Below are positions 1-64,000 of a stretch of DNA of 64,000 nt, one piece after another. The DNA is taken from the NCBI GenBank assembly GCA_024704765.1, contig JAKMXF010000312.1, forward strand, positions 62,001 through 126,000. Direction: 5' to 3'. The notes beneath the pieces were generated by a model, which was given only the letters and a program-made list of their open reading frames with translations, had not been told where the DNA came from and ran no database searches. The position numbers and the translations under genes are program-made. Every line of letters starts with the position of its first letter. The stretch's first letter is position 1. The DNA is from Oopsacas minuta. Taxonomy: Eukaryota; Animalia; Porifera.

Positions 1-3000
1 ACCACAGGCTCTCAGAACCTGTTCTGTCTGGTACGGTATGGGTCCCCGGGTAATCTCATGGGTCGCATGGTAGCAAGAGGTGTTGATGCTAATGAGTTTA
101 CTGTAGCTCTGAGTGAGGTGAGACAAAATGGGAGATTAGAGGACGGATATTCTGCTATGAATGTAAGTTATGTAAATAATAATAACAAGATTTGTTTACT
201 TGCTCTGTGCGGTCTGTATAACTATATTGTTAGAGTCTCAAATCTGATAGGACAATATTTTTAACACCTATCTCAGAGACTTTATGAGATATCGCTTAGA
301 TATTAGAACCTGTCACTATATTTATCACATACCACACTCATCCAAAATTTCAAGTCTCAGTTCCTCCGTTTAAAACAAATAATAACATACATACCAACAC
401 CTCTCTTCTGTATCTAGGTAGCAATTGAAGAATGTGGCATACGGACGGGTACAGCTCACATAATGATACTAGTGACAGATGAGGGTAGGAATATAGTAGA
501 CCAATCATTAAACAGAGTTAATATGGAACAGCTGTTAATTAGAAATTCCATTATACTTAATGTTGTTGTTAACACCCAGTTTGGTCTCAGAGGGTACTAT
601 AACGGTCCATTTGCTATTGGTATGAATTCTAGAGGCGATGGGTACTACGGGGACAACTCAGGGAACTGTCTGACTGTACCAAGCAGTATAATCAACTTCC
701 CAGGTATATTCATATTTTGTCACCTTCTGATAATATTTCTTACATCACATTCTATACACATACCAAATTACAATTCTCTATTTAACACTTCTAGGTGATA
801 ACAACACAAACGCAGCATATGTGGAGCTAGCACATGCAACTAACGGTGCTTCCTGGGATATTAATCAGCTGAGGAATGGAGGTGCTATCGCGCAATCATT
901 CAGTAATTGTCTTATTAAAGTTAAGATAGATGAAATTATTACTGTACTGGCCAGCTGTAGGGAATGTTTGTGTGTTGCTGGAGAGCTCAGATGTAGCGAG
1001 GTGAGTAGTAAACAATAACAAACAAACAAACAAACAAATAAATAACTAATATAAACTACAATGTATCCTCGTTAATACGACCACCAACACAAAGTCAAAT
1101 CTATTCGAATTAACACCAGTAATACCAATTGAATAACCATTGTAGGGGCCTGATTTATGAAATTATTGTTCCTTTTATCCGTAACACACACCCCTAGGGG
1201 CATTATTGCACCCTAGGGTATCAAATAACTGACTATTACGATAGAATTAATTATCCTTTCTTCTTATCCAATCATATTACGTACTTCTGTTATTGGTTCT
1301 AAGAATGTCCTTACTTGATTGGTTAATATTGGTGTTATTGGTGTCATATTATTAAGCATGTTATGAATTACAGGATAGCTTAATTCTATTAATTATTGTG
1401 ACACTAAAGGACACAATTAAATATTCATTATCATCAGCAACTTGTAATCTGATTGGTTGCAATTTTTATGCCACCTCCACAGGTTTAGTTGCATATTCTA
1501 ATTTGTGGTTAAATAAGCTCCGATTAGAACCAGCTGGTGTGAATACTTTAGCGTTGCTTGGATACACAATGCCTGCTGTAGAATGCATATTAACCTGCCT
1601 ATTGGTTAATACGCCTGCCTTAAATATGTAAAATCTTTTTATCTATATATTGAGGCTATTTCACACCTTTTATGGAAGTGTTTATTAACCAATTATATTT
1701 GAGGAAATTTTACTAATCATATTATCTAATATTATTAAATTCTTATAATTCCTAATACCCAAAGCGTTTCCATGAATAGCTCATATATTCTCTCTAATCT
1801 TATTGGTCCTTATTCTATATTAGATACAACTAGGACCAGGAGAGGAATGTGGGGTGACATTACCCATAGAGGATGAGTGCTGTGGGGCCTGTGACTGTAC
1901 CTCTGGTACCCTAACCTGTCCCTATTCCCGCACTAATCTGTGTAACAAGGATTGCAGGTGTGAATTGGAACCAGAATCAACCACATATATACAAGTCTGT
2001 GACACAATTGTAAAGGATTGTCCTCCTCGTTCTATTGGTTAGTTTATCACCTAATAAGGCTGGTAAATATTCATATGAATATACTGGAACTAAAATTCGC
2101 GGGGATATTATAACCAATGAGACTATACCCTTATTCTATTTATAGAACCTCAAGTCTGTGATGAAGATTACGGACAAGAAATACATCTATTACAAAATGT
2201 GACAGCTGTAGATCATGCCATATGTGGATCAACCGACACATTAATTGACACCTTAAGGTTTCCACCTGGTGTTACCAAGACCTACTGCATGTTAGAAACA
2301 CTCATACACTCTATAAATGATAATAGAAAGGTTAGTTAGGTGTTAAACATAACAACAACAAACAATAACAAGCATTTGTGTATTCAGGTAACATTTGTGA
2401 CCAGAGTTAAACAGGATCATGATACCATAGGGGACATATTATCTATCACTAACGCAGGAGGAGATGACACATATCTCCTGATTAGATTAAACCCCTTCAA
2501 CACTACTCTATCCTTCTCCTACAAAACAGCTGATTCTGTTAACACCTTGTATTTTTCACATACTCCACATGACTTTACTGATGAAGAGTGGCACACTCTA
2601 ATCCTAGTGGTGGAGTATGATAGTGTCGTTGTGTATATAGATTGTGTTTTGATTGGTCGAGAAGATATGCACCCTCCTCTGATATCAGAATTTACTGATT
2701 TTACTGATTATGGTCTCACTATAGGGAACTCTAGGGAACTGTCCTCTCAGCTGCTCTATGTAAGTTTTATGTGGTATTAAGTGGTATAATGAGTGTGTGT
2801 GTGTCTACTTGTTTACTTGTTTGTTTACTTGTTTACAGGGCTGTTTAGAGGATCCCTTTATCCTCCTTGACTTCACCCCAGAAGACATATCTTCTCTCCT
2901 CACAGATGTGTGTGGTACATCACCTGAGATCCCTGACAACGAAGTAAGTAATTGGTATGTAGTATATTATCTATAGTGCATTATCATATTTTAACACCTT

Positions 3001-6000
3001 TAGTGTCCAGCTGGCTGCACTAAGGACTGTCCTAAGTGTGAAGTACCAATTTGTTACCATAAAGGTAAGCCCTACACCTCCTCTATGACATGGCAGGGTA
3101 CAGATGAGGACGGTAAAGAGGACCCATGTATCCAATGCAGCTGTATCCAGAATACTAATGTAAGTACATAACACAGGTCTCTAATGGGGTGAGGGGAGTG
3201 TTACATATGTCCAGAATTGTCCCGATTAGTTCACTGGGAAAACAGGTTCCAGTTCCATTTCTATAAATTCATAATTCCTGTCAATCTGGAACCATGTCTC
3301 CCTATTTATCTCATACACAATTGTAATCACAAGTTCTATAGGTGTTTACAATAATTATATTATTTACCTAATCAGCTGATAGTCCAAACAAAATATTAAT
3401 TTCTGTCTCCTTTGGTTACACCTAGTTACCAACGTAAGCAATGGAATGTACATATATCTTACAACTTATTTGACATAATTAGTGACTGGAAAATACCTAG
3501 ACAATACATTCGTTGATTACGTTACCATGGTGATATCACAAAAATGTGCAATACTAATGGTTTGTTTATTACTGTCTTGTTATTTATCATTCCTATCTAC
3601 CAAGTGGGTTGCTAGGTTGAAGTTTAGGATAGTTGCATATTCGTGTATCACCATAGCAACCAAATACTAAGAATACTGATTGGTAATTATGTAAATACTT
3701 ATTGCCATTTTCTAATTTTAGACAAACTTATATGAGACACAATGTGTCACAACCATCTGTGACACACTTGATCCTTGCTACAAGTCAAAGAATGCCACAA
3801 TTTACAAACTGAGGGACCAATGTTGTCCAACCTGCATTCCAAGGAGTACAACTAGGACCCCTACTATGACCCTCACTGATTGGTCTGATTGGTCTGAGTG
3901 TAGTGTTACTTGTGGAGAAGGAGTACAAGATAGGAGGAGAACTTGTACCAATTTATTATATGGACCCATACCCCCTGAAGCACCAGGAGTCAGATACAAA
4001 TGTGATGGACTCAAATATCAAAGAGATTCTTGTTTCACACCTTGTCCAAGTAAGTAAACAGACTAGTAAACAAATATTGAATATAACATGATATTATTTG
4101 AGTTCTATTTTTAGTACACGGAGGGTGGAGTGACTGGCTTAATTGGGGCTCTTGTAGTGAAACATGTGGACTGGGTACCAGAGATAGGTCCAGGTTCTGT
4201 ACCGATCCTGCCCCCCAGCACGGAGGAGACGATTGTCTTGGTTTTTCTGGAGAGACAGAAGAATGTAACCTCGTGAATTGTCCAAGTAAGTGACAGTCTC
4301 AAAATATTTTTTATAAATAGAATATCCTACTCATATACTGGGTAAGCCCTCTAATCTGATAGGTCAAGACCAGGGCTTTATCTAGGTGTCATGAAGGACA
4401 CAATATCCCTACCATGAGACTCTAAATAGCACAGGATCAATATGTTACCATCCCAGAAAGCCTCTGTCCAAATTTGAGAGATATCGCTTAGATATTTGGA
4501 ATATTTGTGTAACATATCTGGATACATGTTTCCTACTCGATTTGTTGTTGGAATAATTTGATTTGTGTCGCTAATATGGCATACATTGGTGTTTGTACAG
4601 AATCCACTTAACTTAAGAGAATATCTGGTAGGTCAAAGGTTAGAGAAGTAAGGTTTCATATTTTGAAGAGTAACTGGATGTGACACTGTCATGCCACTTT
4701 AAAGGATAGAAGCCACTTTGTTCACATTTTAACGAAAGTTTTTCTTTCATAACACGCCTTAATTAGCTTAAGAATTCTCCAAACGAATATTTGCAACATT
4801 CATGGAGGAATGGAATGCATGAATAAATTTGTATAATATATTCCTTGTGAGGGTTGTTATTATTCAACCAATGAAATTTGTCTCTGTTCTGGCGCCTGTT
4901 TTACAGCTGTTCTTCTTTGGCCTCTTTTCTACTCAGCCAATCAAATGTCTTACTTTCCTCTTGGAGATAATGGCGCCTATCATCTTTAAGTGGATCTGGA
5001 ATCTATTGTTTGAGCCACGTGACAGAGATGCCATCTTATATCAATTTGTGCCACATTTGTGTTTTGTTTCCAATTCCTTCTGTTTGATACCTTGTACGTA
5101 AATATAGGATAATGTTGTAACATGGTTACCGATAACATCATTTGGAATTTGATTATTTGTATTATTATTTAGTTGACGGGGTATGGAGTGACTGGACTAC
5201 TTACTCTGATTGTTCCAGAACTTGTTCACAGGGTACCAGAACCAAAACCAGGTCATGTACTGGCCCATTTTACGGAGGAGATGACTGTGAGGGTGTCTCT
5301 ACGGACACTATTATATGTAACCTCAGAGCATGTCCAAGTAAGTTACTTGACAACCATCCTGGGTAATAGCTATTTCTATTTTTTTAAGTTTGTTTACTTA
5401 GCCACTGATTTTATTGGTTGCTATACTGCTGATACCATAAATGAGTATAGTTCCATATTAAACTAGAACTATAATATGAATAATTACTGTGTATGCAATT
5501 TATCCTTTCAGTACAGATAATTGTGCAATAGAGTAGGTAACATATCGCAGGTGTTAATAACTGGAACTATACTTAGATAGTTCCAGTTATATAATGAGGA
5601 TATTTGCATATTATATTTATGTTAACTTGTGTTTATTAGTTGACGGTGAGTGGTCTGAGTGGGACAGCTGGACATCATGCTCTCGTGATTGTGGCACAGG
5701 TAACTCTACCAGGAGGAGGACATGTTCACAACCTCGATACGGGGGTAGAGAGTGTGAAGGGGTGCGTACAGAGGAGAGGACATGTAACACCCATGAGTGC
5801 CCTAGTAAGTTATATTCATCTGTATATGTATCCTCTAATCTGATTGGTGGACACTCTTGTCATAATTAACTCAGAGATATGAGAATATTATTGTTACATA
5901 TTTTCACTCTTCTACAAACAAATAAACAAACAAACAAACAAACAAACAAACAAATAAACAAATAAACTATATTAATATTTGTATATCTACAGTACATGGC

Positions 6001-9000
6001 GGTTGGACAGATTGGTCTGATTTTACAGAATGCTCCAAGACCTGTTCAGAGGGTATACAGAAGAGAAATAGGTCTTGTACTGACCCTGAGCCACAATTCG
6101 GAGGTGACAATTGTGTCGGAGAGGATTTAGAGACATCCTCCTGTTTCTTGATCTTCTGTCCAAGTGAGTTACTACCCTCTAGAGGGTGACAACTAGTACC
6201 ATGTGTACCATGGATATTATGAATCTTTTCTGTAGTTGATGGTGGTTGGTCTGACTGGACAGGCTGGGGAGATTGTTCAGATGATTGTGGCGGTGGTATC
6301 AGGCAGAGGACAAGAGAGTGTAACAATCCTATCCCCCAGCATAGAGGTAGACGCTGTCCTGGGAGATCTACAAGGGTGTCAGAATGTAATGCACATCTCT
6401 GTCCAAGTAATTATACCTTCATAATCTAAACCAGTAATATTTTCAGATACGTACTAATATATTAATGTTCCATTAGCTCATGGTGCTTGGTCAGACTGGA
6501 CCCAGTGGACAGATTGCTCCCTCACCTGTGACCGAGGTTTCAGAGACAGGACCAGGGAGTGTGATAATCCTGCACCCCTTAACGGAGGTCTAGATTGTCC
6601 TAATTACAGTGAAGAAGTAGAGGAATGCAATACCCAAGAGTGTCCAGATGCCTGTAGGACCAATCCCTGTTTCCCTGGAGTAGAGTGTACCACTGATCCA
6701 GACCTTATGCATATAGCTAATTGTGGGAGCTGTCCCGAGGGTTACGATGGGTCTGGAATCACCTGTACAGATATTGATGAGGTTAGCGCCTATTTATATT
6801 ATTTGATAAATTAGAAATCAGTGGAACTTCAGTGTGGTCCCCGTTGTCACTTGTCCCATCACCTACCCTTACTGATCTCTATCCCCTAGTGTACAGAGGC
6901 TAATCCTTGCTACGGAGAATGTTACAATGGTGATGGTAACTTCGTTTGTGCTGAGTGTCCTCTGGGTTACGATGGTACCTCTCTGGAGGGTACAGGATTA
7001 GAATATGCTCATAGGAATAAACAAGTTAGTTAGAATATATGCATTCCTTCTCTCCTTACTGTTGTTATGATGTATACATGTAGGTATGTGATGATATAGA
7101 TGAGTGCTCCACTTCAACAGCCTGTGATGATCTCCAGGAATGTACCAACACCCCTGGAGGGTACATATGTGGACCCTGTCCAGATGGATATTTGGAACAG
7201 GAGGGTAATTGTATTCTAGTGGACCCGTGTGCTGCTGGACAAGCAGGTTGTAGTCCTAAGGCTTACTGTATCCCATCTAGTAGTGCTCACAGCTGTGTGG
7301 TGAGTATACAAAGAATAGTAAACAAAAATATATATACATTACTGATAAATACACAAACAAACAAACAAACAAACAAACAAACAAACAAACAAACAAACAA
7401 ACAAACAAACAAACAAACAGACATACATACATCCATACATTCAATCACTATCACAATCTTATTAAAATCACATTCCATAGTGTCAAATTGGTTACGAGGG
7501 TAACGGTTACGTCTGTAATAAGGATACAGATCTGGATGGTATACCAGATGAAAGATTAGATTATTGTTATACTACGAATAAAAGGTGTCAAGCTGATAAC
7601 TGTCCTGAAATACCCAACAGCGGACAGTTGGACACAGATGGGGATGGGAAAGGAGACAGATGCGACTTTGATGATGACAATGATAGTATTCCGGATTTAG
7701 AGGTTAGTTACATATTGTAACACCTTATAGTTCCATATTCAATTGTTTTGATATGTTTAATCAGGTCTTAACACATTCTGTAGGATAATTGTGATCTCAT
7801 AGCAAATATAAACCAACAGGACAGCGATCATGACTTCGTAGGAGACCTATGTGACAATTGTCCCCATCATTACAATGAACTCCAGGAGGATTACGACCAG
7901 GATGGGATAGGTGACGTATGTGACCCTGATATAGATGGTGACGGTGTTGTTAATGAGATTGATAACTGTGATAGAGTATTTAATCGAGAGCAGACTGATC
8001 AGGATAGAGATGGTGTAGGAGATATATGTGATAACTGTCCTAGGATAGCTAATCCTGAACAGGTAAAAGATAAACACACAAACAAACAAATAAATAACCA
8101 CAATAATCTGTAGACAAATTCAGATGAGGATGACTTAGGGGATGTCTGTGATTCTAATATAGACAATGATCGTGATGGAATAGATGACAGAGTAGACAAT
8201 TGTGTCGGTGTGACTAATCCGACACAATTGAACACTGATGCTAGTGGAGGAGGTGATGAGTGTGATGAGGACGATGATAACGACGGTATTATCGATGAGT
8301 GTCCTGAGTTCGTACAAAACTGTAGACCTGACAACTGTCCTAAAGTGTATAATCCTGATCAGAGAGATACAGATAGTAAGTTACATTTCTAGAATGATTG
8401 ACAAGGAGTTAACACCTTATATAGTGAGATGTCTTAATAACATAGACAATGGGACACACATTTGGTGATTAATCATATTTTCTCATATTTTTATGAAAAT
8501 TCAAAAGCACAATTCTTCAGGCAATAAGAACAAAAATATGAATATATGATTTCACACCTTGTGGGTACTGTTATAAGAACACCCTTAGGAGTAGCAGTAC
8601 ATGTTCTTATAACCAACATCCACTTTATAATATTTGAAACCTTCCAGGAGATGGAGTGGGTGACGCTTGTCAAGGCGACAAAGATGGAGATGGAATCACC
8701 GATGACATAGACGTATGTCCTCTGAATAATGAAATAGCTCATACAGACTTTAAGAATTTTCAAACTATTCGATTAGATCCTGGTCCAATAGATAGTTCTC
8801 AGAGTGACCCTGTATGGAGGATATTAGCTCAGGTATGTGATTGTAAACAAACAAACAAACAAACAAACAAACAAACAAACAAGCAAATAAACAAATATTT
8901 GTTTAGGGTAAAGAAATAACTCAAGATCTAAATTCAGATCCTGGATTACTTCTCGGTAAGTTAATTATAGAATTATTATTATTACACTCCTTATATGGTA

Positions 9001-9786
9001 ATCATGTATAATTGGCCCATTCTTACTAGGAATGGTTTGTAGAGGTTTATTTGTATATTATTGTTGTTTACTTATAGGAAATGATAGATTTGGTTGTGTA
9101 TATTTTGAAGGAACATTTTTTGTAAATACTGAGACAGATAATGATTATGCTGGATTTGTATTCTCATTCCAAAGTAACAGAAAATTCTATTTGGTAACCT
9201 GGAAGCAGGAGGGACAGCGCTACTGGGCTAATAATGGGTATGCGTATCCTGGATTAAGTATAAAGGTGAGTGTTGTGTAAACAAACAAACAAACAAACAA
9301 ATATCTACTCTATTCTCTTCTATAGCTTGTGGACTCAACAACAGGTCCCGGTCCAGAACTCAGGAATGCCATCTGGTCTTCACAAGACATCTTCTCACAG
9401 ACCCGTGTCCTCTGGAGAGATCGTAGCGGTACTCCTTGGGAGGATTTCAAATCGTATCGAGTAGAGATAACACATCTCCCTCAATGTGATTGTAGAATGA
9501 GGGTAGTAGTCCATGATAGTGAGGGAATTATTATTGATTCTGGGTGGATCAGGGACTGTACCCTACAAGGAGGGAAATTGGGGACATTTGTGTTCTCACA
9601 GGAAGCTGTTATCTGGTCCCAGCTCAATTACAAGTGTATTGGTGAGTTAATTGATAAACATCCAAACTAACAAACTAACTAACTAACTAACAAACTAACA
9701 AACAAACAAATAAACAAACAAACAAACTAACAGCTACTTCTATTCTATTTTTAGATTGTAACACCTGCCCTGAAGATCCGCGGTAA
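1..9786 (+). CDS. Thrombospondin-superfamily protein, 5'-partial: vWA-like, Cys-rich linker, LamG/TSP-N, vWC, 7x TSR, EGF repeats, type-3 Ca-binding repeats, C-terminal L-lectin domain
   Basis: Phase-consistent GT-AG exons: <1-162, 418-703, 795-1000, 1824-2037, 2146-2330, 2388-2759, 2839-2943, 3004-3159, 3722-4049, 4115-4285, 5173-5337, 5640-5804, 5993-6163, 6236-6406, 6477-6781, 6890-7024, 7084-7299, 7481-7702, 7784-8062, 8114-8375, 8648-8832, 8907-8955, 9078-9265, 9326-9641, 9755-9786 (TAA). Motifs: [12 protein letters not shown] (TSR), DNCP..N..Q.D.D.DG.GD.CD (type 3), [18 protein letters not shown] and FYLVTWKQ (TSP C-terminal domain). Confidence 0.92.
7354..7419 (+). repeat. (AAAC)n intronic microsatellite; similar runs at ~1019-1040, 5915-5965, 8843-8895, 9278-9300, 9661-9730, 44113-44165
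   Basis: Directly visible tetranucleotide runs, all inside introns. Confidence 0.95.
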
Positions 9787-10135
9787 TTGGCGCCTCAGCC
9801 ATCAATCCACTTATACACTGACACATTTGTTCATATATTCCCTAAACATTCATTAGTTCTGTTATTATTATTATAATTATCAAATAAATATTATTTACTA
9901 TTATTGTTGTGTATTGGTTGCTAGGTAACTAGCAGGTGTATGAATACACATTCCAACCGCATTTAAGCGTTACTATATATGCACACGTAGTGCTTATGTT
10001 TCACGTATATATGAACATAATTTCACACTTATGACTATACTAGCCGCAACTTTTTCTGCTAGACCCTGCGGAATGCTTTTTCGGCCCTCACGATTGTCTT
10101 TTGGAGTTTACGAACCCTCGAGTATTATATGAAGA

Positions 10136-10175
10136 AAGGAATCTGATAGGCCAACGTTGACCTATCAGATTCCTT
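10136..10175. repeat. Perfect 15-bp inverted repeat (hairpin) with a near-palindromic 10-nt loop
   Basis: aaggaatctgatagg-ccaacgttga-cctatcagattcctt, ~220 bp upstream of the tetraspanin at 10396. Confidence 0.85.
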
Positions 10176-10395
10176 CGAAAATGATTGATTTATATGGGCG
10201 AGGTGTGAAAAATTCACATATCTTGTCCAAAATGGTTCGATTCAAAAAATAATTCTTATTTGGAAAGGTTGAGTACGACTTAGTCCACACACAAAATTTG
10301 GTCCTAACCGGCCAGGGTATCTCTGAGAAAACGCGCGGATACATACGATTTCCCTCCTTATTTTATTCACATACAAATCCTCTCATTATTAGCTT

Positions 10396-11169
10396 ATGGG
10401 GTGTCTGGACATAGTCCGAATAATCTTAGCTACGATTAATGTAATCATAAATGGTATAGGAGTCCTCTACGGAGTGGCACTAGTGGCACAAGGGATCGCA
10501 TTTCTCGTCCTCTTCAATATATTCGGTATAGTCACAGATGACTCCCGCTTTTACCTCTATAACGCTATCTTCGCCATATTTATTACTATCGGTGTGGTTC
10601 TGATTGTCTTCTCAGTGGTAGCTATAGCAGGGAGCTGTATGGCCTGTTGTCCTAATAACACCTGTCTGAAGGTTCTTGCCTCTGTAATCTTAATAATAGA
10701 CCTCGTGGTCATAACCCTGGTGTTCTTACTAGCTGTTGCTTCTATCATAATAGTTTTTGTGTACAGTGATATCCTTACTGACAACTTCAACACTCTCCGG
10801 TTCCATCTTGAATGAAGCCTACAGTCTTAGACCCAATGAGACTCATCAAATCGTTGTCCATATACAAAAAACTCTGGGGTGTTGCGGCGTAACTAAAGCG
10901 AGTGATTTCTCCGACTATTCTGGCTACCATTTGGGAACTAACTCCCAGAAAGTTGCTGTGACGAACAGACATCTATCTGCACCATAGCCACGGCCCAGAA
11001 TATTACAGGATGCGGGACCTATTTGACTAAAGTTCTTGAAGAGTACTACAATATTATAGGTGGGATCGGTATCGGACAAGTTGTGATAATCTTGTTACTC
11101 GTAATTCTAGAGATATTCCTGATTATTTTAGTGGTCAGTAAGGATAATGACCAAGTTAGACACGTGTAG
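10396..11169 (+). pseudogene. Intronless tetraspanin with two frameshifts (pseudogene or assembly indels)
   Basis: TM1-3 are in frame 1 (stop TGA at 10813). The CCG-containing loop (LGCCGV) is in frame 2. LPESCC...GC...TM4...TAG(11167-11169) is back in frame 1. Colinear with the intact paralog at 12122-12910. Confidence 0.8.
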
Positions 11170-12121
11170 TGACGACGACGACACTATTAATGACATTAGT
11201 ATTCTAGGTGTTAAGATTACACATCACTTATTTATTCTTTTATTTTCATTTCACTTTTCATACTTGTTATATCATTTTATACTCCAAGGACATTGGTTCT
11301 ATTGTACCCAGAGGGGATAGGGGAAGAACCGGGGATTAGAAAAGTTGACCTCCCGGGGGGTGGGGGGCACTTGATCCGCCCTCCTTGTACCGGTTTCTCC
11401 AATGGCGGTCAGTTCCTGAGTACTATCATAAATACTTTCACTTAACGTTAATATTTCTGATAAATTTATTCTTACAGGGGACAGGGGTAAGGTCTTGCCC
11501 CCTACTATGAGGACATATATTCGGAACCACCTGGTTACTAAGAAGGAATTCACGGGGCTCCTGATTGTTCCCATCGATCCAATAAGTAATGAAACAGGAC
11601 ACAATTAATCAATTGTAAACAACAACAGACAAATGTCTAAATATATACACACACTAGCTATAACATTAACACATATTAGTATAGTTCTTAGACAGATTAT
11701 TGTGTACCTTAAACTTGTATAAACAACTCCCTCAGTTATTAATTACCACCTACACATATGATTATACTGGGTATAGAATCACAGCAACACTGATAGTGTT
11801 ATTATTCAATTACAACAACAAGCAATGACATATCTCCAATTACCTTATGGGGTATTTTAGACATCTGTATATTGGTCTTGCTCCCTTCCCCTGTCTCTTG
11901 TCCCCTCGTCCCCCTCAAGGGGTACATAGCCTCATATATATATATATAAATATAACGCGTTCTTCTCCCTTTCCCATGAAACGCATTATTATTAATTAAT
12001 AATAACAACAATAACAAAATACAATAAACAAATATTCTTAATTAATAACTAAATACAGCTCTAACAAAATGTTACTTTTGTATACTAAACACACACACAC
12101 TTTATAAAGTGGCACATGCCA

Positions 12122-12910
12122 CTATACCACCTTCATGCCACCATCCTTATCAGCCATGATAACCAGGATGATTAGCACTAATTCCACAAGCATGAATAGG
12201 AGTATAACAATTAGTTCGAATATTCCGACACCTCCAATCCAGTTGTAATATTCCTCCAGCTGTTCACGGATGAACCTTCCGCATCCTTGTGCTTCAGTTG
12301 CTTCTGCCTCTGTACAGAGGATTACCGTAGAGTTACAACAACCCTGTGGTAGGTAAGACGTGTTGTACCCAGGGTACTCTGCGAAATCTCCTGGACCAGT
12401 TACCCCACAACAACCTACTAAACTTTGTATAGCAATAACTGCGGTTTGTGTCAAGTCAAACTCCTCCATATAGCTCTCATTAACGGCACTGTTAAGGACT
12501 GGGATTAAATTATTAGCTACGTTATTACTGAACACGAATGCCACAACTACACCAGCAAGTGCCAGCAGGAACACGACAACAAATGCGATCAGATGTGCGG
12601 ATAGGAAACACACGGCTATTCCCTTCATGACACCATTCGCCGGACAATATGCTAGATAACTCCCTACAATAGCCGCTACTGTGAATATCACAGCGATCAC
12701 ACCAACAGCAACACATAAGGAGAACCCAACATTGAAGAAGAGGATATTCTCACTTAAATTGCCACTAAAGAATAAATTTAACCTAACCAAGCCTACCACA
12801 CCGATAGCAATTATAATCACCGAAAAGAGGAACCCAAGAATATTAGCGATTATGTTAATAACCGCTAAAAGTATACGTAACGCTGCAAGGAAACCCATTT
12901 TTGCGATCAA
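12122..12910 (-). CDS. Tetraspanin, intronless, 262 aa
   Basis: Four hydrophobic segments; large EC2 with CCG, P..CC and GC motifs. Confidence 0.9.
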   Translation of the reverse strand: MIAKMGFLAALRILLAVINIIANILGFLFSVIIIAIGVVGLVRLNLFFSGNLSENILFFNVGFSLCVAVGVIAVIFTVAAIVGSYLAYCPANGVMKGIAVCFLSAHLIAFVVVFLLALAGVVVAFVFSNNVANNLIPVLNSAVNESYMEEFDLTQTAVIAIQSLVGCCGVTGPGDFAEYPGYNTSYLPQGCCNSTVILCTEAEATEAQGCGRFIREQLEEYYNWIGGVGIFELIVILLFMLVELVLIILVIMADKDGGMKVV

Positions 12911-14313
12911 TTATGAATAAATAATTTTGTATATCATTCAGTGTATATATAGATTCCAAAGGCCTATTTGTGGCTAATGAATACCATCAGCTTCATAGAA
13001 AGTGATCTTATTGGTTACCGAGATTATCAGGTTACTTATTTCTTTGAATTATCATATTTTCAAAATTGTGTCGACTGGACACTTTTCACACTCCAAATTG
13101 TGTCTATATGACACTTCAAATTGGAACCAAGCGATAGCCTACTTTATTTAAGGTATTCTTTCCTAGAAGCCCTTAACCTGACGTATGATCTCTGATTAAT
13201 TCATAGCTATTTTAGCATTAATGTATTCATCAATATTGCAACTTAATATTAGACTGAATTTATGTATATTATTATTTTCACACCTCTAATTAATGCAGAA
13301 TTTATTCCATGACTGATAATATTCATATATGTTATATGCTTCATTATTTCGTCACATATTTTGGCTTCATTTTTGTTACTTAAAATTAATAAGATTATAG
13401 CAGCCATTTTGAGGTGTTAATATTTTCTATAGCATCTTAATACATAAATATTGAAGCCACTTTTAACAGTAAAATTCCTTAAGATTACAACCCGTAAGGA
13501 CACAATTATACATTAGTACGTATTTTAATATTTGAGTGAGGTTTTTCACATTCAACGGTCTGTGAATATAATAATAGCCGTTAAGGAATCCTAATAACGA
13601 CAATTCCATGTATTGTTATGGTATTATATCACACAAAGGTGATAGTTCCAATTGTAACCTAATGATTGCATAAGAGAATCTCTCAAACAGTGTGGGAATA
13701 ATCAGGGCCTCTGACTGGATCGGGAAGTCACGGACCATTTGTTATCTTCCCGAAATGAGTACATATTAGCCAAATATTTTGATGATTATTCTATGTTTAG
13801 ACCGTGAGGTCTAGGCCAACTGACCATCCTGTCCCTCTCTCAGAGGGCCTGGAAATAATAGGAGGCGAAGATGGCATATTATCAGTACGCATAAAACCTG
13901 ACAAGTCGTCTTTGTGTCGCGTTACGAGTAGACATAACATACACCCGATAATCCTAACACATATGATAGAGATTACTCAGGTTATGTCTGCGTGTATGTT
14001 CTCATCTCTTCCGTAATTAATATCTGTAGCTAGTGTAATTTGATTAAGATTGTTTACGTCGTACAATTATTTGCTTACTTGGAAGTTTATATTACAGCAA
14101 ATTGTGTCAGAACCATCTCTGATAAGACCTACCCCTCTGGAAATGAAAATAAGTTCGTACTAATCGGAGTATGTCTTATGCAAGAATTGATAATCTGTTT
14201 TGTAGAAAAGTGAGTTATACTGTAATTTACTTTCCTTGAGGCTCACAGTCCTCTCCCCCTGTCCCTGTAAATATGAACCTGTCTTTATATCACTTACGTC
14301 ACAATTAGCTAAT

Positions 14314-14790
14314 ATGTCAGAGAAGCAGGATAGTCTAACTAAACGAATCCGTCTTACAACATTCGGTACTATTTCTATACTAGCACACTCTCTGGGTATA
14401 ATCCTAGCTACCTACCATGCGTACCTATCCTTCTATCTCTTCACACTTAACACCCCAGGGTCCAGTGCTACTTTTGTCACCTCTGAAGCCCTGGTATACA
14501 GCATAATACATGCTGTATTTGGCGCGTTGAGCATAACATCTGCTGCATTTGGTCTCTATCCAAGTCGTAGCTCTAGAAAGTTCTCTCTCGCTCTCCTTAT
14601 CACAGCTGAGCTATTTATAGTAACAGGTTTCATCCTAGACATCTTGGGGGTAGTGTATTATGTGGAGGTGTTTGGTGTCCTGGGTAACAGGCTATTTATC
14701 GTCCATATTGTTACTATTGTTTATGATGCTATGTTGTTTGTTTACGGAATTATTTACGCTGTTATTTTGATTACAGCTACTTTTAGATAG
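14314..14790 (+). CDS. Small intronless four-TM protein (tetraspan/MS4A-like, no large loop)
   Basis: ORF from ATG 14314 (MSEKQD...) with four ~20-25 aa hydrophobic stretches. Confidence 0.7.
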   Translation: MSEKQDSLTKRIRLTTFGTISILAHSLGIILATYHAYLSFYLFTLNTPGSSATFVTSEALVYSIIHAVFGALSITSAAFGLYPSRSSRKFSLALLITAELFIVTGFILDILGVVYYVEVFGVLGNRLFIVHIVTIVYDAMLFVYGIIYAVILITATFR

Positions 14791-14791
14791 G

Positions 14792-14844
<53 letters not shown>

Positions 14845-14845
14845 G
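14791..14845 (+). repeat. (GTT)n microsatellite directly after the stop codon
   Basis: About 18 GTT units. Confidence 0.95.
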
Positions 14846-15536
14846 ACTTTATATAACTTTTCACATTTTCTACAACTATCACTTTATTTATTGATTTTTT
14901 ATTTATTATTCTATTTATTAAACTTGTTTGTATTTTATTTCATTTAACACATAATTCACACCTAAAATGATAAAGTAGAGTCATTCAAATTATTCTATAA
15001 TTTCCCGCCCGCAATAACAATAACAATAACAATAACAATAACAGGGGGTTTATTATACCGGTTAAACTGTCCATATTTCCTGGAGCCGATTACCCCATAC
15101 TAATGATAAATACAAACAACAATATCTGTGTATGCTCAGCTGATATGTAGAGTAGAGTAGCGATAGAAGGAATGTTGTACCGAACATTTCTTAAAATAGC
15201 AACAATATTGGGTGTAAGAGGATTCATACTCACTTACTATAAGTGAAGGGTATTTGGCATTCTTTCTTGGATTCGTTACCATGGTGACGCGTGACTCTGT
15301 GAGCACGCTACCTCACTCTTTCACATCAAATTTGTAACTCAATTATCCAAATTAACTTAACTGTTAATTATCATTGAACAGATAAAACCGTATTCTTCAC
15401 GTATGCAATACTATCCACACACGAATAGGATATGGAACTAATCATATCATTCTTAAAGGTGTGAATATAGTAGTCTTATACTTGCTATAAATGCCAGGAC
15501 GTATCTCTGATATGTATTCGTGTTATTATTGTTGTT

Positions 15537-17754
15537 ATGAAGGTATTACTGATAGTGGTTCTTGTATTACTGCCACTTCACACCTACGGTCAGATACCCA
15601 CGGTATGTTCCGATGCGAATAGTTTAGGTAATTCTATTTGTTGTCCTGACACCTCGGATGGTGTGTGTGGAGAATCAGCTGGTCGTGGGGCCTGTGTGTC
15701 ACTGTCCCTCTCAGGTTATGACAGTGGGTCGAGTCATGTGAGGGACAACTGGCCCCATTACTACACCCAGATGTGTAGTTGTAACGGGGGATACGGAGGT
15801 ATTGATTGTAGCAGATGTAAGATAGGCTACTACGGGTCTGATTGTAGCCGGATTGATGTCACCCCTCGGAGAGAAGTTGGGTCATACACCCCTGCAGAAT
15901 GGGACGAATTCAACAGGGTGCTTAGACTGACGCGAGAGTATGATTCAGGGTACCAAGTAGTACTCAAAGAGGAAGTACCAGGAACAGAAATACTGGAGAC
16001 AACTAATGCTAGTCTCTACGGTCTGTACGTATGGATGCATCATTATGCAGCTAAGGACTCACTAGCAAGTACGTTAACACCTTAGTATAGTCAGTTCATG
16101 TTATATCTATAGTTCCAGTTTAGGGACCGTGATAATTAGTTCCATATAACTGATGACATATGTGTAGATATAAGCAGGGTTGAGTGTATGTCTGATTGGT
16201 GTGAAAATTGGCACATCTGGAAGGTAGATCACCACTTGAATTAGAATTATTAATATTTTCACAAATTTGGGATTCTGAAGGGCATAAATAGACCCCCGGT
16301 ACGTACCTCTTGATAGTCCATTTAGATCCAACGGGGCAGGGATTGTAGCCATGACTGCACCCTTCTTTATTAATTTAGTTCTGGTTTAATAGGTTTACCG
16401 GATCTGAGAGATTATGCACATTCGGCTCCAGGATTCACCACATGGCACAGATATCACACCTTGTGGTTTGAGTGGGAAATACAAGGAATGTTGAAACAAA
16501 TGGGAGATCCAAATTATCACACCTTCAGGTTATGAATTATGAATATATGCCCAATAGAATATCAGCTTATGCAAACCCTCATAGAGCGACACAATTGTCA
16601 CTTTTTCTAAGAGATATGTGAATATTTTGCTTAGATATTCTATCATGTCTTAGGTTATTCCACTTTTCACACCTATGCCAATTTTCAAGTTTGTAGCACT
16701 TACCAACACCTCAATAAATAGGAACTAATCGATTAGTTCCTATTTATATTCCATATATTATTAATGTTCTATTTAGGTTCGCATATTGGGATTGGCGCGT
16801 AGAAATACTGAATAGTTCTGGTATCACGACCAATGATCTATTCACAGAGGAGAGAATAGGCGCCACATATAATGTTGGAGGTTACCCCCGGGTGAATGGT
16901 ACAGTTATTGGAGACGGTTGGGACACAATCTGTTGGCTCACCCTATTCGATATTTGTGACCCCAGGAACTCAACCGGTCCTCTTCAGAGGTGTCCCTTCA
17001 CTGGAACAAACCCATGTGACATTTCTAACCCTGACTGGGCTACAATTGCAGATGTAGACAAGGCTTTAAATGAGGACTCGTACGATTTCCCGCCTTATAA
17101 CATTCTGACCATAGGGGGATACAGGGCTGTAGTCGATTTCTTGGTGGGTACTCTATCTCTATCAGAATGTGGGGATGATAGATTGTGTCAGTGTCTGGGA
17201 CTATCAGGGTCTGATACCACCTGTGACTCTCTTGGTGTAACCTTCAAAGCTAATATGCATTCCAAGGTCAGTATTATGTAACTACGTTGATATTCGTAAA
17301 TAATCCTGCCACATTTTATACCATAAGTAGCCACTTTATAGGTGTTAATTGTGTCGCCCTTTAGATCCACTTCATCTTGGGGGTAGGTGATTTAACCTCT
17401 GCACTGACTCTTGAACTAACCAAGAAAGGACACCTTGAGGATGTGGCAGCCTCTCCTAACGATCCTGTCTTCATATTCCATCACTTAACACTTGACTGTA
17501 TGTTTGAGGAATGGATGCAGTCACATCCTGATGAAGGATACCCAACCTTCCCTCTACAGAATCCTGGACACAAGATTGGGGACTATATGGTACCATTTAT
17601 GCCCCTATACACCCAAGGAGACATGTTTGTACCCGGGTCCACCTTTGGGTTTTCTTGTAGTCTCCCTAATATTACTGTCAGCCACGCGACAACATTTTCA
17701 CACCTCAGTTTGTGTGTCATTCTACTCTTCTGTTTATTGACTCTGCTATTGTAA
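15537..17754 (+). CDS. Tyrosinase / tyrosinase-related protein (type-3 copper protein)
   Basis: Exons 15537-16068, 16393-16528, 16777-17266, 17365-17754. Signal peptide, Cys-rich EGF-like region (CSCNGGYGGIDCSRCKIGYYG), CuA (WMHHY, YAHSAPGFTTWHR), YWDW, CuB (MHSKIHF, SPNDPVFIFHH), hydrophobic C-terminus. Confidence 0.92.
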
Positions 17755-18036
17755 CACCTTAAGTGTCACAGCTGTAGCTTAGTAACCATTTCTGGTTATA
17801 GAATGTAGTATTATTTAATCTCTGCTATATTATTGTGTTATACTTACATTAATATGTAGTCGTTTATTTGTACAATTATGGACTGTAGGGGGCTGGATTA
17901 GCGCCTGGGGGGTACAAATAATACCCATGCCATACATGACACCTTATTTTCACCCTCTATGATTATACTTCTTGTTTACAAACACCTTTAAGCAAACAAC
18001 AAATTAGTTCATATTTGTATTTACGTATCGTTAGTT

Positions 18037-18531
18037 ATGGACAACTACTACAGTCTAGGGAGCAAAACACGTCACCTGTTAGTTTCAGTTCCAATAGTTA
18101 ACATACTAATAAACGTAATAATGTTTATACTCGCATTCTTCTATGGAACATTCTCTATTTATTACACCTTGACAGAAACAGCTGATTTCCAAACTATCCA
18201 ACCACTTGTATTTTGTATCGGGGTAGTTCTAGCAGGAACTCTTTCAATAATTATTAGCATATTGGTCCTATCTGGGTCCAATTCGGGCCTCAAGACCTCT
18301 GGAGTTATTATTTTCATCCCCTTCGCTATTTATGTGTTGTTGTTGTTGACAACATTTGTTGTTATAACACTTTTCTTCACTTCAGAATTTTTCACTGACG
18401 ATCCTCTTAAGGAATACTTCTATATACTTCATATAATTGGAGGTGTTAGTCTTGTTGTTGTTATACTGTTTACCTTGTTGTTTACTATACTTCTGCGTCT
18501 ATCTATCAGCAATATTGAACTAGAGGAGTAG
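18037..18531 (+). CDS. Small intronless four-TM protein
   Basis: 164-aa ORF with four hydrophobic segments and short loops. Confidence 0.7.
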   Translation: MDNYYSLGSKTRHLLVSVPIVNILINVIMFILAFFYGTFSIYYTLTETADFQTIQPLVFCIGVVLAGTLSIIISILVLSGSNSGLKTSGVIIFIPFAIYVLLLLTTFVVITLFFTSEFFTDDPLKEYFYILHIIGGVSLVVVILFTLLFTILLRLSISNIELEE

Positions 18532-19001
18532 AACTTATATGTTTATTTGTTTACGAATTATTTATAACATTTTATCACTTATATTTACAAATGTTTGTGT
18601 TAAGTTTCTAAAATTATATTTTATTTTCATTCGTTGTTGTTTATAATGTATATTCCTAGCAACAGACATGGGACTAGGAATGTCATTTGTAGATAGTTTG
18701 TCACCTCTTGGTGTCCATTGTAGATATACACAAATCCTTGTTTATGTCTAAACAATTTGTTTACTTACAGTTAACACCTAATACAGAATATTTTATTTGA
18801 TAATAAATACAAATATATTTCCTATGCAATCAATCTCTCTAACTGTAGCCTCAAAAATGCATTAACGTATATTAGAACCATAATTATCACTTTAGTGTTA
18901 ATACCAATAGGCACTGCTATCTCCATATAACAGAGAATATTCACTGAGAGTGTTTGTTTGTTCTTATACTGTATTTATTGTTGTTGATTGTTCTGCTTTA
19001 A

Positions 19002-19511
19002 ATGGACTCTAAACAGGACCTGAAGGGACCGAGCCTACTCCTCAAAATATGCGCTACAATAAATGTCTTCTCGTTTATCCCTGGTGTAATAGTGGGATTC
19101 CTACACCTCGCGTTCTCTATAGTATTCCTCGCACAATCTGGCTTGGGGTCTACTCTAGCGTTCCAACAGACCAACTACATAATAACAGCCCCTATGTTCT
19201 TCTTTTTGGGCTATCTCCTCGCCGCCATAATATCCACTATCGCGTCTGTCCTAATACTCAAACATGATAGGATGACTCATTGTATCGCCGGGTTCCTTCT
19301 CCTGTTCCCCACTTGTCTCCTCGGGATGATAATTGTCATTGATATCTTAGTGATCATTTTCTGGTACTCGAATGATTTCGGAGAGACCCTCCCTTACGTG
19401 TTTGGTATGTATGTTGCAGCTATTGTTGCGATCTGCCTAGCGTTTATACAATTCTGGTACCATGTGTTCCTTACCCAGCTGTTGAGGATGAAGGGTGCCG
19501 GATGGTACTAA
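19002..19511 (+). CDS. Small intronless four-TM protein
   Basis: 169-aa ORF with four hydrophobic segments; TM1 (KICATINVF) resembles TM1 of the local tetraspanins (ILATINVI). Confidence 0.72.
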   Translation: MDSKQDLKGPSLLLKICATINVFSFIPGVIVGFLHLAFSIVFLAQSGLGSTLAFQQTNYIITAPMFFFLGYLLAAIISTIASVLILKHDRMTHCIAGFLLLFPTCLLGMIIVIDILVIIFWYSNDFGETLPYVFGMYVAAIVAICLAFIQFWYHVFLTQLLRMKGAGWY

Positions 19512-20415
19512 CATTCCACACATTCTTTCTGTTACTATATTTACTAACATTCCATACATTCTTTCTGTCACTATAGTTACTTACATTTTCAATATTTATC
19601 TTCTTTACAACACTTGTTTACTAATGATTTTCCCTTATTATTATTATTATTATGTTAGCAACCGTAAGGGTGGCAAGGAATGTATAAATGTCAAGGTAGT
19701 TTATCGTGAACCTCCTGGCCTCATAAGTAATTTATAAACTGTACAGAGGGGCTAGTTCTTACAAAACTTATTTACCCCTCTTTCAAGCGACCTACCTCTT
19801 CGAATCGTATACCAGTTATAAGCACTATCCTTTGGAAACCTGACCTCATATATTCCAGTATATTTATACCGGTTATATGAACATGGACTGCTACTCATAA
19901 GGGTGTTCTTATAATCAGTACACACTCAGTTTTCTAAGAAACCATGGAAACACAGCTGCTGACACATTAATCAACACAATGGTTGTTACGAGCAATGAAT
20001 TTAGTAACAAAGATATTATTCCTAATACGAATAGCTTCTTAATGAATCGTACTTCCGCCATAAATGGAGTATTACTTTCAATATATAAATAAATAGACGA
20101 TTCATAGAGTAACCATATGATATATTATTTATCATCTACAGAAACTGATAATATATTGATCACATTCCTACCTGGATATGGAACCTCTCCTCTTGTAGCT
20201 GTAATTGTAGACTACTTGATGTGCCATTTAATGCACCCTCAAAATCCCGTGATCTTATCACCTGACAATAATTGTACCCATTTTTTGTTCAACTAGACTT
20301 TCAAAGTAATGAATGATATGTTTAATATCAATAAATATATAAGAATAATACAAACAATAAAGTAAGTAACAGGGAAATAGAATATATTATAAATACAATT
20401 ACAGAGAGGTTGTGA

Positions 20416-20910
20416 TTAAGCAGGTATTGTATGACGAATACTACCCAGTATTAATGCTATATACCATCTGTTAAATACCAATAATACTAACTGAATAACA
20501 CACAGGAAAGGCATTAATGATGGAGGTATTAATAATAACCCATATGGGTAAGAGGAGAAAAAATTAACAAAACCACCTATTAACATAATAATATAATAAA
20601 TAAGAATTATGAATTGAGATATACCTGAGATGATTAACAAGCAGAGGCCAATTATCCTGTGTTTCCTCTGTTCCATGAATCCCAAACAAGACCCTATCAT
20701 GGTTACTATTATAGTTATCAAACTGATTATGGTGTTTATTGAATGTCCAAGTACTCCGAATATATAGAAACCGCCACCAAGAAGAAAAAAACCATTGAAG
20801 ACAGCTGCTGTTATATTAATCGCCAGAATATTTAATAAAAACAGCGCATTTATTACCAATGATATTATTCCACATATTAAGAGATGTTTGATGAATCTTA
20901 CTTCTGTCAT
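20416..20910 (-). CDS. Small intronless four-TM protein (copy 1 of a tandem pair)
   Basis: 164-aa hydrophobic ORF; near-identical copy at 21293-21819. Confidence 0.72.
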   Translation of the reverse strand: MTEVRFIKHLLICGIISLVINALFLLNILAINITAAVFNGFFLLGGGFYIFGVLGHSINTIISLITIIVTMIGSCLGFMEQRKHRIIGLCLLIISGISQFIILIYYIIMLIGGFVNFFSSYPYGLLLIPPSLMPFLCVIQLVLLVFNRWYIALILGSIRHTIPA

Positions 20911-21292
20911 AATATTCTTTTCAGTTTATCTAACATTACAGATACTGTTAGGATATATATTCATACTCAATACATACTCTACCATGTGATATACTATTAA
21001 TCATATCATACATATATCATTTTCCATTTGGGATATATGGAACCTCTCCTCTTGTAGCTATTTAGAAATTGTAGAGACCACCTGATCTGATATTTAATGC
21101 ACCCTCAAAACCCCGTGATCTTATCACCTGACAATAATTGTACCCATTTTTGAACAACTAGACTTTGAAAGTAATGAATAATATGTTTAATATCAATAAA
21201 TATATAAGAATAATACAAACAATAAAGTAAGTAACAGGGAAATAGAATATATTATAAATACAATTACAGAGAGATTGTGTATATATGTATGT

Positions 21293-21819
21293 TTAAGCAG
21301 GTATTGTATAACGAATACTGACCAGTATTACTGCTATATACAATGTGTTAATTATACATAATATAGACTGAATAACACACATAAAAGGCATTAATGAGGG
21401 AGATATTAATACATACCCATATGGGTAAGAGGAGAAGTTAACGAAACCACCTATTAACATAATAATATAATAAATAAGAATTATGAATTGAGATATACCT
21501 GAGATGATTAACAAGCAGAGGCCAATTATCCTGTGTTTCCTCTGTTCCATGAATCCAAAACAGGACCCTATCATGGTTACTATTATAGTTATGAAACTAT
21601 TTATGATGTTTACTGAATGTCCAATTGTTCCGAATAAATAGAAGCCGTTAGTTCTGATTACAGGATTATTATTATAATAATAATAATAGCGGATACTAAA
21701 CCATAGAAGACAGCTGCTGTTATATTAATCGCCAGAATATTTAATAAAAACAGCGCATTTATTACCAATGATATTATTCCTAATATTAAGAGATGTTTGA
21801 TGAATCTTACTTCTGTCAT
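21293..21819 (-). pseudogene. Frameshifted tandem copy of the 20416-20910 four-TM gene
   Basis: ATG (21819) to TAA (21293) spans 527 nt, not a multiple of 3. The frame breaks near 21690, next to a TAT/AAT microsatellite. Flanks are duplicated (unit marker atatggaacctctcctcttg at ~20177, ~21036, ~21945). Confidence 0.75.
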
Positions 21820-22485
21820 AATATTATTTTCAGTTTATCTAACATTACAGATAGTATTAGGATATATATTCATACTCAATACATACTCTACCATGTGATA
21901 TATTATTAATCATATCATACATATATCATATTCCAATTGGGATATATGGAACCTCTCCTCTTGTGTTATGATTGTACCTCTATAACAAATAAGTTCTAAC
22001 ACCAATTAGTATGGGGCAGCTATGAACACTAAATTTGCTTCCGCCAGCCTGTATGTATAATTGCATCACACGTACTGTGTGCTTGATGGGTATAGTGAAG
22101 GTGTTTACCGACTTATGTTTGTTGTTGTTGTTGCTGTTGTTGTTGTTGTTGTTGTTAATATTATGTTAGATTTCCCTCTTATAATTAATGAATACTTTCC
22201 TTGTGTACATGTATAATTTCTAACTGTATAGAATTTTAGATTTTCTATGAGTAGAATATGGAATTGGTCTGTATACTCTGGACCAATCGAGCTGTTCGTG
22301 AAGCTAGTTTATTACCACTTTAGTTGTGCTAGAATATAATATCCCCTAGGAGATTATTCTAACAATTCATGGAGTAACCCGTGTAATACAATATTTATCA
22401 TTTCCTTAGTTTAGTATGTAGATCAGATTGCAATAAATATATAATAGAATGGAACTCAAACTTGGGAATATTATCTCAGTGGAAT

Positions 22486-24126
22486 ATGGGTGAAATAGGA
22501 CAGCGATGCTTCGGAAAAGTAATATCTTTTGTATGCTGTAAGTATTGTTCAGCTTTCACTCTTGTGTATGTTTATTCAGCTCTATCTTATCTAGTTGGTA
22601 CAAGTTGTCCTAATGAGAATAAAGGGGTTTGCATTTTCGCGGCGGTTGTGTATTTTATGATTACTCCACTTCCTCTTGTTGTTTCTTGTCTTTCCTGTTG
22701 TGCGTGCTTTGTGTTAATATCTGACAATATCAACAAAAGCTTAACGTGTCTGGGAATTACAAATGTATTCGTAGTTATCCATCTAGTGATGGATATCATC
22801 CTGTTAATAGTGGCACTTAGCTCTAGTGTAAGATCACTAGTTACCAATGTGACGTTGTTGGCTCTGGCATGTTCGATTATTATAAATATTCTGATTTTGA
22901 TATGCTTCGGTCTAAGCTGTGTGGGTCAGTGCGGTAGAAAAATAAAATGTCGAGAGAGACGTTCTGAGTTGCCTTTTGAACGTAGTGAACTACCATTATA
23001 TGCAGAGATACTTGCTAGAGTCCCAGCAAAAAATAAACGTCTACAGAAGCCTACACCCGTTATAACATCGACAAATACACAGAAACCTACACCCGTTATC
23101 AAATCGACATATACACAGAAACATGCTATATGTCCAACACTTATAGAGAAGGACATGTTGTTTTCCAACCAAAACATTGAGAGAGATAATCCTGTAGAGA
23201 TACGTGCTATACAACCGGCATTTCTAGAAAGGGACATATTGTTTTCCAACCAAAACATTGGGAGAGATAATCCTGTAGAGATACATGTTATACAACCGGT
23301 ATATTATGAGATACCTGCTTGGATACCACAAACACTTCCAGACAGTCCTGCTGTCCCTGTTGTTGTAGAATCGGTACATTCAGACAGCCCTGTTGTCCCT
23401 GTTGCTGTAGAATCTGTACTTTCAGACAGTCCTGATCCTGATCCTGTTGTCTCCAAACACCCTAACAGTCCTGTTTATCATACTCCAGACAGTCCTGTTG
23501 TCCCTGTTGCTATAGAATCGGTACATTCAGACAGTCCTGATCCTGATCCTGATCCTGTTGTATCCAAACACCCTAACAGTCCTGTTTATGATATTCCAGA
23601 CAGTCCTGTTTATCATACTCCAGACAGTCCTGTTTATGATATTCCAGACTGTCCTGTTTATCATACTCCAGACAGTCCTGTTGTCCCTGTTGCTGTAGAA
23701 TTGGTACATTCAGACAGTCCTGATCCTGATCCTGATCCTGATCCTGCTGTATCCAAACACCCTAACAGTCCTGTTTATGATATTCCAGACAGTCTTGTTG
23801 TCCCTGTTGCTGTAGAATCGGTACATTCAGACAGTCCTGATCCTGTTGTATCCAAACACCCTAACAGTTCTGTATATGATATTCCAGACAGTCCTGCTGT
23901 CCCTGTTGCTGTAGAATCGGTACATTCAGACAGTCCTGATCCTGTTGTATCCAAACACCCTAACAGTTCTGTATATGATATTCCAGACAGTCTTGTTGTC
24001 CCTGTTGCTGTAGAATCGGTACATTCAGACAGTCCTGATCCTGTTGTATCCAAACACCCTAACAGTTCTGTATATGATATTCCAGACAGTCCTGTTACAG
24101 TTCAACCGTTATCCAAAGGCTTTTAA
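22486..24126 (+). CDS. Four-TM protein with a long Pro/Ser/Asp-rich tandem-repeat C-terminal tail
   Basis: Single ORF (first ATG 22486; ORF track opens at 22462) with four Cys-rich hydrophobic segments and ~340 aa of hydrophilic tail. Confidence 0.75.
   Translation: MGEIGQRCFGKVISFVCCKYCSAFTLVYVYSALSYLVGTSCPNENKGVCIFAAVVYFMITPLPLVVSCLSCCACFVLISDNINKSLTCLGITNVFVVIHLVMDIILLIVALSSSVRSLVTNVTLLALACSIIINILILICFGLSCVGQCGRKIKCRERRSELPFERSELPLYAEILARVPAKNKRLQKPTPVITSTNTQKPTPVIKSTYTQKHAICPTLIEKDMLFSNQNIERDNPVEIRAIQPAFLERDILFSNQNIGRDNPVEIHVIQPVYYEIPAWIPQTLPDSPAVPVVVESVHSDSPVVPVAVESVLSDSPDPDPVVSKHPNSPVYHTPDSPVVPVAIESVHSDSPDPDPDPVVSKHPNSPVYDIPDSPVYHTPDSPVYDIPDCPVYHTPDSPVVPVAVELVHSDSPDPDPDPDPAVSKHPNSPVYDIPDSLVVPVAVESVHSDSPDPVVSKHPNSSVYDIPDSPAVPVAVESVHSDSPDPVVSKHPNSSVYDIPDSLVVPVAVESVHSDSPDPVVSKHPNSSVYDIPDSPVTVQPLSKGF
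23338..24093 (+). repeat. Coding minisatellite (~90-100 bp units plus 21-bp sub-units) encoding PDSP(V/A)VPVAVESVHSDSP(DP)nVVSKHPNS(P/S)VY(D/H)(I/T)
   Basis: Repeated ccagacagtcctg...gtagaatcggtacattcagacagtcctgatcctg...ccaaacaccctaacagt blocks. Confidence 0.95.
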
Positions 24127-24528
24127 TAAATATTATTGTGTTTATTGAATTATGTTTGTTGTTATTATTTGTTATTTATTTATATCATACTAATTATCTC
24201 TGATAATTAGATTAATTGAGAGGTTAACAATTCACTATATTTAATGGATCCAATTTGGTCCAATGGGGTCATAATAAGGGTCTATCATAATTGTACTCTA
24301 ATCGTGTTTATCTTTGGCTAATTTTTCCATTAATTTGAATTCAAATTTGATGTAAAATGCTTTCATAATATAGAATATTCTAGAACAATTTCGCAATAAC
24401 ATTTCCTATAATTCTACCAACTGGATAATCTCCCACTGCTATCCGCTACGTAATGAATACTCAATTTTATTTTAATAATATAAACAGCATATTTACTTAC
24501 AAACACAACAACAACAACAAACAAATAA

Positions 24529-25038
24529 TCACGCTGGTTTTCTGTCATCTCTCTTCCAATCAAAACTCTTACAAATCATACAAATATAGAAACTTCCATA
24601 CCCAAACAGACCGCACTGACACAAACATATTCCTGGGGCTACTGCTACAGGAATATACAACAGAGCATTGCTGACACCCCCCACTATAAATCCAGCTATC
24701 ATCACAACAAAATTGGCGCCAAAGAATAGAAACAATACCGAATTTGTTATGATCAACATTTTGAGTCCAATCTTCCTCACATGGTCCTGATACATGAATC
24801 CAAGCGCCGATCCGATTAGCGTTACGACAGCGAATACGACACTAAACAGGAAGAATGCAATATACACAGCACCCGCTGATAATGTAAAAGGAACCTCTTG
24901 TCCTAACCCTGAATACACGAAGTATAATATAGCTCCTGTAAGGTTCAGTCCCGCTAGCGGCATGAGTAGGAATGAATTTAGCATTATGGATATGATACCA
25001 AACGCTAAGAGGTGTGAAATAACTTGTGTCTCTGCCAT
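24529..25038 (-). CDS. Small intronless four-TM protein, relative of the 20416 gene
   Basis: MAETQVISHLLAFGIISIMLN parallels MTEVRFIKHLLICGIISLVIN; IGSALGFM parallels IGSCLGFM. Confidence 0.75.
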   Translation of the reverse strand: MAETQVISHLLAFGIISIMLNSFLLMPLAGLNLTGAILYFVYSGLGQEVPFTLSAGAVYIAFFLFSVVFAVVTLIGSALGFMYQDHVRKIGLKMLIITNSVLFLFFGANFVVMIAGFIVGGVSNALLYIPVAVAPGICLCQCGLFGYGSFYICMICKSFDWKRDDRKPA

Positions 25039-25429
25039 ATGTATATTTACTATTCCTTATACCATCTTTATATACACATTCTGTACATACATATTCCTTA
25101 CTGGTCATTTTCTAGAAATATGACTGTAGTATTTGCTTAGCTCACTTCTAATTGCATAAATAGAATCGTAGCCATCTTCTGGTGCTAATTGTGTCATATT
25201 TATTGTGCCACCAGGGATATAATTGGGCCAATGAGACACTTTTGTTACCCCATGGTCCCAGCTGATTTGCTAAAAATAGAATTCTGTTAATTTCCTCTCA
25301 CCAATCAAATTACAGCCTCAGATAGGCTTACAATCAACCAATAGAATATCAGCTTACGGTATTCTGTGAGAATATTTGTTGTTGTTTACATGTTTATTAT
25401 TCAGGAATTCGTCACGTAATTAGCCATAT

Positions 25430-26005
25430 ATGTCAAGTGGATTTGTTGAAGTGGACGTTTGGCCGTCACAGGAAACTCGCTCAATAAGGAGGGAGATAAC
25501 TCGCCTTCAGTTCTTAGCAGCAGCTTCCCTGATCCTTAAGGGTACACTCCTGATCTCATCAAGCTCCCTACTCACAGTTTCAGTTCTGTACCAAACAACC
25601 CATCCGATAACATTCCAATCTCTGGGGGGTCTCCTGTCTGCCACTATAATTACACCAATAACCTTATTATCACTTGTATCAGATTGTGTCCACTTCAGAG
25701 GGAAATTCATCAAATATAAGAGCATTATTGTGTTACTCGCCGCCCCATTTTGGATACTAGGGAGTGTGATTGTGGTATGTGAACTAGGATTATCAGTATT
25801 CTGGCTTATAAATATTTCAATGGATTCAGGTGTTACTGCATACTTCCTGTCTGTTAATCATATTTTTGAAGCGCCTCTCATTTTAGCGAGTGTTGTGGTG
25901 TCACTTATTGCTTGGAACCTTATTTCTAAGAGCCAATCGGATGAGAGAGCGACAGATGTGGCATGGAATGTGGATGACATAATCACCTACACACCTAGAT
26001 ACTGA
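25430..26005 (+). CDS. Small intronless four-TM protein
   Basis: 191-aa ORF with four hydrophobic segments. Confidence 0.62.
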   Translation: MSSGFVEVDVWPSQETRSIRREITRLQFLAAASLILKGTLLISSSSLLTVSVLYQTTHPITFQSLGGLLSATIITPITLLSLVSDCVHFRGKFIKYKSIIVLLAAPFWILGSVIVVCELGLSVFWLINISMDSGVTAYFLSVNHIFEAPLILASVVVSLIAWNLISKSQSDERATDVAWNVDDIITYTPRY

Positions 26006-26246
26006 TAAACTCATTTGTGTGAATATATTTATTTTGAAACCCCCTCTTTCATTTTATTTTGGATTTCAAACAAAATTTGGGATGTGAGACCAAGGGAGTA
26101 CAGGAGGGGTCCCAATTGGGTTATTAGAACATGCCCTTATATGGAAGATAACTACGGTGTATGAACCAATATTTGGTTTCATATACTTCACAATTATTTA
26201 CTTTTAGTTTCAGTAGAATCGGGCCTAATTATACTATTTTTAGAAT

Positions 26247-26777
26247 ATGGTAATCCCTTCACAATCACGACCAACTGACAAGACTAAGGTGTTAAGATTT
26301 TTGGCGCGCTTTCTCATCCTCCATCAGCTGTTAATCCTCCCAATCGCACTGTTACATGCTATTATAAGCGGCACACTTTATCCAGCACCTCTCAAGATTA
26401 TACCAAGCAATGTAACAGTTCCTGTCAATACAGATACATTCCTAACTACCAGTTACATCGTTACGCTATTGCTTATAGTTACCTCAATAGGCTTAGCTAT
26501 TTTAGGCGCCATTTACACGAATTTGATGGTACAAGCCACTTTGAAATTATCAAGTTGCATTCTGATTGGCTCTTCGCTTTTAGATGTTTGTTTACTACCT
26601 TTAGAGATTTCTAGAATAGTTTTATTGATTCAATACAACGCTGTTTTCACACCTTTTGGTGGTGTTTTGGTGGTGTTTGGGTGTGTACTTGTATTGTTTA
26701 CAATTTCCGGTATTGCACTCAAGATTACGATTGCCATTTGTGGCTTATTTGCACTTAATAGTCGATATTATCAATAA
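26247..26777 (+). CDS. Small intronless four-TM protein
   Basis: 176-aa ORF with four hydrophobic segments. Confidence 0.65.
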   Translation: MVIPSQSRPTDKTKVLRFLARFLILHQLLILPIALLHAIISGTLYPAPLKIIPSNVTVPVNTDTFLTTSYIVTLLLIVTSIGLAILGAIYTNLMVQATLKLSSCILIGSSLLDVCLLPLEISRIVLLIQYNAVFTPFGGVLVVFGCVLVLFTISGIALKITIAICGLFALNSRYYQ

Positions 26778-27127
26778 CAATAATAATAATAATATGCAAA
26801 TTTATTATCACTTATTTTGTTCAAAAATTGTTTATTAAACATTTTATTTTGTTTTGAGACAGGCGGACATTAAGAAATGGCATAAGTGGCAGTTTAATGG
26901 CATGCTGAATGTGTAGGGATTCATATTTAGCATTTTATGAGTCAGTGAACTTGAGGGAAAAATTCGGACACATTTCGTGTTTTTGGAATTTTTGGCGCCG
27001 ATTTCCACTTTATGTCCGCAAATGTGACCTCACTGCCACAAACGAGACACTCAAAATGGCATGTCCTGCCACTAATGGAACCCTTAATGTATCCTCTCTA
27101 ACACAGCTCCCCTTTCTCTACTCTATT

Positions 27128-27211
27128 GTATCCATGGTTACCTAATACATTTATCGTATCCATGGTTACCTAATACAATTATCGTATCCATGGTTACCTA
27201 ATACAATTATC
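27128..27211 (+). promoter_or_regulatory. Three tandem 28-bp units, each containing an RFX X-box-like palindrome (GTATCCATGGTTAC), just upstream of UBE2V
   Basis: gtatccatggttacctaataca(t/a)ttatc x3, ending 26 bp before the ATG at 27238. Confidence 0.55.
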
Positions 27212-27237
27212 TTATGCATTAGCTTCACACACACATA

Positions 27238-28293
27238 ATGGCTACTAATGAAGTGATAGGTAAGCTACTTATAGTAACAATTCACCAGGAGTAGTATAAC
27301 TTACATATTTGAGTTCTGATGGTTGTTAGGGACAGATTAATTGGCGCATTTATACATATAGTGTTCTATATTTAGTACCAAGAAACTTCCGCTTATTGGA
27401 GGAACTAGAAGAAGGGCAAAAGGGAGGAGGAGATGGAACTGTCTCATGGGGCTTAGAGAATGCTGATGACATGTCTCTCACCCATTGGACATGTAATGTA
27501 ATAGGTCCCCCAAAGGTTAGTAATTGATTTATACCTCGACCAATCAATTTCCATTCTCACATAGGTGTTATAATTATTATATTCAATTAACAATGAACCC
27601 TCAAATCTTATAGATCAATTCATATATTATCTAATAATCATACTCACATTCCTATTTACCTTATCTGTTGTTATGGTATTTATTTTAGTCTACATATGAG
27701 AACAGATTCTACACCATTAAGGTCACCTGTGCGGAGGATTACCCGGGCAAACCTCCTGTAGTCAGATTTATATCTAAGATTAATATGAATGGTGTTAACT
27801 CACACGATGGATTTGTGAGTTTTGTTTTGTAAATATTTATACATTATTTGAGGTTGTTTGTGTTTATTTAATTACAGTCAATTCCTGTCATATCTTAGCT
27901 CAAGCACCGTGATAATCACCTAAATATGACCGATGGAGTTTATGTTACTTTGACGGTCTGTGACCATATTTGTACGTTTTCACACTTCGATATGCCAGGA
28001 GGTGACTGTATTTACATACATGTAGAGATTGTTGTGTGTCTTGTTTATTAGTATTTCACGCCCTTTAATAAACAAGTTTCTATGTAGTTGGATCCCAAAT
28101 ATTTTCCAGTTATATTTCATTGGAGAAAAGAGTATACTATCAAACAAATCTTGCTAGAAATCAAAAGGTATATACTCAGCTGTCAACACGTATACATTGT
28201 TTGTTTACTTATTTGTTTGTTTGTTTATTTAGAACGATGGGTGAAAAATCAAACTCTAAAATGCCACAACCACCCGAAGGGACTAATTACTGA
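27238..28293 (+). CDS. UBE2V: Ubiquitin-conjugating enzyme E2 variant (MMS2/UEV1)
   Basis: Exons 27238-27259, 27376-27515, 27689-27814, 28088-28167, 28233-28293. Motifs [49 protein letters not shown]. Confidence 0.95.
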
Positions 28294-28638
28294 ACTATTC
28301 TTCAGTTGTGGATATCATACTAATACTTACGTTTGTTGTTGTTTGTTGTTTATTTGTTGTTGTTATTATTTGTTTACGTGTTGTTATGCTAGGAAGATTG
28401 AACCTCTAGTTGTTGTGTAGTCCATTATTAGTAAATCTAATTTTATACTCATATATCCATATATGGTCATTGTCAGGGCTATATTGACAACAATAACTGG
28501 CTATAGGTATTTGAACTATATTCTGGGCCTATTTATACCCATTTTAACACCTTTTCGAATAGGTTCCAGTTGCAATTTAAGGTTTTTAACTAGTTTTGTT
28601 AATGCTCAGTTAGGTGTTAGATCCATATGTCACATAAA

Positions 28639-31600
28639 ATGGATGCCACACAAGTGGCACTACTCAGACAGTTCGTTAAAGTGGTAACTGCCAAACCTGA
28701 GATCTTACAGCTACCTGAGATGGGATTCTTCAAAGAGTGGCTGCTGAAGTTAGGCGCCACAATCCCAGAACCAGAACCAGTACCGGAACCAACTAAAGAG
28801 GAACATATGGAGACCTCCTCACCCCCTAAGGGGCCGACTAAAATACCCACTCAAGAGTCTCCTAAAAAAGAAGAAGCAACTGTAAGCATTCCTTAGTTAC
28901 AATAATGGCATATAAGAATGTATATCATAAGGTTAAAAGGCTAGCAATTGATTGGTTAGGATCTGTAGTGTATATTCAATCAAGTAAACCCTCACACTTG
29001 ATTGGTCTAGTTGTTACTATTAATAGATTTCTCTACTTTTAGCCGCCAGTTGTTGAGAGCTCATCAGAGTATGAGGAGTCTCCTGAATCAGATCTGGATC
29101 TAGACATGACAGGTGTTGTAGAGGAGGATATTATTCAGAACCAAGAGATGGGGGACCATAATAAAGAGGTGAGGGATTAGTCAAGGGACCATGGATACTC
29201 AAGAGGTCATTTATCATAAATGGCGGACAGTTGTATCCAGTAACCTGATAGCTCGATGGGTGTATCTGCTGACACCTTTTATAAATATCATGGATACAAT
29301 TTGATGTAATTGGAATTTACGAAAAGTGACCCTCTTCATGATCCATAGTCCCATTAGAGCGTCCATTTTTCATGCGATCTGCACCCTTGTAACCAGAGCG
29401 ACAGATTTATTTACACCCAAATATCTCCAAGAAAGTAGCATTCCAATCGCTCAAAAGACTTTGGTTGTTTGTTTGTTTGTTTGCTTGTTCATTTGGTTAA
29501 TTGTTAGGTAAGTGAGGAGGACATGGAGAAGGCAACAGAGCTACGGTCAGACGCTATGTCCAGGGCATCAGATGGTGACATAGAGGGTGCAGTTGCCATC
29601 TTCACAGAGGCTATTAAACTGAACCCTAGCTCTGCTCTACTCTACTCTAAGAGAGCTAGTTTATACATCAAGCTGTCCAGACCTAATGCTGCTATCAAGG
29701 ACACCACCGAGGTAATTGTGTATTCTATTGAAATGTGTCACTTTAATTCGATTAGTTACCCTGCTACTTGAATGCTAGCCCCTCACTGAGGGTGTGCAAA
29801 TACCAACGAGGTAACCATGGAAACTGGGACATAACACGTCACAGAAGTACGTTAGGGAGTTGGTGAATATAATGCTATGATTCATGCTATGTAATATGTA
29901 ATTATTCAAAAGTTCAATCGCAATATTAAACAAATATTCGCAGAATAATATTTACACAAAATATCCTTTAGTTTAATATTATTAGTTCCTATTAATAGCA
30001 TTACATTATACTATATTATGGAACTAATTAATGTATAATTTCAATAGCATATATTGTGTAATGTTATACTAGTATTATCCAGTATTCGTCAGGATTTGTA
30101 AGCAAATTTAACAAATAATAACAAACAAATAATAACATTACTGAAGACGAACAAGAGAAATTATCCAACAACTTATCCTGTGGGTTCAGTTATTTGTTTT
30201 GTATTATTGGTACCATTTAGTATAATTGGGCCAATTCGGGACTACCTTGGCCCATTTTAACTCGATTATTGGATGTTTGTATGGTCCCATTTCTGGCCAG
30301 GTGGTCTGCATTCCTGGTGGCTGTATCATATGTCCTACTTGTGGATTTGACCACTTAACAAGACCCATAGGGTCAATTATTGAGAGGTAAGGTCCCAACA
30401 GTATCCGACTAGAGGTGACAATACACCATTTATGGAATTATCTGAAGGTTAGATACATATCATATATTTTAATAACAAATATTCTAATCATAGTTACGGT
30501 TACTCTCAGCATCATAAATAGTCTGATAACCACTTGTGCCATCAACACCTATGTTCTGTCTCATATAAGGGAAACAAGATAGAGAGGTTCTGAATCCGTC
30601 AAGAATTAATCTGGCCACACTTCTTAAGTGGTCCGTATGATTTATCAATTTTAGTCCTCTGACACTCTGCTTGTACTTACAAACTGTTGCTATGGAGTAG
30701 AGTATAAGGAATGTGGCTATTATTAGAACTATCACTCCAACTAGGATGTACCAATTGCCCCAAATGCCAGCTGTAATAATATAACACCCCTGTTTAGTGG
30801 TTAATTGCAATACCACATTGTTATTTTGCAATCCGTCGAATTTGAATTGTGTCGCTGTTTCGCCATGTTGACACTTTATATACAATTCTGAGTGTTTGGT
30901 AGGTTTTTCACCTTGAGGTGTGAATTGAAACTGTGCCATAATTGTGCCGTAATCCTCTGTATTTGGAACTATAAACTTGACAGATTTTTGAGTACCCATT
31001 GAGTAGCTACCACTGCCACTTGTGACACAAATAGCATTATCATCTGATTTCATACAACCAGGCAAATCGAAGGATTGTTTGCAAGGAAAATACGAAAAAT
31101 TTTTAGTGCCATTTTCCGCAGTGAATTGTAGTCCTTCTAGGTTGCTAAGGTCAACTGTACCTTTGGAATGCTGGCATTTACAACTCGATAGGCGTTTACA
31201 CTCTTCCTTACCGCCGTAAACACAAACAAATAATGCGTAAAGTAAAAAGAACTCAAAAACAAACATCGAAAATTCTCAGCCTATCAAATTCATGCTTTTC
31301 TACCTACAAACTCAATTCCTATGGCTTCTACTCGTAACTAAGCAACCACAAATATTTGACATACTACATGATCTTTGAATTTACCCTTTATTGTACACAA
31401 CATTATCTGACACTTCCAAACGGCTATAAATACCCAAAACTCACTAAATTTTATGCAAAAAACTTCATATATTATCACTATGAAAATATTCAGAATACTC
31501 GCATACCTATCTCTCCTCACCGTTGCTATAGCAAACAAAGAGGAATGCAAAAAAATAACGAATTGTAAATGCCAGCATTCCAAAGGCATTGTTGATCTGT

Positions 31601-32378
31601 CAAGCATTTCTTCACAAGTTTTCACTACTATAAAAGATCAGATTATGTACAGGTATTTCCCGTGTAACCAAACGGAGAGCATGACCGCTAGTTGTAGCAA
31701 ATCGGACGACAATGCTGTCTGTCAGTTGGACCAGAAAACTAACCTGGTGCTGGACTGGGGACAGGAGGACAGTGTCTCGTTTCTGGTACCAAACAGCCAG
31801 GATTATAGTGTCACCATCGCTAAATTTGTGTCGAAAGACAATGAGCGGAAGACGGAACTATATCTTGCTTGTCCTAAAGAAGGTAAAGAGCCAGAGGGTC
31901 TCGAAGTTTTGGAGGTACAGGGACGGAATGTAGAGCTACGTCTCACTTCAAAAGCTGCCTGTTTCACACCTAACACTCCGACCAAACCCACAACCAAACC
32001 AACCACCAAACCAACCACTAAACCTGCCATTAAACCTACTACCAAGCCACCCACCAAGCCACCTGGTAAACCCACTAAATCGCCTCCTCCAATTTTTCAG
32101 TTCGACATAACGAGATTGGGACACTGGTATGGTCTCGTTGGACTTATCACTTTGTTCCTTAGTCTATTCTTCTTATATTTTGTAATCAGATTTGTGAATA
32201 AGTACAGAGGAAAGGGAAAGACCTATGGACCATTAGAGGGATGTTCCTATCCCATAGGTCTGTTCATTGACGGATTTTTGTGTGTGTGTTCTTGTTTCCC
32301 GTTTTGTAGAAATGCGATTGGGAGACGGACGGTTGAGTACCATGCCCTTCGTGCTGAGGAAGAATATGTAAACGGTCA

Positions 32379-32415
<37 letters not shown>

Positions 32416-35400
32416 AGCTATAATTCTATTAATAGTCATTACCATTAGTGATGTTGATCTGTTGACAGTTATTGAGTAATTGCATTTATTTGTGTATTGT
32501 TTATTTTAATTTAATAATAATAATAGTTAGCATGTGGAATGTTTAAGGTTTTTTTCTTACAAATAAATTCACAAATAAGTAAACAAACAAACAAAACAAA
32601 CAAAACAACAAGTTCCCTCCATTTATACATAATAATATATCTTTGATTCAATTATCATTTTACTAAGAGCAAATAAATAATAATAAATAATAATAAACAA
32701 CACAACAACACAACAACAATCATATAACACTAGATAACTCACTCCTAAAAGGAGAATAACAAGAAAATACAAACAAAAATCCATCTTTAAACAAATAAGG
32801 TGTTTCTCTCCAAAAACTAACATTAGGAATTATTTCAACACCTCGTGCTCCTCTCACACATATTTGGCATAAAAACCCACCAATAAAATAGACCAATAGG
32901 AATGTACCCCCTAGGACAACTAATAGAATGAATAACACCGGTTCATTCTCAATGGTAAAATGTCGTAATTTGATTGGACAAGCGTTCTCAGTCACTAATC
33001 TGAATTTTAACTTTTTTTCATCATATGACAGAATTGAAAATGTGTCGCCCTGTCTCTCTATGCCACTTGTACAAATTGCCTCCACAGTCACAATTATATC
33101 TCTGTTTGTGTATATCACACTTGTTGTGAAATGTGTCGTATTTGATATTATATTGAATTCTACGTTTGTTTGTGTAGCAATTACATAATACTTCTCTACT
33201 TTTGTTATTGTCTCTTTGAGACATAAACTTGCTTTGCTATTCTTTGTACATACTTTAGTGTTCCAATCTGCTAAAATTGCGCAAGGATAATACCTATGAA
33301 GACAATAATAACAACAATAATGAGTGTGTAATTCACAGACAATTATTATTAATTCAATCAATTGATTCGTATACAAAATTGCAAAATAATTATTATTTCG
33401 AACTATTATAATAATTGCTATGGAATTGCCAATTAATTCCTAATATTATACCAATTATAATCCCGTGATTCTTGTCGTATTTTAGTGATGGAGTTTTCGA
33501 ATAATCTATTGCTCCTAGAACTTTGGGACGACGCGTACTGTTCGAAAAGATGTCAGCAATACAGAATTTCATATGGTAGTAATTTCCTAGCCCAATTAGA
33601 TTTGAGGGTTCACCCAGTACGTAATATAGGCTCACATTATATTCGTTCAAATAATTGTACAAATTACGTCATGGTTTGTTATGCCTATCTGAGAAACTGA
33701 TTGGTTTATAATATACTCTAAAATACAGAAAACAGAAGTCGACTGTATTTCTATAGAATTGTATTATCCATAGTCCAAAACATGAACTTACTTATATTCC
33801 AAATATGTTCCATTCATGTGATGATGCGCTATGAAATATTTTCCTCTCAGTTTTGATAGATCCACCTTCTCGCGAGATTTATAGACACAAGAACAGCTGT
33901 TAATTCGCCTACAAACCTCACTCAATACAGTTTGTATGCAAACTATAAATAGTATCAATGTTGTTATCTGCATCTATAAACATACAAGAATGTATCCAGC
34001 TGCAAAATGCAGTCAACTCCTGTTAGATGAAACACGGATATAGTGAAGTCTTAATTGTACAAATATGGTCACAAACCGTCAAAGTAACATATATCCCATC
34101 AGATATATTAAAGTGGGTATCAGGGCCCCTTTGATATAACAGGAGTTTACTGTAAATATTCGAGATTTTAAATATCTAATTAATATCTTAAAACACCTCT
34201 CAGAGAGGTGACGAATATCTAACCCAATCTAATTGCGATTTAATCGTCTTATTAAATATTTGGAAAAGCTATTCTAATCTTAAAATGTTACAAAAGTGTA
34301 TCTGTTGGTTACATCCAGGCTCAATTGGTTATTCCTCTTTTAAGAATAATTTACAATATCTTGTCATTACTATCCTATGTGTTCTACTTCCCCTGTCACG
34401 CATAGTATTACATATTTGTCCAGCTAATCAGTGGATTCAACCCTTTGATAATACAACTGATATATCTATATTTGACAAACACAAGACCCCAGCTTCCTAA
34501 TAGTTATGTTACATAAACTCATTCAAACGGTGCGTGGGTATCCCTATATAAATGTGAGGGAAAAATTGTTTGTGAGTTATTATCCAAGTTTAAATACACA
34601 AAAACACGTAAATTCAATACAGTTTTATTTTTTTGATATATGAAATGTTGATATTTTCACACCTTCAAGAGCCAATTCAAATCCTACTAATCCTATTCCT
34701 TGCTTATCTCATAACTTGGATTATTTGTCTTTTGATAACTATATTATTTGTGTGTACTTTAAGCGCCATATTAATTATCACCCTTTTAAGAGGCAGAGAA
34801 TATTCACATATATTAAGAGTACATAACACCTCGCTCCATTTCCTATTCCACATATGTCTTGTGCCTCTATACTCAATGCTTGGAGTGCCACTTGCAATAT
34901 TTTACGTCATTTTGGCTACAATTTTGAACTTTGGGTTGCTGTTTTGGACACTAACTTGGATGTTATACTCAAAGATATTGACACTATTCTTTGAGACAAA
35001 AACCAATATTGTATCTTACAAATCATTCGAACGTGCGAACTCAGCAAAATCAGATGAATGCTATCAATTGAAACAGCTGGTCTTAAAAAAACACATTTGA
35101 GGATTTTACACCTTTTGTATGCTATTTATACTTTGTTATTTGTTATGTCAAGTTATATATTAAACAGGAAATATAGGAATGTGTACCTTGAGTGTCTGTG
35201 GGATTGTAGGAACATGTGTGGTCCAAATAATCTACTGTTATTATCTAATCAAACCTCCCCCGAGCGGGTAAAATAGCTTTAGCGAATTCCTAGTCCCTTA
35301 CAGATGATCTTTCATAAACGCGGTAGTATTTTGGGCGTCCCTGACTGGCCTAGCTTATCCATGGTTCAGTAATGCAAGCAAATCGTGCGTATAGATAAAT

Positions 35401-38400
35401 CTGTGGAGGTAACACTGAATTTCTATCAGGTCATGATAGAAGCTTCGCTATTAATCTGTACGCACGATTTGCTTTGTATTACTGAACCATGGATAAGCTA
35501 GACATTATGTGAGCAATAATTCTTCTAATCGCATTAACAGATCGTATAGTAGTTTTGTTTACCTTTCTCAATAAACACAAACAACAAATTCACATATAAC
35601 TTGAATATTGTACGCACAATTCTCTGTTAGATATTTATACTATTCCCATCCACAATGTGAATCAACCAGCTGATAATCACGTGAATATTTGCATTGTTGA
35701 ATATATGAAATTTATAATAGGTGTAGGGAAGGCTATCTTCAAAATATATACCTGTCTTATTGTCATGAATATATGCATATGAGTACATTAAAGGGGCGAT
35801 TTGCACCTAGGGCAGGTGATTTACTGAGGATATAATCTTCACACCTTTTTCATCACGGTATTTCTCATATTTTTAGGAATTTGAAGTGGCATAATATGTG
35901 GCAGCCTGACACACACCATTCGGCCATAGCGACACCAAATTCTTACTGATACAATATAGTGTAGTATAGTTCTAAATATAGAACACGTGATAGGGTATTG
36001 AGTATCCATTAGGGACATATATATTGTTTGAGAGTGTATTAGCACACAAATGAATTATTTAGGAATAATACTAACAGTGTGCCTGCTTAACACTGTATTC
36101 ACTCAGGAGGTTAAAAAAGTGGGAGATTGTGTCTGGGCCACTTCTGACCTCACACTTGACCTGAGAGACTTTGGATTTTTGGAATACGATAACCCTTCAG
36201 GAGTAGCTACCTACAGGTATTACCCATGTACCATTAACGCTGATTGGGATCCTGATAACTGTGCTATTCGAAATAAACCCGCACTTTGCCAGGAGAACTA
36301 TGAGGCTGTGACATATATAGTCGGTAAGCAAGAAACTGCAAGTGTGAAAATAGTGTCGAAGGACACATTTGAATTAACATATACTGATGGTAATGATGGT
36401 AGAAAAGGAGTTGTCACTCTAAGTTGTTTCCAAAATTCAGATGAATTCAAGTTTGATTATGAGGAGTATCCTACTTATTTCTTTTCTATGAGTGTAGAGA
36501 ATGCTTGTAAGAGTGAGGGATACCCCGGGGGGTCTACAGGAGGAGATGATGGAGGGTTCGCGTTATTCATAATCCTAGTGCTCGCGTCTATCTTCGCCGT
36601 GACAACGTATATTGTAGGAGGAATGCTGTTTATGTATTTGCATAAGAAAGAGAGAGGAATTGGATTAATACCAAATCTAGCTTTCTGGAAAGATTCCCCA
36701 TTTCTATTCAGAGACGGATTCTTGTTTACTTTCTCATTTATCCCGCAGGTCAGAGAGTACATGAAGGATCACATTAAAGAGGATTACTCCAAAGTACCCA
36801 GTTAATATTGTTTGTATTTACTTGTTGTTTGTATTGTTATTATTAGAGTAGTAATTACATGTTGTACATATATTTCACTTTGAAACGGTCAAGGTTGCAA
36901 TGCTCTCCTTTGATTTGAGACATACAAAGTCTTAATGACTTCCTCCATATCTATAAATAACCAGAAGGCATATTTTAACACCTCCCTTAATTAATCATAT
37001 GACAGAAATTCTAAGAAAATAGCACATTTTCTACTGAATTAATAACTAAGAATAGAAGTATAGTTCTATAATATAGAACACGTGATAGGGTATTGAGTAT
37101 CCATTAGGGACATATATATTGTATGAGAGTGTATTAGCACACAAATGAATTATTTTGGAATAATACTAACAGTGTGTCTGCTTAACACTGTATTCACTCA
37201 GGAGGTTAAAAAAGTGGGAGATTGTGTCTGGGCCACTTCTGACCTCACACTTGACCTGAGAGGAATTGATTTCGTACAGGACTTCGATGACAATAACCCA
37301 GCCACCTACAGGTATTATCCTTGCAAGATAGAGTCGAATTGGGATGATACAGAGTGTACTGTCAGTAAGCAGACAGCTCTCTGCCAGGAGTATCATGGAA
37401 GTAAATATCTAATTGGGAGACTAAATCAAGTTAGCGTTAAGTTAATTAAGGAAAATACTTTTGAGTTAAAGTATAGCGGAGGTAGCAAGAGTCGAACCGG
37501 AACAGTAACGTTAACCTGCTTCCAGAATTCGGACAGTTTTGCGTTCGTTCGAGAAGAAAGTGACCCTTTTAGATATTACTTCAGTATGAGCGTGAGTACT
37601 GCTTGCAAAAATGGAGTGCCCGGGGGGTCTACAGGAGGGGATGATGGAGGATTCGCGTTATTCATAATCCTAGTGCTCGTGTCTATCTTCGCCGTGACAA
37701 CGTATATTGTAGGAGGAATGCTGTTTATGTATTTGCATAAGAAAGAGAGAGGAATTGGATTAATACCAAATCTAGCTTTCTGGAAAGATTCCCCATTTCT
37801 ATTCAGAGACGGATTCCTGTTTACTTTCTCATTTATCCCGCAGGTCAGAGAGTACATGAAGGATCACATTAAAGAGGGTTACTCCAAAGTACCCAGTTAA
37901 TATAGTTTGTATTTACTTGTTGTTTGTATTATTATTATTATAGTAATAGTTTTACTGTTAAATGCGACAAATACCAATACCATTGTGCCTTCAAGGAGTC
38001 CCTGAGGTCTGACTGGGCATATATGTTGCTCACCATGGCACGAGCACTCAGGTCTCCTTTCATAACTTAATAATAATAAATAATGTTATAATAATGACAA
38101 TACAAACAAACAAGTAAATACAAACAATATTAACTGGGTACTTTGGAGTAATCTTCTTTGATGTGATCCTTCATGTACTCTCTGACCTGCGGGATAAATG
38201 AGAAAGTAAACAAGAATCCGTCTCTGAATAGAAATGGGGAATCTTTCCAGAAAGCTAGATTTGGTATTAATCCAATTCCTCTCTCTTTCTTATGCAAATA
38301 CATAAACAGCATTCCTCCTACAATATACGTTGTCACGGCGAAGATAGACGCGAGCACTAGGATTATGAACAACACGAATCCTCCATCATCCCCTCCTGTA

Positions 38401-41400
38401 GACCCCCCGGGCACTCCATTTTTGCAAGCAGTACTCACGCTCATACTGAAGTAATAATTAATAGGGTAATTTTCTTCTCGAACGAACGCAAAACTGTCCG
38501 AATTCTGGAAGCAGGTTAACGTTACTGTTCCGGTTCGACTGTTGCTACCTCCGCTGTAAATCAACTCAAAAGTATTTTCCTTGATCAAGTTAACGCTAAC
38601 TTGATTTAGTCTACCAATTAGATAATTACTTCCCCCATACTCCTGGCAGAGAGCTGTCTGCTTACTGACAGTACACTCTGTATCATCCCAATTCGACTCT
38701 ATCTTGCAAGGATAATACCTGTAGGTGGCTGGGTTATTGTCATCGAAGTCCTGTACGAAATCAATTCCTCTCAGGTCAAGTGTGAGGTCAGAAGTGGCCC
38801 AGACACAATCTCCCACTTTTTTAACCTCCTGAGTGAATACAGTGTTAAGCAGACACACTGTTAGTATTATTCCAAAATAATTCATTTGTGTGCTAATACA
38901 CTCTCATACAATATATATGTCCCTAATGGATACTCAATACCCTATCTTGTGTTCTATATTTAGAACTATACTTCTATTCTTAGTTATTAATTCAGTAGAA
39001 AATGTGCTATTTTCTTAGAATTTCTGTCATATGATTAATTAAGGGAGGTGTTAAAATATGCCTTCTGGTTATTTATAGATATGGAGGAAGTCATTAAGAC
39101 TTTGTATGTCTCAAATCCAAGGGTCTATCAAAGGAGAGCATTGCAACCTTGACCGTTTCAAAGTGAAATATATGTACAACAATTACTTAGTACTTTAATA
39201 ATGACAATACAAACAAACAAGTAAATACAAACAATATTAACTGGGTACTTTGGAGTAATCTTCTTTGATGTGATCCTTCATGTACTCTCTGACCTGCGGG
39301 ATAAATGAGAAAGTAAACAAGAATCCGTCTCTGAATAGAAATGGGGAATCTTTCCAGAAAGCTAGATTTGGTATTAATCCAATTCCTCTCTCTTTCTTAT
39401 GCAAATACATAAACAGCATTCCTCCTACAATATACGTTGTCACGGCGAAGATAGACGCGAGCACTAGGATTATGAATAACGCGAACCCTCCATCATCCCC
39501 TCCTGTAGACCCCCCGGGGATTCCCCCACTCTTACAAGCATTCTCTACACTCATAGAAAAGAAGTAAGTAGGATAGACCTCATAATCAAACTTGAATTCA
39601 TCTGAATTTTGGAAACAACTTAGAGTCACCTTCCCCTCTCTACCCGAAAAGCCTCCCTCGTAAGACAACTCAAAAGTGTCCTTTGTGAGTGACTTAACGC
39701 TTACTGTGTTGAGCTTACCTACAATGTAAATGGACCCGTCTTGGTGGTTTTTCTGGCAGAGTGCCGGCTTGTTATCAGCGGTACAACCATATTGACTCCA
39801 ATCAGAGTTTATCTTACAGGGATAATATCTGTATGTAGCTTGGCTAAAATCATCGTCGTATTCTAAAAATCCAAAGTCTCTCAGGTCAAGTGTGAGGTCA
39901 GAAGTGGCCCAGACACAATCTCCCACTTTTTTAACCTCCTGAGTGAATACAGTGTTAAGCAGACACACTGTTAGTATTATTCCAAAATAATTCATTTGTG
40001 TCCTAATACACTTTCATACAATATATATGTCCCTAATGGATACTCAATACCCTATCACGTGTTCTATATTTAGAACTATACTACACTATTCCATGATTTG
40101 GATTATCTTAACATTATTTTGAGAATTGAATGACTATAATCTCCGTGGTGAACATTTCTAATCCAAGAATATGTGTGGAGATATTCTAATGCTTAATTCT
40201 TGTATATATATTAATTTTACTAATAACAAGTAAACAAACAAACAACAAATAATAAGGGTATCAAACTTAGATACCATCTGGTAAATTATTATAATTCCTT
40301 GCGGCTGTCTGTCTGGTATTCTCCAACCCTCCCATAAGTTTTACATGCAGTCTTAACACTCATGCTAAAATGATATATTGGAAATACTTCATAATCAAAG
40401 TAGAATACGTCATCATCTTGGAAGCATGTAATGGTGACTATCCCTTTTCTATTATTATTTCCTCCAAAGTACATCAATTCGAAAGTGTACGGTTTCACTA
40501 AGGTGACAACCAGCTGACTTTGATTACCAATTAAGTGAGTAGGACCTTGATACTTCTGACAGAGAGCAGGGTTGTTTCCGATCGTGCATACACTCGGGTC
40601 CCAATTAGAGTACACTTTGCAAGGATAATACCTGAAAGTTCCTGGGTTGTTATGATTGAAATATTCGAAAAAATACAAATCTGTCAGGTCAAGTGTGAGG
40701 TCAGAAGTGGCCCAGACACAATCTCTCACTTTTTTAACCTCCTGAGTGAATACAGTGTTAAGCAGACACACTGTTAGTATTATTCCAAAATAATTCATTT
40801 GTGTGCTAATACACTCTCAAACAATATATATGTCCCTAATGGATACTCAATACCCTATCACGTGTTCTATATTTAGAACTATACCATCACGACTTTAGTA
40901 TTGCACTATACCCAAATGGCCTTCTTTACAATCACAGCTTATTAAATCAACAGAATTCTAAATACCATTTGCCTCGTAGCGAAACTAAGCAACAAACCGC
41001 AAAGATGTTATTTAAGTTGTTAGAAACCAAACGTGTGCAAGTGTGGTGGGAGGTGTTAAATAGTGGCATGCCGGTCATACAGTTGAATTGCCCTAGGCCA
41101 AAGTGGTCAGGACATGGTCTGACTTATCTAACCATGTGTGTCACTCTGATGTCACATGGCTGTAACACAATCCACATCAGAGTATGCTTCAGTTAATATA
41201 TATAAACTCAAATTACAGAAGAAAAGTTACAATTCAAATGTATTGTATTATTCTTATACTAATTCTTGTCCCCCTAGCCAATGGTGCTAATTATAACTGC
41301 TCCTCTCAGACCCCGTGTTCCTGTAACCTCAAGGGAGTGGGGAATATGAACCTAACAGGTGTTAAGTTCCATAACAACCAAACATACGTAGAATCATTTG

Positions 41401-44133
41401 GATTTGATGGGTTCAGGTATAGATATTATCCTTGTGGTGCTGGTGGTCCATGGGGTAACGGAGACTGTAAGAAAGGGGACACAACCTGCCAGTACACTGG
41501 AGACGAGGGGTACTTCTCTCTGGGAACAGCTGTTAGATATGTTATATCACAGGCAGTGAGTGATAAACACATGCCATATGTTAGTTTTAGTTACTATGGT
41601 GGAACTAAGGGAAGGGCATCAACTGTGGAAATTATTTGTGACCCAGCGAGTTCTGTTGATAAATTGCAATTTATGGGTGAATATCCCACGCATGCGTATA
41701 ACTTCAAGTTAAATACAGTTAAGTTTTGCCCCAATATATCACCTCTATTCTGACGCAGTTTGTAAAGTATTTTGTTGTTGTTGTTGATATTATAAATTAA
41801 CTAAAATACACATATGATTACAATATATTTATAAACTAATATTTAGCTGGGCATTTTCTCATAATCTTCTTCAATTGTTTTCTTCAAATATTTTCTAACA
41901 AAAGGTATACAAGAAAATACAAACAAAAAACCATCAAAAAATAGGAACGGTGCTATTATCCAGAAACCGATATTCGGGATCAGTCCCAATCTTCGTTCTC
42001 CTTTGCATGCCATAATTCCAACACCAATGCCTAAGTATAGTATCAATCCAACTGGTAGCGTCACCATGAGAACAATGAATAATATATTACCTATTGGGGC
42101 GTCGGGTTGTTTATACAAACAAGCTTTAGGTGTCATAAATACAAAATTGTAGTTTATTATAGGACTCTCTGAGATGAATTTCAACTCATGAGACCCTCTA
42201 ATATCACACATAACTCTAACGGTAGCATTCCTTCTTCCATTAATAAAATCTGAGGTCCCATCTTGGAATAGAAAATCGAAATATGTATTGTCCCCCTTGG
42301 CAACAGCTCTAGTTATCTCGTAACTATTAGACTTACCGAGGACGTAATATTCACCGTCCCTGGTTTGTTGGCAGACAGCTGGGTGGTTTTCGATGGTACA
42401 AACTCCACCCCAATCAGCTTTAACCCCGCATGGATAATATCTATACGTGTAGACCCCTGATGTGATCTCTATATAGTCCAATCCACCTCCGCTACCCGCC
42501 AGATTCAATAGCCCAGCTGATTTAAGATTACATGTACACGCGGATTCCAATGTACAGTTTTCGTTGCTAGCGTATGATTGTGCAGCTATTAATAGTAACA
42601 CAATGATTTGAAAAATACCAAACATTTAAATATTCGATTAGACTGTATTGGACTATTTATTAGGTTTTTTGGTATATTAAATTTCAAATCTATTTTAATA
42701 TTATCTCATCGAATAGATTATTATTCTAATTATACTCATTTAGTTCCAATTGGAACCTATTTTGTATATGTTGATTGAGGAAATCGTAATACGTAGTGTA
42801 ACCTCCACAGACATGGTGTCAGGTACTCCGAAATTGCTACCCTGTTCCTCCTTTATGGAGGTTCATTTTCATGGGACTAGGGATTCGCTTTATTTATCAC
42901 CTCGTTTCCAGTAATTTAACACCTTTTGTTTGGTTCTGTTTCTGGTCAAGTGACCAGATTAACTGGTGTCTGTAATATACGGAGTATCCGGTACGTATTT
43001 CTGATACCGTTATATATTCGTATAATTACTCTGTCTATGAGCTGTTAATATCATTTGATATATTGCCTAACCTTATTAGGTGTCACATGGCTGTAACACA
43101 ATCCACATCAGAGTATGCTTCAGTTAATATATAAACTGGAATTACAGAAGAATAGTTATAATTCAAATGTATTGTATTATTCTTATGCTAATTCTTGTCC
43201 CCCTAGCCAATAGTGCTAATGTCAACTGTTCCACTGAAACGGCGTGTTCCTGTGACCTTAAGGGGGTTGGGATCATGAGCTTACACGGGAAGAGATTCAA
43301 CAAAGAAAGTTACGTTGAGACATTGGGAAGTGACAAGAACACGTATAGATATTACCCTTGTGGTGTTGATAAAAATTGGGAGGGTGGCTGTACAACAGCT
43401 TCTACAATATGTCAGTATAGTGCGGCTGACGGATTGTATCACTCAATAGGGGAAACGAATACCTTTCAGGTGATAGAAGCAGTTGGCGATGGCGACAAAC
43501 CTTATATTAAATTCATGTACACGGGGGGAACAGATGATCGTGAATCCAATGTAAAAATTATTTGTGAACCCAAGAGTACTCAAGATACGCTAGTGTTCTT
43601 AGGCGAGTTTACTACTAAGACATATGATATAGAAATGACTACTGCTAAAATATGTCCGAATGCTAACCCAACACCTTCAGGTGGTGGTGGTGGTCCTGAC
43701 ATCCCAGCTCTGTTTATTTTAGTCCTATTAGTTCTATTTTTAGCCACAATCACGTATATAGTTGTTGGCGTGTTGTTGATGGTATTTTGGAAAGGGGCAA
43801 GAGGTCTTGAAGTGATTCCAAATCTGTCTTTTTGGAAAGATTTCCCATTTTTGTTTAAAGATGGAGTCTTGTTTTCATTTGCATACATTCCTGCTGCTCG
43901 ATCTCGTATCGGGGGAGAGAAGAGTTATTCACAACTCAAGTGATTGTTTGTTTACTTGTTTGTTTACATTTTATTAGCTTTTATTTTGTATATATTTTTG
44001 TTTATCATTATCATTAATAAATAAGTTATCTGATATCCCCGGGGTGTATGAATCCATAGTCTTATACCTGAAGCTATCAAAACAAGCACTATTTATCTAA
44101 TAATATATTCTACAAACAAACAAACAAACAAAC

Positions 44134-44165
<32 letters not shown>

Positions 44166-45498
44166 TTTATATTGTTAAATCTAGGCAATCAATTTGAATC
44201 CTGATTCAGCACAGGGTTATAAATGGCGTGGAAGGGCTCATGCTATGCTAGGACACTGGGCAGAATCTGCTAAAGATTTACAGACAGCTCTCAAGCTAGA
44301 CTATGATGAAGATGTGAGTTATAATTTGTAATACATATACGGTATGGAAGTCCTAGCCGAGTATTCGCGTGCCTACAGGCGCGATTGAATGAAAAAATAT
44401 ACAGGAGATGCTGGTTATAAGAACCTATTGAGGCAGAGGAAGCAGCTTCCTCTCGCTATTTCGTGCGTAGCCTCATCGTAATCGCCATTATATTGAGGCA
44501 AATATCCCATCCTTGCCTCCTCGCTCTGGTATCTCTAGTTACCCGCAGAGAACATACCAGATATACGCACTATCTCTGGAAAACGGTTCTCATATATTCC
44601 TGTATACTATACCGGTTCTAAGCACATAAATTGCTACTCCCAAGGGTGTTCTTATAATATCCGCTGTACTGTATTCAGAATGTGTAATGTTATTAACACC
44701 TCTTAAGTGAATTATGTATAATTAGGCAAATGAATGGCTTAAAGAAATAAAGACTAAATCTGATAGAATAAGAGAGCATACTCAAAAGCAGGAGAGGAAG
44801 TCTAGAGAGAAGGAAACATATATGAGAAAGAAGAGAGTTAAGAGAGCAAAAAGACAATATGACGCGGTATTATTATTTATAATATTTATCATTTGTTTGA
44901 ATTCTGATAAATAACAACAAATAGCAACCATTGTCACATGCGGAATACACTCCCTGTATCCGAATAGAAAATGAGATACTTTCGATTTCAATTTTCACAT
45001 TCCTGGACAAACGCGAGTTTTCCCTAATAGGTGACAATATTTTGGACCATGAGGTCATTTTAGAGGATCGATTAGCGAAGAATCAATGAAGTTTATACAC
45101 GCCATTTTTAGGATAAGAAAGCTGAGGAAGAAAGAATGAAATCAATGCCATCTGGAGCGGGTGGTTACCCAAGTGGCATGGGTGGTGGCCCGCCAGGAGG
45201 AGGAGGAGGTATGCCACCTGGCATGAATGACATATTTAACGACCCAGAATTGATGGAACTTATGCAAGACAAAGAAGTGATGGAAGCTTTCCAAGATTGT
45301 GCCTCCGATCCTTCGAAACTTTCTAAATATGCCAACAATCCTAGAGTTATGAAAGCAATGCAAAAAATGCAAGAAAAAATAGGAGGCCTAGGGGGCATGG
45401 GGGGCATGGGAGCAGGTCCCACGGGGGGCATGGGGGCAGGTCCTATGGGGGGTATGGGTGCAGGTCCAAGCCCCATGAGTGATGACATGCCAGATTAG
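28639..45498 (+). CDS. ST13: Hsc70-interacting protein (Hip): dimerisation domain, acidic region, TPR, GGM repeats, STI1/DP domain
   Basis: Exons 28639-28881, 29043-29168, 29508-29711, 44185-44313, 44726-44866, 45112-45498, all joined by phase-0 introns. The TPR reads through the 14,473-bp intron (…[10 protein letters not shown]|[19 protein letters not shown]…KLDYDED), followed by FNDPEL…NNPRV. Confidence 0.93.
30484..31266 (-). CDS. MRH-domain type-I membrane protein (M6PR/ATG27-like), divergent
   Basis: Signal peptide, C.....C.C....G.VDL, YFPC, TM, RGLKLI…DGF tail, YQTI motif. Confidence 0.8.
   Translation of the reverse strand: MFVFEFFLLYALFVCVYGGKEECKRLSSCKCQHSKGTVDLSNLEGLQFTAENGTKNFSYFPCKQSFDLPGCMKSDDNAICVTSGSGSYSMGTQKSVKFIVPNTEDYGTIMAQFQFTPQGEKPTKHSELYIKCQHGETATQFKFDGLQNNNVVLQLTTKQGCYIITAGIWGNWYILVGVIVLIIATFLILYSIATVCKYKQSVRGLKLINHTDHLRSVARLILDGFRTSLSCFPYMRQNIGVDGTSGYQTIYDAESNRNYD
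31480..32448 (+). CDS. MRH-domain membrane protein with a PTTK mucin-like stalk and poly-Asn tail
   Basis: ATG 31480 (MKIFRIL), [25 protein letters not shown], (PTTK)n, TM, LFIDGF, YHAL, (AAC)n. Confidence 0.82.
32720..33973 (-). CDS. MRH-domain membrane protein, two exons (33973-33792, 33293-32720)
   Basis: The signal peptide/CRRINSCSC exon joins through a phase-2 GT-AG intron to K|YYPC. TM followed by [26 protein letters not shown]. Confidence 0.82.
34645..35100 (+). CDS. Possible small multi-TM protein, unassigned
   Basis: ~150-aa open, strongly hydrophobic ORF; no family motif recognised. Confidence 0.35.
   Translation: MLIFSHLQEPIQILLILFLAYLITWIICLLITILFVCTLSAILIITLLRGREYSHILRVHNTSLHFLFHICLVPLYSMLGVPLAIFYVILATILNFGLLFWTLTWMLYSKILTLFFETKTNIVSYKSFERANSAKSDECYQLKQLVLKKHI
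35351..35500. mobile_element. MITE with ~46-bp TIRs and TA flanks (Tc1/mariner-type)
   Basis: ta|gcttatccatggttcagtaatgcaagcaaatcgtgcgtatagat … atctgtacgcacgatttgctttgtattactgaaccatggataagc|ta. Confidence 0.7.
36050..36805 (+). CDS. MRH-domain membrane receptor, copy A
   Basis: 251 aa: signal peptide, [50 protein letters not shown]. Confidence 0.9.
   Translation: MNYLGIILTVCLLNTVFTQEVKKVGDCVWATSDLTLDLRDFGFLEYDNPSGVATYRYYPCTINADWDPDNCAIRNKPALCQENYEAVTYIVGKQETASVKIVSKDTFELTYTDGNDGRKGVVTLSCFQNSDEFKFDYEEYPTYFFSMSVENACKSEGYPGGSTGGDDGGFALFIILVLASIFAVTTYIVGGMLFMYLHKKERGIGLIPNLAFWKDSPFLFRDGFLFTFSFIPQVREYMKDHIKEDYSKVPS
37145..37900 (+). CDS. MRH-domain membrane receptor, copy B
   Basis: 251 aa, same termini as copy A. 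Confidence 0.9.
   Translation: MNYFGIILTVCLLNTVFTQEVKKVGDCVWATSDLTLDLRGIDFVQDFDDNNPATYRYYPCKIESNWDDTECTVSKQTALCQEYHGSKYLIGRLNQVSVKLIKENTFELKYSGGSKSRTGTVTLTCFQNSDSFAFVREESDPFRYYFSMSVSTACKNGVPGGSTGGDDGGFALFIILVLVSIFAVTTYIVGGMLFMYLHKKERGIGLIPNLAFWKDSPFLFRDGFLFTFSFIPQVREYMKDHIKEGYSKVPS
38130..38885 (-). CDS. MRH-domain membrane receptor, copy B'
   Basis: 251 aa, inverted near-copy of B. Confidence 0.9.
   Translation of the reverse strand: MNYFGIILTVCLLNTVFTQEVKKVGDCVWATSDLTLDLRGIDFVQDFDDNNPATYRYYPCKIESNWDDTECTVSKQTALCQEYGGSNYLIGRLNQVSVNLIKENTFELIYSGGSNSRTGTVTLTCFQNSDSFAFVREENYPINYYFSMSVSTACKNGVPGGSTGGDDGGFVLFIILVLASIFAVTTYIVGGMLFMYLHKKERGIGLIPNLAFWKDSPFLFRDGFLFTFSFIPQVREYMKDHIKEDYSKVPS
39237..39995 (-). 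CDS. MRH-domain membrane receptor, copy A'
   Basis: 252 aa, inverted relative of A. Confidence 0.9.
   Translation of the reverse strand: MNYFGIILTVCLLNTVFTQEVKKVGDCVWATSDLTLDLRDFGFLEYDDDFSQATYRYYPCKINSDWSQYGCTADNKPALCQKNHQDGSIYIVGKLNTVSVKSLTKDTFELSYEGGFSGREGKVTLSCFQNSDEFKFDYEVYPTYFFSMSVENACKSGGIPGGSTGGDDGGFALFIILVLASIFAVTTYIVGGMLFMYLHKKERGIGLIPNLAFWKDSPFLFRDGFLFTFSFIPQVREYMKDHIKEDYSKVPS
40289..40798 (-). CDS. MRH-domain protein without TM (predicted secreted), A/B subfamily
   Basis: Same promoter and first 38 aa as A/B, complete MRH domain, stop 17 codons after the last Cys. Confidence 0.75.
   Translation of the reverse strand: MNYFGIILTVCLLNTVFTQEVKKVRDCVWATSDLTLDLTDLYFFEYFNHNNPGTFRYYPCKVYSNWDPSVCTIGNNPALCQKYQGPTHLIGNQSQLVVTLVKPYTFELMYFGGNNNRKGIVTITCFQDDDVFYFDYEVFPIYHFSMSVKTACKTYGRVGEYQTDSRKEL
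41238..41753 (+). CDS. MRH-domain protein without TM (predicted secreted), relative of the 43167 gene
   Basis: ATG 41238 (MYCIIL); shares ~90 bp of upstream sequence and the signal peptide with 43167; ends [10 protein letters not shown]. Confidence 0.78.
   Translation: MYCIILILILVPLANGANYNCSSQTPCSCNLKGVGNMNLTGVKFHNNQTYVESFGFDGFRYRYYPCGAGGPWGNGDCKKGDTTCQYTGDEGYFSLGTAVRYVISQAVSDKHMPYVSFSYYGGTKGRASTVEIICDPASSVDKLQFMGEYPTHAYNFKLNTVKFCPNISPLF
41843..42625 (-). CDS. MRH-domain membrane receptor
   Basis: 260 aa: [26 protein letters not shown]…FFDGF, YEKM. Confidence 0.88.
   Translation of the reverse strand: MFGIFQIIVLLLIAAQSYASNENCTLESACTCNLKSAGLLNLAGSGGGLDYIEITSGVYTYRYYPCGVKADWGGVCTIENHPAVCQQTRDGEYYVLGKSNSYEITRAVAKGDNTYFDFLFQDGTSDFINGRRNATVRVMCDIRGSHELKFISESPIINYNFVFMTPKACLYKQPDAPIGNILFIVLMVTLPVGLILYLGIGVGIMACKGERRLGLIPNIGFWIIAPFLFFDGFLFVFSCIPFVRKYLKKTIEEDYEKMPS
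43167..43943 (+). CDS. MRH-domain membrane receptor, closest to the canonical CD-M6PR/ATG27 tail
   Basis: 258 aa: [47 protein letters not shown]. Confidence 0.9.
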   Translation: MYCIILMLILVPLANSANVNCSTETACSCDLKGVGIMSLHGKRFNKESYVETLGSDKNTYRYYPCGVDKNWEGGCTTASTICQYSAADGLYHSIGETNTFQVIEAVGDGDKPYIKFMYTGGTDDRESNVKIICEPKSTQDTLVFLGEFTTKTYDIEMTTAKICPNANPTPSGGGGGPDIPALFILVLLVLFLATITYIVVGVLLMVFWKGARGLEVIPNLSFWKDFPFLFKDGVLFSFAYIPAARSRIGGEKSYSQLK

Positions 45499-45865
45499 TT
45501 GGACAATTCTTTGGTGATAATTTGAACGTTATTAGAGTTGTATTAGATAGCAGTAGTATGTTCGTTAACATATTTCCTATTAGTTATTGATGTCTTTTGT
45601 TATGAAGTTTTCAAAGGGTGTGAAGTGGTAGACACTCGTTCATACATTTACAAGAATCTTATCAGGGGGTTATCTAGGTGCTTAGGGGTGTCATGAAGGT
45701 CACGAACTGGCATTATCCATAGTATTCTTTATTGAAAAGCGTCTTATTAACAACCGTAAAATATTCAAATTGGTTTATAATGTGTCGCAAGCCACAAATA
45801 CAATAAATATGCATTTACGTTAAATGTATAGAATATTGAATTATTAAATAATTGAGTGTTTTAAG

Positions 45866-47470
45866 ATGAAAACTAAGCTTCGCGTAGTTTTGTTTTGTAG
45901 TTTGATTCTGTTATTATTTATCCTAACAACGCTGCGTGCCTTATGGAATGCAAAGTATTCAGATATACCTCTCATCTCTGAACCTTTCAAATTTCAAAAT
46001 ATTTTTCTAGAATCTGATGAGGTTTTAGGTAACTTTTCTGATGTGTGAATTATGTAACTGTTGTATAATAATATATTTTATAGGTGTTACAGCATTATGG
46101 GAGACATGGGACCAATGGGTGCAAACAGATGGTACCTTATACACCTTGGAGCAGTCCAATTCCCATACAATGTCCTCACTAATAAAATTACTAGCAAAAT
46201 CAGAGATTATAAGTGCTAGTCCTGCTGTTGGTGGATCTCAGCTGAAGATTTCATTGGTCCTCCAAGGAGGACAGAAGGCCGTGTTTAGACCAATGAGATA
46301 CGACAGAGACTTCGTAATAGAGGAGAGAGGAAATAAAGGAGCAGATAGGCATAATGGAGAGATAGCTGCATTCCATTTGGCTAGGATACTAGGTTGTTGT
46401 GCTAGTGTATATTAGCCTCCACTGGGGAAACCCTCTAATCTGATTGTGCGATACATTCGTCACCTTTTATTAAGATACATACATACTACCAAATTTGAAA
46501 TTAACCAAACAAACTTGACAAATATTTTAGGAATAACAAGAGTACCTCCAGTAGTCGGGAAGAGATTAAACTTAGAAGAATTACTACACAAATCTGATAG
46601 ATCTCTATCTGATACAATATACAGAAATCCTCGTACTTCTAATATGTGTCTGTATGGTGTATGCTATTACTGTAGTAAAGACGATCCAGTATGTGCTAAT
46701 GGTAAGTTAGAATGGTGTTTCCTTTGTGTGATATTAACACCTGACTCAGAAGTAGATAAGTACGGTTTAAGCAATTAAATGGAGTGACAGGAGCGCCGAA
46801 ATATGCTACCTCGTTCCCCCTTTAGTGGAGGTTACACTGTCACAAATTATCCACTTTAATGTGTGATGTGTCGTTAGGGAATATTCTAGAAGGATCTCTG
46901 TCACTCTGGATTCCTGACAGATACACAATTATGAAATTCAAGAACCCTTGTTGGAACAAGGACTGTAGGAGAGAACTGTTACGTGGCCCTCTGTTCTATA
47001 CTGGACCTGCACTATTGGACCTCATTGATATAGCAGTGTTTGATTTTCTGATCGGAAATATGGATAGACACCAGTGAGTTTGTTTGTTTGTTTGTTTGTT
47101 TGTTGTTTATCGGGGTGATGATTATAGTTTTGAGATGTTTTCACAAAATTCCGAATCAAATCGTATTCTCCTTCTTGACAACGGAAAGAGTTTTGGGAAT
47201 CCCTTCAGGGACGATTTTATCCTTCTAAAACCACTTCAACAACTTTGCATGATTCGTAACTCAACATACCAAACGCTCCTAACAGTTTCCAGGAAACCTA
47301 GTCTCACAATCCGCTTAACAAACTCTTTGTTAACAGACCCAATTAGCCCTGTATTAAATGAGGAACATTTATCAGCTATAGACAGAAGACTAGGGTCTGC
47401 TTTAGATATCATAGAACAATGTATTAGTAACCATGGTAACAGTGTATTAGAGGATAGAGGATATATTTAG
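45866..47470 (+). CDS. FAM20B: FAM20 secretory-pathway kinase, FAM20B (xylosylkinase)-like
   Basis: Exons 45866-46028, 46084-46392, 46531-46701, 46878-47073, 47128-47470. Type-II anchor, GSQLK, DRHNGEIAAFHL, CLYGVCYYC, DFLIGNMDRHHFE, LLDNGKSFGNP, DPISPVL. Confidence 0.88.
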
Positions 47471-47688
47471 TATAGCAATTATTGAATATTATGTGTATAT
47501 TATATTTTAAGAAATTACGAGTTCCTTTGGGTGCTTATTGGGACTTATTTCATACCTATTAGGGGATTATTCATATTTTCACACCTTTGAGTACAAAGTC
47601 TCAAAAGTTACTGAACTGTTTGCCCTCTTTGGTTACCAAATTGGCAATAAGATATGTGCTTAATGATGGTATAAATCTAAAAATAGAT

Positions 47689-48079
47689 ATGTGTTCCAAT
47701 CCTACAGCTGAACAGAACATAGAAATTCTACAAGCTCAAATAGCTGAGGCTTCTAGTGAAGATTCTGATTTAGAGACTGAAGAGACATTAGCTCGTTAGT
47801 TGTTGTTGTTTATCTTTATTTCTGGCTTTATTTACGTTTGTTTACTCTTCAGATCCTGTCTTCCCACGGACCAATCTTCCAGCTTCTAACGATACAATAT
47901 CAAGCACCATGAGTGGGACAAGTAACCTCGGAGGCGACAACTTGCCCCGTGCAAATACCTCACCTCCTGAACAAAAATTTGTTGTAAACAAACAGAGAAT
48001 TTGTTTACTTTTGTTTACACATTCTATTGTGTTGCTCCTGGGGTTGTATATAGGAAGAAGGATACAGCGTTTATTTTGA
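47689..48079 (+). CDS. Small tail-anchored protein, BNIP3/NIX-like (~110 aa; an upstream exon is possible)
   Basis: Exons 47689-47794 and 47853-48079 (phase 1). The C-terminus LLLFTHSIVLLLGLYIGRRIQRLF resembles the BNIP3 anchor LLLSHLLAIGLGIYIGRRL. Confidence 0.55.
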
Positions 48080-48251
48080 ATTATTTGTTTGTTTGATTCT
48101 TGTAATTAATCACTTTGTGTATACATATATCTCCCTCAACCAATCAATTTACAATCTCAGATAGGTGTTAGAAACCATTTTCCACCCTTAGATTATCATA
48201 TGGCTTCAGAACAATCCATAAACTTTTGTTAATCTAATATTAGTACTGTTG

Positions 48252-50646
48252 ATGGCAACGGAATCTCAAGATTGGAATGCGAATATGAAATTTTGCGCTT
48301 CAAATTCAAACCCATCGCCACAAATATTGGATTGGGACTTAACCAATGATCTCATAGCTTTTGGTTCCAATTGCAATATACACATTCTCAGCCAATCAAA
48401 TGGTAACTTTTCTACCCATCAGGTGTTAACGGGTCATACTTCAAATATCAGCTGTTTGAGATGGTTGAGTTATCCCAATACAAAAACAACAACAACAACA
48501 CCTCTAGTTTTGTTGGTAACTGGTACTACTGGAGGGGGGATCAGGGTGTGGGAGAATTCTCCGCTAAAATGTACACAAACTTTTATTTTAGGCGAGAATT
48601 CTATTAATAGTATCTCTGCTAGGATGACTGGTTTAGTCTCACATTTAATAACAGCTGCTTGTTCAGAAGTTGCTATTTTTAGAAGAGATTTGAAGGTGTC
48701 AAATGCCACTTTTGAGGAAATACACCGAATAGATTTTGGCTACAATTACGTATTAGGTGTTGATATAACATATATTGGAACTGGAACTGAATTGGTTCCA
48801 ATTCTAGCTTGCGGTAGTGATAATGGTAAAGTCCATTTGTATAATATTTCTGATTTGACTAAAATTTGTGATTTGCTTGGACACGAAGATTGGATTAGGA
48901 ATGTTGAATTTTGTGAGACATCTGATGGTCAGTACTTAGCAACCGCTTCTCAGGATTGTTATGTGAGAATATGGCGCCTTAATCTTGTAATTGAGTGTGA
49001 AGAATCAGCTGAGTTGAAGATGAAAGAGATTGTTTTCCACACCTCTTCTAGCTCAGGTAGTAAACAAAAATATATACAAACAAACTAATAAACAAACAAT
49101 TAATACATCTATAGGAGTATTGAAGTCATACAAAATACAGCTAGAGACGGTATTACAATGCCATGAGGACTGGTGCTATAGTGTATCATGGGCTCCTGTT
49201 AGTTCCAGTATTAGTTCCAGTTTAAAACTGTTGACAGCTTCTATGGATCGTACAGTGGCTGTGTGGTCTCCAAGTGGCACAGATGGTGTGTGGGAAGAAT
49301 CGATGCGAGCAGGAGAAGTTGGTGGAAACACTTTAGGATTATACGGAGCTAGATTTGGACCTGGAGGTGTTAAAATTGTGTCGCATGGGTACCAGGGGGC
49401 ACTACACCTCTGGGAATATGTGTCTGATAAATGGGAGGGCAGACCTATAGTAGGAGGACATTTTGGGACTGTCAGTGATTTGAGTTGGTCCCCATCTGGA
49501 AAATATTTCATCTCAGTTTCTTCCGATCAAACTGCAAGACTTTGGGCTGAATGGTGTGAAGAGTGGCATGAATTGGCACGCACTCAAATACATGGATACG
49601 ATCTAGTTAGGTGTTGTGCCATATCTGACACAATGTATGTGTCGGCTGCTGATGAGAAAGTGGTTAGAGTATTTAGCTCACCTCTGACATTCATTGATAA
49701 TTTCAAACACCTAACTAACCAATCAATTTCCAGGCCACTTAATGTGCCACTTGGCGCTAATGTTCCAGCTTTAGGTCTGTCTAACAAAGCTGTTTTTAAT
49801 GTGACACAACAAACAAAAGAAAACACCTTTGATGACTTCAAAAACGCGCCACAATTCACACCTTTCAATCTGTCCTCTCCCCCTTTGGAAGAAACTTTAT
49901 TGCAACACACTTTATGGCCAGAAGAGAGGAAGCTATATGGCCACACCTTTGAAGTGTACGCCCTCGCCACCAGTAGAGATGGCACAATAGTGGCATCCGC
50001 CTGTAAAGCTTCTAAACCAGATCAGGCAGGTGTTATATTGTGGTCGGTTGAGAAGTGGTCTCAAATACAGACACTTTCATTCCATACACTCACCATTTCC
50101 AAATTAGCATTTTCAAATAATTCTCAATTGCTGCTAGCAGTTTCACGTGATAGAACATGGTCGCTATGGAAACGCAATGGAATGCAGTTTGAACTAATTT
50201 CTCATTCAAAACTGTCTGTTATGAAGCATACTAGAATTATATGGGACTGTTCTTGGACCATGGATGATGTTTATTTCGCTACAGGCAGCCGAGATATGAA
50301 AATTATTGTTTGGGGTGAGGTTGTCGATTCAAAATGGGATTGTGTCAGTCAGAAACCATTAACACTTGAAGAGGCGGTTACAGCACTTCAATTTTGTCAT
50401 TTTTCTAAACGACACATTCTTGCAGTTGGCCTTGAAAATGGGAAAATCTTAATTGTAACTTTTTGTGAAGAGACCAAGGATCTGAATATCGTAAAATTTC
50501 TTGATGAGTATCATGCTGCTATGGTAACCTGTATTGCATGGAGACCAGAATCAACAATTGGAATGCATAGAAATTATCAGCTGGCAACTTCTAGTGCAGA
50601 TTATTCAGTTAGAATTTATAATATATCACCTCCAAATATTGTGTGA
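48252..50646 (+). CDS. ELP2: Elongator complex protein 2 (WD40)
   Basis: Exons 48252-49056 and 49115-50646. Motifs GHEDWIR, LATASQDCYVRIW, EVGGNTLG, ELARTQIHGYD, ANVPALGLSNKA, TLWPEERKLYGH. Confidence 0.95.
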
Positions 50647-51181
50647 ATTTATTCTCTATTAAATATCTATTTCTACTTGCCTCGATTTATATGTTGTAAT
50701 GTATTATATTCGATGGATCAGCTGATTTCTAATACACCTTAACCAAAATATCCAAACAGAATAATACACATATTTTCCACCATCTGCATATACTCATTTA
50801 TATAGATATTACAAGATTGTGTTAAAATTCAGTGCCTTTGGTGATATAACACTATTTGTATTTCAAAGAGGTGCTAATATTATACTAGCATGCTATTATC
50901 GATAAGAAGCAGAGCGAATAATTGTCTACATAGCGATAGCTTCTTATTTTTACTTCCTATCTCACATGTTATTTGATTATTGGAATATTTTTGTCCAGAG
51001 GACGAAGTTGGATGGATGACAATATCTAGTTTACCCTTTCTGATAATCAAATTTGTATTTATTAATATTTGCATTTTCTGGTTAAAAATAATAACTTCTT
51101 TCCTCAAATTTAACTGATATAATATATTTTCAAACAAATAATGAGAGCTCTGTAAATATTGGCAACTGCCCCGCTCAATCA

Positions 51182-51547
51182 GATGCGTATCCTTCAAAGG
51201 TTGACGAAAACGAGACTTATTCATTGGAGAAAGTTCCTGATAATTAGACAATTATTCCTAATAGAGTCTAGCACTCTACTTATACGTAATACCCCTATCT
51301 ACTCTACTTATACGTAATACCCCTATCTACTCTACTTATACGTAATACCCCTATCTACTCTACTTATACGTAATACCCCTATCTACTCTACTTATACGTA
51401 ATACCCCTATCTACTCTACTTATACGTAATACCCCTATTTACTCTACTTATACGTAATACCCCTATCTACTCTACTTATACGTAATACCCCTATCTACTC
51501 TACTTCTTTAAAGTCATTTGAACTTTCTACCTTTTGTATATTCTTTT
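51182..51547 (+). repeat. Inverted copy of the last codons and 3' UTR of the minus-strand receptor gene (matches ~52999-53169)
   Basis: Reads PSKVDENETYSLEKVPDN* versus PSKVDENETYALEKIPDN*, followed by alignable UTR. Confidence 0.85.
51273..51505 (+). repeat. 28-bp minisatellite (actctacttatacgtaatacccctatct) x8 plus a partial unit
   Basis: Units start at 51273, 51301, 51329, 51357, 51385, 51413, 51441, 51469; no spacers. Confidence 0.97.
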
Positions 51548-52049
51548 TGTTTGTCCGAATTTATCATTATACCACTTTGTTATTGTTGGGTAGATTATTT
51601 CTTGGTGTTTGTGAAGTTTTTATTCCTCTCCTTGTTAATCATTGGTTATAAGGTCTTATGCAATCCATTTTCGTTGTTGTTATATTTTTGTTGATATGTT
51701 GAAGTGACTTTATTTACTCGCATACTTGACACATAAATATTCGCGTTCCCTTGTGAAGATATTGATGTTCTTAATATGTGTGTAATCTTATGATAATACA
51801 TTATTAATGCATTTCATTGAGGCATATTTCTATCGTAGAATGAATAGAATCTCTTTGTTTGAAGGTATCACGCATGTGATTACAGTGTCTATCAACATTG
51901 AATGATTCAAATACATTACAAATATTGGAGTATTGCACATGTCTATTGTTATCAGTGCACAACCATATCTCTAATAATTGTAGTCACAGAATCATAAAAT
52001 ATTGAATTATATAAAACGCGAATTTTATGCAACTCGACAATATAAATCT

Positions 52050-52571
52050 ATGGCGTTTAATCCCAGAGTACAGATCATCGTATTTGGAATAGTCGCAATA
52101 TTTTGGGCTGGATTAAGTACTCAGATTGTCATGTACAAGTCAATCTTAGGTGTTAGCCAACTTTACGAATTTCTCAGTCATCCCAATGCTTCTACTATTA
52201 TAAATCATGACTCGTATGTGTATATGGGAGTTGAGGGAATTGTCACGTCTTTTCTACAGACCTTAGCGCTTATGTTTATCATCATAGGGTCCTTTAGTTC
52301 CATGATTGATCTAGAAAGAACTCAAATATTTTCGAAATTACTATTGACATTTTCAGAATGTGTACTTCTGCTGTGTGTAGGGTTTAGCATAGCAAGTTCA
52401 GTTCTTGATATTAACAGTCCGAAACTTGTATTAGACATAATTGCAGCTGTCGTGTACGGTTTATATTTCCTGTTTATTGCTGTTTATCTTATTCTTTTGC
52501 ATCTTTATGAAGTACAACAAGAAGAAAAAGTTGAAGTAGATGAGGTGTTTATGAGTGAGACTCAAATATAA
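52050..52571 (+). CDS. Small intronless four-TM protein
   Basis: ATG 52050 (MAFNPRV), four hydrophobic segments, acidic tail. Confidence 0.68.
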   Translation: MAFNPRVQIIVFGIVAIFWAGLSTQIVMYKSILGVSQLYEFLSHPNASTIINHDSYVYMGVEGIVTSFLQTLALMFIIIGSFSSMIDLERTQIFSKLLLTFSECVLLLCVGFSIASSVLDINSPKLVLDIIAAVVYGLYFLFIAVYLILLHLYEVQQEEKVEVDEVFMSETQI

Positions 52572-53102
52572 CACGACAAGCCTTAAATAATAATTTATCA
52601 ATATATTGCTCGGTTTAGGAATTATTATTGTATTGTATTATCTAAATATATCCATTCTTGTTGCTGTTTACAATTCGACATACCGGTTATGATATGTAAC
52701 AAAGTATTAATTATCTCTTAAACATTGATAATACAAATATTCACATATATACTAAAACTTGTATCCACTGATCACACAAAGGTATTGCATTGCATTGACC
52801 CAGAGTGATCGCTAACACTAATTGAATATACATTAGAAACAGGATAATTAATATTGTATAAATAGCGTATTCCCCTGATTAAGTCTACTGTAGAATAAAC
52901 TTGTGAAAGGAGTATTAACTTGAATTCAAAACACATCAAAAGGATAATAATAATAACAATAATACCAACAAGAATACCTAACTAATGAAATTCATTAGAA
53001 AAAGAATATACAAAAGGTAGAAAGTGCAAATGACTTTAAAGAAGTAGAGTAAATAGGGGTATTACGTATAGGTAGAGTGCTAGACTTATTAGGACTAGTT
53101 GT

Positions 53103-56100
53103 TTAATTATCAGGAATTTTCTCCAATGCATAAGTCTCGTTTTCATCAACCTTTGAAGGATTCGCATTTCTTGCCTTCTTTGAAAGATATCTCTTCACAC
53201 AGAATGCTGAAAGACAAGCAGTAATGAATAACCCAATAATTATGAGTAACAGAAGGACGATAATTGCAATAAGGAACTTTTCCTGGGTAAGAAAGGCCAG
53301 AGAATCGCTCTGAAAAGCTGCTGGTGTGGATAATACTACAGGCATGAGGGAGTGGTACACAGTCTCAGAATATGTCACTGTAGAATATGCAAACTGAAGA
53401 TCGACACGGATAGTATAGTTGAAGTTAAGAGTTAAGCCAGTTATGCTGAAGTACAGACTCTCAGTGGTACCAGCTAAGTAATAGACATCGTCATATCCGT
53501 AATATATTGAGAATTTCTCATCAGAGAGGGGAGTCTGTTCTGCTAACAAACCCCAGGTAACCAGGATGGAGGTGTCACTAGATGTCACAGCTGTCAGATT
53601 AGTTACAGCTTGTGAATAGGTTGCTAGAGAGAACAGAAAACAATTCAAGATTTTGTAATTTGTTATATATTAACTGAGGAAGTGATTACATTAACATTAC
53701 TCACGAGAAAGAGAGAGTTGGATTTGAATAGCTAGCTTCTGTTTATTGTACCAATCTGTCACATAGAACTTGTATACTCCTACATCTGACTCATCAAAGG
53801 ATAAGAAACTAATTGAATTGTCAGGGATATGAGTGTCATCAGGTCTCTGCCACTTCCCAACAAGATTGGCTGTCATTACTACGTTCTGTGTCTCAACGAT
53901 AATATAAGCTGTGTTTCCGTTAGAAGTGAGTGACTCGAATGTTTGTACTGTCCCCGTATCCACGCTTATGACAGGTGGTCCTGTGAAGTGATAGGAAATG
54001 GAATATCATTATTAGGAATTAATTATAATGAAAAGTGACTAAATTCATATGTTTAATCAACAGAACAAACCTTGCATAGAGATTTCTGCACTCAGAATAT
54101 TATCACTACAAGTTTGATCTAGACATTCCATTAGATAGGTGTCTGTGTATTTGAACAGATTTCCTACTTCTAATACATCTAGAGGATTCTTGAAAATAGG
54201 AAATGACTCACTCTTCATCCAAACCATGTCAGCTGATGAGATGGAGTTGTCAGGTGTGTGACAGAATAGAAATATATCATTATCTACTCCGAGGGTGTAT
54301 AGGTAGGATTCAGATGTCTCAATGACTAAAATGAAAATATTTAAATAGAAATATACAAAACAATGAATTGACTGATGTGTAACCTTGTAAGAGAGTTGTA
54401 TCCAGAATAGCTACAGTGTATGTGTTGCTGATACCATCTGGTTGTTGTGTCACTTCACAGCTGTAGTAACCTGGATTGTCTATGTCCACTGACAATACAT
54501 TAGCTCCTGTTGTGGCATCAATTGTACCAGTTTTAGCAGTAGTACTACTACCAGCTAGATCTCTGTAGCTCCAGGTAACTGCTCCATTCAAACAGTAGAG
54601 ATCTGTGTTTGCAGTCAAGATAGAATTTGTTGATAATAGTCCATATGTTGTCGAATCAATCTTCTCTCCAAATTGATTCACTAAATATTATAGAGAAGGT
54701 TAGAACACGTATATGTTTTGTCAATGTATTTCAATTACAAGGTTAGAAACAATACCTGTAAGATCGATCTGAATAGCTAGTGTTTCCACATTATCCAAAT
54801 CTTTAACATAGAACTCGTACAAGCCCTGATCAGATAGTAGAAAAGTAGGGAATGTGATTGAACTAGCTGTAACCCAAGAGTAATCTGGTAGTCGCCATCT
54901 CCCGACTAGATTTACAGATAGGACGACATTCTGTGAGAGTAGGTCAAGATAAGCTGAATTGGTGTCACCAGGGAGCAGAGGGTAGGATACCACAGATCCT
55001 GCGTTCAGTGTTATGACAGGTGGGCCTGTTCATGAATAGGATAATTACAATACTGATACACTAATGATATAACTCTAATGCACCAACCTTGAATGAGGAT
55101 GTGTACATTGAATATTGGAGTATCATCCAATGCATCTAAACATTCCATTGTGTGAATGTGTCCGTCGTCAGGAATGTCTGCAATGTTTAGAGGGTTCTGC
55201 TTTCTCTCATCTGTATCCATCTCTCTCCAACCGATCTCTCCAAAGGGAACAGAGTTGTCAGGTTTGTGACAGAATAGGAAAGCAATCATTCTGTCTATCT
55301 TGACAGTGTATGTTAATGATTCTGCAGCCTCAACAACTAAAGAATAGAAAAGTAGATAATTATTACATTCTCGCTAAATGGTTGATTGGATAATTGAATG
55401 TTACAACAAGTATTGAGTAGGACATGCACCCAATTATCATAGTTACCTGTATAAATAGAAGGATCGAGAAGTACAAATGTATATGTGGTGATTCTACGAG
55501 ACTGTATTACATCACAGCTGTGATATTGTGATACAGCTATTGAGAATGATCTGAGTGGTGCTCTGACATCATTTGTTTCCTCATCACCATCAAAATCCTG
55601 ATATCTCCAGATTGGTGGTTTCTGTGATGTGCAGTAGACTTCCGAATCAGTAGTTATAATGGAATAATCTTCTAATATAATAGATGAAGGAGTAAGTGCT
55701 CCAAACTCGTGTACTAAAAGAGAAAGTAGACATAATAAATACTGTAGTGAATATTTGGATTATTCGATTAATAGCAATTCCATTTTGACTATATTTTGTT
55801 ACTATCCAAGAACGAAGTGTCACACCAGTTGCATTTCTAGTCACCAGTGGGCGGGGCCGGATTTACCCTGGAGTGGCCCGAAGGCTGGACCATACAAGTG
55901 GGCCGAAACATGGTCGACATTGGTCGGTGCCCCCCAAATTTCAATTATTTTACAAACTAGAAAGTGCCATATTTTTACAGTGCAGGGATTTCTGTCAATA
56001 TTGGGTGGGAATAAATGACTGACCTGAAGTGGCATGATGGTTAATATAACTTATTTCAAAAGTAAACAATGTATAAAATGAACTGAATTGAATTTTGGAA

Positions 56101-59100
56101 TCACACCAAAGAAGAATGTATACTTTTCTAGAACTGATTAGAACCACTAAATCAAGCAAATAGAGATTTTGATAGGGAGTTCAACTTCTTAAGTTCGAAT
56201 TGCAATTATATTTCTAATTTATAAATTTTAGTCTCTAAGAACGACCCTTTTTATAAGTGGCCCGAAGGCTATAGCCTACTTAGCCTAATGGTAAATATGG
56301 CACTGGCAGTGGGTCTGAAGACTTCACTTCACATTTTCACATAACATGCATTAACATATGAAGAAACATACAATCACTGAAGTGCTACCTCGAATGTAAA
56401 TCTGAAAAGCGATTACTTCATTTCCCTTCCAGTCGATCACACGGAACTCGTGTAATCCCTGATCTAAGAAATCGAACTCATTTACAGTTATGGGTGAGTT
56501 CTCTGGTAGAAAGGTGCCATCTACTGTCTTCCATCTCCCAACAATATTAGCTGTCAATGCTACTTTAGAGTTTAATTTCACATAAGCACTGTTTTGATCA
56601 GGAAAGAGTGATGTGAGATATTCGACAGTTCCATCATCGAATGTTATCACTGGTGGACCTGAAAAATACACGATAGATATTTCCAAATCGTATCTGCTCT
56701 AATACGTAACCTCAGACACAAGATATAATGCAATACCAAATCTTTCGGAAATGTAGTTACAAACCTTGTAGCATTATATCAACTACAAGTATAGTCTGAT
56801 TGTTAGAACTATCTATACACTCTGCAAAGTATTCATTTCTGTATGCAGCTAGTCCGCCTATGTGCATGGGGTTTCGTGAGACATCAGTTGTACCTCGCTC
56901 CCTCCAAAATACGTCTCTAAATTCAGCTGTATTGTCAGACTTATGACAGAACAGGGATGTTTCCTCACTGTCTACTCCCTCTGTATATTTGTAGGTAGAC
57001 GAAGATTCAGCAACTGTGAGTGAAATAGAATTCGTATATCAAAATTCGAGTTATGGCTTAAACTTGAATATTTTGTATAATCTATTACAAACAACATACC
57101 TGTATACACAGACGGGTCCAGAAGAGCGATGATATGTGTAGTAATTGTACCGCTGTCTTGAGCAACTACACAGCTGTAGTAGCCTGACTCCTCTGTGCTT
57201 ATTGACAAATAGCTTATCCCAGTGATTGGGTCTGTTTCAGAAGGTCTAGATGTACAATAGTTGTCAAGATCTGTATAACTCCATGATACCTGTGGATTAT
57301 ATACACTAGTCTCTGTAATGCAATACAGAGTTTTGCTAGAAATCAAGATAGAGTTATCCTCTATGGATTGGTGTGTATTTGAAGCATCGATTTCTCCAAA
57401 TGGATACACTATAAGAGATTTGAATAGATTAATATCGATGAATTGAAGCGATATATTAATTGCTTACCTTTGAGTAAGATCTGAATTGCTAGTTTATGTT
57501 CATTCTCCCAAGAGATTACAAAGAATTTGTACAATCCCTGATTGGATGTCTCAAAAGTAGGGAATGTAATGGTTGTATCTTCAATGAAGCTACCATCTGG
57601 TAGTTGCCATCTCCCCACCATTAGATTAACAGATAGCATTGCTTGCTCATTGACTTGCAAATATGCTGTGTTAATGTCAGGTATAAGATCTTCATAATTT
57701 ATAGGGGATCCTGTATCTAGTGTTATGACAGGTGGGCCTGTTGAATAGAAGTGATATATCAATAAATTATGTGAATGTAAGTTATAAACGACACTAGAGA
57801 CTATGATATACTTAACAAACTCTCTGAACCAAACTTATACTGTTATATTATGACATACCTTGCTTATAGACGATAGCACGGTAGGTTGTAGATGCTAGAT
57901 AATCACATTTAATCTCAACAAACATATCATTAGAAGAAATACTTCCAATATTTATTGGATTCGAGTCAGGAGTATTAGATGGACCAATTAAGATTCTGAA
58001 AGCAAATAGTTCAAAACCGTCCTGTGAACAAAATAGGAAAGTATTGTCGCTATCAACTCCAGTTGTGTATGTGAAGTCTGTTGACTCACCAATAACTATA
58101 CAAATAAAGTAGAATCAGGGTTTTAGTTAATTTCTTTACACAAGGAATAAAGCCTAAATATCCGAATGTATTATTACAGTCAAAAGCCTATTAGTTTACA
58201 CTGTAAAGAGTATTTTGAGGATAAATAATCCGTTAATTAAATACACTGGTGACAAAATAACCAGCATAAAAAGTGAGGTAATGGTAAAACTGTAAAAGTC
58301 AATCCATTCTGAAGTGAATGCACAAAAATACATTGAATATATGTGATGCTATCCGAAATACATTTACAAATACCTGTATATCTTGATGGATCAAAAACTC
58401 CTATATTGTATATATATAGCCCTGTATCATCAACAAAATTATCTACACAATAATATATTCCAGAATCCTCAATGCTAACTTCAAATAAACTGATACCAGT
58501 TACTGGGTCTACGTCAGCTGCTGTGCGTGTATTAGTACTACTAGTTGTTTCTTTGTAGTTCCATTCTAGCGTTGAAGTCAAAGGTGCTTTGCAGTATAGA
58601 ATCGTGCTAGTTGTCAAAATCGTCTCTGTTACCAAATTTGTGTAAGTATCTTGTATCTTTTGTCCAAATGGATAGACTAAAATATGAATTTGATTAATGG
58701 TCTGAAACTCTAATGCAGCGGTTCCCAACCTAGGGTGTATGGACCCCTTTGTGGTCCACAGAAAAGAGTAGGGATCCACAGGATCTATTGCAGTCTATGG
58801 GAAGGGGTCCACTGGTGAAAAGGTTGGGAATCGCTGCTTTAATGTAATTATGTATGATATAATAATATCATCTTCGTAATGTATATTGGCCTACCTCGAA
58901 GCGTTATATCAAAAACCAAATTTGATTGCTTATCCCAGGTTGTTACATAGAATTCATAAATTCCCTCATTATACACCTCAAAAGATGGAATTGTTATAGA
59001 ACTCTCTGTCACATAACTATCATCTGGTAGTTTCCATGTCCCAAATAGATCCGCACTTATGGTAACGTTCGGAGTTTTATAATTTATTTGAGAAGAGATA

Positions 59101-62100
59101 GAGGGATCAAAGTATGTAGTAACAGAACCTGAGTCAAGTGTGAGGGCACGAGGACCTATGAAAAGATGTGCAATTATTAAATAATATTCTCTTAAAGTTA
59201 TTGAAAAATATTTCATAACATTTCCACTTTACATACGTTGAGCGTCATGTTCCGTCATAGTTAAGGAGGAAGCGAAAATATATGTATATATGCATGCATG
59301 TAGTAATAATATATGTAGGATCGATCAAAACAATAATAAACCATCCTGCTATTTCTCTTAACCGTAGTATATATGCACGTGATAGCCACGGTTGTCAAAG
59401 GTTAATTCATACATCATATGGCTAATTAGTACGCGCCTACTGCGTATTAATTATTATCAACTTCCCATGGTGCAGTATAGTAACATCAAGGGCAGCTGAA
59501 GGTGCTAAATAGCGGTCACACCATTGGCTTGAGGCCATAGCCTGACCGTTTGCGAGCCGCTCCTGAATATGTTCATAATTGTGTCAATATATTTAACGTT
59601 GTTCTGGATTCAACTTGTAAATAGAGTAGTATATTTTGAATCACAGCAATATGACGAAAACATGATGAGCTATTTGCCGTCATTATTGAACTGATAATTA
59701 TTGCATAGAATAATAATAATTATTATTATTGCAACAAACTTTGCAGTATTAGGTCGATAATCAATATCTCCTCATTGTTACGTGAGTCCAGACATTGCAT
59801 TTTGTGCTTCTTTCCATCTATTTCCAGATTGTTGATATATAATGGATTCTCCATTTCATAGTTTGTACCCAATTCTCTCCAAATAGTGTATTCAAATGGA
59901 ACTGAGTTGTCAGCTTTGTGACATAATAAGGAACTATATTCAGAATCTATGTCCTGGGTGTATGTGTAAGAATCTGAAGCTTCAACAACTAGAAAACCAA
60001 AAATGTTTCAAGTATATCTTTGGACCCAATATAGATATAACAGTTCTTTCAGAATATCAACAAACCTGTAGTCTCTCCTGTATCCACAAACCAAATCGTA
60101 TGTCTCATAATGGAACCGTCAGCCTGAACAGATTCACAGGTGACGTACAATACGGGGTTTCCAACATTTGTGGCGAATATGCTAACACCTACATCATCTA
60201 TTCCAGCGTCATAAGTTACATCCTCACGAATACCATCACGTGTTAAGAACCACCTCACTGGTATTTGTGGATATCCGCTCATACAGTAGAATTCAGTATA
60301 ATCTGTAACTAATGAATTGTCTTCCAATGGTTCATATATAAATGGGCTGAGTTTCATTCCAAATTGATAAACTAAAGAAAATTGAATTTGGTAATAACGG
60401 AATTTACCTATCTTATGCTTCACAAACTTTTAACCAAGATCTGTATTGCTAGTGTTTGTTCCATTTCCAAATTCGTAACATAGTATCTGTATAATCCAGC
60501 ATCAGATAACCCAAAATTCTCAAATGTAATATCCCTCTCTGTTACATAACTGCCGTCAGGCTTCTGCCATTTCCCGACTATATTCATGCTAAGTACCAAA
60601 TCTGGTGACTGTAAATTCACATAAACTTCGTTCACAGCTCCAGGGAGCAGATCGTATGTTGTAATAACTCCTGTATCCAGAGTTATGACAGGTGGACCTA
60701 TTCAGAAACATTTATGATATTATAATCACACTTTATTTGTATTTGTAGTATATTATTTGTATTTGTATCTTGTTTTTATTTATGAATGTATGTATATGTC
60801 CAATTGTCCACCATCACTTCTTTGTTACACAAACCTTGGATGAGGATATCAACATCATGTATTACAGTTCCTGACGATGTATCAAAACATTCCATCTGGT
60901 AACTGTTTTGATTTACAAAAAAGCTGTTTAGGCTTAAGGGATTTTCCCTGACAAATGTAGCACCAGATTTTCTCCATTTATAGTCCTCAAATGGTACAGA
61001 GTTGTCCCATTTGTGGCAGAATAGGAATGCTTCTCCTCTGTCTATGTCAATAGTGTAAGTGTAGGAGTTTGAGGCTTCAGCAACTAACAATTAGATACAG
61101 TTAGAATTGGTTCCACTATTCAAACTTGGCTGAAATATACGTAACCGTATTTCCCTGAAAAAGCGTCAGGGCCAAGACTTGTGAATACAAACCCCAGCAT
61201 ATTCAGGGAAATACTGTATTTATACTTGAAATATTCCAGAAAGTTAACGATTTGTCAGTAACATATGTGCATTAATTAAGTTTCATACCTGTATGAATGG
61301 ATGGATCCAGAAGTGCTACAGTATACACTTTTTGGACATCATCATCTTGAAATACTTCACAGGAATAGTAGCCAGGGGAACCAATGTTAATTTCCACCGT
61401 TTCAGTCCCTAACGGGGGCGTAGTAGAAGGAGGTGGACTATCTGGAGGTTGGCCACTTATATGCTTAAACTGTCTGACGATTGTTTTAGTGTCCTCTGTT
61501 ATACACTGAAGCATTGTGGTAGCAGTGAGAATGGAATTGTCCTCTACTACTGTATATCTATCTGCATCAACAAGTTTTCCGAATTGACTCACTAAATGTA
61601 TTTACATTAATAATACACTATCTTATCTAATTCTGAATATTAATTCATAATATGATAATAGTTATTACCTTGAGTACTGCAGTGATGACAACCAAATGTA
61701 TTAGCTTCACAAAATAAGTCTATCCATACGCCATCTTCTGTATACGCACAGTCACCTGAAAATGATAGAGTCTCATCCCAGTTTAAATAGGTTATGGAAC
61801 TGCCATCAATCCAGCTATATACATCACTATTGTCAATTGTATCCAAACCAATCCAACATTTTGTAGGGGTTGTAGTGAAACTATCAATAAATAACTGTTC
61901 TGCATGTGAAGATATAGAAGCTAGATTGAATCCTTTTCCTTCACAATTTGATTGAGCTTCTGCCCTATCAATTGAAGTAGCACCAATATTCTTTTCTAAG
62001 CATTTTCCATTTTCTGTAATTATATCACATCCTTCTTTCAGCACTATTTGGAATAAACAACAGTCAATTGCTCGTATACGGATATGCGGCTAATACGGAA

Positions 62101-63722
62101 TCTTTTATCGATCCTATTCCTATTTTATGCGCCTAATTCAGATTATTCATGATTTTAAACATATCTATTGTAAAATTATTAGTACCTATTTCCAAGAAAC
62201 TAATTGAAATGCAGACAATAAGACTAATAACATTTTGAGATTGAATTTGCAGCCTTTTAGACAGTAATAATCTTTCTATAACATCATTAACATTTTGAGG
62301 CCGGGTGTAATCAGGATTAGTGTATTGAATCTCCTCTAATGCACATTGTACGAACGTAATTCATGAATCGCACTCCATTGGTTCTGTAACATTTTCGAAA
62401 AATTTACAAATTACAAATAGAAATAATTTGTGTAACCCATTCTATTACAGATTTAGTAAACTTAATACCTTGATATGTCCTGGGAAATAGTCCTACAGTA
62501 TATATCTGCTCGCTTCCATCATTCAGTGTTACTATACAGCTGTAGGAGCCTGGATTGGTTATACTGGCCCTCAATACACTAACTCCTGTGCTGGAACCTG
62601 TATCAGAATCTAGGTATGTGCTGATGCTATCTAGATTTGTGTATTTCCAAACAGTCTGTTGTGTGTGTATAGTATTCGTTACACAGTAGAGAGTTGTACT
62701 GACAGTAAATACTGTATTCTCTGCCAAAGGCTGGAACAGATATGATCCTATCGCTTGTCCAAATGGATCAACTAAAGAGTAATATATTAAGAATTTATGT
62801 CAGCTATTCATATTCATTTCATTAGTCTACAAAACAGTGGCACTCTCTATAACAGCAGCCTTTAGCGCTATACTGTTATTACCATGTTCTATTGCATTTC
62901 TAATTTCCTTGCAACACAATTACATACAAATATTTACATTTTGATAATTATTGCAATATGTACCTGGATATATCGCTGGTTCCAATAAAGCTACAGTATA
63001 AATTCTTTCTATACCACCTTCTTGAGTGACGCTACACATGTAGAAGCCAGGGGCTGTTATGTCTAGTGTTTCAGTATCAACTCCTCGAGTATCGGCTGTG
63101 AATTCGCCTATGTCAGTAATTTCACCTCCGAGGTCAACATAACTCCAGGTGATAGATGGTAGGCCCGATAATAACTCTGATACACAGTATAGTTGGGCAT
63201 TTTCAGTGAATATAGAATCGTCTGGCAGTGCTTCACTTTCACCAGTAGCATACATTACACCGAATGGAGACACTAGAAATATAGTACGGGTAATGAATTA
63301 TTTGTAACATATATTCAATTTATCATAATGATTACCTGGTGAGCTACAGAAATGACAACCTATTGTATCACCACACGGTACATCAAACCACTTAGAATTC
63401 CCAGTTATTTGTGCGCAGTCTTCATTTCCTGATTCCTCTCTTGGTTGACCAAAACCCCAGTTGGTATAGTTTACTGGACTGCCGTCTTCCCAGAAAAATA
63501 CATTTTCAGTGAATTGGTCACTTAACCCGATCCAACAGTTGGTAACTGATTCCTCGATCATCTTGTCGTAAATCAAATCATTTTCTCTACTTGAAGTTAC
63601 TGAAGCAATAGTCTCCTCATCCGTCGCACATGCTGCTTTAGCCTGATTCCAGTCTCCACCCGTATATCTGTAGTTGAAACATTTCTCTCCATTATAGATA
63701 CGACTACATCCTTGGGTCGGGA
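53103..63722 (-). CDS. Large type-I surface receptor, 5'-partial: CTLD-IgA-IgA-CTLD-(IgA-IgC-IgB)x6-FN3-TM-short tail, ~2260 aa in the window
   Basis: Exons (high to low): 63722-63336, 63272-62964, 62771-62469, 62043-61669, 61591-61289, 61083-60835, 60697-60428, 60371-60066, 59988-59740, 59155-58895, 58676-58374, 58095-57859, 57737-57468, 57408-57100, 57013-56765, 56658-56389, 55713-55447, 55336-55088, 55025-54756, 54680-54384, 54325-54071, 53980-53705, 53623-53103. All internal exons are open, multiples of 3 and phase 1. CWIGL/W.DG (CTLD); LYC…W…G.Y.C (Ig). The Ig assignment of the B and C modules is pattern-based. Confidence 0.85.
55852..56305. mobile_element. hAT-like MITE in an intron
   Basis: TIRs cggggccggatttacc / ggtaaatatggcactg (12/16 match); 8-bp TSD ccagtggg / gcagtggg. 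Confidence 0.65.
58716..58836. mobile_element. hAT (Charlie-like) MITE, 121 bp, in an intron
   Basis: TIRs cagcggttcccaacct / aggttgggaatcgctg; 8-bp TSD ctctaatg / ctttaatg. Confidence 0.85.
61144..61218. mobile_element. Short TIR element remnant in an intron
   Basis: ccgtatttccctgaa … ttcagggaaatactg. Confidence 0.5.
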
Positions 63723-64000
63723 CTAGAGGAATGAATTGTTATATCTTTACTGAAAATTTCTTTATTATTTATTTATTTATATAATATTCGATTAATTGGA
63801 CCTGTCCTGCTATATTTAATCCCCCAATGTAGGCCCGAGCGGACCATCCATGGCGCCATATATGATCCCTGTAGTTAATATACCCCTGGATAATCCAAAT
63901 AGTGAAGAAGATAGCTTCCTCGCTTGTGTTGTTCGGATATGATTATTAAAATTCAATTTTATCTGTATACTATTAACAGTTGGATATTATTAAACGAGGA

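Follow-up and report, generated by a model that had tools for sequence, protein, structure and literature searches.

A putative orphan membrane protein of the glass sponge Oopsacas minuta with ten YxxP motifs in a tandemly repeated tail

The locus and the predicted membrane topology

The window analysed here (the whole stretch of DNA, 64,000 nucleotides, from the glass sponge Oopsacas minuta) contains a single unbroken open reading frame of 546 codons on the forward strand (Table 1). Along the encoded protein, four hydrophobic helices are followed by a strongly basic region and then by a tail of 400 residues rich in Pro, Val, Ser and Asp. Its 546-aa sequence was present letter for letter in an ESM Atlas entry, and the start region of the frame was also kept in paralog L003. 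Exact-sequence look-ups of the protein and of P0001 returned no record.

Table 1. Features of the locus, with positions in the window
Feature	Position	Strand	Basis
Complete single-exon CDS, putative orphan tetraspan protein, 546 aa + stop	22486..24126	+	ORF listing and translation
Predicted TM helix 1, aa 12-38; invariant Cys17, 18 and 21 in inner half	22519..22599	+	hydrophobic segment, AlphaFold2 helix 2-38
Predicted TM helix 2, aa 48-78; invariant block PLP.VVSCLSCCAC	22627..22719	+	hydrophobicity, AlphaFold2, paralog alignment
Predicted TM helix 3, aa 89-112	22750..22821	+	hydrophobic segment, AlphaFold2
Predicted TM helix 4, aa 121-146	22846..22923	+	hydrophobic segment, AlphaFold2
Conserved juxtamembrane segment, aa 147-192	22924..23061	+	paralog alignment
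36-bp repeat encoding KPTPVI[KT]STNTQ; 2.2 copies, ~6 in paralog L002	23043..23122	+	
81-bp repeat, 1.9 copies, 27-aa unit ..L[EI][KR]D[IM]LFSNQNI.RDNPVEI..	23144..23299	+	
YxxP array; core [V]-Y-[DHE]-[IT]-P-[D]-S-P occurring ten times in nested in-frame repeats	23305..24093	+	
Non-repeated C-terminal end VTVQPLSKGF; VIVQPLSKGS in paralog L002	24094..24123	+	
Candidate polyadenylation signal, AATAAA, overlapping the stop codon	24125..24130	+	read from sequence; function inferred

The preliminary description had called the product a four-TM protein, which agrees with the four hydrophobic segments ahead of the tail. AlphaFold2, supplied with the three-paralog alignment, gave four long helices followed by disorder, with low confidence (mean pLDDT 53). 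The N-terminus comprises only 11 residues before the first helix, and the outer loops are very short (8-9 residues, with 8 between TM3 and TM4). The outer loops have 0-2 Lys/Arg residues, versus five to seven after TM4. Of the 14 invariant cysteines, 13 form a belt along the predicted inner face, and the invariant C140, C145, C149 and C155 lie on either side of TM4's inner end. The belt falls on one face only under a four-TM model with N-in/C-in topology, which the N-glycosylation sequons in loop 1 of paralogs B and C also fit. Because of the basic charge after TM4 and the inner-face cysteine belt, the tail is most likely cytosolic, as had been expected earlier; the assignment follows from sequence rules and the low-confidence model.

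The juxtamembrane segment reads, in order, Cys-x3-Cys-x5-Cys, a basic cluster and SELPFERSELP[LS]-YAEI-...KNKRLQKPTPV. Its LPxY and YxxI motifs were found in all three paralogs.

Origin and conservation of the YxxP array

Ten YxxP motifs were found in the tail and none elsewhere in the protein: YEIP at residue 274 (nt 23305-23316), YHTP at residues 331, 376 and 392, and YDIP at residues 368, 384, 431, 464, 497 and 530 (the last at nt 24073-24084). Translation thus reproduced the count given previously (YEIP once, YDIP six times, YHTP three times), and the interval 23305-24093 brackets the array exactly. The ten motifs lie within 260 residues, clustered as in the substrate domain of p130Cas, and account for 10 of the 13 tyrosines in the 400-residue tail. 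The composition of the tail (P 17.7%, V 16.7%, S 13.2%, D 10.5%) bears out its description as a low-complexity Pro/Ser/Asp repeat. When the 400-residue tail was shuffled 20,000 times, YxxP occurred 2.2 times on average and at most 8 times, versus the 10 observed. This excess is due to tandem duplication and not to ten independent events, since Tandem Repeats Finder detected nested in-frame periods of 24, 42, 48, 99 and 111 bp; for the 99-bp unit, the final 3.6 copies were 96% identical. All periods are multiples of 3, and the frame was kept through each expansion. These nested periods, together with 10 motifs here versus 3 in a paralog, support the earlier proposal that the array arose by minisatellite expansion. 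In the 61-Mb genome, the pattern coding VYDIPD had no other occurrence.

Thirteen motif copies from two paralogs were compared. Tyrosine and the proline at +3 were present in 13/13, valine at -1 and aspartate at +4 each in 11/13, and proline at -2 in 7/13. Positions -2, +1 and +2 vary, while tyrosine and proline +3 were constant even in the diverged YEIP, YHTP and YDTP copies. The conserved core is therefore YxxP and not PxY, and a repeated PPxY/PxY core was ruled out by the same count at -2. An NPxY reading was ruled out by the asparagine at -4 rather than -3, and a YxxPhi reading by the proline at +3. Seven of the ten motifs lie within repeats that are 90-98% identical in DNA, so their conservation may only reflect youth.

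Substitution rates differed along the protein. In the distal tail, pN was 0.096 versus a pS of 0.043; this pN is close to the divergence of flanking DNA between paralogs (0.085-0.096), and no purifying selection on the distal tail was detectable. Most motif copies are young duplicates without detectable purifying selection. In the juxtamembrane segment, pN (0.02-0.07) was lower than pS (0.07-0.10), a difference from few sites that is not significant.

The membrane domain was found, unexpectedly, to evolve faster than flanking DNA (pN 0.147 versus ~0.09), with dN/dS of at least 1. An excess of dN over dS through AT-biased mutation was ruled out, because changes in the window lineage go in both directions.

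The Oopsacas genome contains two paralogs of the gene. One has three YxxP motifs; the other is cut by a contig end just where the tail begins, and repeat number in general could be distorted by assembly. Both keep the frame and the juxtamembrane segment, and the C-terminal end is kept in L002. In its public model, paralog B is truncated at the N-terminus. When a three-paralog profile was searched with HMMER against 1.84 billion representative proteins, the only match was an Oopsacas paralog, and the same was true of word-index searches in which either the membrane part or the tail was the query, the tail search covering proteins of 300-955 aa. A scan of JGI metagenomes with back-translated conserved peptides detected no relative, and the ESM Atlas contained no look-alike at 0.9 or above, the listed rows being taken as chance. 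Since nothing else matched among the 1.84 billion representative proteins, the family appears to be an orphan restricted to this species. None of the window's eleven other small multi-pass membrane ORFs showed similarity to the target in BLASTP (best E 1.3), which leaves descent from the neighbouring tetraspanin-like genes unsupported. Homologs of the downstream neighbour in ENA assemblies are 67-72% identical and lie in different gene contexts; tblastn within 8-10 kb of them found no relative of the target. We concluded that the locus belongs to a real, previously undescribed gene family, which to judge from its sequence is a variant on a known design and plausibly new.

Comparison with known scaffolds and candidate partners

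It had been claimed that no tetraspan protein of this design was known. This statement is contradicted by comparable designs in choanoflagellate YxxP transmembrane proteins, PAG and synaptophysin. In Salpingoeca rosetta, the transmembrane proteins PTSG_05573, PTSG_12435 and PTSG_12436 carry 5-10 YxxP in their predicted cytosolic part (PMC5043372). Crk SH2 specificity for pYxxP is older than animals (PMC5043372), and the early Crk partners proposed were choanoflagellate transmembrane proteins whose YxxP repeats are cytosolic (Shigeno-Nakazawa et al. 2016, PMC5043372). These proteins are, like the target, membrane-integral with YxxP on the (in the target, predicted) cytosolic side. Compared by description only, they have extracellular domains (DUF5011, C2), whereas the target has a compact four-helix anchor with minimal loops, and the target array, unlike theirs, is a recent tandem-repeat expansion.

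The substrate domain of p130Cas/BCAR1/NEDD9 contains 15 YxxP in human and 6 in Amphimedon (PMC5043372, PMC8791637), and multivalent pYxxP of Cas binds Crk and Nck (PMC8791637). As in the target, its YxxP motifs are clustered in a disordered region, are mostly YDxP and are preceded by an aliphatic residue at -1. In the target protein, however, a Pfam scan found no SH3, Serine_rich (PF08824) or CAS_C (PF12026) domain. This result agrees with the view of the preliminary description that the target is not homologous to p130Cas, and the likeness would be convergent at most.

In membrane adaptors of the LAT/PAG/NTAL/LIME type, the extracellular part is minimal, cysteines lie next to the membrane (palmitoylated in LAT and PAG), and the long cytosolic tail is disordered; its many tyrosine motifs are phosphorylated by Src-family kinases and read by SH2 proteins; the tail of PAG has 397 aa and ten tyrosines (PMC2213442, PMC3342071). 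The target resembles them in its 8-9-residue outer loops, its predicted cytosolic tail of 400 residues with 13 tyrosines, and the juxtamembrane cysteines C140, C145, C149 and C155, which are putative acylation sites. LAT, PAG/Cbp, NTAL and LIME are, however, single-pass (type III) and vertebrate-specific, whereas the target has four hydrophobic helices. Their tails are non-repetitive with mixed motifs, whereas in the target one motif type was tandemly multiplied.

[quoted passage not shown] It thus shares with the target the four-pass anchor followed by short tyrosine repeats, but the repeat is a Tyr-Gly-rich pentapeptide instead of YxxP, and synaptophysin has a MARVEL domain (PF01284; no Pfam match in the target) and is conserved across animals, in contrast to the putative orphan described here. 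Two tetraspanins (PF00335) are encoded 10 kb upstream in the window. They share with the target the four-pass form, inner-face cysteines and gene neighbourhood, whereas the target lacks their large second extracellular loop (its TM3-TM4 loop has 8 residues) and the CCG motif. In a Pfam scan of the target and nine neighbouring membrane ORFs, the true tetraspanin at 12122-12907 scored 74.5 bits to PF00335, while the target had no match, and none to PF00335 even at E up to 1.

The Oopsacas genome gave ~60 SH2 matches. They include a Crk-type SH2-SH3 gene, and in PDB its second SH2 exon matched only CRK/CRKL (E 8.5e-10); the gene is split by an intron, and its two SH2 exons were searched separately with the joined model left out. 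A Nck-like ORF with SH3x3-SH2, a RasGAP N-SH2 and a Src-family kinase (from a Src-family SH2 match) are also encoded, and a FAK FAT domain is present. These proteins are plausible readers and writers of the array. Among the canonical p130Cas domains, SH3 alone was detectable anywhere in the genome: CAS_C had no match in a genome-wide search run without a eukaryotic positive control, and Serine_rich had none in the whole genome. The text and supplements of the Oopsacas genome paper contain no mention of BCAR1, Crk or paxillin.

Proposed function and alternative explanations

From these features, the tail could plausibly serve as a membrane-anchored, multivalent docking scaffold, a candidate for phosphorylation at YxxP and for SH2 binding. 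We tentatively propose, at somewhat less than an even chance, that the locus encodes a lineage-restricted membrane adaptor, in which a kinase phosphorylates the YxxP array and SH2 proteins are recruited. In this mechanism, the four helices with their short outer loops would anchor the protein with both ends in the cytosol, and the invariant cysteine belt on the inner face would probably carry palmitate. In-frame tandem duplication built the long disordered tail with its present ten V-Y-[D/H]-[I/T]-P-D-S-P sites. The YxxP sites would be phosphorylated by a tyrosine kinase, of the Src family or another, which may dock on phospho-YAEI or YYEI (pYxxI, a Src-SH2 type of site), and the phosphorylated array would recruit multiple copies of SH2 proteins with a preference for proline at +3 (the Crk-type adaptor, the Nck-like adaptor and RasGAP of the sponge). 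The outcome would be a membrane-fixed multivalent signalling platform with valency set by repeat number, resembling LAT/PAG-type adaptors and the p130Cas substrate domain in function without kinship to either.

A doubtful but serious competitor is that a real membrane protein acquired the YxxP array as a by-product of neutral minisatellite expansion, with the tail acting as a spacer or through Ser-Pro/Thr-Pro motifs and its tyrosines never phosphorylated. The youth of the repeats (88-98% identity), the approximately neutral rate of the distal tail (pN 0.096 versus 0.085-0.096 in the flanks), the wide difference in copy number between paralogs (10 versus 3) and the absence, among the sequences searched, of orthologs that would show long-term retention are all consistent with this. 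However, tyrosine and proline +3 were invariant in 13/13 copies while -2, +1 and +2 vary, the motif was retained in a paralog despite a difference of ~9% in the flanking DNA, and every expansion kept the reading frame. Neutral decay of the entire gene, that is, a non-functional duplicate whose minisatellite happens to stay open, is highly improbable. The dN/dS of at least 1 in the membrane domain, the lack of homologs found outside the species and the truncated public model of paralog B would suit it, but a frame of 546 codons in DNA of 39% GC was kept in three diverged copies, the juxtamembrane segment, the C-terminal end and 14 invariant cysteines were conserved, and a membrane-domain pN of 0.147 against ~0.09 in the flanks is not a product of neutral decay.

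L/PPxY motifs occur in the tails of the multi-pass proteins LAPTM4/5 and NDFIP. It is unlikely, but conceivable, that the target is a sorting or ubiquitin-ligase adaptor of this type with secondary repeats, whose LP[LS]Y would bind Nedd4-type WW domains and whose YAEI/YYEI would be YxxPhi clathrin-adaptor signals taking it, partners included, to endosomes or lysosomes. Within the tail, conservation is strongest at LPxY followed by YAEI, ~25 residues after TM4 (3/3 paralogs, pN below pS). The selection signal, however, comes from few sites and is not significant, the repeated SPVY was not kept as PxY (P-2 in 7/13), and proline is poorly suited to the +3 position of YxxPhi, which leaves the array unexplained. 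This sorting role is compatible with the docking scaffold and not exclusive of it. In contrast, an extracellular or lumenal tail, forming a proline-rich stalk that is possibly O-glycosylated or tyrosine-sulfated, would make SH2 docking impossible. The Pro/Ser/Val/Asp-rich composition and the acidic residues flanking each tyrosine would agree with such a stalk; we regard it as very unlikely, given 5-7 K/R directly after TM4 versus 0-2 in the loops that such a topology would place inside, and given the loop 1 sequons of paralogs B and C and the one-face cysteine belt, which fit N-in/C-in.

Returning to the docking scaffold, a more elaborate version is improbable as a whole. In it, a young orphan tetraspan family would combine a Cas-like substrate domain, acquired convergently through minisatellite expansion, with Src-SH2-type docking at YAEI to form a membrane-fixed Crk/Nck platform with repeat-tuned valency, in a syncytial sponge that has Crk, Nck, Src-family kinase and FAK but is without detectable p130Cas, and the helices would be under positive selection through paralog-specific receptors.

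If the tyrosines are unused, the locus would simply encode an orphan membrane protein whose tail is repetitive. If they are phosphorylated and read by Crk/Nck, it would be a natural example of a multivalent phosphotyrosine scaffold that originated de novo and very recently, through expansion of repeats on a membrane anchor, and would show how easily such scaffolds can originate. It would also support the published idea that Crk adaptors were first coupled to YxxP-repeat membrane proteins, a coupling placed before or beside p130Cas (PMC5043372). The paralogs with 3 and 10 sites would then form a natural series of valencies on which ideas about multivalency and membrane phase separation could be tried.

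The gene family and its relatives

The assembly searched comprised 61.46 Mb in 365 contigs, and the target gene lies on contig C312. The ORF listing gave an open frame of 554 codons (window 22462-24126, forward strand) with the first ATG at 22486, and a letter-for-letter copy of the 546-aa product from this ATG was found in the ESM Atlas, so that the target corresponds to a publicly predicted model. A (TTG)n microsatellite of 12.7 copies was located about 330 bp upstream of the start codon (window 22119-22156).

Two paralogs were found in the genome, and together with the window copy they constitute a real, undescribed orphan gene family. The paralog L002 contains six KPTPVI.STNTQ units and three YxxP motifs (YEIP, YDIP and YDTP). 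Its public model, "hypothetical protein LOD99_104" of 302 aa, starts at an internal methionine and lacks the first two helices. Small indels immediately ahead of the start set the extreme N-terminus of L002 apart from that of the window copy. At the other paralog, L003, the assembly is probably broken by the repeats, thus the true copy and repeat numbers of the family may be underestimated. Duplication took in more than the gene itself: about 480 bp on its upstream side and 840 bp on its downstream side also belong to the duplicated segment.

Coordinates of the target features, the paralogs and the Crk-family adaptor gene
Feature	Location	Strand	Details
L002 paralog	L002:892-2007	-	contig C111, open frame of 371 aa
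L003 paralog	G000:C148:12504-13079		ended by the contig edge after 192 codons, where the repetitive tail begins
AATAAA hexamer	window 24125-24130	+	overlaps the stop codon of the target
YEIP	residue 274		target tail
YHTP (three)	residues 331, 376, 392		target tail
YDIP (six)	residues 368, 384, 431, 464, 497, 530		target tail
Crk-family adaptor gene	L041:892-1668 = G000:C322:356692-357468		near the contig end; SH2 split into two exons by a short intron, then SH3

No Pfam match was obtained for the target. The membrane part and the tail, each used as the query of a word-index search, matched only the paralog, an NCBI protein of Oopsacas minuta, and a full HMMER pass with the paralog profile against 1.84 billion representative proteins again returned the paralog only. 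No relative was found in the JGI metagenome scan, nor any look-alike at 0.9 or above in the ESM Atlas. When the membrane domain was compared with the window's eleven remaining small multi-pass membrane ORFs, two of which are true tetraspanins, no similarity emerged.

The target is flanked by two small four-helix ORFs on the reverse strand (window 20416-20910 and 24529-25038), which are mutual paralogs (34% identity, E 3e-18). Homologs of the latter, 67-72% identical, occur in several ENA and Logan assemblies, where they adjoin nanos-type zinc-finger and NHL-repeat genes and not a relative of the target. These assemblies, which are probably of other glass sponges, contributed gene calls to the searched collection, and the lack of a target ortholog in them suggests that the family is either very young or very fast-evolving.

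By eye, two further genes of the window were noted on the forward strand. Successive ORFs at 15537-17754, with a Cys-rich signal-peptide start and His-rich motifs, resemble exons of a tyrosinase-type copper enzyme, and two long overlapping ORFs at 48249-50646 resemble a single Elongator subunit 2-like WD40-repeat gene.

Membrane anchor and repetitive tail

The target has four hydrophobic segments (residues 12-38, 48-78, 89-112 and 121-146) joined by loops of 8-10 residues each. AlphaFold2, run on the three-paralog alignment, gave four long helices, a disordered tail and a short helix at YAEIL; the mean pLDDT was 53, a low confidence, and the model was therefore used for secondary structure only. 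Directly after TM4, all three paralogs carry 5-7 Lys/Arg residues, against 0-2 in the two presumed outer loops. In a model with both termini inside, 13 of the 14 invariant cysteines of the family are placed on the inner face (8, 17, 18, 21, 68, 71, 72, 74, 88, 140, 145, 149 and 155), while the two cysteines of the outer-loop region are both variable among paralogs. Loop 1 of paralogs B and C contains an N-glycosylation sequon. Taken together, and by sequence rules, the basic residues, the cysteines and the sequons favour a cytosolic tail, the outcome that the preliminary description would have topology prediction show. Tetraspanins undergo multiple palmitoylation. By analogy with them and with LAT/PAG-type adaptors, a class with palmitoylation (PMC3342071), the cysteine belt suggests multiple palmitoylation of the target as well.

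The tail contains exactly ten YxxP motifs (nt 23305-24084), and 10 of its 13 tyrosines have proline at +3. Shuffled tails gave a mean of 2.2 and a maximum of 8 motifs in 20,000 trials, an excess that is explained by tandem duplication. Tandem Repeats Finder detected nested periods of 24, 42, 48, 99 and 111 bp, each divisible by three, and the final 3.6 copies of the 99-bp unit were 96% identical. It also found two repeats that separate the array from the membrane part, a 36-bp repeat encoding KPTPVI.STNTQ and an 81-bp repeat. The array is young. The motif composition reported earlier (one YEIP, six YDIP, three YHTP) was exact when counted in the translated tail, and the nested in-frame repeats bear out the proposed origin by minisatellite expansion.

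The two complete paralogs hold 13 motif copies between them. Tyrosine and the +3 proline are invariant in these, V at -1 and D at +4 occur in 11 copies each, and +1 is occupied by D, H or E and +2 by I or T. Since proline at -2 is present in just 7 copies, the kept core is V-Y-x-x-P-D, and a PxY WW-ligand was ruled out as the repeated core. NPxY was ruled out by the position of Asn at -4, and proline at +3 is a poor residue for YxxPhi. The DNA pattern encoding VYDIPD occurred seven times in the whole genome, six in the target and one in L002, and nowhere else; the reversed control gave zero.

Possible docking scaffold or by-product of repeat expansion

An aliphatic residue at -1 with proline at +3 marks a classical Abl-type substrate and a Crk/Abl/Nck/RasGAP SH2-type site in the peptide-library literature. 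About 60 SH2 and 100 SH3 matches were found genome-wide. When the SH2 exons of the Crk-type adaptor on contig C322 were searched one by one, unjoined, the only PDB chains matched by the second were those of CRK/CRKL (E 8.5e-10), with RVSHYII and EFYK.HYLDTT among the matching stretches, and the first matched Crk among several SH2 domains. Just upstream of this gene, a small ORF (L041:473-724) begins with a hydrophobic poly-cysteine stretch and contains a PPPPY motif. A Nck-like adaptor on contig C299 is encoded by a 334-aa ORF in which three SH3 domains precede an SH2 with NCK1 among its matches. The N-SH2 of RasGAP was found at locus L017 (E 3.7e-34), a candidate Src-family kinase with SH3 followed by a Src-family SH2 at locus L006, and a FAK FAT domain was also present. 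CAS_C, CAS Serine_rich and the Abl F-actin-binding domain had no genome match in searches run without a eukaryotic positive control; p130Cas may be lost or strongly diverged in Oopsacas minuta.

That the tail serves in SH2 docking is a coherent reading based on motif resemblance, and it gains in plausibility because the genome encodes the right partner proteins. The full mechanism, in which a membrane-fixed tail would be phosphorylated at the YxxP tyrosines and recruit SH2 proteins, is a real possibility, if somewhat short of probable. Its main rival, only a little less likely, takes the array as a by-product of neutral repeat expansion; the distal tail showed no sign of purifying selection (pN 0.096, pS 0.043), and the invariant tyrosine and +3 proline are to be set beside this. 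The best conserved part is the juxtamembrane segment RRSELPFERSELP[LS]YAEI[LP]AR.PAKNKRLQKPTPV, with pN 0.02-0.07 against pS 0.07-0.10, a difference that is not significant at so few sites. That its LPxY-YAEI portion serves as a sorting or ubiquitin-ligase adaptor seems unlikely, and such a role would be compatible with either SH2 docking or a neutral array.

Contrary to expectation, the membrane domain (window 22486-22935) evolves faster than the flanking noncoding DNA in comparisons of the window copy with L002 and L003. For the pair of window copy and L002, pN was 0.147 (48.5 changes in 329 sites) against a pS of 0.024 (2.5 in 103; Fisher p = 1.4e-4). Divergence in the noncoding flanks of the duplicated segment is only 8.5-9.6%. 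Most of the changes in the membrane domain fall on the lineage of the window copy and go towards AT as well as towards GC. The helices may well be under positive selection; the minimal reading is complete relaxation together with a synonymous rate that is oddly low.

Comparison with known systems

The target is neither a tetraspanin nor a MARVEL protein, and with three of the four features that define the Cas family missing, it does not belong there either. The earlier remark that no tetraspan protein has this design was too strong, as the disordered tail of synaptophysin, likewise tetraspan, consists of short tyrosine-based repeats (PMC7948965). Membrane proteins with cytosolic YxxP arrays have been proposed as Crk partners in choanoflagellates: S. 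rosetta has three with 5-10 YxxP, whose peptides were tested against a choanoflagellate Crk SH2, and orthologs of Crk and of BCAR1, the latter with 6 YxxP, are reported from the demosponge Amphimedon (PMC5043372). PAG has an outer part of 16 residues and a tail of 397 residues with ten tyrosines (PMC2213442). What is new is the combination of a compact cysteine-belted four-helix anchor with one motif type recently multiplied in tandem, in one sponge lineage only. If the SH2-docking hypothesis is true, the target would work like a transmembrane adaptor.

Follow-up and report, generated by a model that had tools for sequence, protein, structure and literature searches.

Among the closest known systems is the CD-MPR (M6PR, MPR46), with which the genes analyzed here share a type I organization of ~250 amino acids, one luminal MRH domain with, in eight of the eleven, its Gln-Arg-Glu-Tyr (Q-R-E-Y) residues, and a homologous membrane span and juxtamembrane tail, including the Phe-Trp block. 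The large CI-MPR/IGF2 receptor resembles them in fold, with matches that for one gene (g01) include its non-lectin domains 8 and 11, and in mixing sugar-binding with non-sugar-binding MRH domains; its 15 repeats lie in one chain, whereas here the domains are separate genes with their own anchor and tail. Mammalian receptors feature an acidic-cluster di-leucine at the C-terminus. Yeast Atg27 (PF09451) likewise joins an MRH domain to a single membrane span and a short tail that ends in a tyrosine signal, as do the tails described here, but Atg27 is a single gene associated with Atg9 vesicles whose MRH domain is dispensable, whereas the present family is expanded and conserves the sugar site in most copies. 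In invertebrates, family members are labeled either 'cation-dependent mannose-6-phosphate receptor-like' or ATG27. Other genes known to be nested in glass sponges, such as glassin, are comparable in being single-exon, intronic and conserved between Aphrocallistes and Oopsacas (PMC10282587), but here twelve genes, eleven of them paralogous, occupy both strands of one intron.

The ST13 intron of the glass sponge Oopsacas minuta contains eleven relatives of the mannose-6-phosphate sorting receptors, as well as one membrane-protein gene without a known family. Positions refer to the window, that is, the whole 64-kb stretch of DNA that was analyzed, and the features are as follows.

28627-28881, 29043-29168 and 29508-29711, + strand: ST13/Hip coding exons 1-3, HipN domain and first part of the TPR domain; splice sites read
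29712-44184, + strand: ST13 intron 3, 14,473 bp, GT..AG, phase 0, with 12 nested genes inside
30484-31266, - strand: g01, 260-aa type I membrane protein with predicted MRH fold; GYQTI motif; family profile E 1.4e-26
31453-32448, + strand: g02, 331-aa MRH protein with Pro/Thr-rich stalk and poly-Asn tail; family profile E 3.8e-25, no Pfam match
32720-33973, - strand: g03, 251-aa MRH protein, exon 1 33973-33792 and exon 2 33293-32720; Pfam ATG27 1.3e-13
34633-35100, + strand: twelfth nested gene, 155-aa multi-pass membrane protein, unrelated to the MRH genes
35956-40089, no strand assigned: imperfect palindrome g04> g05> <g06 <g07 with a 187-bp centre; repeat pairs I1, I2, I7, I10 and I11
36050-36805, + strand: g04, 251-aa group C receptor; Q-R-E-Y intact, Phe-Trp tail, C-terminal YSKV; ATG27 3.1e-13, Man-6-P_recep 5e-08
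37145-37900, + strand: g05, 251-aa group C receptor, inverted twin of g06
38130-38885, - strand: g06, 251-aa group C receptor
39237-39995, - strand: g07, 252-aa group C receptor, mirror of g04 except codons ~48-116
40289-40798, - strand: g08, 169-aa group C copy with signal peptide, complete MRH domain and intact Q-R-E-Y; no membrane span or tail
41238-41753, + strand: g09, 171-aa anchorless relative of g11; Q-R-E-Y intact
41843-42625, - strand: g10, 260-aa receptor; Q-R-E-Y intact, Phe-Trp tail, C-terminal YEKM; family profile E 2.6e-57
43167-43943, + strand: g11, 258-aa receptor; Q83, R125, E147 and Y153 intact, C-terminal YSQL; ATG27 2.3e-18, Man-6-P_recep 3.9e-12
44185-44313, 44726-44866 and 45112-45498, + strand: ST13/Hip coding exons 4-6, remaining TPR, charged linker and STI1 DP domain

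All eleven family ORFs found by tblastn in the window lie within ST13 intron 3, and every one matches the family profile (E 1e-24 to 1e-70), which bears out the count of eleven MRH-domain genes, five sense (g02, g04, g05, g09, g11) and six antisense (g01, g03, g06, g07, g08, g10), made in an earlier, sequence-only reading of this DNA. In Pfam, ATG27 and/or Man-6-P_recep matched g03-g07 and g11 above the curated cut-off and g01 and g10 below it, with no match for g02, g08 and g09; for ATG27, against a gathering cut-off of 27 bits, the scores were 47-56 (g03-g07), 67.5 (g11, the best match to known families among the nested genes), 23 (g01) and 20 (g10). g03 is the sole family member with an intron, and its model agrees in C-terminus and length with P0025, the O. 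minuta protein KAI6650271.1 (LOD99_5950). The g09 ORF opens at 41184 with a likely start at 41238, and the annotated protein (P0013) has 171 aa; g09 and g10 lie only 90 bp apart, with no membrane span after g09. A search for missed anchor exons or frameshifted remnants behind g08 and g09 was negative. The twelfth gene, for which neither Pfam nor the Atlas yielded a family, is kept at an equal relative position in three glass-sponge relatives, with identities of 51% (L002), 39% (L001) and 36% (L003).

The host gene comprises six coding exons with recognizable HipN (2.8e-18), TPR and STI1-HOP_DP (2.2e-11) matches in Pfam, and its five introns measure 161, 339, 14,473, 412 and 245 bp, so that the outsized third intron, its coordinates, splice sites and in-phase joint all agree with what had been read earlier (14,473 bp versus 161-412 bp for the others). 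Exon 3 ends at 29711 with a GT at 29712, exon 4 begins at 44185 after an AG, and the junction is in phase 0. Because exon 3 residues 2-66 align with residues 34-98 of Hip chain 4j8d_A, and exon 4 residues 1-43 with residues 101-143, the two exons abut exactly at Hip residues 100|101. The predicted joining of exons 3 and 4 is supported by homology, together with conservation in other species. One sample supplied the reads, in four runs, of which three were DNA-like and the fourth, X4, was RNA-like; spliced contigs of X4 confirm ST13 introns 4 and 5 (GT..AG joints 44313>44726 and 44865>45111). Contig depth in X4, a poor gauge of expression, was 1.7-2.4e5 for exons in the ST13 exon 4-6 region, 5e3-2e4 with sharp edges over g11, in the thousands over the shared 5' region of group C (g04-g08), and 243 for a contig over g08 (40200-40713), against an intergenic background of 9-56; X4 does not separate g09 from g10. 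Transcription is thereby shown for g11 and for the g04-g07 group. The suggestion that the genes are "sheltered" in a constitutively transcribed host found no support, because nested genes are common in glass sponges, making up about 12% of genes in Aphrocallistes vastus (PMC10282587). Most likely, the nesting in ST13 is historical, not functional.

We next consider the fold and the sugar pocket. A PDB search with the single g11 sequence matched no receptor, the ectodomain being so diverged from CD-MPR that such a search misses it, and the family profile alone found the receptors (CI-MPR, 4.7e-140; CD-MPR, 2e-8), as well as glucosidase II beta and OS-9. CI-MPR domains 3 and 5 were the best profile match, at about 58-62 bits each, and both the cysteine pattern and the profile match place the array nearer to the large-receptor repeats than to CD-MPR. 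Six cysteine columns are invariant in 11/11 copies; at a seventh position, group C has Trp where g01-g03 and g09-g11 have Cys. In Foldseek, the top match of the g11 AF2 model (pLDDT 88.3) was CD-MPR, and those of the g01 model (pLDDT 85.7) were domains of CI-MPR and CD-MPR; comparison of the two models with CD-MPR, CI-MPR domains and OS-9 gave a probability of 1.0 and a TM of up to 0.75. The predicted MRH fold, a flattened beta-barrel, is thereby shown for g11 and g01 by the models, and the family profile links the other nine copies to it (E 1e-24 to 1e-63).

Four profile columns, Q, R, E and Y, spaced 43/25/5, correspond in the alignment to the Gln/Arg/Glu/Tyr of CI-MPR domain 3. These sugar-binding residues are intact in g04-g11 only, and they are also kept in relatives from distant animals. 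The corresponding positions read V-K-L-V in g01 and L, I, gap, L in g03, where the site is lost, and Q-R-E-V in g02, where three of the four are kept. The L002 orthologues of g01-g03 likewise lack a full site (M-R-E-A in the g02 orthologue). To speak of "eleven lectins", as the sequence-only reading did, is therefore an overstatement: the MRH fold extends to all eleven, but just 8/11 retain the canonical sugar-binding residues. In the profile alignment with CI-MPR domains 3 and 5, the loop before the Arg, which in the mammalian receptors holds the phosphate contacts, is 5-7 residues shorter here, a further difference from CD-MPR, and specificity for mannose-6-phosphate is therefore doubtful. 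The array also departs from CD-MPR in having eleven copies at a single locus, of which three lack the sugar site and two lack an anchor.

On the cytoplasmic side, Pfam Man-6-P_recep positions 164-220 align with the membrane span and tail. Type I topology with a Phe-Trp tail of the CD-MPR type is present in g03-g07, g10 and g11, diverged in g01, whose tail has no Phe-Trp, and in g02, and absent from g08 and g09. In sponges, amphioxus and molluscs alike, a YxxPhi motif sits at the C-terminus or close to it, and the C-termini here end in YSKVPS, YEKMPS or YSQLK, with no acidic di-leucine signal, which again differs from CD-MPR. The tails are the most conserved part of the proteins. Together, the Phe-Trp and YxxPhi motifs point to putative Golgi-endosome-lysosome sorting rather than surface immunity.

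In the four glass-sponge assemblies, the ST13 locus holds 7 to 12 or more copies; the family has thus expanded and diversified in glass sponges, in keeping with the earlier proposal of a lineage-specific, diversified repertoire. L002 uses the same ST13 donor and acceptor position around an intron of 9,803 bp, and L001 and L003 share the acceptor; the order of the cluster is the same within the ST13 intron of L002 and L003, and in L001 the cluster adjoins exon 4. The tree resolves six subfamilies, each with orthologues; those of g10, for example, come from L002, L003 and a Vazella transcript (P0015). Anchorless copies recur in three species. In other invertebrates, the named relatives amount to one or a few 'CD-MPR-like' proteins, a tally of named proteins and not a copy count per species. 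The same expansion in relatives, with purely lysosomal function, had been put forward as a finding that would speak against a recognition system, and the expansion part of it was indeed observed. We found nothing on mannose-6-phosphate receptors, phosphotransferase or ATG27 in the literature on sponges, and none of these, nor the nested genes, is mentioned in the Oopsacas genome paper. The expansion is real and previously undescribed, but it is built from known parts and is not a new kind of system.

In sliding comparisons, identity between the arms of the group C palindrome is 96-99% outside the core patch that distinguishes g04 from g07, and the inverted repeat I1 (g05/g06) spans 852 nt at 97%. 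At the ends of the group C genes dS is 0-0.09, and in the cores dS is saturated with an omega of 0.16-0.54. Across the array dN/dS is 0.1-0.5; against orthologues it is about 0.24 for g01, 0.11 for g02 and 0.11 for g10 (orthologue range 0.11-0.24, with pN far below pS), and it is about 0.18 for g08 versus g05 and 0.28 for g09 versus g11. Positive selection was considered as the source of the "hypervariable core" of group C and rejected because omega is below 1 and synonymous change, saturated in the core, is close to nil in the ends. In g04-g08 the pattern of constant ends and variable core instead appears to come from old cores held by purifying selection, with gene conversion acting on the ends. 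A tree restricted to the cores of group C did not resolve the branching and does not fix their age relative to the species splits.

We hold with moderate confidence that the locus is a glass-sponge array of single-MRH, P-type, type I receptors that would cycle between Golgi, endosomes and lysosomes and that is nested in ST13 for historical reasons. An ancestral copy may have entered intron 3 of ST13/Hip and then multiplied by tandem and inverted duplication, which would have given six old subfamilies (g01, g02, g03, group C, g10 and g09/g11). Their order would have been retained across glass sponges, with species-specific gain and loss following later in group C and g09/g11, and gene conversion in group C would have left a near-identical 5' flank, signal peptide, stalk, membrane span and tail, while the old MRH cores stayed different. 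The eight copies with Q-R-E-Y are predicted to bind mannose-type N-glycans on luminal cargo, the Phe-Trp block and YxxPhi motif would have them shuttle among Golgi, endosomes and lysosomes, and possibly reach the cell surface as well, and the differing cores may confer differing cargo preferences. In g01-g03 the fold would have been kept and the pocket lost, and these members therefore probably bind something other than mannose, by analogy with the non-lectin domains of the large receptor. g08 and g09 may represent soluble luminal or secreted forms.

An alternative to which we assign a low probability is that the proteins are Atg27-like traffic factors, with tails that act in vesicle formation, as yeast Atg27 does for Atg9 vesicles, and a luminal domain that is dispensable. 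ATG27 does score above Man-6-P_recep in every copy with a Pfam score, the nearest Atlas clusters are ATG27, the architecture of luminal MRH domain, single span and short tail is shared, conservation is highest in the tails, and autophagy in yeast does not require the MRH domain of Atg27 (bioRxiv 10.1101/2025.11.06.685569). However, the sugar residues are retained in 8/11 copies as well as in distant animals, which favors a functional lectin site, purifying selection acts on the cores, and eleven copies, two of them tailless, are ill-suited to a housekeeping autophagy factor.

It also appears unlikely that the array is a recognition repertoire, in which surface and secreted MRH lectins would bind and take up glycans of food, symbionts or pathogens and g08 and g09 would serve as soluble opsonins or decoys. 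The number of paralogues, their gain and loss between species, the divergent MRH core that group C sets between constant ends, and the anchorless copies in three species, transcribed at least weakly, would all fit such a repertoire, as would the fact that endocytosis from the cell surface is also driven by YxxPhi signals. Yet omega (0.16-0.54 in the cores, 0.1-0.25 among orthologues) gives no hint of positive selection, the six old subfamilies are stable one-to-one, in contrast to immune families with their fast turnover, the tail is of the type found in the Golgi-endosome sorting receptor, and three members lack the sugar pocket. With dN/dS of 0.1-0.5 and tail motifs of the endolysosomal type, nothing in the array points to the food, symbiont or pathogen recognition that the sequence-only reading had envisaged. 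Somewhat less probable still is a specific version of this idea, namely that in the syncytial glass sponges the array is no housekeeping sorter but serves recognition, with a signal-anchor frame made uniform by conversion that displays old, distinct glycan-binding cores and, together with secreted anchorless members, brings captured microbial or food glycoconjugates into endolysosomes. If true, this version would amount to an innate 'lectin repertoire' built from a lysosomal sorting receptor.

An artefact or decay (a false palindrome, a misjoined ST13 or a pseudogene graveyard) is very improbable. A palindrome of 4 kb with repeat ends that are nearly identical does challenge assembly, both g08 and g09 are truncated, and no long read over the whole intron was seen in read data covering 40200-45600. 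Against this, the palindrome arms are 96-99% and not 100% alike and include a divergent patch, DNA-run contigs tile 40200-45600 with breaks only at repeats, independent assemblies of other species have the same order and intron, 11/11 ORFs are open with pN far below pS, and X4 provides RNA support.

As an array of sorting receptors, the locus bears on a class of proteins, the single-MRH CD-MPR-like receptors of invertebrates, that is annotated but almost unstudied. It constitutes a natural panel of eight paralogues with one sugar pocket in differing surroundings, three pocketless members and two soluble ones, set on a near-identical trafficking frame, which makes it convenient for asking what sets the cargo choice of P-type lectins and whether mannose-6-phosphate had any use in early animals. 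Two processes can be followed here in a clear and datable form: a family grew inside the intron of a highly expressed gene and stayed there across glass sponges, and gene conversion acted on the ends of genes and not on their ligand-binding cores.

Inside intron 3 of ST13/Hip (29712-44184) we found 11 open reading frames of a single family, five on the plus strand (g02, g04, g05, g09, g11) and six on the minus strand (g01, g03, g06, g07, g08, g10), in agreement with the count and strands of the sequence-only reading, and tblastn with all eleven detected no further family copy in the 64-kb window. Ten of the 11 are single-exon genes, the exception being g03, and the intron holds a twelfth, unrelated gene that the sequence-only reading had missed.

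33973-33792 (-), g03 exon 1
33293-32720 (-), g03 exon 2, after a phase 2 intron of 498 bp
34633-35100 (+), twelfth gene of the intron, coding for a multi-pass membrane protein of 155 aa

The g03 model is confirmed by its agreement in length and C-terminus with KAI6650271.1 (LOD99_5950, Oopsacas minuta). Public annotations of g11 (43167-43943, +; P0001, 222 aa) and g09 (ORF 41184-41753, +; P0013, 171 aa) apparently begin at an internal and at the second Met, respectively. The twelfth gene received no family assignment in Pfam or Atlas; three further assemblies of glass sponges keep it at the equivalent cluster position, with identities of 51, 39 and 36%.

The host gene was identified in animal DNA of about 37% GC from plus-strand pieces with Pfam matches to HipN (2.8e-18), TPR repeats and the STI1 DP domain (2.2e-11), and its six coding exons, with GT/AG borders, were read from the sequence.

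28627-28881 (+), ST13/Hip exon 1
29043-29168 (+), exon 2
29508-29711 (+), exon 3
44185-44313 (+), exon 4
44726-44866 (+), exon 5
45112-45498 (+), exon 6

The introns measured directly as 161, 339, 14,473, 412 and 245 bp, exactly the lengths stated earlier. Three lines of evidence say that exons 3 and 4 are probably parts of one gene: residues 2-66 of exon 3 and 1-43 of exon 4 align contiguously with residues 34-98 and 101-143 of the Hsc70-interacting protein structure 4j8d_A, the last two residues of exon 3 filling positions 99-100; the junction is phase 0 and falls in mid TPR repeat; and a related species (assembly L002) uses the same intron 3 donor and acceptor sites. A (ACAA)n(CAA)n microsatellite (44106-44177) lies directly 5' of the exon 4 acceptor, where reads seem to be cut, and intron 4 contains a high-copy repeat, probably a small transposable element, at about 44363-44724 (DNA-run depth 4,000-5,300 versus a baseline of ~250; many loose read ends at 44542, 44574 and 44606). 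Downstream lie a Fam20C-like kinase gene (46041-47470, +) and an Elongator-2-like WD40 gene (48249-50646, +), called only from ORFs plus the Pfam marks that their relatives carry; both neighbours are also 3' of ST13 in L002 and in a further assembly, L001, so the synteny extends wider than the ST13 cluster.

Four sequencing runs, all from one sample, covered this stretch. Three were DNA-like: their depth was even, and their contigs tiled 40200-45600. The fourth (X4) was RNA-like, showing GT..AG joints at the precise borders of ST13 introns 4 and 5 as well as Illumina adapter ends. X4 contig depth, a rough guide only, was 1.7-2.4e5 over ST13 exons versus 9-540 over introns, 5e3-2e4 with sharp edges over g11, thousands over the shared 5' part of group C (g04-g08; contigs with the g04-g07 base at 40726), ~243 for a contig over g08, ~278 for one over g09 and g10, and 9-56 in intergenic stretches.

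Pfam placed ATG27 and/or Man-6-P_recep above curated cut-offs in g03-g07 and g11 and below them in g01 and g10, with no match in g02, g08 and g09. A family profile made from 102 members matched all eleven genes (E 8e-24 to 1.5e-70), as well as the large receptor CI-MPR (4.7e-140; top-scoring domains 3 and 5), CD-MPR (2e-8), glucosidase II beta, ERLEC1 and OS-9. Since this profile covers the whole set, and AlphaFold models of g11 (pLDDT 88.3) and g01 (85.7), the latter being the most divergent member, both retrieved CD-MPR and CI-MPR domain structures with probability 1.0, the MRH fold holds for all eleven proteins. An exhaustive family search gave 2,650 cluster representatives at E <= 0.001; the closest named relatives (Oscarella, amphioxus, molluscs, hemichordate, nemertean, starfish, brachiopod) are labelled 'cation-dependent mannose-6-phosphate receptor-like' or 'Autophagy-related protein 27', and an Atg27-like role of the nested genes is a live, if improbable, alternative.

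In the profile alignment, four columns correspond to Gln, Arg, Glu and Tyr of CI-MPR domain 3 (spacing 43, 25 and 5 residues), in agreement with the essential residues published for sugar binding. All four are kept (Q-R-E-Y) in g04-g11; g02 reads Q-R-E-V, g01 V-K-L-V and g03 L-I-gap-L. Because the full set occurs only in g04-g11, eight genes, not eleven, look like functional mannose-binding lectins, so that the earlier description of eleven lectins stands for the fold (11/11) but not for the pocket (8/11), lost in g01-g03. The site is also lost in the g01-g03 orthologues of L002 and is kept in Oscarella, amphioxus and mollusc relatives. Unlike CI-MPR domains 3 and 5, the aligned family has no 5-7 residue insert preceding the Arg, which in those domains bears an extra cysteine and a phosphate contact; specificity for mannose-6-phosphate is therefore doubtful. 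A g11-like copy in assembly L004 (10001-10759) has changed positions, E-R-V-F.

Pfam Man-6-P_recep positions 164-220 align with the membrane span plus the block after it (Ile-Pro-Asn, two residues, Phe-Trp ... Asp-Gly), and this block is the best-conserved part of the family. C-terminal YxxPhi motifs occur in the nested genes (YSKV, YEKM, YSQL) and form the extreme C-terminus in relatives from other animals; tail comparison found no acidic di-leucine in family C-termini. Through adaptors, tail signals of the YxxPhi and Phe-Trp type direct traffic between the Golgi, endosomes, lysosomes and plasma membrane. The tails of g01 and g02 have diverged. That of g01 (30484-31266, -) contains GYQTI, identical in letters to the lysosomal signal of LAMP-1. 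The stalk of g02 (31453-32448, +) is a Thr/Lys/Pro repeat, and 12 consecutive Asn lie close to the C-terminus of this protein. Both g08 and g09 end just past the last cysteine of the domain, no coding remnant was found downstream of either, and dN/dS against their nearest paralogues was 0.18 and 0.28, respectively. That anchorless copies are present in other species too, in L003 (1572-2147 and 2759-3334, both past the 3' end of ST13) and L001 (8746-9303, 11105-11680 and 13491-14066, inside the cluster, sugar positions M-R-E-F), suggests that soluble forms were retained or arose repeatedly.

In L002, ST13 exon 3 (1096-1284) and exon 4 (11088-11216) enclose seven family genes in the order and orientation of the window. 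The cluster of a more distant species (L003) is the mirror image, running from exon 4 through g11-like, g10-like, three group C, the twelfth, g03-like and g01/g02-like genes; L001 has at least 12 copies adjoining exon 4, and L004 a single copy away from ST13, between a PP1-type phosphatase and a CCT/TCP1 chaperonin gene. The maximum-likelihood tree resolved six subfamilies with good support, all of which have orthologues across species; duplications specific to a species fall in group C and in the g09/g11 group. A transcript of Vazella pourtalesii is the sister of the g10-like gene of L002, which places these relatives among the glass sponges. Among orthologue pairs, synonymous sites were saturated, pN was about one third of pS and dN/dS was 0.11-0.24, a range that takes in the pocket-less g01-g03.

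Within group C, g04-g08 are 96-100% identical from ~90 bp 5' of the start codon through codon 38, and g04-g07 again from about codon 160 to ~45 bp beyond the stop, with cores only 40-60% identical in between. At synonymous sites the ends diverge by 0-0.09 and the cores are saturated, with core omega from 0.16 (g04/g07) to 0.54 (g05/g06). The pattern is thus one of gene-converted, or recently duplicated, ends around old cores under purifying selection, and not of hypermutation or positive selection in the core. Forward g04 and g05 and reverse g06 and g07 form an imperfect 4-kb palindrome (centre 187 bp) whose arms are 96-99% alike except at codons ~48-116 of g04 versus g07, and this confined divergence points to a conversion breakpoint within the MRH domain.

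The Oopsacas genome paper makes no mention of nested MRH genes, and a literature search on such receptors in sponges found no paper. The proposal that the genes recognize food, symbionts or pathogens, as an immune or food-recognition repertoire, is doubtful against the purifying selection, the old subfamilies retained one-to-one and the sorting-type tails. Nor is shelter by ST13 supported, nesting being unremarkable in glass sponges: in Aphrocallistes ~12% of the genes have this arrangement, and glass sponges show high microsynteny with one another (PMC10282587). The genes are best read as CD-MPR-like sorting receptors, in an array that is conserved among glass sponges and probably grew in place within the ST13 intron.

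Follow-up and report, generated by a model that had tools for sequence, protein, structure and literature searches.

The window analysed here, a stretch of 64,000 nucleotides from the glass sponge Oopsacas minuta (contig JAKMXF010000312.1, positions 62,001 to 126,000), contains five neighbouring mannose-6-phosphate-receptor-like ORFs, lying where a first-pass annotation had placed them. Copy A (36050..36805, + strand) encodes a protein of 251 aa with a signal peptide, an MRH domain, a stalk, a membrane span and a tail, and is followed by copy B (37145..37900, +, 251 aa). Their mirror partners lie on the opposite strand, copy B′ (38130..38885, −, 251 aa) facing B and copy A′ (39237..39995, −, 252 aa) corresponding to A. 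The fifth ORF, copy E (40289..40798, −, 169 aa), comprises only a signal peptide and an MRH core, and is devoid of stalk, membrane span and tail. The genes of the locus are intronless and the five copies belong to an 11-gene tandem cluster, which also contains anchorless forms and one member without the Gln, Arg, Glu and Tyr (Q/R/E/Y) residues of the sugar pocket, and whose synteny is conserved in at least five hexactinellid assemblies. The other six members of the cluster are far more distant from the five copies of the window. The promoter E-box of copy B′ reads CACAAG.

The four genes A, B, B′ and A′ form a 4-kb palindrome. Its left arm (35975..37920) holds A and B with the DNA between them, and its right arm (38110..40070) B′ and A′ with theirs; a spacer at about 37921–38109 separates the two. 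Four short-read runs, all from one sample, were used to evaluate the locus. Short-read contigs matched at 100% identity over every divergent core as well as over the palindrome centre (37957–38118), and therefore the pattern described below is not an assembly artefact. In run X2, depth was 1000–10000 over genic stretches vs 1.5–30 over intergenic ones, and the contig of copy E had a depth of about 240. Both transcription and assembly look sound.

Family, fold and predicted sugar pocket

Pfam searches placed both ATG27 and Man-6-P_recep above threshold, the former being the best score (47–56 bits vs a cut-off of 27); copy A scored 3e-13 and 5e-8, and copy B 8.5e-15 and 7.5e-10, for ATG27 and Man-6-P_recep, respectively. 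A profile of the family matched CI-MPR (1e-169) and CD-MPR (2e-9), scoring highest on the carbohydrate-binding repeats 3, 5 and 15 of CI-MPR, with repeat 9 next. The AlphaFold2 model of A′ had a pLDDT of 89 overall and 95–98 in the lumenal domain, and its top Foldseek matches were the CD-MPR structures 3k41, 2rl8, 1c39 and 1m6p (E about 1e-7, TM 0.57–0.60), followed by CI-MPR repeats, OS-9 and GNPTG. The predicted fold of A′ thus matches that of the cation-dependent mannose-6-phosphate receptor, an MRH flattened beta-barrel.

Six cysteines (C27, C60, C71, C80, C127 and C154), which vary little or not at all among 113 homologues, were present in all five copies and are predicted to form the three disulfides of an MRH domain. 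In the MRH family, Gln, Arg, Glu and Tyr hold the mannose ring (PMC9388126). These residues (Q81, R119, E139 and Y144 in A′) had been described as retained, and indeed they or their equivalents occurred in all five copies, copy E included, in columns that align with Q348, R391, E416 and Y421 of bovine CI-MPR domain 3. The loop preceding the Arg differed in every copy (TDGNDG, EGGFSG, SGGSKS, SGGSNS and FGGNNN); in mannose-6-phosphate receptors this loop holds the phosphate contacts. With the exception of copy E, a type I topology was indicated by the hydrophobic N-terminus, a helix at residues 168–198 of the model and a Man-6-P_recep match running through the span into the tail. The tail contained AFW and YSKV, with no DxxLL motif at its C-terminus. 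Taken together, these analyses suggest a CD-MPR-related type I membrane lectin receptor, predicted to bind sugar, of which the five genes represent lineage-specific paralogs.

Near-identical ends flank old MRH cores

DNA alignment showed near-identity among all five copies over codons 1–39 and some 85 bp before the ATG, slightly more than the ~75 bp of promoter and ~38 codons originally reported. This 5′ module lies at 35965..36166 (+) in copy A, and alignments placed its equivalents at 37060–37261 (+), 38769–38970 (−), 39879–40080 (−) and 40682–40883 (−). The constancy reported for the ~95-aa stalk, membrane span and tail of four copies was reproduced as well, since the DNA was near-identical from PGGSTGG through the stop codon and about 45 bp of 3′UTR. 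In copy A this 3′ module (36527..36850, +) covers the stalk from PGGSTGG, the membrane span and the tail, in which FW and YSKV lie, and extends into the first part of the 3′UTR; the equivalent modules are at about 37619–37945 (+), 38085–38411 (−) and 39192–39518 (−). Synonymous pS at the ends was 0–0.08, and dS of the 3′ module among the four copies was 0.03–0.085 (NG86). Synonymous, promoter, intergenic and 3′UTR positions were near-identical alike.

The MRH core (residues ~40–160) differed at about 40% of its DNA among copies, with saturated synonymous sites (pS 0.6–0.88; 0.63–0.88 by NG86) and a dN/dS of about 0.14–0.16 (0.16 for A/A′). At fourfold-degenerate sites, 0–2 of 58 differed at the ends, while 10–16 of 17–25 differed in the core (Fisher p 1e-6 to 1e-10). 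Copy E had the promoter and codons 1–39 in common with the others and was saturated beyond this point against every other copy. The youngest pair was B/B′, whose cores had a dS of 0.083 and a dN of 0.045.

To determine the limits of the divergent blocks, we performed maximum chi-square scans. The A/A′ block spanned residues 47–123, with a nucleotide divergence of 40% inside and 2.3% outside, which agrees with the interval of residues ~48–125 noted earlier; the A/B block spanned residues 40–159 (44% inside vs 1.8% outside). When the left palindrome arm was aligned with the reverse complement of the right one, a 50-bp identity profile showed 94–100% identity including the intergenic DNA, the only exception being a sharply bounded 250-bp block in the A/A′ core (36185..36431, +, in A; mirrored at 39611–39860, −, in A′), where identity fell to 60–66% and pS was 0.79. 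The segments also supported different histories. In the core, 93 informative sites grouped the copies by type (A+A′, B+B′) vs 3 by arm, while in the 3′ module 5 sites grouped them by arm (A+B, A′+B′) vs 1 by type (Fisher 4e-6 for the contrast).

The homogenization of the 3′ module within species was found again in four other hexactinellid assemblies. Across the five species, pS of the membrane-span and tail module was 0.02–0.13 within each species vs 0.66–0.94 between species, and pS of the core within species was 0.13–0.85. Similarly, the 5′ module had a pS of 0–0.04 among the five copies vs 0.63–0.72 against other species, and between species the N-terminal module was as divergent as the core (pN 0.31–0.48), yet it was identical among the copies of the window. 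Paralogs within a species are thus closer to each other in the converted segments than to the copies of other species, silent sites included, as expected of concerted evolution. In the B-type Cys60–Cys80 loop, 23 of 27 residues were common with a copy in another species, despite a pS of 0.64. The identity of silent and noncoding positions, the sharp breakpoints, the discordant segments and the recurrence in other species strongly support the earlier proposal that gene conversion homogenizes the frame, and provide good evidence for copy-to-copy conversion of the ends.

Selection on the core and on the pocket loops

For the five copies, the one-ratio codon model M0 gave an omega of 0.14, and M1a assigned 78% of sites to an omega of 0.09. 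M2a was not significantly better than M1a for the five copies of the window (p=0.063, a degenerate fit with an omega of 131 and a tree length of 45), for all 14 sequences (p=0.28) or for the 9 relatives (p=0.51). A significant result was obtained with five young copies of one relative (species 1; p=0.008, with conversion among the copies violating the single-tree model), where the sites detected correspond to A′ positions 49, 65, 68 and 85. With synonymous sites saturated and dN/dS at about 0.14, hypervariable, the word first applied to the core, is a misnomer for A, A′, B and E, whose cores appear to be old paralogs mainly under purifying selection. Synonymous saturation leaves almost no power to detect past positive selection in these four cores, and the purifying regime is therefore an average only.

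Variable sites mapped to loops: the four beside Q/R/E/Y, and also those at residues 61–76, 101–105 and 130–133. The lumenal differences between B and B′ were H84G, K87N, K99N, K109I, K115N, S139N, D140Y, F142I and R143N, leaving B with five more Lys/Arg in this domain than B′. The clustering of these changes around the pocket segments, as first described, was recovered, 6 of 9 replacements lying at most 3 residues from Q81, R117, E138 or Y145 (binomial P=0.0013, post hoc). Likewise, about 10 of 13 non-synonymous changes in the B/B′ core fell in the four pocket loops (Fisher 3e-6), and pocket-loop pN was 0.18 vs a gene-wide pS of 0.059 (p=0.011, post hoc); the data had already been seen when the B/B′ test and the loop classes were drawn up. 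The loop-D variant of B′ was found nowhere else in the window. Significant clustering was restricted to B/B′, being absent in eight other paralog pairs (e.g. A/A′, P=0.37; L4f/L4g, P=0.96). In pooled young pairs, pN/pS fell from 1.68 in pocket loops, a value not significantly above 1 (P=0.12), to 0.92 in other loops and to 0.25 in strands, and in the relatives alone the pN of pocket loops was twice that of other loops (p=0.015). Diversifying selection is thus only hinted at by these comparisons.

Discussion

Our analyses suggest that the locus is a case of concerted evolution and not one of an immune-style hypervariable core, and concerted modules flanking old MRH cores under mainly purifying selection are probably the best overall explanation of its structure. 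Each gene would consist of three modules, the 5′ end, the MRH core and the 3′ end. Module 1 (promoter, signal peptide and first beta-hairpin) would have been overwritten repeatedly between neighbours by non-allelic gene conversion, including exchange across the arms of the 4-kb palindrome, and module 3 (stalk, membrane span, sorting tail and 3′UTR) would have undergone the same overwriting, so that both evolve in concert and look constant. Module 2, the core, would escape conversion and retain its old divergence, with mainly purifying selection preserving the mannose pocket (Gln/Arg/Glu/Tyr) and the six cysteines together with the framework of the beta-barrel, while about one fifth of its sites, mainly in loops, would be near-neutral. 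Conversion tracts may end at the core either because its ~40% divergence blocks heteroduplex formation or because homogenized cores are selected against. The copies are predicted to bind different mannose-type glycans and to be routed in the same way by their identical tail with its FW and YxxPhi motifs.

The first-pass annotation had proposed that diversifying selection on the loops flanking the sugar pocket drives the cores apart, as in immune receptors, with conversion homogenizing the remainder; its conversion half stands, while the half concerning selection is only hinted at and is not supported by the low dN/dS or by M2a in the window, and as a whole we consider this model unlikely. It would account for the concentration of B/B′ replacements at the pocket by all three measures (6/9, ~10/13 and the excess of pN over pS), for the pN/pS of 1.68 in the pocket loops of young pairs, for the doubled pocket-loop pN of the relatives and the M2a result in species 1, as well as for the persistence of divergent cores next to converted ends in five species. 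However, M2a was not significant for the five copies, the 14 sequences or the 9 relatives (p=0.063, 0.28 and 0.51), the pocket-loop ratio did not significantly exceed 1, and the eight other pairs lacked clustering at Q/R/E/Y. Moreover, the loop classes and the B/B′ test are post hoc, conversion among young copies breaks the single-tree model, and the loops of a beta-barrel are its least constrained part anyway, so that neutral drift would yield the same map.

A recent duplication of whole genes, followed by cassette-like replacement of their cores by conversion from diverged donors elsewhere, would explain the sharp edges of the A/A′ block within arms otherwise 94–100% identical, and the intergenic identity indeed implies that arm duplication or conversion was recent. 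Nevertheless, such a history is very improbable, since no near-copy donor was found, a protein-database search matching only the window's own contig (410,180 bp), the remaining six genes of the cluster are much less similar, and the loop-D variant of B′ has no second occurrence in the window. An artefact or a mutational process, that is, mis-assembled haplotypes, a false palindrome or hypermutation targeted to the core, can be given hardly any credence. It is well known that assembly can go wrong at palindromes and at near-identical repeats, but independent short-read contigs agreed at 100% with each core and with the palindrome centre, a 40% difference between cores is far above allelic divergence, and the same architecture appeared in four other assemblies produced with different pipelines. 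Hypermutation could in principle raise synonymous change locally, although the framework residues are conserved, with an omega of 0.09 at 78% of sites, and no mutation signature was evident.

Among known systems, CD-MPR (a P-type lectin; PDB 1m6p, 1c39, 2rl8 and 3k41) resembles the sponge proteins in being a type I protein that measures about 250 aa and contains one MRH beta-barrel, and its six cysteines and Gln/Arg/Glu/Tyr pocket are present in the sponge copies. It differs in that sequence identity is only about 20%, the sponge loop D (from Glu to Tyr) is much shorter and the sponge family consists of 11 tandem genes vs one. A 13-residue segment of the sponge tail seems to resemble the part of the CD-MPR tail that holds its Phe-Trp sorting signal. 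Near the C-terminus lies YSKV, a YxxPhi motif, and the acidic-cluster dileucine signal of CD-MPR is presumably missing there. The CI-MPR/IGF2R repeats (PDB 6um1, 1q25 and 1syo) share the Q/R/E/Y columns, which align exactly to domain 3; the sponge proteins, however, have one domain each vs fifteen, and their diversity arises by gene duplication and not by repeats within a chain. In fungi, the MRH-like membrane protein Atg27 (Pfam PF09451), which carries a YxxPhi signal at its C-terminus, has the same architecture, and the sponge tail likewise ends in a tyrosine motif and not in a dileucine, although structural and profile matches favour the mannose-6-phosphate receptors; an autophagy role is not known outside fungi.

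Domain-restricted concerted evolution occurs in tandem receptor families such as primate SIGLEC11/16, KIR/LILR, RHD/RHCE and the opsins, in which conversion makes neighbouring genes uniform over one segment and leaves another paralog-specific. The sponge locus has the same sharp breakpoints and discordant segment trees, but here it is the ligand-binding core that escapes, and the promoter with the signal peptide and the span with the tail that are homogenized, in a family of P-type lectins. Animals usually have one CD-MPR and one CI-MPR. An expanded M6P-receptor gene family, discussed alongside lysosomal and symbiont handling, has been described in the tubeworm Paraescarpia echinospica (PMC8476170), an invertebrate with more genes of this family than usual; the passages of that report on the expansion, in contrast to the present locus, describe no mosaic structure or conversion (PMC8476170).

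An extension of the model, tentative and on balance doubtful, is that glass sponges possess a small P-type lectin repertoire, in which the promoter and the trafficking tail are common, gene conversion keeping both uniform, and the pocket loops are kept apart by selection. The youngest pair, B/B′, with five extra Lys/Arg around the pocket in B, would then show ongoing adaptive change, and part of the loop diversity, such as the B-type Cys60–Cys80 loop, would predate speciation. If this were true, a P-type lectin that is normally a single housekeeping receptor for lysosomal sorting would have become a multi-receptor set.

Under concerted modules around old cores, the preferred reading, the lesson for method is that constant ends with a variable middle were taken as hypervariability while the silent sites say the opposite: judged by their divergence, the middle has an ordinary old age, and what is unusual is how young the ends are. 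With intronless genes, a palindrome of 4 kb, and identical ends next to saturated cores, the locus is a clean and compact case of module-restricted concerted evolution, useful for the question of what halts conversion tracts. Eleven tandem CD-MPR-like genes with intact mannose pockets and differing loops would, in addition, be a natural experiment in the diversification of P-type lectin specificity.

Organization of the MRH gene cluster

Between 30.4 and 44 kb of the window lies a cluster of 11 mostly intronless ORFs of the MRH (mannose-6-phosphate-receptor-like) type, each coding for a single MRH-type lumenal domain preceded by a signal peptide and followed by a membrane span and a short tail, save that two members, at 40289-40798 (-) and 41184-41753 (+), are without stalk, membrane span and tail. 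Five neighbouring paralogs were compared, named A (36050-36805, +), B (37145-37900, +), B' (38130-38885, -), A' (39237-39995, -) and E (40289-40798, -), the last being an ORF that ends after the lumenal domain. Of these copies, four passed the Pfam thresholds, with 47-56 bits for ATG27 and 33-39 bits for Man-6-P_recep. The ORF at 32720-33376 (-) together with an upstream exon corresponds to GenBank KAI6650271.1 (LOD99_5950, Oopsacas minuta, 251 aa). An intron is thus present in at least one member of the cluster, whose N-terminus is longer than the ORF list shows. No published description of this MRH cluster came up in literature searches, and the Oopsacas genome paper mentions neither mannose nor lectin, the MRH family being absent from its text.

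Copy E retains the signal peptide, six Cys and the four pocket residues, and a T/G-rich stretch like the family 3'UTR follows its stop codon, which suggests an internal deletion. Copies that had been truncated independently were present in a relative (contigs L001, 8241-8717, and L003, 1570-2046). In the member at 31453-32448 (+), a repeated stalk rich in Pro, Thr and Lys (KPTT units) joins the MRH domain to the membrane span, and the tail contains a run of ~13 Asn; both features are common to its orthologs on L001 and L002. In every species examined, a small multi-pass membrane ORF of ~150 aa adjoins the focal copies (window 34633-35100, +; L001 11178-11630; L002 11298-11768; L006 4891-5316; L007 15414-15857); no Pfam hit is on record for it, and it provides a conserved synteny anchor.

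Fold and sugar pocket

A PDB-sequence search with copy A alone returned nothing relevant, and a family profile was needed. The profile of 113 homologues matched CI-MPR at 1e-169, with the carbohydrate-binding repeats 3, 5 and 15 on top, followed by repeat 9, and CD-MPR at 2e-9. The AlphaFold2 model of A' (pLDDT 89) had CD-MPR structures as its best Foldseek matches (E about 1e-7). Counted along the alignment, the Q, R, E and Y columns of the profile correspond to residues 392, 435, 460 and 465 of the bovine CI-MPR precursor, which are Q348, R391, E416 and Y421 of domain 3. According to PMC9388126, MRH-family proteins hold mannose with these four conserved residues, and additional glycan contacts lie 2-8 residues past the Gln.

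As the first-pass annotation had stated, the pocket residues are kept in all five copies (Q81, R119, E139 and Y144 in A', and their equivalents); equivalents are also found in the genes at 41843 and 43167. In the paralog at 30484-31266 (-) all four are lost (V, K, L and V in place of Q, R, E and Y), making mannose binding of the usual kind unlikely for its predicted product. The tails of the full-length copies contain 'AFW' and, near the C-terminus, 'YSKV', which we take to resemble the Phe-Trp and YxxPhi signals of CD-MPR; an acidic dileucine is absent from these tails.

Constant ends and a divergent core within a palindrome

DNA alignment confirmed the observation of constant ends and a divergent core. 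All five copies agree almost completely over codons 1-39 and the ~85 bp preceding the ATG, and four of them also do so from 'PGGSTGG' through the stop codon into the 3'UTR. Maximum chi-square scans delimited the divergent middle of A and A', also described earlier, to residues 47-123 (40 % nucleotide divergence vs 2.3 % elsewhere), while the A/B block spans residues 40-159 (44 % vs 1.8 %). Copies A, B, B' and A' together make up a palindrome. Its arms, at 35975-37920 and 40070-38110, share 94-100 % identity over genes and intergenic DNA alike, apart from one sharp-edged block of 250 bp within A/A' with 60-66 % identity. Contigs built from short reads (four runs, one sample) were 100 % identical to every divergent core and to the centre of the palindrome, so the structure does not stem from misassembly. 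In one of these runs, X2, contig depth was 1000-10000 over the genes, about 240 over E and 1.5-30 over intergenic DNA; this contrast, the TruSeq adapters and the RNA-seq described in the methods of the Oopsacas genome paper suggest an RNA library for X2 and transcription of all five copies.

Approximately 60-85 bp 5' of the ATG, the inverted repeat GTTCTA-N5-TAGAAC is followed immediately by an E-box (CACGTGA), located at 35965-36000 in the window with equivalents upstream of B, B', A' and E, and found also on L001 (about 9930-9960), L002 and L004. The element is kept in four species with saturated silent sites; the E-box reads CACAAG in B' and CACTTG in the L002 copy. Downstream of it, a TATA-like run lies ~35 bp 5' of the ATG.

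The cores are old and the ends are young

Silent divergence was determined by the Nei-Gojobori method. Both end modules had a dS of 0.03-0.085, while core pS was 0.63 for A/A' (0.79 within the 47-123 block) and 0.79-0.88, that is, saturated, for A/B, A/E and B/E. Of 58 fourfold-degenerate sites at the ends, 0-2 differed; of the 17-25 in the core, 10-16 did (Fisher p 1e-6 to 1e-10). Core dN was 0.22-0.44, with dN/dS about 0.16 where computable. Codon models (M0, M1a, M2a), run with our own code on the five window copies, gave an M0 omega of 0.14 and, under M1a, an omega of 0.09 at 78 % of sites, the remainder being neutral. Core pN among the window copies (0.20-0.34) was roughly that between orthologs of different genera (0.33-0.40). 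The middle had been called hypervariable; with saturated silent sites and ordinary protein divergence it is instead old, and the oddity lies in the young ends rather than in a variable middle.

A first core tree placed A' with relatives (95/98), as if whole cores were trans-specific; this was dropped, since monophyly was compatible with the AU test (p=0.35) and, with five sequences added, the window's five copies formed a single clade (94/96). Read most simply, the sequences point to old duplications confined to the Oopsacas lineage. One segment does not fit this reading: the loop from Cys60 to Cys80 of B/B' (B residues 60-81, window 37322-37390) shares 23 of 27 residues with that of copy L6b from another species (L006 2886-3653) at a pS of 0.64, other cross-type pairs having 9-18 residues in common. 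Either an old loop type or convergence may account for this likeness.

Gene conversion of the ends

That gene conversion homogenises the frame, as previously proposed, is strongly supported by four lines of evidence and recurs across hexactinellids. Purifying selection on the protein is insufficient to explain the constant ends, because identity extends to silent and noncoding positions (promoter, fourfold sites, 3'UTR and intergenic arm sequence). Nor is the N-terminal module slow-evolving, its pN being 0.31-0.48 and pS 0.63-0.72 between species; among the five window copies both are ≤0.04. Informative sites in the core grouped the copies by type (A+A', B+B') at 93 positions and by arm (A+B, A'+B') at 3, while in the 3' module 5 sites, a 3'UTR indel included, grouped them by arm and 1 by type (Fisher 4e-6), indicating that tandem neighbours swapped 3' ends after the arms had separated. 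The shared ends were assessed by fourfold-site Fisher tests, maximum chi-square scans and partition counts; a Sawyer-type runs test on concordant polymorphic sites was uninformative there, since the shared ends are almost without polymorphic sites, and 15 non-homologous upstream bases amounted to noise.

Syntenic clusters were compared in four other assemblies (two ENA samples, one of which gave the two contigs L001 and L003; Vazella pourtalesii; L006; and L007). Within every species with at least two copies, pS of the membrane-span/tail module was 0.02-0.13, as compared with 0.66-0.94 between species; core pS within species was 0.13-0.85. The 5' module is homogenised in the window, in L001/L003 and in copies L7a/b, and unhomogenised in L6a/b and L7c. 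The conversion half of the earlier interpretation, strongly supported, applies across hexactinellids. Within one ENA sample, L003 (12x) and L001 (256x) display copy-number variation, L003 having one full-length copy more (4388-5137), which separates the orthologous gene from the four-TM ORF. On L003 the truncated copy bears the residue 49-72 segment of the full-length copy, so cores are open to conversion while still similar.

Tests for diversifying selection on the pocket loops

Diversifying selection on pocket-flanking loops, the other half of that interpretation, found no support in the old cores and no more than a suggestion in the youngest pair, B/B'. In the five window copies M2a did not improve on M1a (p=0.063), and its fit was degenerate (omega 131, tree length 45), as is typical of saturation; p was 0.28 with 14 sequences and 0.51 with the nine relatives. 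Variable sites do lie in loops, four of them by pocket residues (A' 49-52, 82-89, 113-118 and 140-143) and others at A' 61-76, 101-105 and 130-133. When young, roughly independent pairs (B/B', L3f/L3g, L1t/L3t and L2t/L2f) were pooled, pN/pS fell from 1.68 for pocket loops (P for omega above 1 = 0.12) to 0.92 for the remaining loops and 0.25 for strands.

The clustering reported for B/B' was upheld, by post hoc tests: 6 of 9 lumenal replacements lie within 3 residues of Q/R/E/Y (P=0.0013), ~10 of 13 non-synonymous core changes fall in pocket loops (Fisher 3e-6), and pocket-loop pN was 0.18 against a gene-wide pS of 0.059 (p=0.011). The Q/R/E/Y clustering statistic was not significant in eight other pairs. 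Five of the nine changes are Lys/Arg in B and Asn/Ile in B', and the lumenal domain of B has a net charge of -3, that of B' one of -7. We do not claim B as the derived copy, polarization by A, A' and E being ambiguous at most sites; when the window was searched for a sequence that could have donated the loop-D variant of B', B' alone matched.

Site models reached significance only in relative species 1, on five young copies (M0 omega 0.99; M2a p=0.008, 9 % of sites at omega 5.7). These copies demonstrably trade core segments (L3t, for example, has an L3f-type 49-72 segment), and such exchange inflates site-model tests.

Module-restricted concerted evolution as the probable mechanism

The most likely mechanism is module-restricted concerted evolution, in which conversion would start in the identical flanks and its tracts would be unable to extend, or would not be tolerated, into the ~40 % divergent cores. 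The copies may bind different glycans, as the loops before the Arg and after the Gln differ among them and, in MPRs and GNPTG, those loops contact the phosphate or the next sugar. The outcome would be several CD-MPR-like receptors that share their promoter and trafficking tail, each keeping a conserved binding domain of its own that is distinct from the others.

Follow-up and report, generated by a model that had tools for sequence, protein, structure and literature searches.

A mirror-image duplication of mannose-6-phosphate-receptor-like lectin genes in the sponge Oopsacas minuta, with putative gene conversion limited to two terminal blocks

The window analysed here, a 64-kb stretch of Oopsacas minuta DNA, contains a 4.1-kb mirror-image duplication of two lectin receptor genes, which is confirmed as real on the evidence of the sequence. 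We consider it likely that the whole locus reflects a lineage-specific inverted duplication in a tandem cluster of MRH genes, together with gene conversion limited to particular blocks of each gene. The locus is real but ordinary in kind: it neatly illustrates a process already familiar in evolution, introduces no new mechanism and does not overturn current understanding. In an animal from an early branch, it provides a small, clean case, sequenced in full, of inverted duplication combined with block-limited conversion; the resulting receptors would have divergent surfaces for sugar binding and fixed modules for trafficking and expression. Should these proteins be pattern-recognition or sorting lectins, the sponge would be diversifying a recognition family without dedicated machinery.

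Geometry of the palindrome

The mirror order A> B> <B' <A', described in an earlier note as a palindrome of ~4 kb centred on ~38015, was recovered by inverted-repeat alignment and by the presence of four open ORFs; the inverted copies (35956-37942 and 40089-38087) are 92.2% identical over 2009 aligned columns (E=0), and the symmetry centre lies at ~38015. The palindrome is the sole inverted duplication of at least 150 nt within the window. The left arm (35956..37942, + strand) carries genes A and B in what appears to be the derived orientation and sits between ancestral neighbours (a 155-aa gene and B'), and the right arm (38087..40089, - strand) carries B' and A' in the ancestral orientation. 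The left edge is abrupt, with only 14/50 identity left of 35950. The arms are separated by a unique spacer (37943..38086) that alignment places at 144 nt, shorter than the ~170 bp given in the earlier note, and that has no residual internal symmetry (412 of 500 shuffles scored equal or better). Spacer symmetry had been considered as a hint of a fold-back origin; the spacer has none, so it is uninformative on this point.

The earlier note had also described promoters and intergenic DNA as inverted copies, which holds: the upstream 94 nt are mirrored between the arms, and the A-B intergenic DNA (36858..37056, + strand), which is mirror-specific, is 98% identical to 38974-39184 with a 12-nt indel. 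Its statement that the inner pair is closer than the outer pair was likewise upheld, with 239/251 residues identical between B and B' vs 214/251 between A and A', and with an ungapped inner match (37070-37921 and 38109-38960) of 852 nt at 97%. The earlier note overlooked a fifth unit just beyond the palindrome, C' (40289..40798, - strand), which is truncated (169 aa), has no membrane anchor, and carries a 5' constant block that reaches 40884.

Genes and protein family

Genes A (36050..36805, + strand, 251 aa), B (37145..37900, + strand, 251 aa), B' (38130..38885, - strand, 251 aa) and A' (39237..39995, - strand, 252 aa) are all intact, intronless ORFs. We identify the predicted products as cation-dependent mannose-6-phosphate receptor (CD-MPR)-like MRH lectins based on Pfam matches, structural modelling and a conserved residue quartet. 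All four match PF09451 (ATG27; 47-56 bits, cut-off 27, E 8.5e-15 to 4e-12) and PF02157 (Man-6-P_recep; 33-39 bits, cut-off 25.4, E 7.5e-10 to 5e-8), both families scoring over their curated cut-offs. For B, the AlphaFold model of the ectodomain has a pLDDT of 84-93 per 10-residue block, and its best Foldseek matches in the PDB are all CD-MPR (E 2e-8, target-normalised TMt 0.56-0.63), with CI-MPR domains, OS-9/XTP3-B and GNPTG ranking next. The residues Q81, R117, E137 and Y144 are invariant across 12 aligned family members and, in an alignment, match the conserved Q/R/E/Y positions in domains 3 and 9 of CI-MPR; we take this Gln/Arg/Glu/Tyr quartet to be the Man-6-P contacts. The proteins have a type I topology with a single TM helix, and those of the cluster may bind glycans and follow a CD-MPR-like trafficking route.

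Cluster proteins were found on one contig only in a word search, and exact-protein look-ups for B and B' returned no independent contigs or transcripts, in a search that may exclude the sponge's own genome. The literature search found neither sponge MRH clusters nor the present locus described.

Constant blocks and divergent cores

Each gene is bounded by near-constant sequence. The 5' constant block of A (35956..36167, + strand), defined by alignment, comprises 94 nt of upstream DNA and 118 nt of CDS, and copies lie at 37057-37262 (+), 38768-38972 (-), ~39878-40089 (-) and ~40681-40884 (-), such that all five units share it, the identity being no lower than 92% upstream and 96.6% within the CDS. 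The 3' constant block of A (36524..36850, + strand), also delimited by alignment, spans the stalk, TM helix, tail and ~50 nt past the stop, with copies at 37619-37945 (+), 38089-38411 (-) and 39196-39518 (-), the coding parts of which are 97-99% identical. A further point passed over in the earlier note is that the terminal blocks are also common to A/B and to B'/A' in direct orientation. Beyond the three local places, no further block copies were found in the 61.5-Mb assembly.

Between the blocks the genes are far less alike. Within A, a 207-nt patch of the 5' core (36190..36396, + strand; A' partner ~39646-39855) is only ~60-64% identical to its partner, with synonymous sites saturated. For A vs B, synonymous differences number 61/77 in the core (pS 0.79) vs 3/83 in the blocks (0.04; Fisher p=5e-25); for A vs A', they number 40/49 in the 5' core (0.82) vs 8/84 in the rest (0.10; p=2e-17). 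Thus, within single genes, synonymous divergence is 0-0.08 in the terminal blocks and saturated in the core. The non-coding flanks are similarly uniform among paralogues, both in the 94 nt upstream (92-99%) and in the 3' flank (92-98%). These data strongly support homogenisation of the terminal blocks, for which non-allelic gene conversion would be the mechanism. GC-biased conversion was considered, and GC3 of the blocks vs the core gave no signal.

Arm-to-arm conversion, as proposed in the earlier note, is upheld in part: the synonymous jump inside the genes and the homogenised non-coding flanks favour conversion, and the restriction to exchange between arms falls away, because same-arm neighbours and the outside unit C' are equally alike. 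The same-arm neighbours B' and A' are 99.1% identical over 323 nt; C', outside the palindrome, has the 5' block; and, of the four informative positions in the 3' block, three (columns 833, 839 and 897) sort by arm and not by mirror partner. In the constant blocks, a gene is no more similar to its mirror partner than to its neighbour on the same arm. The mirror-specific segments (the A-B intergenic DNA and the B core) fit a recent duplication as well as conversion from arm to arm, and the two cannot be told apart.

A and A' form the only visible historical mosaic, in that the 3' half of the core is common to both and the 5' half is not. A search of the 61.5-Mb assembly found no sequence that could have donated its divergent 5' core to either gene; either the split is old and the flanks were later re-homogenised, or the donor has been lost. 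Core dN/dS is 0.18-0.57, and there is hence no overall excess of replacement changes. Positive selection between B and B' (core dN/dS 0.57; 5 non-synonymous and 0 synonymous changes in the 3' core) was set aside, as the counts are too few.

Origin and proposed history

At five syntenic loci from four samples of related assemblies, the subfamily is present solely in direct tandem copies that share the B'/A' orientation; none of these loci contains an inverted self-match of at least 100 nt, and the copy number of the cluster differs between them. The + arm is bordered immediately on its left by an orthologue of the relatives' 155-aa gene. Because the relatives have direct copies only, in the B'/A' orientation, the mirror is lineage-specific and the + arm would be a derived insert, with the direction of the duplication being read from relatives that are distant (only 50-60% identical in protein). 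The gene A' has the shortest branch in the core tree and is always the best match of the relatives. Segment trees were tried for dating the cores before the species split; the O. minuta cores all cluster apart from those of relatives, and so the trees provide no independent dating.

We propose that the ancestral array was one-directional, with C', A' and B' running toward the conserved 155-aa gene, and that the A'-B' two-gene module was copied head-to-head beside B', leaving the unique 144-nt spacer. Non-allelic conversion among the five units, across arms and same-arm neighbours alike, would then hold two blocks near-identical: one comprising the promoter, the signal peptide and the initial ~20 mature residues, and the other running from the stalk through the membrane span and cytosolic tail into ~50 nt of 3' flank. 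Conversion would halt abruptly at the borders of the ectodomain core, and the core would diverge freely around the invariant sugar-binding quartet.

Alternative explanations

The palindrome is very unlikely to be an assembly artefact, whether a fold-back chimera or a head-to-head join between the two haplotypes of a direct A'-B' array. Such an error is conceivable in a hybrid PacBio and Illumina SPAdes assembly that was scaffolded, gap-filled and polished using several individuals, and the constant blocks (~210 and ~320 nt) are longer than the largest k-mer, 99. However, the arms differ by ~8%, including the 207-nt patch at ~60% identity, and carry 3- and 12-nt indels as well as arm-specific variants beside the junctions; the four ORFs are intact and distinct; and the 144-nt spacer is unique and asymmetric, whereas a fold-back chimera is perfectly palindromic and lacks a spacer. 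If haplotypes had been mis-joined, a further such error would have had to fall precisely at 35956, the point at which the sequence runs into the syntenic 155-aa gene and not into a C' allele. Also strongly disfavoured, and highly improbable in our estimation, is a recent inverted duplication without conversion, in which the identical ends would result from purifying selection on the signal peptide, TM helix and tail. The protein sequence of the C-terminal block is conserved across species by alignment, and selection is therefore certainly acting on that block. Yet selection on protein leaves synonymous differences, and the blocks have a dS of 0-0.08 against a saturated core in the same genes; nor can it keep paralogues 92-99% identical in non-coding DNA, over 94 nt on the upstream side and ~50 nt on the downstream side. 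In the N-terminal block, about half of the residues differ between species (18/38, ~47%, match relative P0006 by hand count), yet the block is identical or nearly so inside the genome, and C', outside the duplication, has the 5' block too.

In addition to duplication and block-limited conversion, a functional role for the palindrome itself was weighed, in which inversion or recombination would generate receptor diversity (possibly somatically) and a read-through hairpin from B into B' would feed RNAi or ADAR editing; we regard this as unlikely. Inverted repeats of 850 nt at 97% are able to recombine, and A and A' are a historical mosaic, but crossovers in the constant blocks would trade the cores whole, the ends on either side being identical, and no new protein would arise. 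The chimeric ectodomains suggested in the earlier note are thus not expected, since the blocks lie on both sides of the variable core and any crossover within them would move that core intact. The cluster ORFs show no evident recombinase or recombination signal, and direct copies alone suffice in the relatives. For the RNA part, computed folding of a transcript over the centre gives a stem of ~640 bp (-1171 kcal/mol for 1431 nt), B' lacks a canonical poly(A) hexamer ahead of B, and genes of the A_deamin, Argonaute/Piwi and RNase III types occur in the genome; against this, B has an AATAAA inside the spacer (38075..38080, + strand), 175 nt past its stop and the only canonical one near the centre, and read-through from B into B' consequently finds no support. 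A GT-rich element past the stops was considered as a general terminator, which would have spoken against read-through, and rejected as too weak (11/24 ORFs vs ~0.22 expected per 120 nt). The host intron supplies a different route to both arms: the cluster is nested in the housekeeping co-chaperone gene Hip/ST13, inside a 14.4-kb intron that interrupts the TPR domain, with TPR exons upstream (29508..29762, + strand) and downstream (44185..44319, + strand), and the host pre-mRNA would contain both arms. This nesting predicts intronic double-stranded RNA. It is a long shot that Hip pre-mRNAs fold into a hairpin with a ~2 kb stem that is diced or A-to-I edited, with small RNAs from the blocks matching all five paralogues and so tying cluster dosage to Hip transcription, or Hip splicing to the cluster.

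Comparison with known systems

Duplication with block-limited conversion, the reading we prefer, has parallels in several systems. MHC genes, sea-urchin 185/333 (Trf) genes and conotoxin precursors have constant ends, a variable middle and segmental conversion. The sponge cluster resembles them in having a uniform leader and trailer, a recognition part that diverges, a tandem arrangement and copy-number variation between relatives, and differs in having five units only and no overall replacement excess. Primate and mouse sex-chromosome palindromes are kept by arm-to-arm gene conversion, with arms from >~8-10 kb to megabases, >99% identity and testis-expressed genes (PMC8600007; PMC8327919; bioRxiv 10.1101/800185). 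The locus shares with these palindromes its inverted arms, unique spacer, coding gene copies on each arm and putative non-allelic conversion. Unlike them, its arms are 2 kb in length and 92% identical (97% in the inner part), its genes are lectin receptors, and conversion would be limited to two blocks and equal on direct neighbours and on the unit outside.

The pair-of-pairs of hsp-16 genes in C. elegans and the inverted Hsp70 pairs of Drosophila are head-to-head duplications of stress genes in which the arms are near-identical throughout. As in these pairs, a kb-scale two-gene module was apparently duplicated head-to-head around a short unique centre and then evolved in concert; unlike in these pairs, the variable core of the sponge genes escapes homogenisation.

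The proteins resemble CD-MPR (M6PR) in their Pfam matches, fold, Q/R/E/Y quartet and type I topology with one TM helix, and the sponge tail has a conserved juxtamembrane Phe-Trp pair (LAFWKD) that appears to resemble the CD-MPR sorting motif. The CD-MPR tail ends in an acidic dileucine, whereas the sponge tail ends in YSKV (YxxPhi-like). Also unlike CD-MPR, the sponge cluster is multi-copy, intronless and lineage-expanded, with some copies lacking a membrane anchor, and the surface and the loops around the quartet are variable.

Anatomy and authenticity of the palindrome

Four intronless receptor genes of 251–252 codons each, A and B on the plus strand and B′ and A′ on the minus strand, are arranged as A> B> <B′ <A′ about a symmetry centre at ~38015. 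When the left half was compared by gapped BLAST with the reverse-complemented right half, a single alignment resulted, 35956–37942 with 40089–38087 (92.2% over 2009 columns), and a repeat search of the window returned an inverted pair at 37070–37921 and 38109–38960 (852 nt, 97% complementary), together with outer pairs. The mirror arrangement described in the earlier note is borne out by this inverted alignment and the four ORFs, as is the greater similarity of the inner pair (B/B′, 239/251 identical residues) relative to the outer pair (A/A′, 214/251), but the spacer is 144 nt rather than ~170 bp; no residual symmetry was found inside it. In a 50-column sliding count the outer edge is abrupt (14/50 left of 35950, 45/50 from 35950), with runs of 50/50 arm identity at 36547–36746 and 36934–37383 and one trough (27–36/50) at 36200–36396. 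No other inverted duplication of at least 150 nt occurs in the 64-kb window; the repeated blocks also occur in direct orientation inside each arm. Just beyond the right arm lies a fifth, truncated unit, C′ (40289–40884, minus strand), which has the same 5′ block.

The genome was assembled with SPAdes from PacBio and Illumina reads together, then scaffolded, gap-filled, and polished (PMC10280926); it comprises 61.5 Mb in 365 contigs, and the G+C content of the window is 36–37%. An assembly fold-back or haplotype mis-join would be a very improbable source of the palindrome, given that the arms differ at ~8% of positions, including a strongly divergent patch, that in-frame and intergenic indels separate them, and that arm-specific variants stand beside both junctions. 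Moreover, the spacer is unique and asymmetric, and the left edge runs into syntenic single-copy DNA, not into an allele of C′. The palindrome appears to be real and lineage-specific.

A family of predicted membrane lectins

Each of the four proteins scores above the curated thresholds for Pfam ATG27 and Man-6-P_recep. A structure model built from a 12-sequence alignment predicts the ectodomain with pLDDT 84–93 per 10-residue block and one long helix at residues 168–197; its top PDB matches are all the cation-dependent mannose-6-phosphate receptor (E 2e-8), followed by domains of the cation-independent receptor (CI-MPR) and other proteins of this lectin family (MRH). Gln81, Arg117, Glu137, and Tyr144 are invariant throughout the 12 sequences and align to the Gln, Arg, Glu, and Tyr conserved in CI-MPR domains 3 and 9, a quartet that, from the MRH literature, we take to be the sugar contacts. 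The four proteins are predicted to be P-type/MRH lectins with type I membrane topology. A conserved Phe-Trp pair in the cytosolic tail and the YSKV at its end could act as sorting signals. We found no published account of this locus or of sponge MRH clusters.

Homogenised gene ends and a divergent core

The five units were aligned and identity measured per segment. The 5′ block is 92–99% identical among all five over the upstream 94 nt and 97–100% over the first 118 nt of CDS; the 3′ block is 97–99% identical among the four full units over the final ~265 nt of CDS, and 92–98% over ~50 nt beyond. Between these blocks, the A-type, B-type, and C′-type ectodomain cores are mutually just 52–64% identical. 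Synonymous differences between A and B (Nei-Gojobori) number 61 at 77 sites in the core versus 3 at 83 block sites (Fisher p = 5e-25). Purifying selection alone was rejected as the cause of the identical blocks: it cannot remove synonymous and non-coding differences, and the coding 5′ block (N-block) is unconserved between species (~47% identical to relatives by hand count from the 12-sequence alignment). Repeated copying among units, by gene conversion or an equivalent exchange, would be the only economical explanation. In a small family of lectin receptors, such a mosaic is the textbook mark of gene conversion limited to blocks.

The earlier note had inferred that conversion from arm to arm keeps the copies alike. 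The synonymous contrast supports homogenisation, but exchange is not specifically arm-to-arm: within the 3′ block, B′ and its same-arm neighbour A′ form the closest pair (99.1% over 323 nt), three of four informative sites there split the genes by arm (A/B against A′/B′), and the 5′ block is common to C′, a unit outside the palindrome. Mirror-specific sequence is confined to the A–B intergenic DNA (98%), the B core (94–96%), and the 3′ half of the core in A (90%); for these, recent duplication and arm-to-arm conversion would leave inseparable traces.

Nearly all of the difference between A and A′ falls within the 5′ core half, a single patch with pS 0.82 versus ~0.10 across the remaining gene (40/49 vs. 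8/84, p = 2e-17). No donor for either version was found elsewhere in the assembly. Either A and A′ split long ago and the surroundings of the patch were re-homogenised afterwards, or a donor has been lost or is unsampled; in both cases A (or A′) is a historical mosaic and the sole chimeric ectodomain visible at the locus. Recombination between the inverted blocks is possible in principle, but the earlier expectation that it would create chimeric ectodomains does not hold, because the constant blocks flank the whole variable core, so a crossover within them shifts an intact core between identical ends without yielding a new protein. New proteins would require a crossover inside the cores, which are 52–64% identical except in B/B′ and the 3′ core half of A/A′. 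Nothing in the sequence points to somatic rearrangement.

Twenty-one codons distinguish B from B′, 12 by non-synonymous and 9 by synonymous changes; 14 of these codons lie in the core, which has 12.5 non-synonymous and 5.5 synonymous differences. Lys87, Lys99, Lys109, Lys115, and Arg143 of B are Asn, Asn, Ile, Asn, and Asn in B′, and four changes fall at residues 139–143, flanked by Glu137 and Tyr144 of the invariant quartet, a pattern suggestive of a shifted binding surface. With so few changes, positive selection cannot be claimed (core dN/dS 0.57). The 5′ block also carries a CACGTG E-box ~65 nt before the ATG (35984–35989 in A, with an equivalent in each unit except B′) and a TATA-like CATATATATT ~30 nt ahead of the ATG. 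In B′ alone the E-box position reads CACAAG (near 38940), and the inner pair may differ in regulation.

Origin of the mirror arrangement

Relatives at 50–54% identity were recovered by word-based homology search, giving a comparison set of five loci from four ENA samples. All five are syntenic with the window, with Fam20C and ELP2 on one side and Hip exons on the other, and hold one or two full copies of the subfamily, some with an additional truncated or frameshifted copy. At 5/5 loci the copies are all direct, in the B′/A′/C′ orientation relative to the flanking genes, and no inverted self-match of at least 100 nt was found in any. A′ is the best-matching O. minuta copy at every relative locus and has the shortest branch in the core tree. 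The small gene that follows the relatives' tandem copies has its orthologue (52% identity, E 1e-44) at 34645–35094, directly left of the plus arm; the plus arm (A, B) was therefore inserted between ancestral neighbours. The mirror arrangement arose within the O. minuta lineage.

Relatives differ in how many copies they carry, and their tandem copies too are partly homogenised (90–95%); the array appears to turn over quickly. Two contigs of sample ERZ25069837, L017 and L026 (256x and 12x coverage), differ in subfamily copy number, and a third related contig, L018, has one frameshifted copy at 9005–9749. Truncated MRH copies lacking the anchor occur in O. minuta at 40289–40798 (minus) and 41184–41753 (plus), and anchor-less copies lie at the equivalent position in the related assembly (L017 8241–8717; L026 1570–2046). 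C′ retains the GT-rich 3′ element, consistent with a putative internal deletion of the transmembrane segment and tail. A direct repeat of 41150–41439 and 43081–43365 (82% over 291 nt), relating the truncated copy at 41184 to its full-length counterpart at 43167, is a further partial duplication in the cluster.

Small inverted duplications of gene modules are found in other animals, as at hsp-16 and Hsp70. The sponge palindrome is closer to these, and to the ordinary concerted evolution of tandem families, than to the palindromes that carry genes on mammalian sex chromosomes (PMC8600007; PMC8327919; bioRxiv 10.1101/800185), which it resembles in how it works but which are defined by a size and an arm identity (>99%) that it does not reach; nor is conversion in the sponge arm-restricted. 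The constant ends and variable core are reminiscent of recognition families that segmental conversion has shaped. Its anatomy is clean, and no observation at the locus requires a new mechanism; the palindrome is a further case of an already known kind.

Nesting within Hip/ST13 and a possible RNA hairpin

The MRH cluster, 11 genes including the palindrome (30484–43943), is preceded by plus-strand HipN (28627–28893) and TPR (29508–29762) exons and followed by TPR (44185–44319) and STI1-DP (45112–45495) exons; it therefore lies inside an intron of ~14.4 kb that splits the TPR domain of Hip/ST13 (28627–45495, plus strand). The same nesting was found in related assemblies (L017, L018, and L025). 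Five of the 11 nested genes share the host strand, so host transcription must traverse their 3′-end signals. Because the whole cluster is intronic, the host pre-mRNA, if transcribed as one unit, must include both arms.

The earlier note had proposed read-through of B into B′ as the source of a long hairpin RNA. The two stop codons are separated by 229 nt; AATAAA occurs on the plus strand at 38075, 175 nt past the stop of B, and no canonical hexamer was found on the minus strand downstream of B′. A transcript spanning the centre is computed to fold near-perfectly (−1171 kcal/mol for a 1431-nt piece), and we consider the Hip/ST13 pre-mRNA a more compelling route to such a hairpin than B/B′ read-through. 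Genes with an A_deamin domain are present in the genome, as are several of the Argonaute/Piwi type and RNase III genes of Dicer/Drosha size. A hairpin RNA could conceivably form, survive, or be processed; the nesting in the Hip intron yields a directly testable dsRNA prediction.

GT-rich runs of the TTGTTTG type occur on the sense strand 3′ of the stop in 11 of the 24 ORFs checked (~0.22 expected per 120 nt), and likewise after genes of relatives (L017, L018). Such a run may be a 3′-end element of glass sponges.
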